DNA from: an uncultured Actinomycetota bacterium
GTDB taxonomy: Bacteria; Actinomycetota; Actinomycetes; Propionibacteriales; Nocardioidaceae
Assembly: GCA_963825755.1 (NCBI GenBank)
Contig: CAWGUS010000003.1
Span: 15,416-79,415 of the forward strand
Direction of reading: 5' to 3'
DNA length: 64,000 nucleotides
Part shown: positions 1 to 64,000 of the stretch, one piece after another
Layout of the letters: each line of letters begins with the position of its first letter
How positions within the stretch are numbered: the first letter of the stretch is position 1
Notes under the pieces: generated by a model
Seen by the model: the letters and a program-made list of their open reading frames with translations, nothing else
Database searches by the model: none
What the model was told of the DNA's origin: nothing
Translations under genes and position numbers: made by a program

Positions 1-699
1 TCCCAGTCCTGGCGGAGCAGGTAGGCGTTGGCCGCCGGAAGGAACTCCTCGGGCGGCAGCGCGCCCATCAGCCCGCCGAAGGCGCCGGACAGGAGCAGCG
101 CGCGGGTGCCGGCCTGCTCGCCCTTGCCGGAGACGTCGACGACGGCGATCTCCAGCCGGTCACCCGAGAGCGACCGGGAGGCCACCACGAAGTCGCCGGC
201 GAACGCCGTACCCCCGGCCGAGCGGAGCTCGCTGTCGACGTACCACTCGGGGGGAAGGGACGGGATGCGGCCCTGCTTGAGGATGCGGTCGCGCAGGTCG
301 ACGAACATCGACTCGCCCATCAGCCCCGCGACGCCGAGCCGGGAGCGTCGGAACGAGCCGAGCAGGACGATCAGGCCGAGCCCGAAGATCGACGTGACGC
401 CCACGACGACGCGCACGTTGAAGTCGGGCTGGTTGGTCAGCGCGAGACCAGGAAGACAGCACGAACACCACGAACCACGGCAGCTGGCGGGGGCCGAGCA
501 GGATGCTCGAGAGCACCAGCGGCAGGACCAGGGTCAAGCAGCGGCGCGTACTCTGGGAAGCCGATGATCACGCGGTGATCAGCAGGGTGACCACGCACGA
601 GCCAGCCGAGGTGGTGCGGCACCCTCGGCGCGCGTGAACGACTGCCAGCGCCGGCGGCAGCGGCCGCGCGACCCAGCTCGATCCGCCGTCGTCGCTCAT
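1..699 (-). CDS. PP2C/SpoIIE-family protein phosphatase with N-terminal TM segments (runs off left end; frameshifted)
   Basis: Minus frames give SAGGTAFAGDFVV...IAVVDVSGKGEQAG (PP2C motifs); ATG at 699 overlaps the upstream stop (ATGA). Confidence 0.75.
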
Positions 700-1562
700 G
701 TCGTCCCTCGATCCACCTGCGCGGAGCCTACGGCCCGCGAGCGGAACCTGCGCTGACATTGTGGGCACCAGAACAGGTTGCGCCCGACAAGCACTCCGGT
801 GCGCACGGCCGACCCGCACACGAGGCACGGCTGCCCGGTGCGCCGGTAGACGTAGACCTCGCCGCCGTGGTCGTCCCTGCGCGCGGGGCGGCCCATCGCC
901 TCGGGCGTGTGCTCGGGCCGGACGGTGTCGATGCGCCCGGTCCGCACGCCCTCGGTCATCAGCTCGACCAGGTCGTCCCAGATCGCCTGGAACTGGCCGC
1001 CGGCGCAGGGTCCGACCGGGTCGCAGCGGATGCATGCGGTGCCGGAACAGCACCTCCGCGCGGTAGACGTTGCCCACGCCCGGCCAGCACCTCCTGGTCC
1101 ATCAGCAGGTCGCCGATCGGGCGGTGGCTCCTCGCGATCCGTCGCCAGGCGCGCTCAGGGTCGGCGTCGGCGCGTAGCGGGTCGGGACCGAGCGCGACCG
1201 ATGATCTCGTCGCGACTGGCCAGGCCGATCGAGGTCGCACTGGGTGGCGCCGCGGAGGTCGGCGTACGCCGTCGCACCCACGAGCCGGACGCGCACCTGG
1301 CCCACCGGCGGCGGGCAGCTCGTCGACGCCGGTGTGGACGTCGAAGGAGCCGATCAGGCCGAGGTGGACGTGCAGGAACCGCTCGCCCGCGAACTCCACG
1401 AACAGGTGCTTGCCGGCCGAGTCGGCGCCGACGAGCAGGGCGCCGTCGAGCGCGGCGGCGTCGGCCTCGAACCGGCCCTGCGGGCTGCTGACCCGGACGC
1501 GTAGTCCGCGAACGCGCGGTGAGGTCGTCGGCCAGCTTCCTGAGGGTGTGGCCCTCAGGCAT
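696..1562 (-). CDS. nei: Fpg/Nei family DNA glycosylase (frameshifted in this assembly)
   Basis: N-terminal MPEGHT, GKHLF/HLGLIG, LLMDQEVLAG.GNVYRAE (H2TH), C-terminal zinc finger CLVC...WCPQCQ. Confidence 0.9.
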
Positions 1563-2071
1563 CGCGGCCCGGGGCGGCACCGAGCGCCGAGTCGGGGAGC
1601 GGCGGCAGCTCGCCGTCGGTCTCGTACGTCGCGAGCTGGGCGATGCGGCGTACGTGCCGCTCGTCGCCGCTGAAGTCGGTCTCGAGGAAGACCTGCACGA
1701 AGCGGGTCATGTCGTCGACGGAGTGCATGCGGCCGCCGACGCTGACCACGTTGGCGTCGTTGTGCTCGCGGGCCAGCGCTGGCGGTCTCCTCGGACCAGG
1801 CGAGCGCCGCGCGCACGCCCCTCACCTTGTTGGCCGCCATCTGCTCGCCGTTGCCGGAGCCACCGATGACGACGCCGAAGGCGTCGCCGCCGTCGGCCCG
1901 CTCGGCGGCCACGGCCTCGGCGGCGCGGAGGCAGAAGACCGGGTAGTCGTCGACCGCGTCGTAGACGAACGGGCCGTGGTCGACCGGCTCGTAGCCGTGG
2001 TCGAGCAACCAGTTGGTGAGGTGCTCCTTGAGCTCGAGGCCGGCGTGGTCGGAACCCAGGTGGACGCGCAT
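1555..2071 (-). CDS. rpiB: Ribose-5-phosphate isomerase B (one frameshift)
   Basis: MRVHLGSDHAGLELK...DDYP...GGSGNGEQMAANKV...RHVRRI. Confidence 0.92.
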
Positions 2072-2074
2072 GGC

Positions 2075-2858
2075 GACATCTTCCACCAGGTTCGAGGCGG
2101 ACGACCAGACCCTCCTGGGCGACCAGGACCTCGCCGTCGTAGATCTCGGCGACCTCGCGGGCCGTGCGTTCGCGGTCGACGCCCGGCCAGAAGTGGGTGA
2201 GCAGAAGCCGCCTGGCGCCGGCGTCGCGGGCCGCCTGGGCGGCGGTGCGGGCGTTGAGGTGCAGCTGCTCCTTCTTGGGCTCGGCCAGCTGGGTGTAGTC
2301 GGTGCACTCGACGATGAAGAGGTCGGCGTCGCGGCCGAGGTCGGCCAGCAGCGGCGACGGGCCGGTGTCGCCGGTGTAGGCGACGACCAGCTCGTCGGAC
2401 ACGAGCCGCACCCCGGCGTTGGTGATGTAGTGCGGCAGGTCGGCGACTCGAGCCGCCACGGCCCCACGGTGTACGCCGCGGCAGGCAGGGGGTGCCACGC
2501 GAACACCCGGTCCATCCCCCGTCGTCGGGGCCCTCGACCGCTCGGTGGCGAGCAGCTGGTCGCGCACCTGGGTCGGCGCGAAGGTGGGGATCGCAGGCGC
2601 CGTACGCGCACCGAAGTGGCGCGACCGGAAGAACGCGTGCAGGTCGTTCATGTGGTCGGCGTGCGCATGGCTGACGACGACCGCGTCGACGCCGTCACCG
2701 GCGGCCGAGTCGAGGTGGGTCAGCAGCGGCGCGGCGGTGCCGTAGCCGAGGTCGAGCACGACGCGGAAGTCCCGGTGCTCGAGCACGTAGCCGCTGCAGG
2801 CGTGACCGACACCCGGCCAGGCGCCGCTGGAGCCGAGGACGACGAGGCGGCTGTCCAT
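2075..2858 (-). CDS. MBL-fold metallo-hydrolase (RNase Z/AtsA-like); 3' end uncertain
   Basis: LGSSGAWP, SHAHADH (HxHxDH), YTGDTG, LLTHFWP. Confidence 0.85.
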
Positions 2859-2860
2859 GG

Positions 2861-3420
2861 TCAGCGCGACATCAGGGCGTCCATGGCGACGGCGACGGCC
2901 GCCGCGACCCGGAAGTCGACGCGCGGGTCGGGGACGTCGACGGTGTAGCGGTCGCCGAGGCTCATCTGCCGACTGATCGAGACGAGCGGGGCGCCGTCGC
3001 TGCCGACGTAGTCGAAGTGGATCGGCAGGAAGTCGAAGTCGGTGAACCGCCGGATCAGCGCGATCGCCATGTTGCGCTCCTGGCCGGTGCCGGCGTACCC
3101 GGGCCCTTCGAGGTGGAACGTCGAGCGCAGCAGGCTGGCGCCGAAGTCCTTGCGGAAGAAGCCCATCGGCGCCCCCGTCTCGTCGGTGACGTCGTAGCCG
3201 GCGTTGAGATCCATCACCGCACGCGCCTTGAAGCCGAAGACCGGCCGGGTGCGCGTCGAGTCGGTGAAGAAGGTGACCTGCTCCTTGAACGCGAAGCGCT
3301 TCTGCTCGGCGAAGGCCATCAGCTCCCGAAGCCCTTGCCGTCGGGAGCCGGCGCGAAGACCTCGTAGCGGTTCACCATCATCGTGAGCTTCTGCTTCACG
3401 AAGAACTGGGGCAGGTGCAT
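2861..3420 (-). CDS. LURP-one/scramblase-like protein (one frameshift near 5' end)
   Basis: MHLPQFFVKQKLTMMVNRYEV then AFAEQKRFAFKEQVTFF...SLLRSTFHL. Confidence 0.7.
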
Positions 3421-3455
3421 CTGTGCGGTCATGTCCTCACCCTAGGCAGAATGCG

Positions 3456-3821
3456 GTGGTGCAGACCTTCGGCTGGCTCGTCCTCACGCTCGTGTTCGTC
3501 GACGAGGTGCTCGCCGCGGTTGCCGCGGGCATCTGGGGCCGGCATGCCCTGGGCGTGATCGGAGCGGTGCTCGCGCCGGTCCTCGTCGTGGCAGTGTGGT
3601 GGGCGTTCGCCTCCCCGAAGGCGCCGTACGGCGGCCCGGTGGTCCGACCGGTCGTGAAGGTGCTCGTCTTCGGCCTCGCGTCGTGGGGGCTGTGGGTCGC
3701 CGGCCAGCAGGGCTTGGCCCTGGCGCTGCTCGTCTTCTCGGTCGTGGTCAACGGCCTCGCCCAGGTGCCGTCGATCCGCGCGCTCGCCACAGAGACGGCG
3801 AACCCGAAGCCGGCAGGGTAG
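3456..3821 (+). CDS. YrdB/DUF2568-like small membrane protein
   Basis: Four hydrophobic segments with VWWAFASPKA motif. Confidence 0.7.
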   Translation: MVQTFGWLVLTLVFVDEVLAAVAAGIWGRHALGVIGAVLAPVLVVAVWWAFASPKAPYGGPVVRPVVKVLVFGLASWGLWVAGQQGLALALLVFSVVVNGLAQVPSIRALATETANPKPAG

Positions 3822-3897
3822 GCCCGGACGAGCTTCCTACACGTGTAGGTAGATCCGGCGTCCCCTCGGCGACCGGCCGGACGAGGTCGTCGTCCCC

Positions 3898-4656
3898 TCA
3901 GGCTCCTGGTCGCCTCCCGAAGCGGGCCAACAGGTGCCACACCTTCTTGAGCGACTGCGCGTGGTGCCGTCCGGATCGCGCGGCAGCACCCACCACGTCC
4001 GGGGTCAGCACGTCATCGAGGGACGCGGCCAGGGCGACGTACTCGGGACCGCGGTAGGCCTCGTCGAGCCCGGCGGTCGGCACCGACCAGCCCGGGTGCC
4101 ACTCCACGGCGCAGCCCATCCGGTCAGCGGCCGCGGAGACGGGTGTGTCGCGGAAGCAGGGGTCGAGGACCAGCGCCTCCACGTCCCGGTCGAGCCGGAG
4201 TCCGCCGTGGACGTGGGCCTCGACGTAGTCGTCCAGTGCGTCGTGCCCGGCCGAGTCGCGCAGGGCGACCAGCTCGCCGATCAGGGCCGGGCCACCGACA
4301 GCATCGGGCTCGAGGACCGAGTCGGGGAAGCAGAACGTCGAGCGCTCGGTGACCTCGGCTCGAAGGCGGAGATGGGCCGACCCGAAGCGCGGGCTGGCGC
4401 CGTAGGCATCACGGCGGTCGTCCAGGGCGCCGTACACCGGTCGGGCGATCGGGTCCGCCGCGTCGTAGCGGCCGCCGAACAGTCGGCTCTCCCACCGCCA
4501 CCGGTCGCCGCCGGCGTGCGCGGTCAGCCCGCCGTTGGACGTGCCGGTGACGAACTGCGAGACGTAGACACCGTCGTCGGCGAGCGCTTCGAGGACCATG
4601 CGGTCGCGGAACGGCCAGTCGGGGTGCAGCTGGATGGTGATCCGGGGCCCGTCCAC
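3898..4656 (-). CDS. DUF3626 domain protein
   Basis: ITIQLHPD, SQFVTGTSNGGL, GGDRWRWESRLFGG, RPVYGAL, YVEAHVHG. Confidence 0.8.
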   Translation of the reverse strand: MDGPRITIQLHPDWPFRDRMVLEALADDGVYVSQFVTGTSNGGLTAHAGGDRWRWESRLFGGRYDAADPIARPVYGALDDRRDAYGASPRFGSAHLRLRAEVTERSTFCFPDSVLEPDAVGGPALIGELVALRDSAGHDALDDYVEAHVHGGLRLDRDVEALVLDPCFRDTPVSAAADRMGCAVEWHPGWSVPTAGLDEAYRGPEYVALAASLDDVLTPDVVGAAARSGRHHAQSLKKVWHLLARFGRRPGA

Positions 4657-4660
4657 GCGC

Positions 4661-6454
4661 TCACTCCCCGAGCCGGGCGAGCTCCTCGTCGACGACCGCC
4701 GGGTCCAGCTTGGTGAAGACCGGCGCCGGCTTGTCGACGGGAGTGCCCGCGACGAGGGGAGTACGCCGCCACGCCCGCGCCGCGGCGTAGTCACCCGTGA
4801 TGATCGGGTAGCCGGCACCGCCGTCGAGGTCGTCGGCCTCCTCGATGCGGGGCATCGGCTGGACGTCGCCGGCGCCGCCGAGCACCCGGTCGACGGCGTT
4901 GGCCGAGAACGGGAGGAAGGGCGAGAGCACGGTGTTGAGGTCGTGCACGCACTGCGCGGTCACGGCGAGGATCGTGCCGAGGCGCTCGCGCTCGGCGGGC
5001 TCCTTGAGCTTCCACGGCTCGGAGTCGGAGACGTACTTGTTGACCTCGCCGACCGCGCGCATCGCCTCGGCCATCGCCTGGCGCATCCGGTTGCGGCCGA
5101 TCAGGTCGCCGACGGTGCCGAACGCGGCCTCCGCGGCGGCGAGCACCGCCTCGTCGTCGGCGGTGAGAGCGCCGGTTGCCGGTATCTCGCCGAAGTTCTT
5201 GTTGATCAGGGTGGCGGTGCGGTTGACGAGGTTGCCCCAGCCGGCGACGAGCTCGGAGTTGGTGCGCTGCACGAACTCCGCCCACGTGAAGTCGGCGTCC
5301 TGGCTCTCCGGACCGGCTGCGGCGACGAAGTAGCGGAACGCGTCGGCCTGGTAGCGGTCGAGCAGGTCGCGGACGTAGATGACGACCTTCTTCGACGACG
5401 AGAACTTCTTGCCCTCCATCGTCAGGAACTCCGAGCTCACCACCTCGCTCGGGAGGTTGAGGGTGCCGAGCTCGTGGGCCGCTCCGCCCCGGCTGCCCTG
5501 GCCGTTGTAGGCGAGCAGCTCGGCCGGCCAGATCTGGCTGTGGAAGGTGATGTTGTCCTTGCCCATGAAGTAGTAGGACAGCGCCTCGGGGTCGTTCCAC
5601 CAGTCGCGCCACGCCTCGGGGTTGCCGCTGCGGCGGGCCCACTCGATCGACGCGGACAGGTAGCCGATGACCGCGTCGAACCAGACGTAGAGCTTCTTCG
5701 TCGGGTTGTCTCGCCACTCGTCGAGGGGCACAGCGATGCCCCAGTCGATGTCGCGGGTCATCGCGCGCGGCCGGATCTCCTTGAGGATGTTCTGGCTGAA
5801 CTTGATGACGTTGGGGCGCCACGTGCCCGTGGACTCGCGCTCGTCGAGCCACTCCCCCAGCGCCTCGGCCAGCGCCGGCAGGTCGAGGAAGAAGTGCTGC
5901 GTCTCGACGAACTCCGGCGTCTCGCCGTTGATGCGCGACACCGGGTTCTTGAGGTCCTGCGGGTCGAGCTGGTTGCCGCAGTTGTCGCACTGGTCGCCGC
6001 GCGCGCCGTCGTACCCACAGATGGGGCAGGTGCCCTCGATGTAGCGGTCGGGCAGGGTGCGGCCCGTCGACGGCGACACCGCGCCGTACGTCGTCTGCTC
6101 GAGGAAGTAGCCGTTGTCGTGGACGCCGGTGAACATCGCCTGCACCACGGCGTGGTGGTTGCGCGTCGTCGTGCGCGTGTAGAGGTCGTAGCTGCACCCG
6201 AGCGCGACGAGGTCCTCGGCGATCAGCCGGTGGTTGCGGTCGGCGAGCTCCTGCGGCGGGATCCCGGCCTCGTCGGCGGCGATCAGGATCGGCGTGCCGT
6301 GCTCGTCGGTGCCGGAGACCATGAGCACGTCGTGGCCGGCCATCCGCATGTAGCGGCTGAAGACGTCGGAGGGCACGCCGAAACCGGCGACGTGGCCGAT
6401 GTGGCGCGGGCCGTTGGCGTACGGCCACGCGACGGCTGACAAGACCTTGCTCAT
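4661..6454 (-). CDS. metG: Methionine--tRNA ligase
   Basis: [13 protein letters not shown] (HIGH), zinc knuckle, KFSSS (KMSKS-like); intact 597 aa. Confidence 0.98.
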
Positions 6455-6506
6455 GCGGGCGATCCTAGGCGGGTCTGGTCACCCGCCATCTGCCTAGGGT
6501 GGTGCC

Positions 6507-7199
6507 ATGAGCACTCTCATCGCCGAGGACCTGTTGCTGCTCCTGCTCGATGATGACAAGGGCACCGTCACCGCGACGTCCTACGTCCACACGATCCTGG
6601 GCGGTGGCGTGCTCATCGAGCTGGCCGTCAGCGGGGCCGTCGAGGTGGGCGAGAAGGAGGGCTTCTGGAAGACCGCGAAGGTGCGTGCGCGGCTCGACGC
6701 GAGCCCGGTCGACCCGGTGCTGGTGGCCGCGCTTGCCGTGATCGCCGAGAAGGAGCGCGGCGCCCAGGACCTCGTCAACCGTCTCGGCAAGGACCTGAAG
6801 GAGACGCTGACCGCTCGCCTCGAGGAACGAGGCATCCTCGAGCGACGCGAGGGCAAGGTCCTCGGCCTGTTCCCGCGCACCACCTGGCCGAGCGTCGACT
6901 CGACGCACGAGCTGGCCGTACGCCGCGCGATCGAGGCCTCTCTGCTGCAGGGCGTGACGCCCGACGAGCGCACCGGCGCGCTGATCGCACTCCTGCACGC
7001 CATCGGGCAGGCCCACAAGGTCATCGACCGTCAGGGCCTGCCGGCGCGGGAGGTGCGGGCGCGTGCCAAGGAGATCTCCGAGGGCGCCTGGGCCGCCAAG
7101 GCGGTCAAGGACGCGATCGCCGCGTCCGTCGCGGCCACCACCGCCGCCGTGACCGCCGCAACTTCAGCGGCGGCCACCAGCGGCAGCCGAGTCAGCTGA
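6507..7199 (+). CDS. GPP34/GOLPH3-family protein
   Basis: LIAEDLLLLLLDD...GGVLIELA...GILERREGKVLGLFP. Confidence 0.85.
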   Translation: MSTLIAEDLLLLLLDDDKGTVTATSYVHTILGGGVLIELAVSGAVEVGEKEGFWKTAKVRARLDASPVDPVLVAALAVIAEKERGAQDLVNRLGKDLKETLTARLEERGILERREGKVLGLFPRTTWPSVDSTHELAVRRAIEASLLQGVTPDERTGALIALLHAIGQAHKVIDRQGLPAREVRARAKEISEGAWAAKAVKDAIAASVAATTAAVTAATSAAATSGSRVS

Positions 7200-7791
7200 A
7201 GGCGAGCTCTCCGGTGCGCGAGCGCTTGAGCTCGTAGAAGTACGGCACCTTCGCGACGGCCACGCAGCCGTCCCACAGCAGGCCGGCCTCCTCGCCGCGC
7301 GGGATCTTGCTGAGCACGGGGCCGAAGAAGGCCGCGCCCTCGATGGCGATCGTCGGCGTGCCCACGTCGTCGCCGACCTGGTCCATGCCCTCGTGGTGCG
7401 ACTTCACCACCGCCTCGTCGTACGACGCGTCGTCCATCGCGTCGACCAGCTCGGGCTCGAGGCCGGCGTCGGCCAAGGAGGCCGAGATCATCGCGCGGTC
7501 GAGCGACTCGCCGCCCTTGTGGATGCGCTCGCCCATCGCGGTGTAGAGCGGGAGCAGAACGTCACGCCCGTGCTTCTGCTCCGCCGCGATCAGCACCCGC
7601 ACCGGCCCCCAGGCCGGCTTCAGCATCTCGCGGTAGTCGTCGGGGATGTCCTTGTCCTGGTTGAGGTAGGCGAGACTCATCACGTGCCACTCCACGGAGA
7701 TGTCGCGCACCTCCTCGACCTCGAGGATCCAGCGCGAGGAGATCCACGCGAACGGGCACAGCGGGTCGAACCAGAAGTCGGCAGTCGTCAT
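7192..7791 (-). CDS. DsbA-like mycothiol-dependent reductase (Rv2466c family)
   Basis: FWFDPLCPFAW, VGTPTI, AFFGPV, ELKRSR. Confidence 0.88.
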   Translation of the reverse strand: MTTADFWFDPLCPFAWISSRWILEVEEVRDISVEWHVMSLAYLNQDKDIPDDYREMLKPAWGPVRVLIAAEQKHGRDVLLPLYTAMGERIHKGGESLDRAMISASLADAGLEPELVDAMDDASYDEAVVKSHHEGMDQVGDDVGTPTIAIEGAAFFGPVLSKIPRGEEAGLLWDGCVAVAKVPYFYELKRSRTGELAFS

Positions 7792-7835
7792 GTCGGGGGA
7801 ACCACCGGCCCCGGAGCGCTATTCCTCGGCGCAGC

Positions 7836-7960
7836 CTCGTTGGTTGAGGAAGGCGCGCTCGCGCCTGTCTGAAACCAGCGGACGCCCACTCATCGCCTTG
7901 CACACCTCACCCGGTTTCGACGCGCTCGTGCGACCTCGTCCCTCGGTCGCGTCGCTTGAT
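7836..7960. repeat. Pair of REP-like palindromic intergenic elements
   Basis: GGTTGAGGAAGGCGCGCTCGCGCCTGTCTGAAACC, followed by an oppositely oriented GGTTTCGA...hairpin; related to copies at ~12270-12313 and ~30087-30124. Confidence 0.6.
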
Positions 7961-8018
7961 CTGCCTGGCCGCGCCCACGCGCCGTGCTCGTGCCTCGCAC
8001 GGCACTGCGCGTCTCACC

Positions 8019-9476
8019 TCACCGGCGGACGGTCACCTTGCCGCCCTTCGTGCCGGCGCCGACCTTGGCGTTACCGCGGTAGGTCACGACGTACTTCTTC
8101 TTCCCGGGCTTCAGCTTCGTCAGCCGCACGGTGGCGCGGCCCTTGCGCAGCTTGACCACCTTGTCGCGCTTGCCGACCGCGACCTCGACCTTGCCGGTGG
8201 CCCTCCTGCCGCCGGCGGTGACGCGCAGCACGAACCGGGCGGCGTGGTCGAGTCCGACGTCGCGCACCGTGATGCGGGGCGCGAGGCGCACGACACCGGC
8301 AGGCAGCTGGCGGATCGTGTCGGCGTAGCCGTCGCGGGCGACGGTCACCACCACCGACAGCGCGTGGCCCAGGTCGGACCGGAAGGGGGTGTACGACGCC
8401 CCCACGGCGCCGGGGATCGGCACACCGTCGAGGTGCCATGCGTAGCGTTGGAAGGCGTCGGCCGGCCGATAGCTGCCGAAGACCACGCCCACAGGCTTGT
8501 CGAGCACCGGATCCCGGCTGAGCGCGGGCTCGCGGAGGATTGCGATGCCACCGGCTGCCACCGGCGACGACGGCTGGCTCGTGACGACCGAGGGCTGGTA
8601 GCCGGCCAGCTCGGCCGTGGTGGTGAGCGTGATGCGCTTCCCGAGATCGCTCGCTCCGATGGCGTACGACGGCGTGGTGGCACCGCTGACCGGCACCCCG
8701 TCGGTCGCCCACTGGTAGCTCACCCCGGAGGGTCGGGGGGTCCACCCGGGCGAGGTGGCGCTCACCGTCGCGCCGACGGCGAAGCTGCCGGTGACCGTGG
8801 GCACCCCCGAAGGGACCATGGTGCCCGGCGCGATCGGGACCTCGGCCGTGGTCCGGTCACTCGGCGTCCGGCCGGCCAGCCGGCCCGTGACGCGCACGGA
8901 GAGGGCGGCCCCCACCTGCCCCGGTGTCGGGGTGTACGTCGACGAGGTCGCGCCAGGGATCGCCGCTCCGCCGGCCAGCCACTGATACGTGTACGACGTC
9001 ACGGCCGGGCACCAGACTCCGGGGTCGACCGCCACGGCCCGGCCCACGGCGACGGTGCCGGAGAGCCGGGGTGGCGAGACGTTCCACGCGGCGCTGGTCG
9101 TGTAGGCCGCGGTGCGCTCGGAGGCGACGTTGGTCGAGGTGTAGCCGGCCCGTGCCGCCGTGACCCGCACCGCGACCACCTTGCCGACGTGGGCCGACGT
9201 CATCGCGAAGTTCCTGCTCGTGGCTCCCGACACGGCGGTGCCACCGACGTACCACTGGTAGTCGTAGCTCGTCGGCGCCGGCGTCCAGGAGCCGCGGTGG
9301 GCGGTCAGCGTGCACGAGCTCCCCGACGCGGTGGCACTGATGGACGGCCGCACCGTGTTGACGAGCGCGGCCGCGTGCGCGGCCACGGTCGACAGCAGCG
9401 AACCCAGGATGGCCGCGGCGAGGACGACGGCGGTGACGCCCCGTCGGTGCGTGCTGCGACGGCTCATGACGGTCAC
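8019..9476 (-). CDS. Secreted protein with ~4 Ig-like repeats and a C-terminal Big-like domain
   Basis: Signal peptide ending AHA-A; repeated YQW...GA.I.GAT..TY...VG..L.V.VT units. Confidence 0.8.
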   Translation of the reverse strand: MTVMSRRSTHRRGVTAVVLAAAILGSLLSTVAAHAAALVNTVRPSISATASGSSCTLTAHRGSWTPAPTSYDYQWYVGGTAVSGATSRNFAMTSAHVGKVVAVRVTAARAGYTSTNVASERTAAYTTSAAWNVSPPRLSGTVAVGRAVAVDPGVWCPAVTSYTYQWLAGGAAIPGATSSTYTPTPGQVGAALSVRVTGRLAGRTPSDRTTAEVPIAPGTMVPSGVPTVTGSFAVGATVSATSPGWTPRPSGVSYQWATDGVPVSGATTPSYAIGASDLGKRITLTTTAELAGYQPSVVTSQPSSPVAAGGIAILREPALSRDPVLDKPVGVVFGSYRPADAFQRYAWHLDGVPIPGAVGASYTPFRSDLGHALSVVVTVARDGYADTIRQLPAGVVRLAPRITVRDVGLDHAARFVLRVTAGGRRATGKVEVAVGKRDKVVKLRKGRATVRLTKLKPGKKKYVVTYRGNAKVGAGTKGGKVTVRR

Positions 9477-9534
9477 GATAGGTCACCATCAACCGGTTTC
9501 GCCGAGCTCCGGCACAGGTGAGAGGATGCGCGGC

Positions 9535-12090
<2,556 letters not shown>

Positions 12091-12094
12091 CGCC

Positions 12095-12381
12095 GTCCTC
12101 GGTGGTCGAGTGCCTCGCCGCAGTCCTCGGTGGTCGAGTGCCTCGCCGCAGTCCTCGGTGGTCGAGTGCCTCGCCGCAGTCCTCGGTGGTCGAGTGCCTC
12201 GCCGCAGTCCTCGGTGGTCGAGTGCCTCGCGGCAGTCCTCGGTGGTCGAGTGCCTCGCGGCAGTCCTCGGTGGTCGAGTGCCTCGCGAGGGACGAGCGAG
12301 GTGTATCGAGACCCGAGGTGTATCGAGACCCGAGGTGTATCGAGACCCGAGGTGCATCGACACCCGAGCCGTTTCGACACC
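12095..12381. repeat. Compound tandem array: ~7 x 28-bp unit followed by ~5 x 17-bp unit, derived from the two arms of a REP-like element
   Basis: GTCCTCGGTGGTCGAGTGCCTCGC(C/G)GCA at 12095,12123,...12263; CGAGGTGTATCGAGACC at 12297,12314,12331 with degenerate copies at 12348 and 12365. Confidence 0.95.
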
Positions 12382-12764
12382 TACCCCTCGGCGTGCAGGG
12401 TCTGCTGGGGTACGGCGTGCTCGGCGAGCATCGCGATGCCGCGCTTGAGCCCACCGACCTCGTCGCCCTCGGCGAACGCCGACTGCATCGCCAGCACCGC
12501 CAGCTCGACCTCGCGGTCGGGCAGGTGACGGCGCACGTCGGCGCCGGTGACGACCTCGAGGGCACGCACCGTGGGGTCGACGAGGATCAGCACACTGTGT
12601 GACGGCGCCACGAGGGCCGCATGGAGCGAGCGGGCGTGCTCGGCGGGGTTGCCCCGCGCGATGCCACGAAAGACGGAGAACTCGAACCGACAGGTCTGCT
12701 CCGCGGCGCGGATCGCCTTGTCGATCTCGGCCCGCTGACGCGAGGTCAGCTCACCAGCTGCCAC
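12381..12764 (-). CDS. DUF5130 (TPM-like) protein
   Basis: LILVDPTVRALEVVTGADVRR...AMQSAFAEGD..GGL. Confidence 0.8.
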   Translation of the reverse strand: MAAGELTSRQRAEIDKAIRAAEQTCRFEFSVFRGIARGNPAEHARSLHAALVAPSHSVLILVDPTVRALEVVTGADVRRHLPDREVELAVLAMQSAFAEGDEVGGLKRGIAMLAEHAVPQQTLHAEG

Positions 12765-13119
12765 TGGCCCCACCCGTTTCCCTGTCGCGGTCGTCGCCCC
12801 GACCGCTCGTCAGCTCGCCGGCGCCCGCGCGCGGACCACCGAACCACTCGTCGTCGATCGGGGCCGCTCCGGGGGCCAGCCGCTCGCCGCGGGCCAGCGC
12901 CGGCACGTAGACCGCCAGCGCGATCAGCAGGAACAGCAGCAGCGGCACGCCGCCGAGCAGCAGCAGCGCATGCAGCACCGAGACCTCGTCGGGGTCGTTC
13001 CAGTACTCGGGCACGTCGGCGAAGGCCGGCTGCGCGGTGAGCACCATCGCGGCGACTCCGCTGACGAGGACTCCGGCGCGGCGGGCGGTGCGGCGGATGG
13101 ACGAGATGTGCGTGGTCAC
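12751..13119 (-). CDS. Hypothetical membrane protein
   Basis: Signal-like N-terminus (AQPAFADVP), TM helix, WFGGP...TGGASGSW C-terminus; overlaps DUF5130 start. Confidence 0.7.
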   Translation of the reverse strand: MTTHISSIRRTARRAGVLVSGVAAMVLTAQPAFADVPEYWNDPDEVSVLHALLLLGGVPLLLFLLIALAVYVPALARGERLAPGAAPIDDEWFGGPRAGAGELTSGRGDDRDRETGGASGSW

Positions 13120-13207
13120 GACCGCAGGATATCGGCTTCGCGCCCGGGCGCCCGCACCCGACCGGGTCAACTCGGTCACCAACCGGCCGGTCGCCATACT
13201 GGGCGCC

Positions 13208-14257
13208 ATGTCCGCGATCACTTCTGCTGCCCCACAGCTGCCCACCGGCGACTGCGAGAGCGGTGAGCTCGTCTGCGGATGGGTCCGCGACGCGACCGGC
13301 AGCGAGGACGCGGCAGACGTCGCGGACACGCTCATCGGAGCGCCCCTGGCCATGGTCGGTCTCGTCCTGCTCGCCCTGGTCGTGCGGTGGGTCCTGCACC
13401 GCCTCGTCGACCGGGTGGTTCGCCGCGCCGAGGAGGGCATGGTGCCCAGCCGGTTCACCACCGTGGTGGGCGGGAGGGCCCGACTCGGACGGAGTGCCGA
13501 GCAGCCGCACGACCTGGCGACGTCCACCCGTCGGGTGCAACGGGCCAAGACGATGGGCAGCCTGCTGAAGAGCATCATCAGCGGTGTCGTCTTCGCGGTG
13601 TTCGGCACCATGGTGCTCAGCGAGATCGGCGTGAACATCGCCCCGATCATCGCGAGCGCCGGCATCATCGGCGTCGCCTTCGGCTTCGGCGCCCAGAGCC
13701 TCGTCAAGGACTTCCTGTCCGGCATCTTCATGATCGTCGAGGACCAGTACGGCGTCGGCGACGTCGTCGACCTCGGCGAGGCCAACGGCACCGTCGAGGC
13801 CGTGAGCCTGCGCGTGACCCGGCTGCGCGACGTCAACGGGACGGTCTGGTACGTCCGCAACGGCGAGATCATCCGCGTCGGCAACATGAGCCAGAACTGG
13901 GCTCGCACCGTGCTCGACGTGGCCGTCGGCTACGGCGAGGACCTCACCCAGGTACGCCGCGTGCTGAAGGACGTCGCCCACGACCTGTGGGAGGACGACG
14001 AGTTCAAGGGCCTGATCATCGAGGAGCCCGAGGTCTGGGGCGTCGAGTCGATGACGGCCGACTCCGTCAACGTGCGCGTCACGCTCAAGACCGCGCCCAT
14101 GGAGCAGTGGGCCGTGGCCCGCGCGATGCGCGAGCGGATCAAGGCCCGCTTCGACCACGAGGGCATCGAGATGCCGCACCGGCTCGTCTCGCGCCTCGAC
14201 ATGCCGGTGCCGGCCCAGCCCGCGGCGGCCGAGCCCACGCCCGAGGAGAAGCAGTGA
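13208..14257 (+). CDS. MscS-family mechanosensitive channel
   Basis: IASAGIIGVAFGFGAQSLVKDFLSG...EDQYGVGDVV...VRNGEI. Confidence 0.93.
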   Translation: MSAITSAAPQLPTGDCESGELVCGWVRDATGSEDAADVADTLIGAPLAMVGLVLLALVVRWVLHRLVDRVVRRAEEGMVPSRFTTVVGGRARLGRSAEQPHDLATSTRRVQRAKTMGSLLKSIISGVVFAVFGTMVLSEIGVNIAPIIASAGIIGVAFGFGAQSLVKDFLSGIFMIVEDQYGVGDVVDLGEANGTVEAVSLRVTRLRDVNGTVWYVRNGEIIRVGNMSQNWARTVLDVAVGYGEDLTQVRRVLKDVAHDLWEDDEFKGLIIEEPEVWGVESMTADSVNVRVTLKTAPMEQWAVARAMRERIKARFDHEGIEMPHRLVSRLDMPVPAQPAAAEPTPEEKQ

Positions 14258-14284
14258 GCAGACGGCGGGCACAATGGAGTCACC

Positions 14285-14680
14285 ATGTCGACCTCCCCTG
14301 ACGCATCCGTGAGCTTCTACGACGAGATCGGTGGCGAGCCCACCTTCCGCACGATCGTCAACACCTTCTACGCCGGGGTCGCCGACGACGACGTGCTCCG
14401 GCCGCTCTACCCCGAGGAGGACCTCGGCCCGGCCACGGAGCGCTTCACGCTGTTCCTGATGCAGTACTGGGGCGGCCCGACGACGTACTCCGAGAACCGC
14501 GGCCACCCGCGGCTACGCATGCGGCACGCGCCGTTCGCGGTCACCCCGCTGGCAAAGGACCGCTGGCTGCTGCACTTCCGTGCGGGCCTCGACGCCGCGC
14601 AGCTCACGCCCGAGCAGGACGCGCAGTTCTGGGACTACGTCACGCACGCGGCGCAGTTCATGGTGAACTCGCTCGAGTGA
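14285..14680 (+). CDS. glbO: Group II truncated hemoglobin
   Basis: FYDEIGG, FLMQYWGGPTTYSENRGHPRLRMRH. Confidence 0.93.
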   Translation: MSTSPDASVSFYDEIGGEPTFRTIVNTFYAGVADDDVLRPLYPEEDLGPATERFTLFLMQYWGGPTTYSENRGHPRLRMRHAPFAVTPLAKDRWLLHFRAGLDAAQLTPEQDAQFWDYVTHAAQFMVNSLE

Positions 14681-15531
14681 GCCGAGCGCGGTAGCTCCTC
14701 CGACGGCTCGGCCGACCGCCCCTCCCGGGGGTCGAAGAACACCAGCACGACCCGGGCCCGCGACAGCAGCGTGTCGCCGTCGCGGATCTCGGACTCGATG
14801 GTGAACGAGCGGGTGCCGACGTGCGCGACGTGCGCCCACACGTCGTACGGCTCCTCGCGGAAGAGGATCGGCACGCGGTAGTCGACGTCGGTCTGCGCCA
14901 CCACGACGCCGAGGCCCCCGTCGGTGCCGGGCAGGCCGTCGCTGATGTCGGCCATCATCTGGATGCGGGACTCCTGGAAGTACTCGAAGTACTTCACGTT
15001 GTTGACGTGGCCGTAGACATCGACGTCGGAGAAGCGGACGTGGAGCGGGTAGTGGTTGCGAGCATCCTCCGGGGGCGGCACCGGCTTGATGCGCGGCCGC
15101 TTCTCCGCCGGCTCGAGGAAGCGCGTGAGGATCTCGCGCTCGGAGTCGCTGATGCGGCGAGGCCGCTCGGTCGCGAAGACGTAGGGAGTCAGCACGGTCG
15201 TGGCCCGGACGTACGTCGTACGGCGGCCGTCGTCGTCCTCGTCGAAGACCTCGTAGGCCATGGTGAACGACGCCGCGCGGAGCTCGGTGACCCAGCACTC
15301 GATGCGGACCGGCCGGAAGCGGAACGTCAGCGGGGCCAGATAGGTGACCTCGTGCCGCACCACGACCACGCCCTCGGTGAGCTCGGCCCCCTCCGGGCGG
15401 GTGGCGGGCACGTGCGCGCGGATCATGTCGACCCGCGCCTCCTGGAGGTAGTCGACGTAGACGACGTTGTTGACGTGACCCAGCAGGTCCAGGTCGGCCC
15501 ACCGCATCGGGCACTCGTAGACGTGGCGCAC
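14635..15531 (-). CDS. Acyl-CoA thioesterase, double hot-dog (4HBT-like)
   Basis: Two repeats: RWADLDLLGHVNN and RFSDVDVYGHVNN. Confidence 0.9.
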   Translation of the reverse strand: MRHVYECPMRWADLDLLGHVNNVVYVDYLQEARVDMIRAHVPATRPEGAELTEGVVVVRHEVTYLAPLTFRFRPVRIECWVTELRAASFTMAYEVFDEDDDGRRTTYVRATTVLTPYVFATERPRRISDSEREILTRFLEPAEKRPRIKPVPPPEDARNHYPLHVRFSDVDVYGHVNNVKYFEYFQESRIQMMADISDGLPGTDGGLGVVVAQTDVDYRVPILFREEPYDVWAHVAHVGTRSFTIESEIRDGDTLLSRARVVLVFFDPREGRSAEPSEELPRSAHSSEFTMNCAACVT

Positions 15532-15574
15532 GCATCGATGCTCCCAGACCCGGCGGCCTGCTGCATGAGCGGTG

Positions 15575-15757
15575 TCAGTGGTGTGCCAGGAGCCGGCCGT
15601 AGTAGGTCGGGATCGACTCGCGCCGGACGAGGCGGACCCTGCGGCTGCCGACCAGTCCGCGGACGACGACGGCGACCGTGAGGGCTGCGGTGACGGCGGC
15701 GACCGCGAAGATCGACACCATGAATGCGGTCATGAACTCGGGATCGAAGTTGACCAT
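15575..15757 (-). CDS. Small (60 aa) single-TM protein
   Basis: AGGAG RBS upstream; hydrophobic core; divergent from TetR. Confidence 0.65.
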   Translation of the reverse strand: MVNFDPEFMTAFMVSIFAVAAVTAALTVAVVVRGLVGSRRVRLVRRESIPTYYGRLLAHH

Positions 15758-15772
15758 GGGACTGCTCCTTCT

Positions 15773-15818
15773 TCTACATCTGTAGACTTTCTACGTATGT
15801 AGAAACTACGCCTGTAGA
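15773..15818. promoter_or_regulatory. Three tandem CTAC-N-GTAG palindromes, putative TetR operators
   Basis: TCTACATCTGTAGA (15773), TTTCTACGTATGTAGAAA (15788), ACTACGCCTGTAGA (15805) in the divergent intergenic gap. Confidence 0.75.
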
Positions 15819-15878
15819 AGAACCGGGGCAAGCCGGGCTAGCGTGGGCCGTCTCACACCCCCGCGCCGAGGAGGAGCC

Positions 15879-16484
15879 GTGCCCGAGTCGCCCACCAGCG
15901 ACATCAGCCCGCGCCGGCGCGCGATACTCGAGGCCGCACAGGCCGTCGTCGCGGAGCAGGGCCTCCGCGGGCTGACCCACCGGGCCGTCGACCGGGTCGC
16001 CGGTCTCCCCGAAGGCAGCACGTCGGCGTACCTGCGCACCCGCAAGGCGCTCCAACTCGCCCTCGCCGAGTATGTCGTCGGCCAGCTCGCCATCGACGTG
16101 CAGGAGCTGTCGGCACGGCTCGCCGACTGCCACGGCGACCCCGTGCGGGCCGCCGAGCTCACCGGAGACCTCTTCCGCCGCTGGCTGCGCGACCGCGACC
16201 GGCTGGTGGCCCGGCTCGAGCTCACCCTCGAGTCCGTGCGCGACGACGAGCTCTCGGTGCTGCTGGCTGCCGCCCGGTCCCAGCTCGTCGAGACGGTCGC
16301 CCGGGCGCTGGCGACCGCCGGCAAGCTGCACGACGAGACCAGGGCCGAGACCGTGGTGGCCGCGCTCGACGGCGTACTGCTGGGCGGACTGCTGAAGTCG
16401 CCCCGCCAACGGTCGGCGTACCTCCAGCGGTCGCTGAGCCAGGTCTTCGCCTCCATCGAGGATGTCTCCACGACAACCGTCTAG
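15879..16484 (+). CDS. TetR/AcrR-family regulator
   Basis: RRRAILEAA...GLRGLTHRAVDRVAGLPEGSTSAYLRTR; GGAGGAG RBS. Confidence 0.92.
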   Translation: MPESPTSDISPRRRAILEAAQAVVAEQGLRGLTHRAVDRVAGLPEGSTSAYLRTRKALQLALAEYVVGQLAIDVQELSARLADCHGDPVRAAELTGDLFRRWLRDRDRLVARLELTLESVRDDELSVLLAAARSQLVETVARALATAGKLHDETRAETVVAALDGVLLGGLLKSPRQRSAYLQRSLSQVFASIEDVSTTTV

Positions 16485-16525
16485 GGTGACGAAGGCAGTC
16501 CTCGCCTTCCCAGATCGGAGCTTCC

Positions 16526-17741
16526 ATGCCTGAGGCAGTCATCGTTTCCGTGGCCCGCTCGCCCATCGGCCGCGCGAACAAGGGGTCCCTCAAGGACCTC
16601 CGGCCCGACGACCTGACGGCGTTCATCGTGAAGACCGCGCTCGACAAGGTGGAGGGGCTGGACCCCAACACCGTCGACGACTTCTATCTCGGCTGTGGGC
16701 TGCCCGGCGGCGAGTCCGGGAACAACATGGCGCGCATCGTGAACGTGATGAACGGCATGGACGACGTGCCCGGCGCGACCATCACGCGCTACTGCGCCTC
16801 GTCGGTGCAGACCACCCGGATGGCCTTCCACGCCATCAAGGCGGGCGAGGGCGACGTGTTCGTCTCCGCCGGCGTCGAGACGGTGTCTCGCTTCGGCAAG
16901 GGCACCTCCGACCACTGGCCCGACACCCACAACCCGCTCTTCGCCGACGCCGAGGCCCGCACGAAGAAGACCGCCGAGGGTGGGGTCGGCTGGCACGACC
17001 CGCGTGAGGACGGCATGCTGCCCGACGCCTACATCGCGATGGGCCAGACCGCCGAGAACGTCGCCAAGCTCCGCGGGCTCTCGCGCCAAGAGCTCGACGA
17101 GTTCGGCGTGCGGTCGCAGAACCTCGCCGAGAAGGCGATCAACGACGGCTTCTGGGCCCGCGAGATCACGCCGGTCACCACGCCCGACGGCACGGTCGTC
17201 AGCACCGACGACGGGCCGCGCGCGGGAGTGACGTACGACGGCATCAAGGACCTGCAAGCCGGTGTTCCGTCCCGACGGCGTGGTGACCGCGGGCAACTGC
17301 TGCGCGCTCAACGACGGCGCTGCTGCCGTGGTGATCATGTCCGACACCAGGGCCGCCGAGCTCGGACTGACGCCGCTGGCCCGCATCGTATCGACCGGCG
17401 TCTCGGGGCTCTCCCCGGAGATCATGGGCCTCGGCCCGGTCGAGGCCACGAAGATCGCGCTGGCCCATGCGCAGATGAGCATCGGCGACATCGACCTGGT
17501 CGAGATCAACGAGGCCTTCGCGGCGCAGGTCGTGCCGTCGTACCAGGATCTCGGCATCGACCTCGACCGTCTCAACGTCAACGGCGGTGCGATCGCCGTC
17601 GGGCACCCCTTCGGCATGACCGGCGCGCGGCTGCAGAACACGATGCTCAACAGCCTCGACTGGCACGACAAGACCACCGGCCTGATCACCATGTGTGTCG
17701 GCGGCGGGCAGGGCATGGCCCTGATCCTCGAGCGGCTCTGA
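16526..17741 (+). CDS. Acetyl-CoA C-acetyltransferase (thiolase), one frameshift near 17260
   Basis: RYCASS, NEAFA, GGAIAVGHPFG, MCVGGGQG. Confidence 0.93.
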
Positions 17742-17752
17742 GGCTGACGGCC

Positions 17753-18256
17753 ATGTCCGACGACGTCACGTCGCTCCCGGCCCCGACCCGGTGGCTCGAC
17801 GAGTCGCAGCAGCAGATCTGGCGGGCCTGGATCCTGGGCAACACGCTGCTGATGGGCCGCCTCGACGACGACCTGCGGCGCACCCACAACCTGTCACTGG
17901 TGGAGTACGAGATCCTGGTGCGCCTGTCCGAGCGCCCGGGCCGGCAGATGCGGATGGCGCAGCTCGCCGACGCGCTGGCCCACAGCCGCAGCCGGGTGAC
18001 GCACACGATCGACCGGATGGAGCGGTCGGGCTACGTCACCCGCGCGCCGTCCCCCGAAGACGGCCGCGGCATCGTCGCGACCATGACCGAAGCAGGCTTC
18101 GCCCTGCTCGAGAAGGCCGCGCACGCCCACGTCGACGGCGTACGCGAGAACCTCGTCGACCTGGCCAGCCCCGAGGACTTCGAGGCCATCGGACGGGTGC
18201 TGAACGCCGTCGCCGACCACCTGATCGCAGCCCACCCGGAGATGGAGCTGCGGTGA
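17753..18256 (+). CDS. MarR-family regulator
   Basis: WLDESQQQIWRA...LSLVEYEILVRL...SRSRVTHTIDRM...DGRG. Confidence 0.9.
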   Translation: MSDDVTSLPAPTRWLDESQQQIWRAWILGNTLLMGRLDDDLRRTHNLSLVEYEILVRLSERPGRQMRMAQLADALAHSRSRVTHTIDRMERSGYVTRAPSPEDGRGIVATMTEAGFALLEKAAHAHVDGVRENLVDLASPEDFEAIGRVLNAVADHLIAAHPEMELR

Positions 18257-18370
18257 GGGTCGCGGGTCATCCGTGTCCTCCCGTAGCCAGCGGTGAGTGA
18301 GCGACCCTTTCGGACTCCCAGAACGTCCCTGGCTCACCGCCGCCGCGCGGTCGGAGCTGCGAACGACGCT

Positions 18371-20054
<1,684 letters not shown>

Positions 20055-20096
20055 GGCCGGAACCCTACCTGCGGAGGCGCTCCGGGCCCGCATCGC

Positions 20097-21768
20097 TCAG
20101 AGCGCGACGACCTGCACCCGGCCCTGCATCGAGGCGCCACTCGTGGGTCGACGCCGACCGCCTCGCGGAAGCGCTCGTCGTGGCTCACGACGAGCACCGT
20201 GCCGTCGTACGCCGCGACCGCTGCCTCGAGCTGCTCGATGCCCGCCACGTCGAGGTGGTTGGTGGGTTCGTCGAGCACGAGCGTGTTGACCTCGCGGGCC
20301 TGGAACACGGCCATCAGCGCCCGCGTGCGCTCCCCCATGCTGAGGCCGCGGCGCCGGTCGGTCGACGTGCTCGGCGCCGAGGCCGAACTTCGCCAGCAGG
20401 GTGCGTACGTCGCCCGGTTGCGCGTCACCGAGCTGGCGGCTCGGACGACCTCGGCGACCGAGAGGTCGGCGTCCATCAGCCGGCGCTCCTGGTCGAGCAC
20501 GCCGAGCGTGACGCGGGCACCCCTGACCGCCGCCCGGCGTCGAGCGGGCACCTCGCCCATCAGGGCGGCCAGGAGCGTGGACTTGCCGCTGCCGTTGTCA
20601 CCCAGCAGCGGCGACCCGATCGGCCCGGCCGACGGCCAGGGTCACCGGGCCCAGGGTGAAGTCGCCGCGGCGTACGACCGCGTCGGTGAGGGTGGCGACC
20701 ACGTCGGTCGAGGGCGGGCCGGAGCGAGAGCGGAGTACCTCAGCTGCCACTCTTTGCGCGGTTGCTCGACCACATCGAGCCGGTCGACCGCGTCGCGCAG
20801 CCTCGACGCCTTGGCGCCCTGCCGGTCCGCCCGAGCCTTGTCGCGCTCGCGCAGGTGCTTGTCGGCCTCGTCGCCACGCTTCACCGCGAGGTGCCCCTTC
20901 TCCGCCCAGGCACGGCGCTGCCGCGACTGCGCCACCAGCGAGTCGCGGGCGCCGGCGTACTGCTCGTAGTCGGCCCACGCCCGAGCCCGGGCCGCCTCCT
21001 TGGCCGCGACGTAGTCGGTCCAGCCGCCCGGGTGGTGAGCGATCGACTGCTGGTGCAGGTCGAGCTCGACCACCGAGGTGACCACCCGGTCGAGGAACGC
21101 CCGGTCGTGGCTGGCGATCAGCACCGGTCCGGCGTGCGACGTGACGAAGTCGGCCATCAGCTCGAGCCCGTGGCTGTCGAGGTTGTTGGTCGGCTCGTCG
21201 AGGAGGAGCACGTCGTACTGGCTGAGCAGCACCGCCACGAGGCAGGCTCGGGCTACCTGGCCACCGGAGAGGGTGCCGAGCGGCCGGTGCGGCTCGACGT
21301 CGAGGCCGACGCGGCCGGCCACCCCCGGCAGGCGGTCGGCGAGGTCGGCGGCACCGAGCGCCAGCCAACGCTCGAGGGCCTCCGCGTAGTCGTCGTCGGC
21401 GCCTTCGACGCCGTCGGCCAGCGCCGTGGAGGTCGCCTCGAGGCGCTCGTCGGCCGCGGCGACGCCGGTGCGCCGCCGGACGTAGTCGAGCAGCGACTCG
21501 TCGCCGTCGGGCACGACCTGGGGCAACCAGGCGGTCGTGGCGTCGACCGGCACCACGCTGATCGTCGCCGGCAGTCGGCCGGCAGCTCACCGGCGATGGT
21601 GCGCATCAGCGTGGACTTGCCGGAGCCGTTGACGCCGACGACGGCGGTGACGTCGCCGGCGGCCAGGACCAGGTCGAGGCCGGAGAAGAGGGTGCGTGCG
21701 CCGAAGGCTACGCCGAGGTCGCGCAGCGTCACGGACGCGGAGGCGTGGGAAGAGGGAGTCGAAGACAT
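20097..21768 (-). CDS. Second ABC-F family ATP-binding protein (possibly ARE-type), several frameshifts
   Basis: GVNGSGKST, LSGGQ, LLLDEPTNNLD, linker, second GDNGSGKST-type Walker A, LSMGERTR, LDEPTNHLD; no TM domains. Confidence 0.85.
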
Positions 21769-21842
21769 ACGTGTCCTGAGGAGGCGTACGGACCGCTCGT
21801 GGCGGCTGGTCGGCTCAGGAAGTCTTCACGCGTCCGAGGGTA
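21766..21842 (-). promoter_or_regulatory. Putative translational attenuator: -10 box, leaderless 4-codon uORF and SD-sequestering hairpin
   Basis: TACCCT (21842-21837), 7 nt, then GTG AAG ACT TCC TGA (21829-21815); uORF GAAGAC/TCCTGAG complementary to CTCAGGA (SD) and GTCTTC (after ATG). Confidence 0.6.
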
Positions 21843-21960
21843 CGCGGCCCCAGCGGACCGGCCAACCGAAATACGATGAGACCGATCCGGTCAGCCGCGG
21901 CGTCGTAGTGGGTGAGGTCGCCACCGGGCGGCCGGGCGGATGCGAGCAGGAGGCAGCCAG

Positions 21961-22503
21961 GTGCGTCGCACGGAGCAGTTCGACGGGGAGTTCAGCGAGT
22001 TCGTGGCCGCGCGCTCGCCGCACCTCTACCGCAGCGCCTACCTGCTGACCACCTCCACGCACGCCGCGGAGGACCTCGTGCAGAGCGCACTGATCAAGGC
22101 GTACGCCGCCTGGTGGCGGGTGCGGAAGGCTGACGACCCGGTCGCCTACGTGCACGGCATCGTGATCAAGACCTTCCTCAGCGACCGCCGCAAGCGGAGC
22201 AGCAGCGAGCTGCCGGTGGCGGACACCCCGGACGCCGGCCGCCACGAGGACCCGACACAGCGGTTGGCGCTCATCGAGGCGCTGCGCACGCTCGGCGACC
22301 TCGACCGCGGGGTCGTGGTGCTGCGCTTCTGGGAGGACCGCAGCGTGCTCGACACCGCGACTGCGCTGGGCCTGTCGCCCGCCGCGGTCAAGAACCGGAG
22401 CCTGCGCGCCCTCCGGGCCCTGCGCCACGAGCTGGGCGAGCCACCCGGAAACCCGACCGACGACGCGCGACTGACCGACCACACCACCTGGAGCCGACGA
22501 TGA
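21961..22503 (+). CDS. ECF sigma factor (actinobacterial SigE-like family)
   Basis: FSEFVAARSPHLYRSAYLLT...AEDLVQSAL...VVVLRFWEDRSV..TA..LG. Confidence 0.92.
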   Translation: MRRTEQFDGEFSEFVAARSPHLYRSAYLLTTSTHAAEDLVQSALIKAYAAWWRVRKADDPVAYVHGIVIKTFLSDRRKRSSSELPVADTPDAGRHEDPTQRLALIEALRTLGDLDRGVVVLRFWEDRSVLDTATALGLSPAAVKNRSLRALRALRHELGEPPGNPTDDARLTDHTTWSRR

Positions 22504-23420
22504 CCCTGCACGAGACCAGCACCGACCAGCACGACGCAGCCAGGCTGCGCGACCATCTCGGCGCCGCCGTACAGACGCTGGACGTGCCGACCGACCGGCT
22601 GACCGCGACCGCACGCAGCCACGGGCGCGTGGTGCGTCGCCGCCGCCGGGCCGGCGCCGGCATCGCGACCCTGGCCGCCCTGGCCGTGGTCGGGGTCGGC
22701 GGCGGCCAGGTGCTCGGCGACAACGCTGCCGCACCAGACTTCGCCACCGACACCTCGCCGACGAGCATTGCCGAGCCCGACACCGTTCCGGACACCCTTC
22801 CGGACGAGGTCCGGTTCCAGATCGAGCGCGGCTGGTGGAGCATGCCCGTGGCCGAGATGGAGACACGGCTGCGCCGGCTCCTGCCGGCCGGCGTCACCCT
22901 CACGGACGTGGCCCTGAAGCCCCTGGACCCAGCGCCCGGTGAGGAGGACCGCGAGATCGAGGGCCACCTGCACGCGGTCGTGGAGTCACCGACCAGCGGC
23001 GGGCCAGGCGAGATCGAGATGTACCTGAGGGCGCCGGAGTGGGCCTACCCCGAGGTGAGGAGCTACTCGTTCACCGACGAGGAGGGCAACACGGCGACGC
23101 ATGTCTTGGCCGACTCTCCGTCGAACCAGAAGGTGGCCAGCTGCTCGGGCCGAGGCACCGCGGACTGCACGCCACTGCTCCGGGACGGCACGCCGTACGG
23201 AGTCGTCTACACCGCAGACAGCCAGGGCTCGACCTACGTCGGGTCGCACGTCCTGACCGATGACGAGGGCCTGGTGCAGGTGATGGTCTCCGACGACGCC
23301 TCCGGGGAGAAGTGGAGCGCGCCGGTCACCGCCGAGCGCCCCGCACTGACCGCCGAGCAGGTGCAAGCGATCGCCGAGGACCCCACCTGGTTGGACTGGG
23401 TGGAGCCGGCCGCCGACTGA
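22500..23420 (+). CDS. Membrane-anchored protein, putative anti-sigma partner
   Basis: ATGA-coupled to sigma gene; RRRRR followed by TM helix and extracellular domain. Confidence 0.7.
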   Translation: MTLHETSTDQHDAARLRDHLGAAVQTLDVPTDRLTATARSHGRVVRRRRRAGAGIATLAALAVVGVGGGQVLGDNAAAPDFATDTSPTSIAEPDTVPDTLPDEVRFQIERGWWSMPVAEMETRLRRLLPAGVTLTDVALKPLDPAPGEEDREIEGHLHAVVESPTSGGPGEIEMYLRAPEWAYPEVRSYSFTDEEGNTATHVLADSPSNQKVASCSGRGTADCTPLLRDGTPYGVVYTADSQGSTYVGSHVLTDDEGLVQVMVSDDASGEKWSAPVTAERPALTAEQVQAIAEDPTWLDWVEPAAD

Positions 23421-23426
23421 CGAGCC

Positions 23427-23849
23427 TCAGGCCGCGGCCTCCTGGCGCACCTCCTCGACCGGCTGCTCGACGACCTGCTCGACGACATCGGGACGGGGCG
23501 GCCGGCTGAACACAGCCCGCCCGCGCGACAGGTCGTGGCCGATGGCCGTGGCGACCACCACGTGACGGCTGGCACTGGTGCCGTCGGGCTTGTCCCACGT
23601 CTCGGCGACCAGCCGGCCGGTGACCAACACCGGCTGGCCACGCACGACGCTGGCCGCGACGTTCTCGGCCAGCGCGCGCCACGCCTTGACGGAGTACCAG
23701 ATCGTCTCCTGGTCCTCCCAGGTGCCGTCCTTGAGGCGACGTGGCGTGCTGCCGACCCGAAGTGTGGCGAAGGCCGTGTCGGTGCTGGTGCGGCCGAGCT
23801 CGACGTTGCCGCCGACCCAGCCGGCAAAGGTGATCATCGTGTCGTTCAA
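23427..23849 (-). CDS. ssb: Single-stranded DNA-binding protein (SsbB-type paralogue)
   Basis: ITFAGWVG...LRVGSTPR...W.D.ETIWYSVKAWRALAENVAASV..GQPVLVTGRL...IGHDL; lacks acidic DDEPPF tail. Confidence 0.85.
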   Translation of the reverse strand: MNDTMITFAGWVGGNVELGRTSTDTAFATLRVGSTPRRLKDGTWEDQETIWYSVKAWRALAENVAASVVRGQPVLVTGRLVAETWDKPDGTSASRHVVVATAIGHDLSRGRAVFSRPPRPDVVEQVVEQPVEEVRQEAAA

Positions 23850-23989
23850 GGTGGTGTCCTCACGGTGGATGCCGTGGCGCGGTTGCGTCACTGCATCCAG
23901 AGTCGGGACGACCACCGACGGGTACGACGACCTCACGGACCGCCTGTGGACGAGCGCGGAATCGCGGCGGCTGTGGACGGTTTGCGGGC

Positions 23990-25645
23990 TCAGCGCAGCG
24001 CGGCGTCGAGCCCGGAGCGCGCAGAGGAGTAGGCCTCGAGCTCGGCCTCGACCGGCTGCACCACCAGTTCGCGGGAGACGTCGGAGATCGCCGTACGCAG
24101 GTGCTTGTCGGCGGCGCGCGCACGCTTGCGCGCGGTCAGGCCCACCAGGACGCGACACACCAGCGCCAGCACGACACCCGCCAGCACGCCGCCGAGCAAC
24201 AGCAGGGTCGGGACGGCGAACCCGCCCACCTCCGGGGTCGGCACGTTGTCGATCTGGAGGTATGCGCCGAACGCCAGCAGGCCCAGCCACACGGCCCCGA
24301 CCAGGGCTCCGATGATGAGCAGCCACTGCAGCACCCGCACGAGGCCCGCCCAGATCGGGATCCGCGCTGCACCGAGATCGGACCCGGCCAGCGCCTTGTC
24401 GAGCCGGTCGCCGAGGTCGTCGAGACGCGCGGTCGACGCATGGCGTACGGCGCCCGCCCAGGGCCGCGCGAGGCCCTCGGACACCTGGTCGGCCAGGGCG
24501 CGCACCTCGGTGTCGACGCGGGCGCGCTGCACCTGCGTGGCCTGCGGCATCGACGTGCGCGCCGAGCCGGTGAGCGCCTTCCCGGCGCTGCCGAGGTCGA
24601 GGTGCAGCCGCTTGAGCGGGTCGGGCTTGAGCCGGGACAGCCACGAGGTGATCGGCCAGCCGGTGGCACGGTTGGCACGCAGCCTGGTGGAGTCCTCGAC
24701 CGCCTTGACGACCGTGGGCACGCCGGCGGCCTCGGCGAACGCGTCGTCGAGCGCGGCGACGCGCTCCTTGGCCAGGCCGCGCACCTTGCCCTCGCCGGTG
24801 ACCTCCTGGAGGCGCAACGCCGAGCCCTTCACGTCGGCCTCGAGTCGCTGACGGGTGGCCTTCTTCGCAGCGACCCGCTTCGCGATCTCGGCCCGGAGCT
24901 CGTCGACGCCCCAGCCCTCGCTCGCGCTGACGGCCAGCACCGGCACGCCGGCCAGACCGTCGGCCGCGAGCAGTCGGCGTACGTCGTCGATCATCGCCTG
25001 CCGGCGCTCCTCGGGCACCAGGTCGATCTGATTGAGCACGACCAGGATGACGTCCTGGTGGGAGGCGAGTGGGGCGAGGTAGCGGTCGTGGACCGCGGCG
25101 TCGGCGTACTTCTGGGGGTCGAGCACCCATACGAGCATGTCGGCGAGCTGCACGAGCCGGTCGACCTCGAGGTGGTGCGAGACCTCGGTCGAGTCGTGGT
25201 CGGGCAGGTCGAGCAGCACGACGCCCTGGAGGAGGTTGTCCTCCTTGCCGGACGACAGCAGCGAGTCACGGGTCACCTGGTGCCGCGCCGGGATGCCGAG
25301 CCACTCGAGCAGCTCGGGAGCACCTTCGCTCCCCCAGACGCACGCGGTGGCCCACGATGTCGTGGGACGGCGTACGCCGACGGCCGCGAGCTCGATCTCG
25401 GTGAGGGCGTTGAAGGTCGACGACTTGCCGGAGCCCGTCGCACCCGCCAGGGCCACGACGGTGTGGTCGGCCGAGAGCCGCAGGCGGCTGGCGGCACGGT
25501 CGACGACGACCTGTGCGTCGTCGACGATCGTGTCGTCGACGCGACCTCGCGAGGCCGCGACGGCCTGCTCGAGCCCGGTGATGCGCGTCCCGATGTCGGA
25601 ACTGCGGCTCACCAGCTTCTTGGCTCCCTCGAGCACGGAGGTCAT
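23990..25645 (-). CDS. Dynamin-like GTPase with C-terminal TM hairpin (DynB-like)
   Basis: GATGSGKSS, RPTT, DLPD, DPQKYAD, NQID; two TM helices. Confidence 0.85.
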   Translation of the reverse strand: MTSVLEGAKKLVSRSSDIGTRITGLEQAVAASRGRVDDTIVDDAQVVVDRAASRLRLSADHTVVALAGATGSGKSSTFNALTEIELAAVGVRRPTTSWATACVWGSEGAPELLEWLGIPARHQVTRDSLLSSGKEDNLLQGVVLLDLPDHDSTEVSHHLEVDRLVQLADMLVWVLDPQKYADAAVHDRYLAPLASHQDVILVVLNQIDLVPEERRQAMIDDVRRLLAADGLAGVPVLAVSASEGWGVDELRAEIAKRVAAKKATRQRLEADVKGSALRLQEVTGEGKVRGLAKERVAALDDAFAEAAGVPTVVKAVEDSTRLRANRATGWPITSWLSRLKPDPLKRLHLDLGSAGKALTGSARTSMPQATQVQRARVDTEVRALADQVSEGLARPWAGAVRHASTARLDDLGDRLDKALAGSDLGAARIPIWAGLVRVLQWLLIIGALVGAVWLGLLAFGAYLQIDNVPTPEVGGFAVPTLLLLGGVLAGVVLALVCRVLVGLTARKRARAADKHLRTAISDVSRELVVQPVEAELEAYSSARSGLDAALR

Positions 25646-25684
25646 GGTCTCCCTCGGCGGCGGTCCGGATATGACTGGAACAGC

Positions 25685-27496
25685 CTATTGGTCCGAGGTC
25701 GATCCTCCCGATTCCTGGTCCCCCGAAAGTACATTTGTCGGGTCCTTGCGCTGTGCGGCGAATCGCAGGTCGTCGACCCGGCGCGACGCCTGGCGCAGCG
25801 CGTCGGGGGCTTCGGGCGAGACCTGGAGGGCGTCGAGGAGGTCGAGGTATCGCCGTCGCTCTGAGTCCAGGAGCTCGCGGGTCCGTCGTTCGAGGTCCTT
25901 GCGGGCGCGTTCGGCGAGGGTGCGCACGGCCTGGTCGCCGAAGACCGCCTCGAGCAGCTTCTGCCCGAGCACGGCCGACCCACCGGCGATGCCGGCCTCG
26001 GCCCCGGTCACGCCGGCGGTGTGTGCGAAGACGACCACCATCAGCGCCACCGACAGGCCGTTGACCCCGAACGCCAGGAACCGCGCGGTGGAGCGCTTGT
26101 CGGCCCCTTCGGACCGGACCATGTCGAGGACGTCGGCCTGCCAGTCGCGGACGGCGCGCTCCGCCTTGCGGCGGAAGTCACGCGATGCCCGCCCGAGGTC
26201 CTGGCCGGCGTCCTCGAGCAGCGCCTGCCCGGAGGCCATCGACTGCCACGATCCCTCGGCCCGCTCGGCGGCGGCCTCGGCGTGCTCGAGGATCAGCGTC
26301 TCGAGCCCGGACTCGACCGCCACGGTCACCCGCTCGGCCTGCTGCGGCTTGCCGCGTACGGCGTTGACGATGCGGTCTCGGATCCAGCCGACGCGGTTCT
26401 CCAGCGACTTGAGCAGCTCACCGGTGCCGACGAACTCCTGCCAGCGGGCCAGCACCTCGCCACGCAGCAGGGTGCCGTCGGCGGAGGCCGCCACGATCTC
26501 GTCGATGCTGGAGTCGTAGGCCTTGTTGGCGTCGTCGCGGAGACGGCGTACGGCGTCGGCCTGCTCGGTCGCGGCGTCCGCCACCGAGTGGGTACGACGG
26601 GTGAGGTTGCGGATGGCGCCGTCGAGGGTCTGCTTGACCACCCCCGTGCGGGCCTCGGCGTCGGCGGCCAGTGACTCGAGCCAGCCCCGGATGTCGGAGA
26701 CGGCCGCGGGCGGCAGCAGGCCGTCGTCGGTGACGCCGCCCTCGAGGACGGTGAACAGCGGGGAGTCCTTGAGGCCGCGGCTCGCGAGCATCCGGGCGAG
26801 GTGCGTGGAGACGGTGTCGACGGCCTCCTGCGGGGTGCGGTCGAGCACGATCGCCACGGCGGCGGACCGCTCGGCGGCCCGGCGCAGGAACTCCCACGGC
26901 ACCTGGTCGGCGTAGCGCGCTGCGGACGTGACGAACAACCACAGGTCGGCGGCGGCCAGCAGCTGGGCGGCGAGGGTGCGGTTGCGCTCCTCGACCGAGT
27001 CGATGTCGGGTGCGTCGAGGATCGCGAGGCCGGCGGGCACCGAGTCGGACGACACGAGCTGCAGGGCCTCGGGATCGTTGGTCGAGCGCGTCACCCGCTC
27101 GAGGTCGGGCAGCAGCCGGTCCTGGCCGAACCAGTGCGCGTCGGCGGGGTTGTGCACCAGCACGGGCGACCGCGTCGTCGGGCGCAGCACGCCGGGCTCG
27201 GTGACGCGGCGGCCGACCAGGGAGTTGACGAGCGTCGACTTGCCCGCGCCCGTCGACCCACCGACGACGGCCAGCATCGGCGCCTCGATGGTCATCAGCC
27301 GCGGGATGACGTAGTCCTCGAGCTGGTCGACCATCTCGCGCTGCGACTGGCGCTGCTCGTCGACTCCGGGGATCTCCAGGGGCAGCCCGATCTCCTGCAG
27401 GGAGCCGCGCAGGCGCACGAGCGCCGTCAGCATGCGGGTGCTCGCGGCATCACCGCCGGACTTCGCGGTCGCGTCGGGGCGAGGTGTCTCGCTCAT
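25685..27496 (-). CDS. Dynamin-like GTPase (DynA-like)
   Basis: GSTGAGKST, RPTT, DAPD, TSAARYAD; helical C-terminal region. Confidence 0.85.
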   Translation of the reverse strand: MSETPRPDATAKSGGDAASTRMLTALVRLRGSLQEIGLPLEIPGVDEQRQSQREMVDQLEDYVIPRLMTIEAPMLAVVGGSTGAGKSTLVNSLVGRRVTEPGVLRPTTRSPVLVHNPADAHWFGQDRLLPDLERVTRSTNDPEALQLVSSDSVPAGLAILDAPDIDSVEERNRTLAAQLLAAADLWLFVTSAARYADQVPWEFLRRAAERSAAVAIVLDRTPQEAVDTVSTHLARMLASRGLKDSPLFTVLEGGVTDDGLLPPAAVSDIRGWLESLAADAEARTGVVKQTLDGAIRNLTRRTHSVADAATEQADAVRRLRDDANKAYDSSIDEIVAASADGTLLRGEVLARWQEFVGTGELLKSLENRVGWIRDRIVNAVRGKPQQAERVTVAVESGLETLILEHAEAAAERAEGSWQSMASGQALLEDAGQDLGRASRDFRRKAERAVRDWQADVLDMVRSEGADKRSTARFLAFGVNGLSVALMVVVFAHTAGVTGAEAGIAGGSAVLGQKLLEAVFGDQAVRTLAERARKDLERRTRELLDSERRRYLDLLDALQVSPEAPDALRQASRRVDDLRFAAQRKDPTNVLSGDQESGGSTSDQ

Positions 27497-28626
27497 CGGG
27501 TGGGTACCACCTGTCCGGGAAAGGAGATGTAGGGACGAACGGCCCCCAGCCGATCGACGTACTGCTGCCCGCGCACCTCGAAGTCGGGCGGCGGAGTGCC
27601 TCGAAGGTACCGATGATGCAGGAAACCCAGCTCGACCGCCGCCTGCTGGTAGTCGCGCATCGCCTTCTCGCCGGCCTCGCCACCGACCCGGCGGGCGTGC
27701 GCACGGCCCTCGCGACGCGCTGCGAGGCCGACGAGCCACGGGATGTCGGTCTCCGGCAGCAAGCCTCGTCGGGCCGCATCGTGCAGTGCCGCGGTGAGCA
27801 TCAGCTTCTCGGAGCGCCGTCGCCAGACGGCGAACGCCACGACCGCGACGAAGGCCGGCGCCATCAGGGTGAGGTAGACGGTGGCGAAGTTGTCGATGCC
27901 GCCCAGGGTGGCGGAGTTCCACAGCCCGTGCGTGAGCACGGCGACCGCGTAGCCCGCGAGGGGCAGCAACCCGCGTCCGAGGCCGGTGCGGCTCGAGACC
28001 GCAAGCCCGACACCGATGCCGGTGAACGCCGTGAAGAGCGGGTGCGCGAACGGACTCACGAGACACCGCACGACGAACGTGCCGGTGAGCGCCTCGGTGC
28101 CGCCCGGGCCGATGCCGTCGGTGCCGTTGTAGGCCGCGGCGAGGTAGAGGATGTTCTCGGTGAACGCGAAGCCGACGCCGACGAGACCGGCGTAGACCAG
28201 TCCGTCGAGCACGCCGTCGAGCTCGTGGCGCCGCCACCACAGCAGCAGGATGAGGAACAGCCCCTTCGTGGCCTCCTCGGTCACCGGCGCGACGACCGCG
28301 AGCATGTCCATGTCGTCGAAGCCACCGAGCCAGCCGCCGACGCCCTGCAGCACCAGCGCGGCGGCGGTCGCGACCACGGCGCCCCACACCAGGCCGGCGA
28401 CCAGCAGGCTGCGCGGCTCGGGCTCGTAGCGGTCCAGCCAGAGGAGGCAGCCGACCAGCGGACCGACCGGCAGCGCGGCCAGGGCGGTCGCGAGGAGCAG
28501 TGACTCGGGGGCGCCTGACAGGGCGATGACGAGGCCCATCGCGAGGGCCCCGGCGAGCGAGAGCACCGTGACGACGACGGTGAAGGCAACTCCGTCGCGA
28601 CGGGCCTCTCGACGGTACGGGACCAT
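27493..28626 (-). CDS. PrsW-family intramembrane metalloprotease
   Basis: DRYEPEP, EEATK, GFAFTEN, HPLFT, HGLWN. Confidence 0.92.
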   Translation of the reverse strand: MVPYRREARRDGVAFTVVVTVLSLAGALAMGLVIALSGAPESLLLATALAALPVGPLVGCLLWLDRYEPEPRSLLVAGLVWGAVVATAAALVLQGVGGWLGGFDDMDMLAVVAPVTEEATKGLFLILLLWWRRHELDGVLDGLVYAGLVGVGFAFTENILYLAAAYNGTDGIGPGGTEALTGTFVVRCLVSPFAHPLFTAFTGIGVGLAVSSRTGLGRGLLPLAGYAVAVLTHGLWNSATLGGIDNFATVYLTLMAPAFVAVVAFAVWRRRSEKLMLTAALHDAARRGLLPETDIPWLVGLAARREGRAHARRVGGEAGEKAMRDYQQAAVELGFLHHRYLRGTPPPDFEVRGQQYVDRLGAVRPYISFPGQVVPTR

Positions 28627-28675
28627 GCGCGGCAGCCTACTTGAGCAGGTCGGGACCGGGCGTAGAGTGCGGGCT

Positions 28676-30086
<1,411 letters not shown>

Positions 30087-30094
<8 letters not shown>

Positions 30095-30124
30095 GGAGGT
30101 CGCGCAGCGACCGTCTCGAAACCA
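30087..30124. repeat. REP-like palindromic element
   Basis: CTGGTTGAGGAGGTCGCGCAGCGACCGTCTCGAAACC; same family as the copy at 7836. Confidence 0.65.
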
Positions 30125-30136
30125 AGGAGCTGACTC

Positions 30137-31255
30137 GTGGAGTGCCACCACTACGACGCCTTCCGGTGTCGCTCCTGCACCCTGCTCGAGACCGGGTACG
30201 CCGACCAGGTGCGCGACAAGGAGCAGCACTGCCGTGGGCTCGTCGACACACCCGGCCTGACCTGGCTGCCACCGGTGACGGGTCCGGAGTCGGCGTTCCG
30301 CAACAAGGCGAAGATGGTCGTCGCGGGCACCGTCGACGTCCCGACCATCGGCATCCTCGACCCGTCGGGCGACGGCGTCGACCTGCGTGACTGCGGCCTC
30401 CACTCCCCCGGTCTCCGGGCCGCGCTGCCCGAGCTCGCGTCGTTCGTCTCGACGGCCCGACTGGCGCCGTACGACATCGGGACGCGGCGCGGCGAGCTCA
30501 AGCACCTGCTGGTGACCGAGGCGCCGTCGGGCGAGCTGATGGTGCGCTTCGTGCTGCGGTCGCAGGAGCCCGTGACGCGTCTCCGCAAGCACCTGCCGGC
30601 TCTGCTCGCCGTGCTGCCTCGAGTCGCCGTGGTCTCGGTGAACCTCCAGCCCGAGCACAAGGCGGTGCTCGAGGGCGATCGCGAGATCGTGCTGACTCCG
30701 GCCGAGACCCTGACGATGCGCGTCGGCGACCTCGACCTGCACCTCCGGCCGCAGTCGTTCTTCCAGACCAACACGGTGGTCGCGGCGGCTCTCTACCACC
30801 AGGCGGCGACGTGGGTCTCCGCCCTTGAGCCGCCCACGGTCTGGGACCTCTACTGCGGCGTTGGCGGCTTCGCGCTCCACTGCGCCTCGCCAAGCCGTGA
30901 GGTGATCGGCATCGAGGTGAGCACGTCGGCCGTCGAGTCCGCGGCACTGACCGCTGCCGAGTCGGGCCTGGCCGGCGTCGCGTTCGTCGCTGCTGACGCC
31001 ACGGCGTACGCGCTGGGTGCGGAGGCCGCGCCCGAGCTGGTGATCGTGAACCCGCCACGTCGCGGCATCGGCCCCGAGCTCGCGACCTGGCTCGAGTCAT
31101 CGGACGTCGGGCACGTCGTCTACTCGAGCTGCAACGCCGAGTCCCTGGCGCGCGACCTCGCGCTGATGCCGTCGCTGCGGCCGGTGGAGGCGGTGCTGAT
31201 GGACATGTTCCCGCAGACGCGGCACTACGAGGTGATGGTGCTGCTGTCGCGCTGA
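30137..31255 (+). CDS. rlmC: 23S rRNA (uracil-C5)-methyltransferase, RlmC/RumB type
   Basis: N-terminal CxxxxxxxCRSC, FRNKAKM, SFFQTN, DLYCGVG, VNPPRRG, YSSCN, DMFPQT.HYE. Confidence 0.88.
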   Translation: MECHHYDAFRCRSCTLLETGYADQVRDKEQHCRGLVDTPGLTWLPPVTGPESAFRNKAKMVVAGTVDVPTIGILDPSGDGVDLRDCGLHSPGLRAALPELASFVSTARLAPYDIGTRRGELKHLLVTEAPSGELMVRFVLRSQEPVTRLRKHLPALLAVLPRVAVVSVNLQPEHKAVLEGDREIVLTPAETLTMRVGDLDLHLRPQSFFQTNTVVAAALYHQAATWVSALEPPTVWDLYCGVGGFALHCASPSREVIGIEVSTSAVESAALTAAESGLAGVAFVAADATAYALGAEAAPELVIVNPPRRGIGPELATWLESSDVGHVVYSSCNAESLARDLALMPSLRPVEAVLMDMFPQTRHYEVMVLLSR

Positions 31256-31579
31256 GGTCCGGCGTGCACGTGCGACGTGCAGGTGCTTGGAGTCCTGGTA
31301 GCGGCCGAGGTTCGTGAGCACCGCGGCCTCGCCGTACTCCTCCTCGACCTGCCGAGCCACCCGCTGCACCACCGCGAACAGCTCGCGCACCACCGCCTCG
31401 TCGCTCATCCCGATCGTGGTGAACGACGCGATGTGTCGCTTCGGCACGACGACCAGGTGCTGCTCCCAGAACGGGCGCGTGTGGTGGAAGGCCAGCACCT
31501 CGTCGGACTCGTGGACCACGGTCAGCTGCCGGGTGCGCGGAATGGCCACGTCGCAGTAGAAGTCGGTGCCGTCGTACAT
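31225..31579 (-). CDS. HIT-family protein (frameshift at the HxHxH motif)
   Basis: DFYC...LAFHHTRPFW..HLVVVPKRH...NLGRYQDSKHLHV-HVH. Confidence 0.8.
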
Positions 31580-31621
31580 GGCGCCGACGCTAGCCGCACC
31601 CCGGCCGGATAGGTTCGGACC

Positions 31622-32227
31622 GTGGATGAAGTCGCCTGGATCGAGGCCCGCACGCTCGACATCGAGACCGCCAGGGAGACGTTCGCCCTGGCTGCCCGGC
31701 ACGTGCTGGCCGACACGGCCGGCGAGTACCACGCGGTGATCACGGTCGCCGACCTCGCCGAGGCCGTGCAGCAGCGCACCCGCATCCGCACCCGCCAGGC
31801 GGCATCGCTGTGGCTCGGCGACGTGCTCTACCGCGTCGCGAAGGCGTGCCACGGCCGGCGTGAGCCGTTGCTCGGCGCGCTGTGCGTCGGCCCCGACGGT
31901 CGGATGAGCGACTGGTACGCCGACACCGTGACCACCGTTCGCGGCGACACCATCGCCGACGCCGAGCAGCACGCAGCAGAAGAGCGGCTCGACTGCTATC
32001 GCGTGCACGGAGCCGAGCTGCCGCCCGGCGGCGGCGAGCCCGCACTGCCGCCCCGACGCGAGCCGGCCCGCCGCGCGCCCGGCACGAGTCGTGCCAGGCG
32101 TCCCGCTGCGGCCCCGGCCGCACGCCGTACGACGACGTCACGCAAGCCCGAACCCGCTCCCGCCCCTCTCTGCCCGACCTGCTTCATGGTGCTGCCGTCG
32201 ACCGGCATCTGCGACACCTGCGACTGA
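31622..32227 (+). CDS. Hypothetical protein with C-terminal CxxC...CxxC zinc finger
   Basis: Ends CPTCFMVLPSTGICDTCD; -10-like TAGGTT 6 nt before GTG. Confidence 0.7.
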   Translation: MDEVAWIEARTLDIETARETFALAARHVLADTAGEYHAVITVADLAEAVQQRTRIRTRQAASLWLGDVLYRVAKACHGRREPLLGALCVGPDGRMSDWYADTVTTVRGDTIADAEQHAAEERLDCYRVHGAELPPGGGEPALPPRREPARRAPGTSRARRPAAAPAARRTTTSRKPEPAPAPLCPTCFMVLPSTGICDTCD

Positions 32228-32294
32228 GGCCGTCGGGCCGCCCGGGCTCCCGCTGCCGTTATCGGTGCCGCATCCGTCACAATGGTCGCGCCCC

Positions 32295-32371
32295 GCCCCC
32301 GTAGCTCAGCTGGACAGAGCAGCGGCCTTCTAATCCGCCGGTCGGTGGTTCGAATCCACCCGGGGGCGCCA
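32295..32371 (+). tRNA. tRNA-Arg(UCU)
   Basis: Acceptor GCCCCCG/CGGGGGC, D arm TAGCTCAGCTGGACAGAGC, anticodon loop CTTCTAA, T arm GGTTCGAATCC, encoded CCA. Confidence 0.97.
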
Positions 32372-32429
32372 ACGTTTCGCCTGATCGGAGCAGGTTTCCG
32401 CCCGCGGGCCGACGAAGCTCGGGTGACCC

Positions 32430-32448
32430 CGCGCTACTCCCGCGCTAC
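32430..32448 (+). repeat. Putative integrase arm-type site (left)
   Basis: CGCGCTACTCCCGCGCTAC, identical to 43073-43091. Confidence 0.75.
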
Positions 32449-32673
32449 TAGCCACGGCGCGAGTCCGTATCGGTCCGTCTGGGTGTCGCTACGGACCGCG
32501 AGGGTCAACCCTCCGGTCCGGCTCCGTCTCCAGTCTCCTCCCGCCTCCCGGTCGTACGCCGCTCAGAGCCTCCCGAGAGCGCACTGCACGGCTGCAAACA
32601 GGCCTCTCGCGCGTTGACGGTCCCCGGAGGCGGGATCGGCCCTCCCGCCCCTCGCAACGGGAGGAGACGCTAG

Positions 32674-33156
32674 TCACGCTTCGGAACCTCCGTAGGGATC
32701 TTTCAAGCCGTCTAGATTGACCAGACCCGTTGCGACGAGCCCAAGCTCTTCTACGCTCAGAGCTTGGCCGCTTTCCACTTTCACGCGGAGCTCGATCTGA
32801 CGCAGTTCCAGGCTCGCATTCATCAGCTTCAGCTCTGCCCGTTTCGAGGGCAGGATGAACCATCGTGACGTGAACAGGGAGGCGCAGGCGCCAGCCAACA
32901 GGATGCTCGTGAGAAGAATGGTCAATGGTCGGGTCCCGTCGAGCGCGCCAGCGGCGATGGCGACGAGGTAGGCGATCGCACCGGCGGTGAGTGTGCCCAC
33001 GGCTTGCGCAGTTCCCTGAAACAGTAGATCGCTTCCAGTCGAGCGCAATCGCGTCACGCGACCGGAGGCACGTTTTCGATGCGAATCGACACGTGGTCGC
33101 AACTCGGCGATGGTCCTGCGCAGCTCTACGGCCCGCGCATCCTCTAGCTCGGTCAT
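32674..33156 (-). CDS. Hypothetical 2-TM cargo protein
   Basis: 160-aa ORF with two hydrophobic helices flanked by charged helical regions. Confidence 0.55.
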   Translation of the reverse strand: MTELEDARAVELRRTIAELRPRVDSHRKRASGRVTRLRSTGSDLLFQGTAQAVGTLTAGAIAYLVAIAAGALDGTRPLTILLTSILLAGACASLFTSRWFILPSKRAELKLMNASLELRQIELRVKVESGQALSVEELGLVATGLVNLDGLKDPYGGSEA

Positions 33157-33250
33157 CGTGTTTGGTCCTCAATCTGTCTGCCTTACCCAATGGGCAGTGC
33201 CCACCCACCCTGGATCGCAGCCGCTTCGGTCGTGTTGCTTAGATACAAGA

Positions 33251-33303
33251 GAAGCCCCGCACGGCCCGAGGTGATTTCAACATCTCGGTACGTGTGGGGC
33301 TTC
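33251..33303 (-). terminator. Long hairpin, likely intrinsic terminator of the 48-aa gene
   Basis: GAAGCCCCGCACG..CCGAGGTG-loop-CATCTCGG..CGTGTGGGGCTTC; pyrimidine-rich TCTTGT follows on the minus strand. Confidence 0.65.
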
Positions 33304-33369
33304 CCTAGACGTTGTGAGGCTTCCCCTCCATCAACGACATGGTCGAGCGCGCGTCACGCGGTCACATCA

Positions 33370-33516
33370 TCAGAGAGCGGCGCACTCGGAGCAGAGCGGC
33401 TTACCGCCCTTGCCGTCGCGCCGGTTCTCGCTCTCGATGTTGTTGCCGGTGTTGCAGTCCGTGTTGTCGTGATGCACGTTCTGCTTAATCGAGTGCCAAG
33501 CACTGGTCTTAGTCAT
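33370..33516 (-). CDS. 48-aa Cys/His microprotein, absent from the ORF track
   Basis: MTKTSAWHSIKQNVHHDNTDCNTGNNIESENRRDGKGGKPLCSECAAL*; GAGAGGAGG RBS, tandem TGA TGA stops, downstream terminator. Confidence 0.8.
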   Translation of the reverse strand: MTKTSAWHSIKQNVHHDNTDCNTGNNIESENRRDGKGGKPLCSECAAL

Positions 33517-33830
33517 GGGCCCTCCTCTCTCAGCCGTTAACGCGGCTTCTTAACGCCGGGGCCTTTCTCGACCCCTAGACCGAACCCTGCACGATCACAC
33601 CGACGCTTCTCGAGCAACACGCCGAACCCTTAATTACGCGTCGGTGCGTGACAACGAACTACAACGGTGTAACTCATGCACGGTTGAACTCAGTGTGCGT
33701 CCGGCCGGCAGGTCTTGGCAACCGGAAGCGGTCCACAAGTCGGTAACAGAAGATCCACAGTTCTCCTCGGGTCCCGGACAGCCCCGCCCAACCCCGGGAC
33801 CCCAGCGCTGCTTCGGCATAGCCTCCGGTC

Positions 33831-34478
33831 ATGCCAATCAACCTTGAGCTGTTTATCAGGCACACGCGAGGGCACGGCCTGGTCGAAGTGTTTCTGCGAG
33901 GACACTTGTGGATCGAGCAGTTCCTGGCCGAACTGATTGAGGCAGAGGTTCGCAACCCGGCACCGCTTCATCTCGTCAGGATGCCGTTCGCCCAGAAGGT
34001 CAACCTTGCCGAGGCGCTGGCCCTGCTAAGTCCGGGCGATGCGACGACGATTCGATTCCTCAACTCAGTGCGCAATCGGCTGGCACATGACCTCGCAGGC
34101 GAACCAACGAGCATCGACTTGGACCGGCTTGAATCCGGGCTTTCGAAGTCGCAGCAGGAGTTGGTCAGCAAGCTGCGGGCTGTGGCGCCTCAGCCTGATG
34201 AGCCCGAAGACACCGAGGACGTGCGCCGCTTGTCTGCCATCGTTCTCGCCCTCCTCACGGAGATTGAGCAACACCGTCAGTGGCATGTCTACTGGCGCGA
34301 AAACAAGATGCACCTAGACACGCATGGCCTTCTTGTCGCACTCTCCGAACAGCTTGGCATGACACCCATGAGCGCCGAGGAGTACCGGCGTCAGCACGGT
34401 GTGCCTGATCCCCCAACTCCAGCCGATGTAATGCTGCTTCGAGGAGGCACCGCTGACGGTGATGACTCACGTGTCTAG
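33831..34478 (+). CDS. HEPN-superfamily / MltR-like protein
   Basis: HLWIEQFL...FAQKVNLAEAL...LNSVRNRLAH (R-x4-H motif); TAGCCT 6 nt before ATG. Confidence 0.6.
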   Translation: MPINLELFIRHTRGHGLVEVFLRGHLWIEQFLAELIEAEVRNPAPLHLVRMPFAQKVNLAEALALLSPGDATTIRFLNSVRNRLAHDLAGEPTSIDLDRLESGLSKSQQELVSKLRAVAPQPDEPEDTEDVRRLSAIVLALLTEIEQHRQWHVYWRENKMHLDTHGLLVALSEQLGMTPMSAEEYRRQHGVPDPPTPADVMLLRGGTADGDDSRV

Positions 34479-34497
34479 CGTCTCGTAGCCAGGGACG

Positions 34498-35801
34498 TCA
34501 GCTGGTGCGCTTGGCCGCGATGCTGGTCACGTTCTCCGGTGCCTTGCGGCCCATCGCCTCAGCCACGGCAGCGCGTCTGCGCTTGCGAGCTTCGTCGTCG
34601 GTGTCGCTGTGCCAGTAGCGATCGAGCGTCATCATCGCGGAAGCATGGCCCAGGCGCTCCTGCACTTCCTTGATCGTCAGGCCGCCCGCGTCGAGCAGAG
34701 TGCTCGCGTGGAAGTGCCGGAGGTCGTAGAAGCGCACAGAGTCCGGCAGCCCAACAACTTGGCAGGTCGTGCGCCAGTACCGCTTGTAGAACGCGCCGTA
34801 ACGCATGGGCTTCGTGTAGTCGAGTAGCTCGAGCGGAGCTTGGCCGTTGGCGCGCCCAACCCTTGTGCCGACGAACAGCGGCAGATCGCCGCCCGGGTGG
34901 ATGTGTTCCGCGTGCTCGGTGAACCACCTCGTGGCCCGTGCTCGATGGTCTGCGACGTACCGGCCGAGAACTTCTCCGGCGTAGGGATCGAGGTCGATGG
35001 TGCGCCGGCTGTTGTTGCGTCTTGGTCGCCTCCTCCCGGATCACTCGACCGCTGACCTCAACCACCACCCCACGGACCGAGACCGAGTGATTGATGGTGT
35101 CGACGTCCCCCAACGTTAGGCCGCACACCTCCTCCGGGCGCATCCCCGTCGCGGCGGCCAGCAGGACGAACACGTCGTACGGCTCGGGCAGCGCGGACAC
35201 GAGCTTGTCGACTTGTTGAGGTGTGATCCTGTGCCGCTTCCTCTCGTGCTCCGCGACCGACGCGGGCTTGGGGAGCCGACGGACGTTCACGTCGTGCGCG
35301 GGGTTCACCAGCAACAGGTCGTTCTCGACTGCGAAGTCCAGGATCTGCCGCATTGTGTAGAACCGATGACGAACCGTCTGCGCGGCCTTGGTCTCGGCGG
35401 TCATCTTGATGAACGTGCTGACGGCGCTCGGGGTGATGTCTCCGATGGCGGTCTTGTTGAAGGTGCGAGTGAGGTCGTTGTTGCCCTCGATGATCTTTCG
35501 GTAGTCGTCGCGAGTCCGCTGGCGGTCGAAGTGTTGCGCGTCGAGCCACTGCCGGGCGACGACAGCGAACGTCACGCGCGAGCGCTCCGGGTCGATCCAG
35601 TCGCCGCGTCTCGCAGTCGACATGAACTGATCCGCCCAGTCCTGCGCTGCACCCTTGGTGGTGAACCCACCCTTGGTCCGGCGAAGCCGGGTGTCGGGGT
35701 CGGTGTAGGCGACCTCGGTACCGTTTCCTGCCGTTGGGCAGTCGCCTCTTCTTGCTGCGGTCGCTCTCTCGGACCCAAGCCCTCGGTGCTCTCGCGCTCA
35801 T
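34498..35801 (-). CDS. int: Tyrosine integrase (frameshifted in this assembly)
   Basis: Arm-binding N-terminus (TKGGFTTK..A), core-binding region, catalytic ATGMRPEE, YDLRH, LGH...TLDRYWH. Confidence 0.92.
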
Positions 35802-36120
35802 CAGTTGGTCTCCTTTGTGAGTTGGGTGTGGAGCTTGTTGGCGGCGGTGCGTGCTCGGCGAAGGGTCGGGAAGTCAGCGGGTGGCTCGACGGGCTCGTCG
35901 CGTCCGTTCACCACCCCCACCCGATACAGGGGTGTGGGAGTGATGCGGACGGTCGTCAGAGCGAGCCAGCGGTCCGTGGCTGGGTCTTCGGTGTGCTCGA
36001 CCTGTACGCGCCGGTTCACGACGTCGGGCATCGCGTAGTCGCGGCCTCCGTGCGGGTGATAGACGTGCCAGCGAGGTTGACGTACAGCTCCGGGACGCCG
36101 GGTTGCCAGCTGGTGCTCAT
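35801..36120 (-). CDS. Hypothetical protein coupled to integrase
   Basis: ATGA overlap with the recombinase stop; 76-aa ORF in the track; stop abuts the int start. Confidence 0.45.
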
Positions 36121-36778
36121 GCGCTCTGGTCCCGGTTGATCAGGTCGACGATCACCGAGTGGTGCCAGGTATCTTGCACGGTCGGGGTCGGGATGCCGTC
36201 CGTGCTCAGACGACGTGCAATCTCCGACGCCGAGTGGCCTCTGCGGTGAAGGCGCATGACCTTCCGCTGGATCGTCGGGCTGATCGTGCTGGGCTTGCCG
36301 AGCTGGGTCGCATTCGCCTTCACGACCGCCAGCGCATCGCGGGTCCGCTCGGAGATGAGGCGGCGCTCAAGCTCCGCGTTGAGGGCCATCTGGCTAGCCA
36401 TGTACCCCAGCCCATAGCCGTGGTCGTATCGATCTTCTGATCGAGCACGGACATGTACCAACCCTGCTTCCTCGGCGGTCTTGAGGAGCGATCCGAAGTC
36501 CAGGTGGTCGCGGCTTCAGTCGGTCGTACTTGGCGATCACGAGCATGCTCGGCATCACCCGCACCAAGACAGACAGGGCGTCCTGTAGGCCGTCACGCCG
36601 GGTGTGGGCACCGGTCTTGCCGTTGTCGACCTTGACGTCGACCAGCTCCCAGCCGTTGTAGTCGGCTGACGCGCTTGATCGCCTCGCGCTGGACCTCGAT
36701 CGAGTACGGGTCTTGCTGGATGGCGCCGTCCTTGCCGCGCTTCGCCTTACTCAGCCGGGCATACCCAACGGCCCTCAT
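36117..36778 (-). CDS. Serine recombinase (resolvase-type catalytic domain plus short DNA-binding tail), frameshifted
   Basis: MRAVGYARLS (catalytic Ser), SIEVQREAI, AELERRLISERTRDALA...LGKP, SASEIARRLSTDGIPTP...W. Confidence 0.82.
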
Positions 36779-37080
36779 GACGCGTCCTCGACTGTGTAGC
36801 CGCGCAGGACCGTGATGGAGCTCCGGAGGTTGCGGGCGTAAGCAGCAGCGTCGGGCTCACCCATGCGGGCGGCGAGGTTGCCCAACACCAGCAGGCTCCG
36901 GCGGATCATCACCGGGCCGACAGCATCGAGCAAGGCAGCGCGCTCCTCGTCACCGGCCTCACAGAAGGTCAGGCCAAGCTGGCGAGCTTCGGCCTTGCTG
37001 ATGCCTGCCGGAGTGAACGCGATGTCGACCTCCTCATCAGGTGAGTAAGCCAACGTCGTTCCCAACGGATAGTCGTTCAT
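36775..37080 (-). CDS. Hypothetical protein
   Basis: 101-aa ORF with AGGAG RBS; ATGA-coupled to the serine recombinase. Confidence 0.6.
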   Translation of the reverse strand: MNDYPLGTTLAYSPDEEVDIAFTPAGISKAEARQLGLTFCEAGDEERAALLDAVGPVMIRRSLLVLGNLAARMGEPDAAAYARNLRSSITVLRGYTVEDAS

Positions 37081-37090
37081 GATTGCTCCT

Positions 37091-38248
37091 CTAGTCCGGT
37101 GGTTGAACGTTCAACCACTCGACTCGGAAGCTACGCCAGTCGCGGGGTGACGTTCGACAGGGGCGCGGAACGATCCGTACCCGCGTAGCTCGACCCACGA
37201 TCTGCAGCCCGGAGACAGGCCGGTACGTCCTCCGGGACCCCGGATCGCTCCACGCAGGCGAGAGCGGCCTCTGCACGCCGGGAGCATCGCTATCCTGGCT
37301 CTCGACGCCGCGCCGAACCTCGGCCTCATACGCCTCCCAGGGATCGCCGTCGGGACGGTGACCGGGTCGTGGGTCGTGCTCGGTTGCCTCCGCTTCACGT
37401 TCCCGGTGGCGCGTCGCGCGGGAAACCGAACAGGCTGGACCCATCCAGCGGGACGACATCGCCGGACACCACGTCGTGGTTGCGGTTGTCGATTCGTGTC
37501 TCGGTCTCGCGCTCCTCTGTCGCGGTCGCGGCGGTCGAGGAACGCCTCAAGCTCCTCATCCTCCCCACCACCAGCCGGAAGCTCGCCCTTGGTTGGGGTG
37601 GGGGATGAGAGCGTTCCCGGACCTCGCTTGATGATGTTGAAGCCAGTGTGCTGGAGGTTGTCGAAGACCGAAGGCTCGCGCAGGCCAAGGTCCACGAAGC
37701 TGTGCCGGTCTCGGGTAGCTGGTCCGATTCAAGATCGCCAACGCGGCCTTGATGCGGTCGTACTGGTATCCTGGCTTGGTCGAGCACGCGCTCCAATTGG
37801 GCGAGCGCAGGAATCACCATCGCGACGAATCTTTTCGTTGGCGGCCTTGCGAACCTGGGGCGCGTCGCCGCCTTATTGCGCAGGTCGCTGAACCACGGCG
37901 AGCTTGCTGGCCGCAAGGTCCCTAGCTTTGTTGTGCGCCGTACAACGGCGATGGACCTGGCCGCACTTTTCACATGGAGGGCGCGAGGCAACGCCGGTCC
38001 CTTCAACCTTCTGCACGCTCGGCTCGGCCTTCGACCGCTTCACTCAGTCGATCCACTCTTAGGGTCCCGCCTTGGCACTGACTCCTCGGCCGCGCTCGGC
38101 TTCGTTTGGGCTTCTTCGGTATCACCAGCCCCTTCCGACGTCTCCGGTCCAGAGTCGGGGTCCGGTGTCGGGCGTTTTCGACCGACCGTCCCCCTTGCAG
38201 GGATGGGGATTCGGTCTCGGGTCCCCCGGTCCAGAGGTTCCTGCGCAT
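37091..38248 (-). CDS. HGGxSTG-like Zn protein resembling actinophage terminase small subunits (reconstructed across frameshifts; ends uncertain)
   Basis: Stitched frames: PCEKCGQVHRRCTAHNKA / GPCGQQARRGSATC / GGDAPQVRKAANEKI ... IKAALAILNRT. Confidence 0.5.
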
Positions 38249-38330
38249 ATCCCTCTCTAACGTGAGCGAGGGAAGGGGAGTCCGCGAGAGTCGTCCCTCG
38301 TAGCCCTAGACCTCCATATTTTCTGCACTC

Positions 38331-38434
38331 TGGACCCGAGATCGGAGTTTCCCCTTGCGTGCTAAAAGGGCACTTCAGGTGGGTCCGGAGGTCCGATATC
38401 CCCCCGGACCCGCGGGTGGACCCGCTGGACCCGC
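38331..38434. repeat. Iteron-like GGACCCG(C) cluster, putative replication origin
   Basis: GGACCCG at 38332; GGACCCGC at 38406, 38418, 38427; inverted GGGTCC/GGTCC at 38381 and 38390; directly downstream of the primase-helicase. Confidence 0.55.
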
Positions 38435-38469
38435 TTATTGGGCAACTCACGCTCGACCGGCACCGCCCG

Positions 38470-40837
38470 CAGTCGGATGCCCCGCCAGTAGCGAGTCTGT
38501 TGTCGCCACCGCCCTTGGGGGTCTTGTCCCCGACCCCTGAGTCTAGCAGGAGCCCTCGATTTGTTGTTTGAAGGCCGCGCCCCCACCGGTTTTGACGTCC
38601 CTGCCTATAGGCCTCACAGGACTCCCAGAGGTTCTCGTTGGAGTCCTCGTGCTCGGCGGCGAGATCACAGCAAGCGGTCAGCCACCGGTCGAACGGGCTC
38701 AACGTATCCCCAGCACCATCTCGTCGCCTCAGCGACCACCAAAGGAACATCACCCGACACCTTCCCGGCAGCAACAGGCGCCAGCCACGCAGCAGCCACA
38801 TCAGGACACCCTCGGCCTCGTCGCCGACGTACTGCCTGTGGATTTCTTCTCCGCGACGTCGGCGCGTTGGACGTTGAACGGGATCACGTACAGACGCCGC
38901 CAAGGGCCTTGTCGGCACCGTTGATGGTGGGCGAGCGATCGGTGAGGATTGACGCCGTCCAGTCCGGCCGGCGGTCGAGGAAGTCGTTACCGTGACCCTT
39001 GCGGGCGGTGAGCGTGTCCTCGCCGGTCATCCGCTTGATGACGTCGGCGTGAGTCTCCCCACTCCGAAGACAGCTCGGAAACGTAGAGGAACCGACGCAG
39101 GATGGTGTTGATGATGTCGGGTCGTGGTGCCTCGTTGCTTCTCGCGGAACAGGGAGGGGTTGAACGTACCGGCGTAGTCCCGGCCCAGACCTCGGCGACA
39201 TCTCGAGGACGGTGGGACTTGCTGGTGTTGGAGCCCCTTGGCGACACCAGCTCTGTTCGGGGTTGCCGCCGAGCGAGTGACCCCGAGCGTTTCTGAAGGA
39301 AGCGACGTACATCGGCGTCAGGCAGCTTCTCCTTCAGCAATCTCTCCCACGAAGGTGCCTTAGCTCGCGGCGTGTAGTCGGACGGCACCATGCGAGTGAT
39401 CCGGTCTTCGCGGCGATGTTCGCGGGCGGTCGCAGAGCCGTCCTGTCCGAGTTCCACAGTCTGGTTCTTGAACGAAAGCAGGCGTGCTTGGTTGTCGAAG
39501 TCGCTGAGCTGGACCGTCATGCCCTTCAAGGAACGAGCTACCCGAAGCATCGCGGCGAGCTTGTGGGCCTCTCCGCACCGCGTTGCCCACGACAGAAGCT
39601 TCGTCGCCTGGGCCTCGTCGTCCAACCGGAGAGCCTGAGCATCTCCCCGCATCCGTTTGACCACGTCCATCGCGAACCGCTCGGCGATGCCGGTGTTGTC
39701 GATGATCCAACGGGACCCGTTCCACCACACCCAGGACCCAAGCAGGTTCACCCACCGCATGTCCTCACCGTGGGTCTCGATGAGCCGTTGGGCGTTGCCC
39801 GTGTCGTTCCATGTGAACGCGGCACCGACCGCGCCAATCGCATCACGCGCAGGTTCGAAGAAGGCGCTGGCTATCGTCGCCTCGACCTCTGAGACCGGGA
39901 ACGGATCGGATTCCGAGTTGCCCACGCGCTTGTGGAACTCATGTCCCACCGCGAGCGCCTCAGCCTCCGGTAGCGCTCGTCTCGGAGCTGACAGGCCAAC
40001 CAGAAGAGCGCTTGGTTTCTTGAGCCCATCTCTTGGCACTCGGCGTTCACGGCGACGGCGAGCTCGTCGGCGCTCCGCTCATCGGTCGGTCGGTCGGGCG
40101 TCCAAGCTGGCGACGACTCGCATAGCTCCCACAGGTCCTGCGCTGATCGGTCGTGGCTCACGAACCAGTCCGCGAGGTCGTCGCCGTCGCCGGGGAGGTC
40201 GAGATCCACGACATGAACCGCGGAGGCGATGCCATCGAGCTTCGCTGCGAGTTTGCGCGCTCCCGACCGCCCGGCGTCGTCACAGTCGTACGCCACGAAC
40301 ACGCGCTCGCCCCTGAACCTCGACAGGTTCTGTGGAACGGTGCCCGCGCTTCCGGTCCCAGAGATGACCCTTCCTCGATGCCGGCGCGTGAGAGTCTTGC
40401 GCCGTCAGCAGGGCGTCGAGCTCGCCTTCGGTGACGACGACCGATTCGGCATCGACATCAGTGATCGCAGCGACGTACCAGCCCACGCGCGATCCCTTGG
40501 CGCCGATGATCTTGGGCCGGCCCTCACGCGCCTTGGGGTTGTAGCGGCGAACGTTCAGCACCCGGTCGCCGTCGAGCACCGGGATCATGACTCGCTGGGA
40601 TTCGATGTCATAGCCGAGCTGGGCTGCCTTGATGGAGGCCTTGGTCAGTCCGCGTCGACGTTTCAGGAAGGTCAGCACCCGCTTCTCAGTGAGCAGTTCA
40701 CGATGCCAACCCGCTACATGCTTGATGTTGGGAATGGTCATGGCTGCTGCTGCTGCTCGTGCTCTACGCGAACGGTCATGTGAAAATCGTTCCAGCTCGC
40801 GCGACCGGCGCGACGAAAACGCGAAATCCTTGGGCAT
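38470..40837 (-). CDS. Primase-helicase: Toprim + PriCT-like + D5_N + SF3 (P4-family) helicase, many frameshifts
   Basis: VVVTEGELDAL, VAYDCDDAG, DLADWF; GSRNQALFWLACQL; WNDTGNAQRL...WVWWNGSRW; IKRMTGEDTLTAR; ends uncertain. Confidence 0.85.
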
Positions 40838-40898
40838 TCAGGTCTGAATGGCGAAACATCAGAAGCGATACGCCCGTCAGCCGATGTGTTACACGCAC

Positions 40899-41341
40899 TC
40901 ATGACCGGACACCCTTCGGCGCGTTGGGCGGCCGCCGGTCGCCACGCAAGCCGACCTCAACGACCTTGGTGCCGTAGCGGAAATACCACTGCTCGCGGAA
41001 CCACACGTAGCTATCTCGGGCTCGTCCGACTTCGACAACCAGTGCGTGACAAATGCCGGTGGACGGAACTCAACAGCGTGCACTGCCCGATGGGCGCATC
41101 AACGCCTCTGCGAGTGCCAGCTCAGGTTCGGCGTCGAACATCGGCGCGTGCGCTTGAGCAAACGCCTGACCACGTGCACGGGCTTCCCGCGGCGCTTGCC
41201 GTCGAGCGCGACGTCCACCAGCCACTGATGATACGGCGGCTCAGCCTCGGTGTTAGACAGCGGGTCGAGCCAGCGGATGAGCACGTCCATTCGCAGTCCG
41301 AATGTTCCAAGGCGCGGGCGATCTAGAATCGAGTCGTTCAT
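40899..41341 (-). CDS. Hypothetical protein (probably frameshifted)
   Basis: GAGGAGG RBS before MNDSILDRP; end uncertain. Confidence 0.45.
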
Positions 41342-41405
41342 GTGAGTCCTCCTCGAACTCAGGCGGGGCCAGTCGGCGAGTTCCACTGGCCCCGCTGCAC
41401 GTCAG

Positions 41406-41907
41406 TCAGAAGTTGGGTCGCTCGTGCCCGTTGAGGACTTCGTCGCTGAGCCGGGGCAGCCGTGATCGCAGCGCCGGGAAGCGGTTGAGGGCTCGGGCTT
41501 GGAACGTGGCGGCATCGCAGTCAACCTGGGACCAGGAACGCTCCTCGGTGGCCTCCGGCGCTCGCACGCGCCTTGTCGAGCTTGTTCAGGTCCCGCGTCA
41601 CGGCACCCACCTGCCGCGCGCCTTCGGCCGCCGTGATGCGTTGGTGCTCGACGTCATCCCCGATCTCGCCCAAGGTCTCGCGCAGCTTGCTTGCGATGCG
41701 TTCGATGTCCACGGCCTCGCGAGCGACACGCGTCGCCTCCGAGTCGTACGTGTCGCGCATGATCCCGGTCATGTGAGCGGTGTAACCCTGGTTGAACTGA
41801 TCCCAGCCGCGCCTCTGTCGGTCCGACCCAGAGAAGTTCTCCCGCTGAGCCAAGGACTCCGCGAGCGTGAGCGAAACCTGCGCGCCGATCCGCGATACCG
41901 CGCTCAT
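41406..41907 (-). CDS. Hypothetical helical protein
   Basis: MSAVSRIGAQV..., ATGA-coupled to the upstream ORF; C-terminus appears in another frame. Confidence 0.5.
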
Positions 41908-42128
41908 GAGTGCACCTGATTCGGGTTCGTGAGCGCGGGGGCGCGCCTGCTGTCCTCGGAACGCGCCGAAGCATCGCCCTTCCCGAGGGTCGACTCCCGC
42001 TCGAAGGCCGAACGGATCACGTCCAACGTTCCGTTCGCTGACTCTCGTGCCGCCTTCATGGCGGTGGCCGCGCCGTCCAGGTTCGGCTTGCGCCGAACGA
42101 GGCCATGTGGGTTCTTCTGCTGTGTCAT
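41904..42128 (-). CDS. Hypothetical protein
   Basis: GAGG RBS before MTQQKNPHG. Confidence 0.5.
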   Translation of the reverse strand: MTQQKNPHGLVRRKPNLDGAATAMKAARESANGTLDVIRSAFERESTLGKGDASARSEDSRRAPALTNPNQVHS

Positions 42129-42199
42129 GTTCCTCAACCTCGCGTCGTTTGCGTTCTCGAGTTTCTGTGGCTCTCTGCGCCCGGAGCGCAGCTCCGCGT

Positions 42200-42400
42200 T
42201 CACTGGGACTGCCGAGCGGCGGACTCATGCCGCGCCACGTCTTTCAGCACTCGCTGGGTGTAGTGGGCGTACGACGCCCTCATGACCTCCGCGACCCGGA
42301 CGCCCATCAACGCGGCGACGGTCTTCAGGTCGGCGTAAAGCTCTGGCGGCACCACAACCTTGCGGGTGACGCCGAGCTTAGGTCGGCCTCCATTGCCCAT
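42200..42400 (-). CDS. Small ribbon-helix-helix-like DNA-binding protein
   Basis: AAGGAGGAG RBS; GRPKLGVTRKVVVPPELYADLK..A...G..VAEVMR pattern. Confidence 0.6.
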   Translation of the reverse strand: MGNGGRPKLGVTRKVVVPPELYADLKTVAALMGVRVAEVMRASYAHYTQRVLKDVARHESAARQSQ

Positions 42401-42523
42401 CACTCCTCCTTTGGGTCTTCCGCGGTCCGCTCAAACGCCCCGCTTTCGAGAACTCTTCGCCAGCGGCCGCCATGACGCCTGTCAGCCCACAGCCGTGCCG
42501 TTGATGGCAGATGGGCGGCAGAG

Positions 42524-42754
42524 CTACTTGGTGAGGAACCGGATCAGTTCGGCGCGTGTGTAGTACGCACCAGAGCGAGCGCCGGCAGGCCGCATAGCCT
42601 TGAGCACGGGCGGATCGGCGAGGCGCCAGCGCTTCAGCTGACGCAGAGAGACGTTCAGCAGGTCGCTCACCTGCTCGGCGTTGAACATGGCGCCGGGCGG
42701 CAGGCCGAGCTGATCGACCTGGAGGTGGGGCGTGGACTTGGTCTTGCTGGGCAT
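42524..42754 (-). CDS. Excisionase/AlpA/MerR-like HTH protein
   Basis: FNAEQVSDLLNVSLRQLKRWR...YYTRAELIRFL; first gene of the element operon next to attR. Confidence 0.72.
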   Translation of the reverse strand: MPSKTKSTPHLQVDQLGLPPGAMFNAEQVSDLLNVSLRQLKRWRLADPPVLKAMRPAGARSGAYYTRAELIRFLTK

Positions 42755-43072
42755 TGAGGGCACCTTCCCGTCGAGGGTCGGGTGCCTAGAGACGACGACA
42801 GCTGCACCAAGCACCCAGCCCACGATGTTGTTGTCGTGAGTCGGGTGCTGTCCGGCTTCATGGGAACTCGACCCGCCGTGGCGGTGCCGGAACCATCACA
42901 GAGCCGCTATTCGTCCTTCGGTCACATCCGTCAGGTTGCCCATCATCGGGCCGAAGGAACAGCGGTTCATCTGGAGTTGTAGGGCCAGTTTACCCGCTCG
43001 GGCGATGCGCCTTGGGTCTGCTTGAGGCCGCGTGCGTAGTGAGCAGCATCAGGAGGGCTCACGCCGACCTGG

Positions 43073-43091
43073 CGCGCTACTCCCGCGCTAC
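43073..43091 (+). repeat. Putative integrase arm-type site (right)
   Basis: CGCGCTACTCCCGCGCTAC, identical to 32430-32448. Confidence 0.75.
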
Positions 43092-43234
43092 CGGACTCGA
43101 ATCCACGCAAATCTGATCCGAGCTCTGCCCTTCCGTAGAGCGGCAAACGCTCAGAGCCCTACGTACAGCGCGATTCGGGCCAACGCGTAGTCTCCTGCCG
43201 TACTCTCGGGACCCATGCAGACCTGTCGCGCTCG

Positions 43235-43279
43235 CTTCTAATCCGCCGGTCGGTGGTTCGAATCCACCCGGGGGCGCCA
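43235..43279 (+). repeat. attR: duplicated 3' 45 bp of tRNA-Arg
   Basis: CTTCTAATCCGCCGGTCGGTGGTTCGAATCCACCCGGGGGCGCCA. Confidence 0.95.
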
Positions 43280-43287
43280 CGCTTCAG

Positions 43288-44656
43288 TGTATTACTTCGC
43301 CTGATGGGTGACGTTCGGGCTTCGGCTGATGCGTTACACATCTTCGGGTGATGGGTGACAGCTACTTCGGTTGATTGGTGACACTCCCTTGATGAGGGAG
43401 TTGAGCGTGTCCGAGCAGCGGTATCAGGCCGTGCTGGCGGTGATCAGCGACGGCGAGACGATCTCGAGCGTGGCGGCCAGGTTTGGGGTGCATCGCAAGA
43501 CGGTGCACGGGTGGTTGGCCAGGTACGAGGCCGATGGCCTGGAGGGCCTGAGGGATCGGTCGCATCGCCCGCGGTCGTGTCCGCACCAGATCCGCGCGAG
43601 TGTCGAGGCGTTGGTCGCCACGATGCGGTCTTCGCATCCGGGGTGGGGGCCGCGCCGGCTGGTCTTCGAGCTGGGCAGGGCCGGCGTGGAGCCGGTGCCG
43701 TCGGAGTCCGCGGTGTACCGGTGCCTGGTGCGGTTGAACCTGATCGACCCCTCGGGACGCCGGCGTCGGGACAAGAAGTGGAAGCGGTGGGAGCGGGGGC
43801 TGCCGATGGAGCTGTGGCAGATGGATGTCGTGGGCGGGGTCGTGCTGGCCGACGGGCGGCGGGCCAAGGCGTTGACCGGGGTCGATGACCACTCCAGGTT
43901 CTGCGTCAGCGCGTACCTGATGCTGCGGGAGAGTTCGCCGAACGTGTGTGACGGGCTCGCGGCCGCCCTGCGTACCTACGGGGTGCCCGGACAGATCCTG
44001 ACCGACAACGGGAAGGTGTTCACCGGCCGGTTCAACCAGCCGCCGGTGGAGGTGCTCTTCGACCGGATCTGTCGAGAGAACGGAATCGAGCACCTACACA
44101 CCCAGCCGCAGGTCACCGACCACGACCGGGAAGATCGAGAGGTTCCATCGGGCGTTGCGTACCGAGTTCCGCACCGACCGGGTCTTCGACGACCTCGCCA
44201 CCGCACAACACGAGCTCGACGAGTGGGTCCACGACTACAACCACGACCGGCCCCACCAGGCGCTGGACATGGCCGCCCCGGCGTCACGTTTCCTCAGACC
44301 TGACGCCGGCGCCCGTGGCCCCGATCCGAACATCACGCAGCCCTGGCCGGCCCGGCGAGAGCCGCACCGACGGCACCTGGGTCACCCGCCGGGCCAGTGC
44401 CGTCGGGGTGGTGTGTGTCAGCTGGCAACAAGTCTGCCTCGGCGTGGCCGCAGCAGGCCGACCCCATCGACGTATGGGTCACCGATCACGTCCTGCAGTT
44501 CTACGACGGCGACCAGCTGCTGCGCACCCAGAAACGAGACAGCACCGGGGAAGTGAGGGTCAAGAGATCCCAAGCGCCACAACGGCGTCCTACAGTGACA
44601 ACGAGTGTCACCGATCAACCGAACTAGATCTGTCACCCATCAGCCGAAGGTCTTCA
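43288..44656 (+). mobile_element. IS481-family insertion sequence with 17-bp flanking direct repeat
   Basis: Imperfect IRs TGTATTACTTCGCCTGATGGGTGAC / GTCACCCATCAGCCGAAGGTCTTCA; GGGGCGCCACGCTTCAG at 43271-43287 and 44657-44673. Confidence 0.9.
43392..44627 (+). CDS. IS481-family DDE transposase (frameshifted)
   Basis: HTH (VAARFGVHRKTVHGW), LRDRSHRP, LWQMD, DDHSRF, ILTDNG, TTGKIERFH in next frame, YNHDRPHQAL. Confidence 0.9.
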
Positions 44657-44669
44657 GGGGCGCCACGCT

Positions 44670-45068
44670 TCAGCGACGGTGCCAGGTGTCGTCGCCGGGC
44701 TCCCGGCGCGTGAGCTCACGGCTCGCGAACCGCCAGCCGGCACCGTCCCTGACGAACGCGTCGGCATACGAGTTCGAGGTGACGAGGACAGGCGGCCGGC
44801 CGGGTGGGCTCTGACGCACCGTGACGTCGCACGTGGCCGAGGCGCGCAGCCTGTCGGCGTCGACGCGAATCATCACGTTGCTCACCACGTGCTCGGTCAG
44901 GGTCTCCCCGCCGTAGGTGATCACGTTGGCCTCGAGCCAGGCACGTACGGCGTCGCTGCCGGGCTGCCCCAGCCAGGTCGCACCACGGAAGAGACGTGCG
45001 AAGCCGTCGAAGTCGGCGTCGTCGACCAGGCAGGCGTACTCGTCGAGCAACCGCCGGATGGCGGCCAC
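44670..45068 (-). CDS. SnoaL/NTF2-like protein (start uncertain)
   Basis: IRRLLDEYACLVD..DFDGFARLF...TEHVVSNV...YADAFVR....WRFASR. Confidence 0.8.
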   Translation of the reverse strand: MAAIRRLLDEYACLVDDADFDGFARLFRGATWLGQPGSDAVRAWLEANVITYGGETLTEHVVSNVMIRVDADRLRASATCDVTVRQSPPGRPPVLVTSNSYADAFVRDGAGWRFASRELTRREPGDDTWHRR

Positions 45069-45095
45069 GTCGCTTCGCGTGCCGGTCGCTTTTAT

Positions 45096-45108
45096 TTCAC
45101 ATAGTTTA
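45096..45108. promoter_or_regulatory. Degenerate TTAAC-N3-GTTAA operator
   Basis: TTCACATAGTTTA in the AT-rich divergent gap. Confidence 0.45.
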
Positions 45109-45169
45109 GCAATAGGGTCGGAGCATCGCCAGGGACAGCTCCACCGAGGACCGCCCGACGGCCTCCTGG

Positions 45170-46324
45170 GTGTTGGTGGCCGCGGCGATGGCGGCAGCCG
45201 GAGGCCTGACCATGGGCTTCGGCCGGCTCACGTTCGCGTTCGTGCTGGAGGACATGCGTCGCGACTTCGTCACCAGCTACACAGCGGCCGGGGTCATCGG
45301 GGCCGCGAACCTGTTCGGCTACCTGGTCGGCGTCTTCCTCACCAACCGCTGGCTTCGCCGCCTCAGCCCGTCCACCCTGGCCGTCCGAGGGATGGCCGCC
45401 TCGCTCGTCGGCATGGTCGGCGTTCCGCTGCTGGCAGACCAGGTGTCGGCGTTCCTCTTCATGGCGCTACTCGGATTCACCGGCGGCATCGTCTGGATCT
45501 CCTGCGTCCCGATCGTGTCGCGCGCCGCGCCGCCGAGGCACCGCGGCGTGGCCTATGGGATCATGGTCTCCGGTATCGGCTCCAGCATCGCGCTGACGGG
45601 GCTGATCGTCCGCTGGTCGAACCACACGTTCGGCGCAGGGTCCTGGCAAGAGGTCTGGTACGCCGAAGGGCTCCTCGGCGTCGCGCTGCTTGCGATCGTG
45701 GCGCGGGTGCTCGCCCGCGACCCGGTGCCGGCCCCCCGGGCCGAGCCGACCCCGACCCGGCGCGAAAGCCGGGCCGTCCCGCCCGGGCTGTTCGGTGCGA
45801 TGGCGTGCTACTTCCTGTACGGCGTCGTGCACTCCCTGTACTCCAACTTCCTGGTCGCGGGAGTGCAGGAGGGCGACCACCTGTCAGCCGGGCAGGCAGC
45901 CTCGGTGTTCTCCCTTCTCGGGCTGACGAACATCGTCGGCGGCATCGTGCTCGGCCGGAGCTCCGACATGGTCGGCCGGCGACCCGTCCTCGTCACGGCG
46001 ATGGTGGCGATGACCGTGTGCGCGGCCGTCGTGCCGACGCACGTGACGGCTCTGGTGGTGGCGTCGGGGGCCGTGTACGGGCTGCTCATGAGCGGGCTCC
46101 CCTCGGTCATCACCGCGACCCTGAACGACCGCTTCGGCGGTGCCCGGCTCTCGGCCGCCTACACCGCCATCACGCTCGCCGTCGGCGCGGGCCAGCTCAT
46201 CGGGCCCCCCGTGGGAGGGGCCCTGGCAGACGGGACGGGAAGCTTCACCAGCACCTTCGTCCTGGCCGCGGCCGCAGCTGCCGCGGGCATCGTCGCCGCA
46301 GCGTTCATCCGCACCAGACCCTGA
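45170..46324 (+). CDS. MFS transporter (YbfB/YjiJ-like)
   Basis: MGFGRLTFA, ANLFGYLVG, GRSSDMVGRR; about 12 hydrophobic segments. Confidence 0.88.
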   Translation: MLVAAAMAAAGGLTMGFGRLTFAFVLEDMRRDFVTSYTAAGVIGAANLFGYLVGVFLTNRWLRRLSPSTLAVRGMAASLVGMVGVPLLADQVSAFLFMALLGFTGGIVWISCVPIVSRAAPPRHRGVAYGIMVSGIGSSIALTGLIVRWSNHTFGAGSWQEVWYAEGLLGVALLAIVARVLARDPVPAPRAEPTPTRRESRAVPPGLFGAMACYFLYGVVHSLYSNFLVAGVQEGDHLSAGQAASVFSLLGLTNIVGGIVLGRSSDMVGRRPVLVTAMVAMTVCAAVVPTHVTALVVASGAVYGLLMSGLPSVITATLNDRFGGARLSAAYTAITLAVGAGQLIGPPVGGALADGTGSFTSTFVLAAAAAAAGIVAAAFIRTRP

Positions 46325-46353
46325 CCTCGCCACCCCGCTCTGGAACAGCGGAA

Positions 46354-46381
46354 GGCCCGGCTCCCCGAGGGGAGCCGGGCC
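46354..46381. terminator. Perfect hairpin between convergent genes
   Basis: GGCCCGGCTCCC-CGAG-GGGAGCCGGGCC. Confidence 0.8.
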
Positions 46382-46404
46382 CTGCCGGAGCCGGTGTCGT
46401 GTGA

Positions 46405-47595
46405 CTACGGCGTGAACTCCTGCGGCTTGCCGTCGACGAACTGGAACGACACGAGGGCCTTCGAGAACCCGTCGCGCTCGCCGTCGAACTCGATCTGCGC
46501 CCCCTCCTTGCCTGCTGCGCCTGCGGACGGCTCGAGGTCGTCGAGCGCCTTGGCCAGGGTGTCGCCATCGGTGTCGCCCTCGGTCGCGTCGAGCGCGGCC
46601 TTGAGCAGCTGGAAGGAGTCCCAGGTGGCGGCGTTCTGCTCGGCGAGGCCGAGGGCGAGCTCGGCGGGGTCGCCGCCGTACTCGTCGGCGTACGCCTCGA
46701 TGAACGCCTGGTACTCCGGTTTGGACGGCTGCTGGTTCGACAGCGTGTAGATGGCCGGCAGCTGGGTGTAGGCGTCGCCGCCGATCTTCAGTGCGTCGGG
46801 GGCGATCAGCGACCCGAAGCCGACGACCGGCACCATCACGCCGGCTTCCGCCATCGTCTTGAGCATCAGCCCGGCGTCCGCCGCCGACGACCCGATGTGC
46901 ACTACGGCGTCGGGCTTCTCGGACTTCAGCTGCTGGACGGCCGAGGTCAGGTCGGTCGCGCCGAGCGTGTACTTCACGGTCTCCCCCGGCGTCATGCCCG
47001 CCGCCGTTGCCGCCTCCTCGATCTGCGGGAAGAGGGTGGCGCCGGTGGGCCCGTCGTCAGCTGTCACGACCGGGTTCTTGTAGCCCAGCTGCTGCAGGAG
47101 CTCGATCATCTGCACCGGGTAGTCGCTCTGGTCGTGCGCGACGCGGAAGGTGTACTTCGCGCCGTCCATGAGCGCCGGTGAGATCGTCGAGGCGTTCATG
47201 AAGACGATCTTGCGGGGCTCGGAGACCTGGCGGATGGCGAGTCCCTCGATGGAGGTGTAGCCGCCCATCATGATCTCGGCACCGTCGACCGTGATGGCCC
47301 GCTGGGTGATCTTGGCAGACTCGTCGGCGGTGAGCTTGTCGTCGTAGACCTTCAGCTCGAGCTGGCGACCGCCGGCGCCGCCGTCGGCGTTGATGGTCTT
47401 GACCGCGAGCTTGGCGGTGTTGACCATCTGCTCGGCCACGGCGGAGTTGCCGCTCGTGATCGGCGACGCGTACCCGATGACGATCGCGTCCGAGCTGTCT
47501 GTGCCACTGTCCCCCGAGTCGTTGCCACAGCCGGCGAGGGCGAGGGTGGCAGCGGCCAACAGTGCTCCACCACGCATGAGACGTGTGCGCTTCAC
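46405..47595 (-). CDS. ABC substrate-binding lipoprotein (LivJ/Peripla_BP_6 type)
   Basis: Lipobox LAGC; IVIG..PITSG, INADGG.GGRQLEL..YDD, TFRV. Confidence 0.9.
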   Translation of the reverse strand: MKRTRLMRGGALLAAATLALAGCGNDSGDSGTDSSDAIVIGYASPITSGNSAVAEQMVNTAKLAVKTINADGGAGGRQLELKVYDDKLTADESAKITQRAITVDGAEIMMGGYTSIEGLAIRQVSEPRKIVFMNASTISPALMDGAKYTFRVAHDQSDYPVQMIELLQQLGYKNPVVTADDGPTGATLFPQIEEAATAAGMTPGETVKYTLGATDLTSAVQQLKSEKPDAVVHIGSSAADAGLMLKTMAEAGVMVPVVGFGSLIAPDALKIGGDAYTQLPAIYTLSNQQPSKPEYQAFIEAYADEYGGDPAELALGLAEQNAATWDSFQLLKAALDATEGDTDGDTLAKALDDLEPSAGAAGKEGAQIEFDGERDGFSKALVSFQFVDGKPQEFTP

Positions 47596-47644
47596 AAGTG
47601 AACTCCTTTGGGACAGAGAAGCGGCGCGAGCCCTTCGAATTTGA

Positions 47645-47727
47645 TTAACATGGCGAACCTTTTGAAGAGATTCCCGTCACAGACCGCGGAAGTCAAGATC
47701 TTTCACGTAACTATTTAACGTAGCGAA
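47645..47727. promoter_or_regulatory. SBP promoter region with three TTAAC-N3-GTTAA-like boxes
   Basis: TTAACATGGCGAA (47645), TTCACGTAACTAT (47702), TTAACGTAGCGAA (47715); TTGACT on minus at 47696-47691. Confidence 0.6.
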
Positions 47728-48164
47728 TCAATTTGTGCGAGCCGCCACTGGACCATGCCCACCTCGTCGGCGACCCGGACCGCGTAGGCCTCGACCGGGC
47801 CGTCGATGCGAACGTCGTCAATCAGGCAGTCAGTGATGTTGCCCATGACCCGGGGACCTTCCTCGAGATCCACCAGGGCCACGACGTACGGCACGTCCTC
47901 CGCGAACCCGGGCATGCCGGCCTGCCGGATCACGGAGAAGCTGTAGACCCGCCCGCGACCACTCGCCTCCTCCCACTCCGGGGTCGTCCCGCACCGCACG
48001 CAGACGGCGCGCGGGTAGTGCTGCGCGTGCCTGCAGGCCGGGCACCGCTGGATGACGAACCGCCCCTCCGCGACCGCCGCGAAGTACGCCTTGCTGATGG
48101 GGTCCGACCCGGGGACCGGCTTGACCCACGTCTCCCGGACATCGACGACCTCGAGCTGTGTCAC
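47715..48164 (-). CDS. DUF35 Zn-ribbon/OB-fold protein (ChsH2-like)
   Basis: QRCPAC...YPRAVC..C, SGRGRVYSFSV, PYVVALVDLEEGPR. Confidence 0.9.
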   Translation of the reverse strand: MTQLEVVDVRETWVKPVPGSDPISKAYFAAVAEGRFVIQRCPACRHAQHYPRAVCVRCGTTPEWEEASGRGRVYSFSVIRQAGMPGFAEDVPYVVALVDLEEGPRVMGNITDCLIDDVRIDGPVEAYAVRVADEVGMVQWRLAQIDSLR

Positions 48165-49332
48165 TGACGGCCTCCCTTGCCGAGGATGGTGACGGCGATG
48201 GTGGACAGCCAGCCGCCCGAGCCGGCGGCCAGGGCCACCTCGCAGTCGGGCACCTGCACGGCTCCCGCCTGGCCGCGCAGCTGTCGCACGGCCTCGATGA
48301 TCAAGAAGATGCCGCGCAGCCCGGGGTGGCAGGCCGACAGCCCGCCACCATCGGTGTTCATCGGCAGGGACCCGCCGTGTCGCAGGTGTCCCTCGGCTGC
48401 GAACGGCCCGCCCTCGCCCGGCTTGACGAACCCCAGGCTCTCCAGGAGTAGCAGGCAGGTGATGGTGAAGCTGTCGTAGAGCATCACCATGTCGACGTCG
48501 TCAGGTGTGAGGCCCGCACGGCCAAAGGCCTCCGGCCCCGCGACCGCGCCCGCCGTGGTCGTCAGGTCCGGGCTCTGGGTGATGTTCCAGTGCGACTGCC
48601 GGCCGGCCGGCCCGAGGACCGACCGATGGGCTGTCGGAGGTCACGGGCGCGCTCGGCGGTGGTCACAATGACGGCGCCGCCACCGTCGGTGATCGCGCAG
48701 CAGTCGAGCTTGTGCAGCGGGTCGGCGACCATCCGTGAGGTGAGCGACGTCCTCGACCGTGAGCGGGTCGCGGTAGATCGCCTGCGGGTTGTGGGCGCGA
48801 ACTCCCTCACGCCGACGGCGATGTCGGCGAGCTGCTCGGGGTCGTGCCGAACTCGTGCATGTGGCGTCGCGCGGCCATGCGCGTACGACGACAGCGCGTT
48901 CGCCGTACGGCGCCTCGTACTGCGCGCCGGCGACCGGGCGCCGGCCGAACGCCGTGCCCAGCCTGCGACCCATCCGGGTCAGCAGGTCGCGGCCGTAGGT
49001 CATGCAGGATCGTCTCGGCGTGCCCGTCTCGGATGGCGGACGCGGCGTGGTGCATCTGGGACTCGTACGCCGAGCCGCCGGTGGACGTGCCGTCGATCTA
49101 GCGCTGATCGAGGCCCAGGTACTCGATCGTCTCCGGGAGATCGACCCGGGCATGCCGGGGATCCATGCCTCGGCGCAGCCGAAGCCGTCGATCTCCTGCT
49201 TGCGGACACCCGAGTCCACCAGGGCCCGCTGCATCGCCTGCGCCTGGTGCGCGGGTGCGTCAGGTGTGGTGCACGCGGCCCGTCGGACAGGCCGATTCCG
49301 GCGATGACGGGTGTGCGGTCGGGTCGGGACAT
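48161..49332 (-). CDS. SCP2/Ltp2-type thiolase-fold protein (many frameshifts)
   Basis: PLHKLDCCAITDGGGA, LYDSFTIT, LPMNTDGGGLS..HPG, EAVRQLRG. Confidence 0.85.
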
Positions 49333-49364
49333 GCAGTCTCCAGGGTGGTCTCGGACGGGACAGG

Positions 49365-50972
49365 TCAGACGAGGTCGCGCAGGGAGTGCTTCTGGATCTT
49401 TCCGGAGGCGGTCCGGGGCAGCTCGTCGAGCACCTGCCACGAGGTGGGGATCTTCTGCTTGGACAGGCGTGCGTCGTCGAGGAAGCTGCACAGCTCCTCG
49501 GGTCCCGGCCACTCGGCGCCGGGCGCCAACGTGACGAAGGCCCCGACCGTCTCCCCGAGTCGTGGATCGGGGAGACCGACCACCGCTGCCGCGTCGACGG
49601 ACGGGTGACGGAGGATCAGCTCCTCGATGTCGCGGGCCGAGAACTTCTCGCCCGCGCGGTTGATGATGTCCTTGGTGCGGCCCGTGATCCGGAGCCGCCG
49701 ATCGGCGTCGACGGTGCCGAGGTCGCCGGTGTAGAACCACCCCTCCTCGTCGACCTGCTCCTTCGTGAGGATCTCGTCGGTGTAGCCGATCAGCGACTGG
49801 GGGCCGCGGACCCGCAGCTCGCCCTCGGCGCCGGGAGGGACCGGGACACGCTGGTCGTCGACGGCCTGCATCTCGGTGCCCGGAATCACCCGTCCGTCGT
49901 AGTGGGCGCGCACATCCAGCGGCTCGTCGGGCGGCAGCCAGGACACACCGCCCCCTGTCTCGGTCATGCCGTAGCCGCGCAGGGCCGTGATCCCGACCTC
50001 CTGGGCCGCCTCGATGAGCGCCGGCGGAGTCGCGGCACCGCCCGACATGAAGACCGAGATCGGGTGCCCGGTGCCGATCCCGGCCCGGTGCACGGCGACC
50101 AGGTCGTGCAGGAACACCGCTGCCGCCGTGGTGAACGTGCACCTCTCGCGCTCGATCACCCGCGCGGCCTCGGCCGCGTCCCACGCCGGCATCACCACGA
50201 TCTTGGCGCCCATCGAACTCGGCCAGACGACCCCCGCCGCGAAGCCCGCGAGGTGCGAGAGCGGCGAGGCGCAGAAGAACACGTCCTTGGCGCCCAGAGA
50301 CATGTCGTGCCGCACGCTTCGGGCGTTCGAGACGAACGCCCGGCCGGTCAGCCGGACGCCCTTCGGAGCAGACGTGGTCCCCGACGTGTAGAGCATCAGG
50401 GCACACGCCTCGGGCTCGAGCGGCTCGGGTAGCGGCGCGTTGCGGTCGCCCGGGCCCTCAGGGAACCTGACCCAGCCCGGTCGCTCCGCCTCCAGGCCGA
50501 CGCAGAACCGCGCCACCGGGCCCCAGTCGGCCTCCTCGAGCAGGGAGTCGAGCTCGTCGGCAGGACGCCGGCTCCGGTTCTCCTCGACCGACACCACGGC
50601 CCGGGGCCGGCAGTCCCGCAGGATGTGCGCCATCTCGTGCTCGCGGTAGATCGGCACGATGGGCACGTTGATCGCCCCCATCCTGAAGGCCGCGACCTGG
50701 GCGATCAGCGCCTCGACCATGTTCGGCAGCTGGATCAGGACGGGGTCTCCCCTCCGGACCCCGGCCTCGACGAACGCAGCCGCGACCGCTGCCGCGCGGT
50801 CGGCGAACTCGCCGTACGTCAGCCGCAGGTCGCCGATGACCACGAACTCACGGTCGGGAGACCGGTCGGCCACGTCGAAGACCCACCAGCCGAGTCGTTC
50901 GGACGTCCAGTAGCCGCGGTCCTCGTAGTAGTCGCGCCGGACGGCAAGGTCGTCGTCTACCGGATCTGTCAC
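49365..50972 (-). CDS. Acyl-CoA synthetase (cyclohexanecarboxylate-CoA ligase-like)
   Basis: YTSGTTSAPKG, YGMTE, FYTGDLG, GRTKDIINRAGE, PRTASGKIQK. Confidence 0.92.
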   Translation of the reverse strand: MTDPVDDDLAVRRDYYEDRGYWTSERLGWWVFDVADRSPDREFVVIGDLRLTYGEFADRAAAVAAAFVEAGVRRGDPVLIQLPNMVEALIAQVAAFRMGAINVPIVPIYREHEMAHILRDCRPRAVVSVEENRSRRPADELDSLLEEADWGPVARFCVGLEAERPGWVRFPEGPGDRNAPLPEPLEPEACALMLYTSGTTSAPKGVRLTGRAFVSNARSVRHDMSLGAKDVFFCASPLSHLAGFAAGVVWPSSMGAKIVVMPAWDAAEAARVIERERCTFTTAAAVFLHDLVAVHRAGIGTGHPISVFMSGGAATPPALIEAAQEVGITALRGYGMTETGGGVSWLPPDEPLDVRAHYDGRVIPGTEMQAVDDQRVPVPPGAEGELRVRGPQSLIGYTDEILTKEQVDEEGWFYTGDLGTVDADRRLRITGRTKDIINRAGEKFSARDIEELILRHPSVDAAAVVGLPDPRLGETVGAFVTLAPGAEWPGPEELCSFLDDARLSKQKIPTSWQVLDELPRTASGKIQKHSLRDLV

Positions 50973-51000
50973 GGGGCGCCCTTCGCCTCTCAAGAATTAA

Positions 51001-51075
51001 TTAACCATGTATAACATTCACCCCGAGGCTAGGCAATGCTGCCCGATGGCCGAACAGAACTCTTTACCAAGCTAA
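51001..51075. promoter_or_regulatory. Divergent promoter region with two operator boxes
   Basis: TTAACCATGTATA (51001), TTTACCAAGCTAA (51063). Confidence 0.65.
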
Positions 51076-51098
51076 ACAAATGTGGTTCAGTGCCCGAC

Positions 51099-52262
51099 AT
51101 GGACTTCGACCTCACCGCCGAGCAGCAGGAGTTCCGCGACACGGTGCGCGGGTGGGTGACCCGGAGCTGGTCAAAGGAGGACGTGCGCGCCCTCGAGGCG
51201 GACGAGGGGAACTTCCCGGAGAAGCTGTGGCAGGGCATGGCCGACGCGGGCTTCCACGGCATCGGGATCGACGAGGAGTACGGCGGCCAGGGCGGCGACT
51301 CGATCACCCAGTCGATCCTCGCCCGCGAGCTCACCCGCCGGCTGGGCGGCCTGTCGGGTGTCTGGGGCATCTCGTCGTTCGCCGGCGGCAAGACCCTGTC
51401 GCTCTACGGAACGCCCGAGCAGAAGGCGCGCTTCCTCCCCGAGCTGGCGCAGGGCCGGATCCGCTTCTCCATCGCCATCACCGAACCGAGCGGCGGCACC
51501 GACCTCCTGGGCGGGATGCGCACGACCGCGACCCGCGACGGTGACGGCTGGGTGCTCAACGGCCAGAAGGTGTGGTCGTCCGGCGCGTCCGCCGCCGACT
51601 ACCTGGTCGTCCTCGCCAAGGACGGCGGCCAGACGCCCTCGGGCCGGCCGGCTGTGACGTCCTTCCTCGTGCCGACGAGCACCCCGGGCATCGACATCCG
51701 CAAGATCCCGAAGCTCGGCATGCGCTGCCTCTCGTCGTGCGAGATCTACCTCGACGACGTCCGGGTCCCGGACGATCTGGTCGTCGGTGAGGTCGGCCGC
51801 GGCTGGTACCAGCTGCTGCCGACACTCAACAACGAGCGCATCATCACCGCGTCCTCCTCGCTCGGCATCCTCGACGCCGTGCTCGAGGACGGGGTCACCT
51901 ACTTGACGCAGCGGCACGCGTTCGGGCGGCCGATCGGACAGTTCCAGGCCCTCCAGCACAAGATCGCCGACATCACCGCCTGGCAGCACCAGTCGGAGCT
52001 CCTCGTCCGGCGGGCCGCCTGGCTCCAGTCCCAGGACCGGCCGTGCGGGCTCGAGGCGACGCTCGCGCACACCGTCTCGGCGGAGTACGCGAGCCAGGCC
52101 GCCGACATCGGCATCCAGCTGCTCGGCGGCCTGGGCTACGCCATGGAGACCGACATGCAGCGGTACTGGCGCGACTCCCGGCTCTATCGCATCGCCCCGA
52201 TCACCACCGAGATGGCCAAGAACATGATCGCCGAGTCGCACGGCCTTCCCCGGTCGTTCTGA
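51099..52262 (+). CDS. Acyl-CoA dehydrogenase
   Basis: ITEPSGGTD, LNGQKVWSS, LNNER, RHAFGRPIGQFQALQH, GGLGY. Confidence 0.95.
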   Translation: MDFDLTAEQQEFRDTVRGWVTRSWSKEDVRALEADEGNFPEKLWQGMADAGFHGIGIDEEYGGQGGDSITQSILARELTRRLGGLSGVWGISSFAGGKTLSLYGTPEQKARFLPELAQGRIRFSIAITEPSGGTDLLGGMRTTATRDGDGWVLNGQKVWSSGASAADYLVVLAKDGGQTPSGRPAVTSFLVPTSTPGIDIRKIPKLGMRCLSSCEIYLDDVRVPDDLVVGEVGRGWYQLLPTLNNERIITASSSLGILDAVLEDGVTYLTQRHAFGRPIGQFQALQHKIADITAWQHQSELLVRRAAWLQSQDRPCGLEATLAHTVSAEYASQAADIGIQLLGGLGYAMETDMQRYWRDSRLYRIAPITTEMAKNMIAESHGLPRSF

Positions 52263-52274
52263 AGGAGCAAACAA

Positions 52275-53216
52275 GTGAGCACGAACGAGCTGTCGGGCAA
52301 GATCGCCGTCGTCACCGGTGCCGGTCAGGGGCTCGGCCGGTCCGAGGCCATCGCCCTGGCCCGCGAAGGCGCCCACGTCGTCGTGAACGACGTCGGTCGC
52401 ACGGCCGACGGTACGCCCGCCGCGGAGGCGGTGGTGGCCGATATCGTGGCGGCCGGCGGCTCGGCCGAGGCCAACGTCGACGACATCGCCACCTGGGCAG
52501 GTGCCGAGGCCCTGGTGGCCCAGGCGGTGGCGGTCAACGGCCACCTCGACGTCCTGGTCTGCAACGCGGGCATCCTGCGCGACCGCACCATCGTCAGCCT
52601 CACCGAGCCCGAGTGGGACGCCGTGATGGCCGTGCACCTGAAGGGCCACGCCGGGCCCCTCCACTTCGCGGCCGTGCACTGGCGTGAGCGCTTCCGCGCC
52701 ACCGGCGACCTCGTGGACGCGGCGGTCGTGACAACCTCGTCCGAGGCTGGCCTCTACGGCAACTTCGGGCAGGCCAACTACTCCGCGGCAAAGGCGGGCA
52801 TCGTCGCGCTGACGCAGGTCGCGGCCCGCGAGCTCGCGCAGTACGGCGTCGCGGCCAACGCGATCTGCCCCCGAGCCCGGACGGCGATGACCGAGGGGGT
52901 CGTGCCCGACATGGACCCGGCGGACGGGGAGCCCGACGAGTGGGACCCGGAGAGCGTGAGTGCGCTGGTCGCCTTCCTCGCCGGGCCTCACGCGGCGGGC
53001 ATCAACGGCCAGGTCTTCGCGGTGCACGGACCGACGGTGTCCAGGCTGCGCGAGTGGACACCGGCCCACGAGATCACCGGCCGGGCCGCCGTACGCCTCG
53101 AGGACATCGTGGCCCGGCGCGCCGACCTCGGGTCGCCGGACGACTGCGCCGTCGTGGACTTCCAGGCAGCGATGGCGCGCTCCGGCAGCATCGCCACCTC
53201 CGGCGCAGGCGCGTGA
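52275..53216 (+). CDS. SDR oxidoreductase (MFE-2/3-hydroxyacyl-CoA dehydrogenase-like)
   Basis: TGAGQGLG, NAGILRDR, GNFGQANYSAAK. Confidence 0.92.
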   Translation: MSTNELSGKIAVVTGAGQGLGRSEAIALAREGAHVVVNDVGRTADGTPAAEAVVADIVAAGGSAEANVDDIATWAGAEALVAQAVAVNGHLDVLVCNAGILRDRTIVSLTEPEWDAVMAVHLKGHAGPLHFAAVHWRERFRATGDLVDAAVVTTSSEAGLYGNFGQANYSAAKAGIVALTQVAARELAQYGVAANAICPRARTAMTEGVVPDMDPADGEPDEWDPESVSALVAFLAGPHAAGINGQVFAVHGPTVSRLREWTPAHEITGRAAVRLEDIVARRADLGSPDDCAVVDFQAAMARSGSIATSGAGA

Positions 53217-53217
53217 G

Positions 53218-53667
53218 TTGAGGCTCGCCTACGCCGACCTCGGGCCGGGACTCACCGGCACGGACCTCGGCCGCAGTCGCTGGATCCGCGTCGACCAGCG
53301 GCGCATCGACGACTTCGCCCGCACCACCGAGGACGAGTTCTGGCTGCACACCGACCCGGCGCGTGCGGCCGACGGTCCGTACGGCCGCACGGTGGCGCAC
53401 GGGTTCCTCACCCTGTCGCTGGTCGCGCCCGTCCTCGGCGACCTGCTGCAGGTGGACGGCGCGACGAGCCAGGTGAACTACGGGCTCGACCGAGTGCGCT
53501 TCCCGGCCGCGCTTCTCGAAGGCTCGGAGGTCCGGGGGAGCGCGACCGTCGTCGACGTCACGCCGGTCGACGGCGGGCACCGGATCACGGTCGAGGTCGA
53601 GATGCGGGCCCGGGACGCCGAGCGTCCGGCGTGCGTGGCGACGATGCTGAGCCTGGTTCGCGGCTGA
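53218..53667 (+). CDS. MaoC-family dehydratase
   Basis: IDDFARTTEDEFWLHTDP, VAHGFLTLSL, NYGLDRVRF. Confidence 0.88.
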   Translation: MRLAYADLGPGLTGTDLGRSRWIRVDQRRIDDFARTTEDEFWLHTDPARAADGPYGRTVAHGFLTLSLVAPVLGDLLQVDGATSQVNYGLDRVRFPAALLEGSEVRGSATVVDVTPVDGGHRITVEVEMRARDAERPACVATMLSLVRG

Positions 53668-53671
53668 CTGG

Positions 53672-54457
53672 CTAGCTCGCCGTCCGGCCGCCGTCGACAT
53701 TGACGACCTCACCTACGACGTAGGACGCGAGGTCGCTGGCAAGGAACAGTGCCACCTTCGCGATCTCGTCGGGATCGCCGGACCGCCCGAGGGGCGAGAT
53801 CAACGTGTTGCCGCCGAACAGCCCGTGCGAGCGGCGGCTCATTGGGGTGTCGATCACCCCCGGTGCGATCCCGTTGACGCGCACCCCGTATGCCGCCGCC
53901 TCCTTCGCGGCACTGCGCACGAGGGCGTGCACGCCGCCCTTCGACGCCGCGTAGTGGGCGAGGCCGGCAAGCCCGTGCACCGCGGCCTCCGACCCGATCA
54001 ACACCACGCTGCCCCCCGCCGGCCGCATGGCTCGCAACGCCTCACGGAGCACGTAGAACGCACCGTCGAGGTTGACCGCCATCATCCGCCGCCACTGGTC
54101 GTCGGCCAGGTCGGCGAGGACGTCGACCCGCTCACCCGCCGAGACCTGCCGGTGCACCAGATCCTTGGCCTGTACGTCGTCGACGCCGGCCGCGTGCACG
54201 AGGACACCCGGCGTACCGAGACGATCGGTCACGTCGGCGTACAGCGCCGTGACCGCAGCGGGATCCGACACGTCGGCCCCGAACGCGCAGGCACCCGGCA
54301 GGTGCGTGGCGACCTCGGCAGCGCTGGCCTTCGTCAGCCCGACGGCTGCCACCCGGGCCCCGTGGGCCGCCAGCCTGCGCGCCGTGGCCGCACCGATGCC
54401 GGAGCCGGCACCGGTGACCACCGCGACCCGGCCGGCGAGATCGGGGACGGCGGCCAT
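53672..54457 (-). CDS. SDR oxidoreductase
   Basis: TGAGSGIG, HYAASKGG, VNGIAPG, VDGG. Confidence 0.92.
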   Translation of the reverse strand: MAAVPDLAGRVAVVTGAGSGIGAATARRLAAHGARVAAVGLTKASAAEVATHLPGACAFGADVSDPAAVTALYADVTDRLGTPGVLVHAAGVDDVQAKDLVHRQVSAGERVDVLADLADDQWRRMMAVNLDGAFYVLREALRAMRPAGGSVVLIGSEAAVHGLAGLAHYAASKGGVHALVRSAAKEAAAYGVRVNGIAPGVIDTPMSRRSHGLFGGNTLISPLGRSGDPDEIAKVALFLASDLASYVVGEVVNVDGGRTAS

Positions 54458-54669
54458 CAGGCCGGAGCCAGGGTGATGGCCGCGGCGGGACAGCCCGCGC
54501 GGGCAGCGTCGGCCGCCGCCAGGTCGTCCGGGCCGGCAAGCTCGGGGCGCAGCACGACGACGACGCCGTCCTCGTCGATGTCGAAGATGCCGGGTGCCGT
54601 CACGATGCAGTTGCCCGCGCCGATGCACGCCTCGGTGTCGGCTTCCACGCGGGTGGGGATGTCGGTCAT
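54457..54669 (-). CDS. [3Fe-4S]-type ferredoxin
   Basis: CIGAGNC...APGIF...GCPAAAI. Confidence 0.88.
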   Translation of the reverse strand: MTDIPTRVEADTEACIGAGNCIVTAPGIFDIDEDGVVVVLRPELAGPDDLAAADAARAGCPAAAITLAPA

Positions 54670-55754
54670 GCGTCGTCTCCTCCGTTCAGGTGCCACCGCA
54701 GCGGTGGCCCGGGTTCGCGCGTGAGGCTTCCTGTGGCCTCCGCGTGCAACAGGTGGGCGAGGGTCTCGGCAACGGCCAGTCGACGGCGGTTGCCTCGCGT
54801 CTCGGGCCACGACCGTGACCAGGTGAGTCGCTCGGCGACCTCCCACGCCGTGGGCGACCCCGCGTCGGCCACGACGTCGAGCACCTCGGCCTCGCGGGCG
54901 GCGTGGTGGTCGCGTGACTGGCCGAGCCGGGCCGCGAGCCCACGGAAGCGGTACTCGTGCCCGGGCAGGATCTCGGGGTCGAGCCCGCCCGCCCACACCT
55001 CCAGGTCTCGCAGGGAGCTGAGGTAGGTGCCGAGCACGTCGCCGTCCTCGGGGCGGTAGGTGCCGACGTGGGAGGTGATCCGCGGGAGCACGGCATCGCC
55101 GGTCATCAGCAGGCGGTCGTCCGGCAGCAGGAAGCACAGGTGGCCGGGGGTGTGGCCCGGTGTGTGGCGGGCCTCCAGGTGCCGGCCCACGACGACGTCC
55201 ACGCGGCCGGCCACGACGAGCAGGTCCGGCTCGAGAGCACCGATCCGGGCAGCGAGCACGGGGTCGAAGGCGAGGTCGGCCCGCTCGTCGTCCGGGACTC
55301 CGCACGAGTCCGGCCAGGACTCGTTGCGCTCCGCGACCTCGGTCCCGTCGCGCAGCCCGGCCAGCATCGCGGCGTCCGCCTCGTGCATGCCGACCCAGCA
55401 TCCCGACGCTCGGCGTACCCGCTCGGCCAGGCCGTGGTGGTCGGTGTGGGCGTGGGAGACCAGGACCCCGGCGACGTCCTCGACGTCGGTGCCCAGCGAG
55501 GCGAGCCCGGCGACGAGCCCGTCCCAGCTCGCCAGGGCCGGCCATCCCGGGTCCACCAGCACGGGGCCTCGGTCGGTCTCGATGACGTAGCAGTTGACGT
55601 AGCGCAGCGGGTTGTCCGGAATCGTGACGGGGATCGACCAGACGCCGGCCGCGACGGTCTCGACCGGCGGGAACGTGTGCGCTGCCCAGGCCTCCTTCTG
55701 GACGGAGCCCGTGACCTCGACGGCGTGCGGATCGGTCCGCGCCGACGTCGTCAG
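54666..55754 (-). CDS. MBL-fold metallo-hydrolase with C-terminal wHTH (start probably CTG at 55754)
   Basis: SHAHTDH, TPGHTPGH, TGDAVL, PGHE; frame stays open 64 codons upstream of the track start (SIPVTIPDNPLRYVNCY). Confidence 0.85.
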   Translation of the reverse strand: MTTSARTDPHAVEVTGSVQKEAWAAHTFPPVETVAAGVWSIPVTIPDNPLRYVNCYVIETDRGPVLVDPGWPALASWDGLVAGLASLGTDVEDVAGVLVSHAHTDHHGLAERVRRASGCWVGMHEADAAMLAGLRDGTEVAERNESWPDSCGVPDDERADLAFDPVLAARIGALEPDLLVVAGRVDVVVGRHLEARHTPGHTPGHLCFLLPDDRLLMTGDAVLPRITSHVGTYRPEDGDVLGTYLSSLRDLEVWAGGLDPEILPGHEYRFRGLAARLGQSRDHHAAREAEVLDVVADAGSPTAWEVAERLTWSRSWPETRGNRRRLAVAETLAHLLHAEATGSLTREPGPPLRWHLNGGDDA

Positions 55755-56959
55755 GACGCGACCGCTCTGGCGGGCTCGAGCACCACGTTGAGCGGCGCGA
55801 ACGAACGAGGCATGTAGCCGCGGTACGTCGCCGGCTCGGCGTCGCGGTCCCAGGAGAAGGAGTCGTAGCGCTCGAGCAGCTGCTTGACCACCTCGAGCTC
55901 CTCGCCTCGGGACAGGGCTGCGCCGACGCAGTAGCGAGGGCCGACGTTGAAGGCGACGTGGCTCTTCAGGTTGCGCCGGTCGATGTCGACCTTGTCGGGC
56001 TCGGGGAACTGGTGCGGGTCGCGGTTGGCGGCCGCGTTGACCGGGTGGATCCGGTCACCCTGCTTGATCGCGACACCGGCGAGCTCGGTGTCCCGGGTCG
56101 CCACCCGGACGCGGAACTGCACCGGAGCCAGGTAGCGCAGCACCTCCTCGCCGAACGCCGCGATCTTGCGCTCGTCGCCCCGGATCTCGTCCTGGAACGA
56201 CGGGTACTGCAGAAGCGTGTAGATCGCGTTCTTGAGGAAGTGGGCGGTCGTGTCGGTGCCTGCGAAGAAGAGCACCCGCGCCTGGGCGAGGATCTCGTCC
56301 TCGCCCCACTCCTCCAGCACACCCTGGCCCTGCTCCCACAACACCGAGATCAGGTCGTCGCGCGGCTCCTCGCGGCGGGCGCGGATCACCGGCCGTAGCA
56401 CCTCGTTGAGGCTCCTTGCGGCAGCAGCCGCGTCCTCGTAGGCCTGTTCATCCTCGCCGAAGGTCTCGGTCCAGCGGAACATCGTCGAGTTCCAGGTCCG
56501 GCACTTCGCCATCAGCTCCTCGTCGTGCCAGTCGAGCCCGAGCAGGGCAGCGATCACGTCGCTCGGCACGACCGAGGCGAAGTCGGCCGCCAGGTCGACC
56601 TGTGTGCGGTCGGCGAGGGCGTCGAGCCGGCGCGACACCAGCTCGGCGATGAAGTCGGTGCGGTACTTACGGACCGTCACCGGCGTGAAGTGCTGGAGCA
56701 GGAAGTTGTGGACCGCGTGGTGCTGCTCGCCCTGCAGGAGCAGCACACCCTTGGGGCCGCCGTACACGTCGGCGGCGCCCTGGAGCTGCGCATAGGGATG
56801 GGCGTACGTCGCCTCGTCGAGCTGCACGGCCCGGCACTCGTCGTAGCCCACGACGATCCAGGCGTTCATCCCGTCGTCCCAGTGCACGGGTCCCTTGGCC
56901 AGACGGTCGGCGAAGAACGGGTAGGGGTCCTGGTCGCGCGCTTCCTTCAGGCTGTGCAT
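55751..56959 (-). CDS. Cytochrome P450
   Basis: I-helix AGTDTT, EEVLR (ExxR), ANRDP..F, heme motif FNVGPRYCVG. Confidence 0.95.
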   Translation of the reverse strand: MHSLKEARDQDPYPFFADRLAKGPVHWDDGMNAWIVVGYDECRAVQLDEATYAHPYAQLQGAADVYGGPKGVLLLQGEQHHAVHNFLLQHFTPVTVRKYRTDFIAELVSRRLDALADRTQVDLAADFASVVPSDVIAALLGLDWHDEELMAKCRTWNSTMFRWTETFGEDEQAYEDAAAAARSLNEVLRPVIRARREEPRDDLISVLWEQGQGVLEEWGEDEILAQARVLFFAGTDTTAHFLKNAIYTLLQYPSFQDEIRGDERKIAAFGEEVLRYLAPVQFRVRVATRDTELAGVAIKQGDRIHPVNAAANRDPHQFPEPDKVDIDRRNLKSHVAFNVGPRYCVGAALSRGEELEVVKQLLERYDSFSWDRDAEPATYRGYMPRSFAPLNVVLEPARAVAS

Positions 56960-56974
56960 GGTGCCTCGCTTCGG

Positions 56975-57322
56975 CTACTGGGTGGGTGCGATGGGTAGGG
57001 CCCCGACGTACGCCGTGTCGGCGCCCGTGGCTCCGAGGTCGCGTGAGCCGCCCGGCATGCCGAGCGGCTCGGTCCGACCGGGGAGCAGCTCGGTGAAGAA
57101 TCGGTCGTTGTCGGCGATGTGCTCGAGCTGTGACTCGGCGACCTCGTCGGAGTAGTGGATCGCCTGGACCGGGCAGACCGGCTCGCAGGCGCCGCAGTCG
57201 ACGCACTCCAGCGGCTGGATGTAGGCCTTGCGGCCACCCTCGTAGATGCAGTCGACCGGGCAGACGTCGACGCAGCTGCGGTCGAGCACGTCGATGCACT
57301 CGGCAGAGATCACATAGGCCAT
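56975..57322 (-). CDS. fdxA: 7Fe ferredoxin (FdxA-type)
   Basis: CIDVLDRSCVDVCPVDCIY...CVDCGACEPVCP. Confidence 0.9.
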   Translation of the reverse strand: MAYVISAECIDVLDRSCVDVCPVDCIYEGGRKAYIQPLECVDCGACEPVCPVQAIHYSDEVAESQLEHIADNDRFFTELLPGRTEPLGMPGGSRDLGATGADTAYVGALPIAPTQ

Positions 57323-57345
57323 GGGTGTCCGCTCCTCGCTCCGGG

Positions 57346-58662
57346 TCAGCCGGCGACGGCGGCACGCAGTGCCTGCCAGTCGGGGATCTTGGTCCGTGCG
57401 CGGCCGAGCTCCTGGCCACGCACGCGTTCGGCCTCGTCGATGCCGAGCCAGCCGGAGTACGACACCGGCTGGACGCCGCGGGATGAGAGCGCGGCGTCCA
57501 CCTCGTCAGCAGTGACGCCCCGTGGCGTGAATCCGTCGAGGTCGGAGAGCACCAGGGCGACGGTGTCGGCCGCGCACGCGCGATTGGTGCCGACGACGCC
57601 CGACGGGCCACGCTTGACCCAGCCCGCGACGTATCTTCCGGGCAGCGGGTGGCCGGTGCCGTCGACGACGCGGCCGGCCACGTTGGGCACGCGCCCCAGC
57701 TCCTCGTCGTACGGGAGGGACTCGACGGGGGCACTCAGGTGACCAACGGAGCGCACGAGCAGGCCCGCCTCGATGGTCTCGGTCGCGCCGTCGGAGCCGA
57801 CGACGTCGAGCTCGACCGCCTCGACGCTGCTGGTCCCGAGCACGGCACGTGGGCTGCGCCAGAAGTGGAAGTGCACGGTGCGGACCCGCCCGTCGACGTC
57901 ACGACCGGCGAGGGCACGCAGCGCACGGAGGTTGGCCGCGACCAGCGGGGGCGCACCCTCCGGGTCAGGCACCTCCCCGTGAATCTCGGTGGCCACACCG
58001 TCGAGCTCGCCCAGCTCGCGCAGCTCCTTGGCCGTGAACTTCGCGTGCTCGGGGCCGCGGCGGCACACGACGTGGACGTCGCTGACCCGACTGACGGCGA
58101 GTCTCTCGAGGACCGCCTGCGGCATGTCCGTCTCGTGCAGCAGGTCCACCGGCTTGGCCAGCAGCCGGGCGACGTCCAGGGCCACGTTGCCGGCACCGAC
58201 GACGACCACGGACGCGGTGTCGAGCGAGAACCCGCCGTGGCTGTCGGGGTGCCCGCTGTACCAGGCGACGAGCTCCGCGGCTGAGCAGGAGTTCGCCAGC
58301 GCCTCGCCCGGAATGCCGAGGCGACGGTCGCGCGACGCGCCGGTGGCGTAGACCACGGCGTCGTACCACTTGTCCAGCTCGCCGGGAGTGACCTGGGTCC
58401 CCACGCCGACGTCCCCGAGGAACCGTACCCGGTCATGCTCGAGGGTGCGCTGCAGCGCGGTGATGATCGCCTTGATGCGCGGGTGGTCGGGAGCGACGCC
58501 GTAGCGGACCAGCCCGTACGGCGTCGGCAGGCGGTCGAAGACGTCGACCTCCACCCCTCCGTCACCGCGGACGAGCGCGTCGGCGGTGTAGAGACCGGCC
58601 GGTCCGGAGCCCACCACGGCGATCCGGTGCGCCTGCGGGGTGGCAGCTGTGGTGGTGGTCAC
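57346..58662 (-). CDS. fprA: Ferredoxin--NADP+ reductase (FprA/adrenodoxin reductase-like)
   Basis: GSGPAG, PYGLVRYGVAPDH, GAGNVALDVAR, GWVKRGPSG. Confidence 0.92.
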   Translation of the reverse strand: MTTTTAATPQAHRIAVVGSGPAGLYTADALVRGDGGVEVDVFDRLPTPYGLVRYGVAPDHPRIKAIITALQRTLEHDRVRFLGDVGVGTQVTPGELDKWYDAVVYATGASRDRRLGIPGEALANSCSAAELVAWYSGHPDSHGGFSLDTASVVVVGAGNVALDVARLLAKPVDLLHETDMPQAVLERLAVSRVSDVHVVCRRGPEHAKFTAKELRELGELDGVATEIHGEVPDPEGAPPLVAANLRALRALAGRDVDGRVRTVHFHFWRSPRAVLGTSSVEAVELDVVGSDGATETIEAGLLVRSVGHLSAPVESLPYDEELGRVPNVAGRVVDGTGHPLPGRYVAGWVKRGPSGVVGTNRACAADTVALVLSDLDGFTPRGVTADEVDAALSSRGVQPVSYSGWLGIDEAERVRGQELGRARTKIPDWQALRAAVAG

Positions 58663-58697
58663 GAGATTATTTAGCCATGTTATGCATTCGGTGTCAA
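58663..58697 (-). promoter_or_regulatory. Sigma70-like promoter with overlapping operator; probably leaderless
   Basis: TTGACA (58697-58692), 18 bp, TAAATA, 5 nt, GTG; operator TTAGCCATGTTAT at 58671-58683. Confidence 0.7.
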
Positions 58698-58714
58698 CGG
58701 CCACGCCAAAACGG

Positions 58715-59590
58715 TCACGGGGAGGCGGAATCCCTGTCCAGCAAGGCGATCGTCGAGTCGTGGGCCCGGCGGGCCGCCTCGGCGGAGGATCGACGGTGCA
58801 GGGCGTCGGAGTAGACCTCGACGGAGATCGCCGGCGCCACGCCGGGGCGATCCAGCGCGTCGACGAAGGCCGCCAGGTCGAAGTCACCCTCACCCGGGCA
58901 GCGCCGGCCGTGCACCGCGTCGACCATCCGGTCGGGGTCGTCCGGCGCCGCCGGGCCGTCGTTGACCTGGACCATCTGGATCCGCCCGGCCGGGACGGCG
59001 GCCAGCGCCTCGAGGTCGGGATCGCCTCGGAAGAAGTGCCAGGTGTCGATGCAGAGGCCGCCGTTCGGGCGGTCGGCCTCCTCCACGATCGCGAGAGCCG
59101 TCCGGAGGTCCTTCACGCTGCTGTACGGCACGAACTCGAGGGCGATGTCCATGCCGTGTGCCCCGGCCCGGTCGCACAGGGCCGCGAAGGCCTCCGCCAC
59201 CTCCGGCCCGAGCGGCCGGTCGTCCAGGGTGCCGACCGCCTGGGCGCGTCGTACGCCGAACACGTCGGCCAGGTGGAACGCGGTGCGCTCGATCTCAGGG
59301 TCGGCGTACACGAGACCGGGACGGCCGGGCAGGTCGGCTGGACCGGTCGGCGCGTGGAAGCCGAAGAGCACCTCGACCTCGTCGATGCGGACACCGTGCT
59401 CGGCCAGGAGATCGAGCATCGCCCGGTCGGTCCAGCCCGCGGCGCGGAGTGCGAGGTAGTCGGGCACCGCGAGCCCGATGGCGGGGAAGCCGGCGGTGGC
59501 CGCTGCGGCGACCCGGTCGGCGAACGACGCGGGGCGGACGGTGCCCCACGCGAGCACGAGCCACGGCCGGTCGAGGAAGGGGGCGGTCAT
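58715..59590 (-). CDS. Sugar phosphate isomerase/epimerase (xylose-isomerase-like TIM barrel)
   Basis: ALEFVP, IDTWH, QVNDG, R..PGEG.FDL, ISVEV. Confidence 0.88.
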   Translation of the reverse strand: MTAPFLDRPWLVLAWGTVRPASFADRVAAAATAGFPAIGLAVPDYLALRAAGWTDRAMLDLLAEHGVRIDEVEVLFGFHAPTGPADLPGRPGLVYADPEIERTAFHLADVFGVRRAQAVGTLDDRPLGPEVAEAFAALCDRAGAHGMDIALEFVPYSSVKDLRTALAIVEEADRPNGGLCIDTWHFFRGDPDLEALAAVPAGRIQMVQVNDGPAAPDDPDRMVDAVHGRRCPGEGDFDLAAFVDALDRPGVAPAISVEVYSDALHRRSSAEAARRAHDSTIALLDRDSASP

Positions 59591-60687
59591 GACCGACCGC
59601 CCGTCAGGTCCGGCAGCACTCGCCGTGCCACCAGCGTCTCCAGGGCGTGGCGGAAGGTGTCCTCGGTGTCCTGGACGACGGTGAACCCGGCTTGCTTCAC
59701 CTTGATCGTGCTCACCAGCGCGGGTGGTGGCGTCGTCGTCACTCCGAAGCCGAACGTGTAGTCGGCGTACAGGTGGGACTGGCCCAGCACGTCGAGGAGC
59801 GACAGCGGCCGGAGGCCGTGCCGCTCGACGATCCGGTCCCAGGTGGCGGCGAGCCCGGGGAGCTCGACGCCGAGGCTGCGCGGCTGCGGGTCGGCAGCCT
59901 CGACACCCATGGTCTCGGCGAAGACCGGCCACAGCTGCTGCCACGAGAACACCTCGCCGTTGGTCAGGTTGAAGTGCTCCCCGCGCGCCGTCGGAGCCGT
60001 GGTGGCCCACCGGATCGCCCGGGCGACGACCCGGGCGTCGGCCGCCTGCTTCACCGGGTGGGTCGCCCCGCCCGGGAACGCGAAGGGCATCCCCGTCTCG
60101 GCGCACAGCGCCGCGTAGGCGCCGATGACGGGCGGGGTGCAGTAGGCGACCCCGTACGCCGGGCCGACGACCTGCACCGGCCGGAGGATGGTCCACGCGA
60201 AGTCCGCTCGCTCCGCCCGCTCGCGCATCAGGTCCTCCTGGTGCCAGTAGAAGTTCTCGTGCGGGTCGCGGGGCGCACGCTCGCGGGCCGGCACCGGGAT
60301 CGGGTGCAGGTGCACGCCGTAGGCCTTGGTGCCCTGCATGAGGGTGACGTGCTCCAGCGAGCCGGCGGCCGCGAGCGGAGTGAGCACGTGGTCGAGCATC
60401 CGGCGGTTGGTGGCCATCTGCTCGGGGTCCGACCAACCGGCGACCAGGCCGGGCTTCTCGTACGCCGCCGCGTGGACGAGGTGGGAGACGCCGTCGACGG
60501 CTGCCAGAGCGGCCGCGGTCGCGGGCCCGTCGGTGAGGTCGAGGGGGATGTGCGTGAAGGGCCGGTCGGCGACGACCTCCGGTGGACGGCGGGAGAGCGC
60601 CACCACGTCCCACCCGTGCGCGAGCAGCTCCTCGATCGCGGCGGTGCCGATCAGGCCACTCGCGCCGGCGACGACGACCCGGTTCAC
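59587..60687 (-). CDS. PRISE-like (progesterone 5-beta-reductase/iridoid synthase-type) atypical SDR
   Basis: VAGASGLIG, LSRR, LMQGTKAYG, NFYWHQED, FNLTNGEVFSW, STIKVKQAGF. Confidence 0.8.
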   Translation of the reverse strand: MNRVVVAGASGLIGTAAIEELLAHGWDVVALSRRPPEVVADRPFTHIPLDLTDGPATAAALAAVDGVSHLVHAAAYEKPGLVAGWSDPEQMATNRRMLDHVLTPLAAAGSLEHVTLMQGTKAYGVHLHPIPVPARERAPRDPHENFYWHQEDLMRERAERADFAWTILRPVQVVGPAYGVAYCTPPVIGAYAALCAETGMPFAFPGGATHPVKQAADARVVARAIRWATTAPTARGEHFNLTNGEVFSWQQLWPVFAETMGVEAADPQPRSLGVELPGLAATWDRIVERHGLRPLSLLDVLGQSHLYADYTFGFGVTTTPPPALVSTIKVKQAGFTVVQDTEDTFRHALETLVARRVLPDLTGGRS

Positions 60688-61460
60688 GGGGCGGTCACCT
60701 CGGCCCGGGCGACCACGGTGCCGTTGCCGGCGCGGACCTCGACATCGGCGCCCTCGTCGGCCGGGCGGCGTACGACGAGGCGCTGCGGCCCGATCGCCGG
60801 CGCCACCAGGCGGTAGGTCAACGTCCGCTCACGAAGGTCGAGCTCCTCGGCCATCAGCAGCACCTGGAGAGGGCCGTGGACCACGAGGTCGGCGTACCCC
60901 TCCGTGGCTGCGTGGCCGCGGTCGTAGTGGATGCGGTGGGAGTTGTAGGTCAGCGCCGAGAAGCGGAAGAGCACGACCGGGTCGACGTCGAACGTGCGCC
61001 CGTCGATGCCGGCATCGCCAGCCGTCGCCGGGAGCGGCGACGACGGCGCCCCCGCTGGCCTATAGACGATGTCGTGCTCGTCGACGACTGCCAGGGCGCC
61101 GTGCTGGTGGACCTCGTGCCGGACCGTGACGAAGGTCAGCGCCCCCGAGCGACCCTCCTTCTCCTGCCGCGAGACGATGCGACTCGAGCGCTCGGCCTCG
61201 TCTCCGATGACGAGCGGCGCGAGGTGCGTGGCCCGTCCGCCCGCGAACATCCTGCGCATGCCTGGCGCAGGTGGCGCCGGCAGGCCGTGCTGCGGATGTC
61301 CGTCGTGACCGAGATCCTCCTGCGCCGGCGCGTCGAGCAGCTGCGCGACGTGCCACATCGGCGGGAGCAGGTCCGGCGTGCCCGCGGGACGACCGAGCAG
61401 GCCTGCGAGCGCCTCGACGGCGAACGGGTCGACCCGCCCCGCGCGGACACGGGACTCCAC
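60684..61460 (-). CDS. Double hot-dog acyl-CoA hydratase (HTD2/mesaconyl-C4-CoA/itaconyl-CoA hydratase-like)
   Basis: RRMFAGG, KEGRSG.L.FV, LFRFSALTYNSHRIHYD, LVVHGPL. Confidence 0.85.
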   Translation of the reverse strand: MESRVRAGRVDPFAVEALAGLLGRPAGTPDLLPPMWHVAQLLDAPAQEDLGHDGHPQHGLPAPPAPGMRRMFAGGRATHLAPLVIGDEAERSSRIVSRQEKEGRSGALTFVTVRHEVHQHGALAVVDEHDIVYRPAGAPSSPLPATAGDAGIDGRTFDVDPVVLFRFSALTYNSHRIHYDRGHAATEGYADLVVHGPLQVLLMAEELDLRERTLTYRLVAPAIGPQRLVVRRPADEGADVEVRAGNGTVVARAEVTAP

Positions 61461-61462
61461 GA

Positions 61463-61933
61463 TCAGTAGGGCGGGAGGAGCGAGATATCCACGGGCGCGC
61501 TGACGAAGTAGCGCTCCACGAGACGACGGGCGAACTTCCAGGCGCCGCCGCGCCTCTCGTAGACGTCGTGGTAGGTGCAACCGACGTAGCAGACCTGGCC
61601 CTCGGGGTTCACGCACATGGCGAACGCATCGCTGCGCCCGACCGCCCGGTCGGGCGACTCGAAGGAGACCGTGTGGTTGGTGGTCCAGTGGTAGGTCTCC
61701 TTCCACACGTTGCCGATGACGACCTGCGACTGCCGGATGCCCTCGGTGCCACGGAAGTCGCCGCGACCACCGGGGATGAGGTACTCCGCATCGTCGTGCC
61801 ACAGGGCCATGAACCGGTCGAGGTTGCGACGATCCACCCCTTCGCAGTAGCCCGCGATCAGGTCGGTGATGGCGGCGCGGCTCTCGATCTCGTCGAGGCG
61901 CTCCTCGATGGAGCGCTGGGTCGTGGTGGTCAC
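61463..61933 (-). CDS. SnoaL/NTF2-like protein (BaiE/LinA-like)
   Basis: ERLDEIESRAAITDL...YC.GVD...HWTTNH...YHDVY.R..G.WKF. Confidence 0.85.
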   Translation of the reverse strand: MTTTTQRSIEERLDEIESRAAITDLIAGYCEGVDRRNLDRFMALWHDDAEYLIPGGRGDFRGTEGIRQSQVVIGNVWKETYHWTTNHTVSFESPDRAVGRSDAFAMCVNPEGQVCYVGCTYHDVYERRGGAWKFARRLVERYFVSAPVDISLLPPY

Positions 61934-61946
61934 GGTCGCCGTCCTC

Positions 61947-62540
61947 TCAGGCCTGGGTGCGGAACTGGGCAGGGTAGTTGTCGGGGAGATCCTCCTCGGC
62001 CAGCGGCGCGATCTCGTGGTCGATCACGTAGCGGTCCTCGCCCTTGGCCTTGTCGTTCTCGTCGAACTCCCAGAAGACCACCGTCCGGGCCGCCAGGAGG
62101 TAGTGGCTGCTGGCCGGCGAGGAGTCGTCGACGAAACCCATCTTGCGAGCCACGGCCGCGGTCAGGATCTGGCGGAACGTCCCCTCGGTGACGATCTGGT
62201 AGTCGGACACGACGACGCGGTCCTTCTTCGACTCGATGACGTAGGAGCCGTTGTTGACCATCTCGGTGTAGTTGGCGCGGACCTCGTCCATGCCCTTGGG
62301 TCCGGTGTCCCCCGGGACGTTCGCCAGCACGCCGTACTCGTGGTACTGCGGGTCGTCCGAGAGGGTGGGCAGCACCATGTCGAGGTCTGCCAGAACCTCG
62401 CCCTTGGAGTGGTGGACCACCGTCTCGAGGTGCTTGCGCTGCAGCGGCGTCTTCGCCTGGTGCATGTGCTCCTCGAAGCTCGTGTACGTCAGCTCGGGCC
62501 TGAAGTCCTTCAACGGATGACTCCCTCGATCTCGGACCAC
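61947..62540 (-). CDS. SnoaL/NTF2-like protein (start uncertain)
   Basis: HSKGEVLADLD...TL..DPQYH...GMDEVRANY...GEDRY. Confidence 0.65.
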   Translation of the reverse strand: MVRDRGSHPLKDFRPELTYTSFEEHMHQAKTPLQRKHLETVVHHSKGEVLADLDMVLPTLSDDPQYHEYGVLANVPGDTGPKGMDEVRANYTEMVNNGSYVIESKKDRVVVSDYQIVTEGTFRQILTAAVARKMGFVDDSSPASSHYLLAARTVVFWEFDENDKAKGEDRYVIDHEIAPLAEEDLPDNYPAQFRTQA

Positions 62541-62566
62541 CCGGACTGGCAGTCGCTTCGAATTAT

Positions 62567-62579
62567 CTAACCATGTAAA
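62567..62579. promoter_or_regulatory. Operator box in the divergent MarR promoter region
   Basis: CTAACCATGTAAA; TTGACA at ~62599 on the plus strand. Confidence 0.65.
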
Positions 62580-62738
62580 CTAATATGGGATCGCGGCGTT
62601 GACAACCCCGTTCGGAGACTCGGGCGGGCAGGTCGGCAACGCACCCGAAAGGCCCGACCCGCCCCGGATGGCGTAGCCGCCGGTGCCGGTGGGGCGCATA
62701 CTGAGGCGCGCGAGTGCCCGACCAATGACGGGGTGACA

Positions 62739-63215
62739 ATGTCCACCACAGCCACCAGGAAGCGCGGTAGCGGCGGAGCCGTGAAGCGTGAGGACCTGAC
62801 CCGACTGCGCATGACGCTCGGACGCCTCGGTCGCGTGCTGCGACAGCAGAGCGACGACGGCCTGAGCTACGCGCTCATCTCCCTTTTGTTCAACATCGGC
62901 CGCAACCAGCCCGTCTCTGCCGGCGAGCTCGCCGCCAGTGAGGGCGTCTCGCCCCCCTCGGTGACGCGCTCCCTGAACCGGCTGATCGAGCTCGGCTACG
63001 TCTCGCGCGTGGCTGATCCGGCGGACCGCCGGGCGGCGCTGATCCGGCTCACGCCGACCGGGATGACCGAGCGCGAGCAGGTCCTGAAGAGCCGTGAGCT
63101 GTGGTTGTCCGAGCACCTCAAGCGGCTCAGCCCCGACGAGCTCGAGTCGCTGCTGGCCGCCCTCCCGGCCCTCGAGCGCCTCTGCGACCCGGAGCTCTCC
63201 CCCGACCCTGCCTGA
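62739..63215 (+). CDS. MarR-family regulator
   Basis: GELAASEGVSPPSVTRSLNRL...GYVSR..DPADRRA..IRLT..G. Confidence 0.93.
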   Translation: MSTTATRKRGSGGAVKREDLTRLRMTLGRLGRVLRQQSDDGLSYALISLLFNIGRNQPVSAGELAASEGVSPPSVTRSLNRLIELGYVSRVADPADRRAALIRLTPTGMTEREQVLKSRELWLSEHLKRLSPDELESLLAALPALERLCDPELSPDPA

Positions 63216-63226
63216 CACGGCAGCGC

Positions 63227-64000
63227 TCAGCCCCGACGCAGCTCGGCCCGGGAACGGTCCAGCGCGTCGTCCGGCCCGTGCTCGCGAAGGTCGCGGAGGA
63301 AGTTGTACTCGCCGGGCTGGAAGTGGATGTTGCTCAGCGATGCCGCCACCACGGTCGTGGCGGCGAACGAGTCGGCCGATCCCCATCTTCTCCAGGCTCG
63401 CGAACACGGCGTACTTCTCGGTGACGATGCCGTCGCGCATGATCGACGCACACACGGACGCGAGCTCGCGCGCCCCGGCTCGGGCGTCGTCGACGACCTG
63501 GTCGACCAGACCGAAGGCCAGGGCCTGCTCGGCCGGCCACACGAGGTTGCCGTACATCAGCTCCTTGGCCCGCTTGAGCCCCACGGTGGCGAAGAGCAGC
63601 GACATGTCGGTGTCCACGCCGATGTTGTGCCAGCGCGGTGAGCCGAACTCCGCGTCGGGAGCGGCCACGACGAGGTCGCTGCAGAGCGTGAGATAGAGAC
63701 CGGTGTCCAGGCAGCGGCCGCGTGCCTCGACGATCGTCACCTTCCGGCAGTGGAGCAGCCGCTGGTAGAGCCCGCGGGGCCCCCACCAGCTGTCGTCGAG
63801 GGCCGTGAGCCGGGCCCTCTGGCTCGGATGCTTGCGTACGGCGCCCCCCGGCGCCTCGACGTACTGAGCCCACGCATCGACCGGGTGCCACCCGGCGGAC
63901 AGGTCGGGCCCCGAACCGCGGATCACGACGGCCTTCACGTCGTCGTCGGCGTCGATGTCGTCGAGGTGCCCGACGAACGCGCGCGCCATCGCCGTGGTCA
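63227..64000 (-). CDS. Enoyl-CoA hydratase/isomerase-family protein (partial at window end; one frameshift)
   Basis: DDDVKAVVIRGSG.DLSAG, KVTI...G.C...G..L.L.SDLVVAA.DA.FG.P, GLVDQVV. Confidence 0.85.

Follow-up and report, generated by a model that had tools for sequence, protein, structure and literature searches.

The window analysed here, a 64,000-nucleotide stretch of DNA, comes from a Nocardioides-like bacterium in which an island of ~11 kb occupies an arginine tRNA gene. The locus raises the question of what kind of mobile element this is and how it spreads. Based on comparisons of sequence and gene order, we propose that the island most likely belongs to a conserved family of actinobacterial PICI-like phage satellites.

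Integration site

The insertion into tRNA-Arg(UCU) and the 45-bp att duplication described in the initial annotation were both confirmed, by ARAGORN and by a perfect direct repeat:

32295..32371, plus strand: tRNA-Arg(TCT), integration target (ARAGORN)
32327..32371, plus strand: attL core, 45 bp, 3' part of the tRNA (100% identical to attR)
32430..32448, no strand: putative arm-type repeat, 19 bp, tandem 11-mers (exact copy at right)
43073..43091, no strand: putative arm-type repeat, 19 bp, identical to the left one (exact repeat)
43235..43279, plus strand: attR core, 45 bp (100% direct repeat of attL)

Elsewhere in the whole assembly the att core has a single match, of 39 bp at 92.5% identity, at another tRNA-Arg. 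The 19-bp exact repeats, one 58 bp inside attL and the other 143 bp inside attR, are also confirmed and are longer than anything shared by 60 random host pairs (maximum 13 bp); they are likely the arm sites of the integrase. Among the 11 relatives described below, only L028 also carries exact arm repeats above chance. The GC content of the element is 0.643, versus 0.710 and 0.708 in the flanks. None of five related genomes has a family gene next to this tRNA.

Gene content of the island

The element carries a single minus-strand run, xis–RHH–u1–u2–u3–primase/helicase–iterons–TerS-like–u4–small serine recombinase–u5–tyrosine integrase, followed by cargo, in the order first reported. Four gene junctions overlap as ATGA or TGATG, and RHH and u1 overlap as GTGA. 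A scan with Pfam, PHROGs and NCBIfam profiles, covering 85 minus-strand stop-free segments and 2-3 plus-strand ones, matched HTH_17, Toprim, D5_N (E 5.7e-26), pieces of a P4-type helicase, Resolvase and Recombinase, and Phage_integrase.

42524..42754, minus strand: Xis-like HTH, first in the run (HTH_17 E 0.0017, below cut-off; relatives match phrog_66 excisionase)
42200..42403, minus strand: ribbon-helix-helix-type regulator (hhalign 98.6% to relatives)
41904..42203, minus strand: u1, ~100-aa helical protein of no known family (HMM E 1.2e-7; score 97 versus null maximum 50)
41406..41907, minus strand: u2, ~170-aa long helical hairpin of no known family, one frameshift (HMM E 2.5e-10 and 2.4e-5)
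40900..41341, minus strand: u3, broken ORF (similarity to relatives' u3 within chance)
38440..40741, minus strand: Toprim primase fused to D5_N/SF3 helicase, P4-alpha-like, ~14 frameshifts (profile matches)
38110..38470, no strand: iteron array, likely replication origin (shuffle test)
37395..38100, minus strand: predicted small terminase, Cys/His motif and helical hairpin, at least five frameshifts, ends approximate (frameshift-aware score 180 versus null maximum 65)
36775..37080, minus strand: u4, 101-aa protein, common to L121 and L122 (hhalign 99.9%, E 4.5e-32)
36117..36778, minus strand: small serine recombinase, Resolvase and short Recombinase domain, four frameshifts (profile matches)
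35801..36120, minus strand: u5, family-specific small protein before the integrase (45% to L007 u5; HMM E 2.5e-20)
34498..35801, minus strand: tyrosine integrase, last gene of the run, two frameshifts (Pfam; family HMM E 1.9e-70 and 3.5e-49; tree)

In L007, the intact primase-helicase matches phrog_1156 at E 5e-113 and the intact small serine recombinase matches Resolvase at E 1.4e-29, while the L030 copy of the RHH regulator matches RHH_1 above cut-off (E 1.9e-4). When compared with relatives, u2 of the window scored 134 (null maximum 30) and u3 scored 31 (null maximum 34; hhalign E 0.015), the latter not above chance. u5 is also present in L120, L121 and L122, and a homologue search with it returned u5 itself alone. 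The iterons are five copies of CGGGTCC between helicase and TerS, a count matched by 3 of 200 shuffles.

The scanned segments gave no match to AlpA, MerR or Stl regulators, their regulators being the HTH_17 protein below cut-off and the RHH protein. Capsid, portal, large terminase (TerL), tail, lysis, relaxase and FtsK genes, all originally reported as missing, were likewise not detected by profiles within these segments; five FtsK matches in the genome all lie on other contigs. A capsid HMM derived from the relatives had no match among the 1076 six-frame segments of the window. Profile searches also returned no conjugation or structural homologues for the unassigned ORFs; their detection is what had been named beforehand as speaking against the satellite reading.

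The small terminase

The TerS of the window is detected by HMM at E 2.1e-5. The family profile A2 (41 proteins) has two matches among 177,635 PDB sequences at E<=10, and both are small terminases, from PaP3 (1.8e-6) and NV1 (2.8e-5). PaP3 and NV1 small terminases also make up the top five Foldseek matches of the TerS model, with a weak structural likeness: Foldseek E is 0.7-2.6, and the VIA Z of 3.5-3.7 is lower than for unrelated hairpins. A four-copy complex prediction of the TerS core reached 0.32 versus a mark of 0.42 and carries no weight either way.

In 9 of 13 distinct viral contexts TerL comes immediately after a gene of this family, and in 7/16 further genome loci such a gene lies 0-6 kb upstream of TerL. 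Several isolated phages have the homologue as a hypothetical gene, at a distance of 1.5-3 kb or more from TerL; in phage LuckyBarnes a different gene is noted as TerS. Searches with the TerS fragment of the window against annotated phages gave four matches, at E 5-7 only, and the HMM matched one of four fetched stretches of phages sharing the capsid family (Weiss13 gp1). Taken together, profile and synteny support the identification of a small terminase, with predicted activity. The match to terminases of solved structure gives a name to a gene that is annotated as hypothetical in many actinophages. The family was previously unrecognised, and is counted among what is new here; it has no Pfam match and only an 'unknown' entry in PHROGs, and these elements would therefore probably escape finders that rely on profiles.

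A family of islands with the same gene order

Eleven other att-bounded elements, of 10.7–13.8 kb, keep this gene order. With the window they form a dozen islands that carry a phage-type DNA-packaging gene and lack portal, large-terminase and tail genes, a combination that makes spread by phage hijack likely. Iteron arrays occupy the same place in 8/8 relatives tested (0-2 of 200 shuffles), and the small serine recombinase is present in 9/11. The suggestion that the element represents a family is borne out by the conserved order. The family is not restricted to one tRNA, and its spread is patchy, over at least seven tRNA types and several genera; we found no description of the family in the literature searched, whose coverage mostly excluded subscription journals. 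Similarly, the integrase is indeed last in the window and in 11/11 relatives, but its position ~2 kb inside attL reflects variable cargo, as the L027 integrase ends ~110 bp from the tRNA.

Searches of the family for the fused primase gave matches in 5/200 and 3/400 other genomes, with the layout only in G029 and G344; G325 proved to be unrelated tandem repeats. A tblastn-screened metagenome scan gave at least 35 loci, with part of the order in L071-L074, L081 and L096 among the matches listed. Thirteen primase loci came from IMG/VR. No att duplication was found for L121 and L122. Duplicates were counted once (L169 = L036; L027 = L007), and two loci were dropped from the family counts, L123 as a remnant and L127 for a false u2 match. 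The host assembly (77.6% complete) gave no homologue of TerL or of the phrog_3990 capsid.

Could the island instead be mobilised by conjugation, as an AICE or other integrative element? The conjugative transfer module of AICEs is an FtsK-like Tra protein. No such module was found in the island; indeed, relaxase, FtsK and RCR Rep gave no match in the window segments or in 106 proteins of nine relatives, and conjugation has no role for TerS and capsid genes. We therefore consider this origin very improbable, even if size, tRNA target and tyrosine integrase fit what the cited passages of PMC2440964 describe.

The slot downstream of xis

The slot after xis holds a lone major capsid gene in 3/11 relatives, and the u2 coiled-coil gene in 7/11, as in the window. 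In the capsid carriers (L029, L036 and L041), a major head protein of phrog_3990 follows xis directly (E 1e-96 to 1e-108), and no portal or TerL was found between the att sites. Two capsid-bearing elements nest inside the same integrase clade as the window (support 100/100), and the integrase tree rejects a single clade of capsid-type elements. The slot is swappable between a capsid gene and u1/u2, which is also new.

The L027 copy of u2 was modelled with a pLDDT of 94.8, and profile and fold searches returned only generic coiled coils and hairpins (best Z 11.2, a designed bundle). u2 forms 63 clusters at 50% identity (E<=1e-10); ~2% of the genomes sampled from the order carry it, and so do dozens of clusters from metagenomes. 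The genes in the capsid-less slot may reshape a stolen helper capsid.

These data also bear on whether the island is a deletion remnant of a prophage, which we regard as the least probable origin. TerS-family genes do occur in prophage-like loci with TerL, and the primase has phage homologues. However, the relatives did not turn out to be long prophages: the 11 copies are independent and att-bounded, with the same order and size in different tRNAs and with diverged sequences, and u2, despite its many clusters, has no PHROG match and no BFVD match at E<=0.001.

Cargo

32674..33156, minus strand: 160-aa hydrophobic protein of no family (no Pfam, PHROG or PADLOC match)
33370..33516, minus strand: 48-aa Cys/His protein, cargo also in L033, L120 and L122 (HMM E 1.3e-25)
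33831..34478, plus strand: 215-aa protein, phrog_5483 ('unknown'), RxxxxH motif (E 1e-7)

The cargo of the window gave no match in the PADLOC defence library. The 215-aa protein, with no PDB match under E 0.3, carries an RxxxxH motif that we take to be HEPN-like, and is a possible defence gene. The cargo of relatives includes type II and IIG R-M, PD-Lambda-5, AbiTii, AbiU and PD-T7-4-like systems.

Such richness in defence genes would also suit an inducible anti-phage island, which excises and replicates, poisons phage assembly through TerS and capsid or u1/u2, and is not itself efficiently packaged. Interference genes are selectable by themselves, and no element with this gene order was found in three scans of IMG/VR. 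Nevertheless, the tight size range of the 11 elements and their patchy spread, with no conjugation genes, call for a vehicle, and TerS beside the origin is the PICI layout in the cited passages of PMC6092414. We consider this alternative improbable.

Frameshifts in the window copy

All long genes of the window element carry frameshifts: ~27 events, and no in-frame stops, over 6.2 kb aligned, with none in six intact controls. The density, 4.4/kb versus 0.13/kb in 45 conserved host genes, means that this copy may be decayed, and the codon-model count is also higher in the element (1.27/kb) than elsewhere in the assembly (0.14-0.64/kb). A dead copy, which would be compatible with a satellite at the family level, is nonetheless rather doubtful: so many frameshifts without a single in-frame stop are probably read errors, the att and arm repeats are perfect, and frameshifts occur in all six assembly regions counted, while 9/10 control loci have none. 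Long-read errors are thus the most likely explanation.

Proposed life cycle

The satellite reading is supported by the TerS profile and synteny, the conserved architecture and the lone capsid gene of relatives. We propose that the island would be excised, replicated and packaged into helper particles by means of its own predicted small terminase. Infection would turn on the single operon from the xis end, and the integrase and Xis would excise a circle to be replicated from the iterons by the primase-helicase. Multimers would be resolved by the small serine recombinase, which is presumably not the integrase, since it also occurs in comM-inserted elements bearing a large serine integrase. TerS would bring the helper TerL to island DNA. 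In the weakest step, the slot after xis would alter or jam helper capsid assembly, through the capsid protein or u1/u2. The variable cargo would defend the host. Lytic actinophages are our best guess for the helper.

More tentatively, and with appreciable doubt, these islands could be widespread, unrecognised actinobacterial satellites of lytic phages, defined by a zinc-finger-type TerS and a single exchangeable slot for capsid hijacking. Either a stolen major capsid gene would occupy this slot, or u1/u2, acting as a new coiled-coil scaffold to shrink or jam the capsid of the helper; the comM-inserted sister group would again have this TerS, this capsid and this small serine recombinase. If true, a new family of capsid-hijacking proteins would be added, together with a carrier of defence genes in soil actinobacteria. 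The known satellites of Actinomycetota are few, and the literature searched gave none in Nocardioides or its order. Intact copies occur in complete isolate-quality genomes, which makes helper hunting and the capsid-versus-u1/u2 swap testable.

Comparison with known systems

According to the cited passages (Fillol-Salom 2018, PMC6092414; SatelliteFinder core set, PMC10085698), the family shares with Gram-negative-type PICIs an integrase, a putative HTH regulator without divergent repressor, a primase-replicase followed by an iteron origin, TerS, an optional capsid gene, a size of ~10 kb and the absence of tail and lysis genes. The divergent repressor pair is indeed missing, but this is not unusual, since Gram-negative PICIs usually lack it too (PMC6092414, passages cited). 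As in PICIs, the integrase lies at an att-bounded chromosomal site, the putative origin is just downstream of the primase-replicase, a small terminase is predicted by homology and synteny, and tail, holin, portal and head-tail genes are absent. A capsid morphogenesis gene, absent in SaPI-type variants, is lacking in the window and present in 3/11 relatives. In contrast to PICIs, where it comes first beside the regulator, the integrase ends one co-directional run; the capsid slot precedes the primase, most members have a small serine recombinase, TerS falls outside Pfam, and capsid-less members have u1/u2.

The P4-like set Sid, Psu, Delta and Epsilon gave no Pfam or PHROG match, only the primase-helicase being P4-like, and the best 60 PDB matches of the u2 profile include no Sid or Psu. 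The cf-PICI set (own portal, TerL, protease and head-tail genes) is absent. EPIPs (PMC12822802), Ando (PMC13587820) and MiniFlayer/MulchRoom (PMC10690885) are also 11-14 kb helper-dependent elements of Actinomycetota, and are set apart by their descriptions, none of which, in the passages cited, has the island gene order. EPIPs encode TerS, with a serine integrase, tape-measure and head-tail genes, whereas the island has a tyrosine integrase and no such matches; Ando has genes for capsid proteins and for a terminase. Mycobacterial candidate PICIs, including phiRv1/phiRv2 (Abad et al., PMC10654092; PMC10085698), are actinobacterial and tRNA-integrated, with an integrase and a capsid gene; in the passages cited their mobilisation is putative and some are missed by SatelliteFinder. 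They may include relatives of the capsid-bearing type, and since they are defined by integrase and capsid (PMC10654092), capsid-less u2-type elements would be missed.

VEIMEs (PMC9618062) and PICMIs (PMC10803314) are described in the cited passages as smaller, from marine hosts, and packaged as concatemers without capsid remodelling, whereas the island family has a capsid-related slot. The second recombinase, initially seen as distinctive, is present, but is known from VEIMEs and tycheposons. PICI-like tycheposons (Hackl et al., bioRxiv 10.1101/2020.12.28.424599), as far as the cited passages describe them, are tRNA-integrated elements with tyrosine integrase, xis, primase/helicase and small serine recombinase; their packaging genes, TerS or MCP, are interchangeable and subject to module swapping. 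This hallmark set is found in the island when gene content alone is compared. Tycheposons occur in marine cyanobacteria and are reported to have one of the two packaging genes, TerS or MCP, and to lack extra cargo, whereas in the island family TerS is constant, MCP is optional and defence cargo is common.

Integration site and boundaries

The initial annotation placed the element in a tRNA-Arg gene, with a 45-bp att duplication and paired arm-type repeats, and both features were borne out:

32295-32371, tRNA-Arg(TCT), the integration target
32327-43279, the element, with its gene run on the minus strand
43235-43279, exact repeat of the last 45 bp of the tRNA gene
43320-44649, directly beyond attR, IS481-family element with inverted repeats and a frameshifted transposase
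44650-64000, continuing to G000:C3:98500, ~40 kb of extra accessory DNA

One 19-bp repeat lies within each element end, compared to a control maximum of 13 bp (60 pairs), and the GC content is 0.643 within the element versus 0.71 in the surrounding DNA. The host assembly (G000; 4.2 Mb, 77.6% complete) was called Nocardioides-like because the proteins encoded beside a locus titled Nocardioides match its genes at 76-93% identity. The stretches fetched around the same tRNA from five related genomes carried no family gene (0/5), and in the closest of these relatives the gene next to the tRNA corresponds to a G000 position ~51 kb downstream; the element, the IS481 and the further accessory DNA are therefore insertions. 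The ~40-kb accessory DNA, which runs from the element to the gene found next after the tRNA in the nearest of these genomes, has MFS, ABC substrate-binding and acyl-CoA genes in its ORF list. A second tRNA-Arg(TCT) in the host (G000:C8:17381-17454), with 39 bp at 92.5% identity to the att core, is element-free.

Gene content and frameshifts

Of the gene run initially described, scans of stop-free segments recovered a Xis-like HTH, pieces of a Toprim, D5_N and helicase gene, a Resolvase/Recombinase and a tyrosine integrase, and virion, lysis and conjugation families gave no match in the segments scanned; all FtsK matches of the genome were on other contigs. HMMs built without the window recovered its xis, u1, u2, primase, TerS, recombinase, u5, integrase and one cargo gene (u1-u5 being genes without a known family, and u2 a coiled-coil gene). 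RHH and u4 matched their relatives by hhalign, while the match of u3 to its relatives was not above chance. The iterons noted between helicase and TerS also held up, with an array reached by 3/200 shuffles. u1 and u2 (L027:6040-6872 in a relative; window 41406-42203) both carry an RFP motif at the C-terminus; with an hhalign match of 31.5% (E 5e-4), they may be paralogues.

Frameshift-aware alignment to intact homologues gave 27 frameshifts, some of which may be compensating pairs arising as alignment artefacts, and no stops over 6,196 bases of the element; six intact controls gave no events. Conserved host genes showed 6 frame changes across 45.8 kb. A codon model found frameshifts in all six assembly regions counted (0.14-1.27/kb, the element being highest), whereas nine of ten control loci had none. 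That the element exceeds the rest of the assembly may reflect genuine decay of this copy, but the indels come without stops, and the att and arm sites are perfect. Read errors are therefore favoured, and it is to these that the frameshifts appear to point.

A family of elements with the same gene order

When 200 genomes of the host's family were searched for the primase, one intact relative emerged, L007; it has the gene order of the window element and an att of 43 bp at tRNA-Lys, but carries its cargo at the opposite end. Its TerS-like protein as query gave 64 homologues, and a GTDB scan with an alignment of 41 of these returned 17 loci.

GTDB loci recovered with the TerS-like alignment
Att-bounded, same order (8): L027, L028, L029, L030, L031, L033, L036, L041
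Partial same-order element (1): L032
Capsid and TerS, five comM-inserted and one similar partial: L034, L037, L039, L042, L043, L040
Prophage: L038
Other island: L035

Among 400 further genomes of the order, a u2 profile found eight matches; six loci (L120, L121, L122, L124, L125, L126) have the family order, with att found in the last three, and the other two were a remnant and a false hit. No att duplication was found for L121 and L122, the two closest relatives; in both, the element lies upstream of a co-directional tRNA-Met (L121:13299-13373, L122:6984-7058).

Between their att sites the 11 bounded relatives span 10.7-13.8 kb, and they target Arg-TCT, Arg-CCT, Lys-TTT, Leu-TAA, Ser-TGA, Ala-CGC and Phe-GAA tRNAs, located at the integrase end in six cases and at the xis end in five. 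The integrase is the last gene in all 11, and nine carry the small serine recombinase. Replication genes differ (fused Toprim-D5, or split Toprim with AAA_25, DUF3631 or D5), and an iteron array between helicase and TerS was present in 8/8 relatives tested. The window element is a genuine family-level element.

The TerS-like protein

The intact protein had no Pfam match and matched phrog_3678, annotated as unknown. When compared to 177,635 PDB sequences (E<=10), the family profile gave two matches, both small terminases (PaP3, 1.8e-6; NV1, 2.8e-5), and the window copy falls within the family (score 180 versus a null maximum of 65). Sixteen IMG/VR loci with a TerS-family gene represent 13 distinct contexts, leaving out L047 and L048 (same match as L046, no gene calls) and L049 (a repeat of L045). 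The terminase large subunit (TerL) is the next gene in 9 of the 13 and lies 2 kb beyond in L054; none was seen in the viral contexts L044, L045 and L053. Several of the small IMG/VR proteins also match PHROG TerS families. Within the order, 400 genomes gave 22 hits, and TerL was 0-6 kb downstream in 7 of the 16 loci fetched. Counting against the TerS call are a moderate model (pLDDT 67.9) with weak fold matches, and six annotated phages that label the gene hypothetical, three having TerL 1.5-3 kb away and one giving the TerS name to another gene.

In L045 and L049, both short contigs of viral origin with a GC content of 0.5, a coat gene of P22 type follows 2-3 kb past the TerS-family gene, with no TerL between. 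TerS-family genes also occur in non-actinobacterial or unassigned islands (L035, L087, L089, L091, L093) with primase and integrase, and TerL absent nearby.

The position after xis

In L029, L036 and L041, the gene after xis encodes the major head protein phrog_3990 (E 1e-96 to 1e-108), and these elements have neither portal nor TerL within their att boundaries. u2 is carried by the window and seven relatives, mostly alongside RHH and u1; L028, which has a u1-like ORF only and no capsid, is labelled as u2 type in the integrase tree. In this tree of 16 N-terminal parts, which has no outgroup and carries no direction of change, the window integrase groups with L122 and L121 in a 100/100 clade of 10 that takes in two capsid-bearing elements, and a single clade of the capsid type was rejected (p-AU 3e-129).

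Capsids in 162 phage records share 24-45% identity with that of the islands, and 44 of the 45 matches listed lie at 38-45%; they belong to Mycobacterium, Gordonia and Microbacterium phages, which we take to be lytic. Phage Weiss13 combines the island-type capsid family with a TerS-family member, its gene 1, that lies upstream of the terminase; the TerS HMM had no match in stretches of three other phages. The u2 family comprises 139 clusters (63 at E<=1e-10), and its predicted fold is a long helical hairpin (pLDDT 94.8) for which fold and profile comparisons gave generic matches only. Their gene position suggests that u1 and u2 may act on a helper capsid.

Second recombinase, cargo and other groups

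The small serine recombinase is also present in comM-inserted elements, which end in a large serine recombinase (487-519 aa); because the two occur together there, the small enzyme is unlikely to be the integrase, and it might instead resolve multimers. Cargo of the relatives includes R-M, PD-Lambda-5, AbiTii, AbiU and PD-T7-4-like genes; in a defence-gene search of 32 cargo proteins, approximately half had no match, including all three from the window.

A sister group (L034, L037, L039, L042, L043, L078, L080, L083, L084, L170) starts with the phrog_3990 capsid and the TerS family; replication genes of Prim-Pol or AAA_25 type come next, then the small serine recombinase, cargo and a large serine recombinase. 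In five members a truncated comM directly precedes the element. This is likely to be a second undescribed satellite group. L178:3768-13078 is a 9.3-kb island at tRNA-Val with a 47-bp att, integrase, TerS-family gene and adjoining TerL, and no match to the capsid HMM. L171:264-13125, between tRNA-Pro and tRNA-Gly, holds a u2/RHH remnant, integrase, TerS and helicase, with a 56-bp repeat and an arrangement unlike that of the family.

Comparison with known systems

In the literature searched we found no description of this family; the excerpt of PMC10111431 holds no actinobacterial case, and the gene contents of EPIPs (PMC12822802) and Ando (PMC13587820), as excerpted, are unlike that of the window element. 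According to the portions of the sources cited, AICEs require a transfer module (PMC2440964), and mycobacterial candidate PICIs are defined through integrase and capsid (PMC10654092). What is new is the TerS family and the exchange of capsid for u1/u2, both of which are testable.

The layout had been called non-canonical, and this stands for the terminal integrase (11/11 relatives). The missing repressor and second recombinase, however, have precedents in the passages cited: Gram-negative PICIs likewise have no master repressor (PMC6092414), the tycheposon gene list includes a small serine recombinase and TerS or MCP (bioRxiv 10.1101/2020.12.28.424599), and VEIMEs carry either recombinase or both (PMC9618062). 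With the SatelliteFinder PICI core, as excerpted (PMC10085698), the element shares integrase, primase and TerS, but differs in gene order and has no capsid gene; its regulators are a Xis-like HTH_17 below cut-off and an RHH, with no AlpA, MerR or Stl profile matching the segments scanned. Since the capsid gene is missing and the order differs, we do not claim a canonical PICI, although the element would work like one. The proposal of an actinobacterial phage satellite is upheld in PICI-like form by the TerS profile and synteny and by the conserved family order, and on this genomic evidence the window element is most likely a PICI-like satellite.
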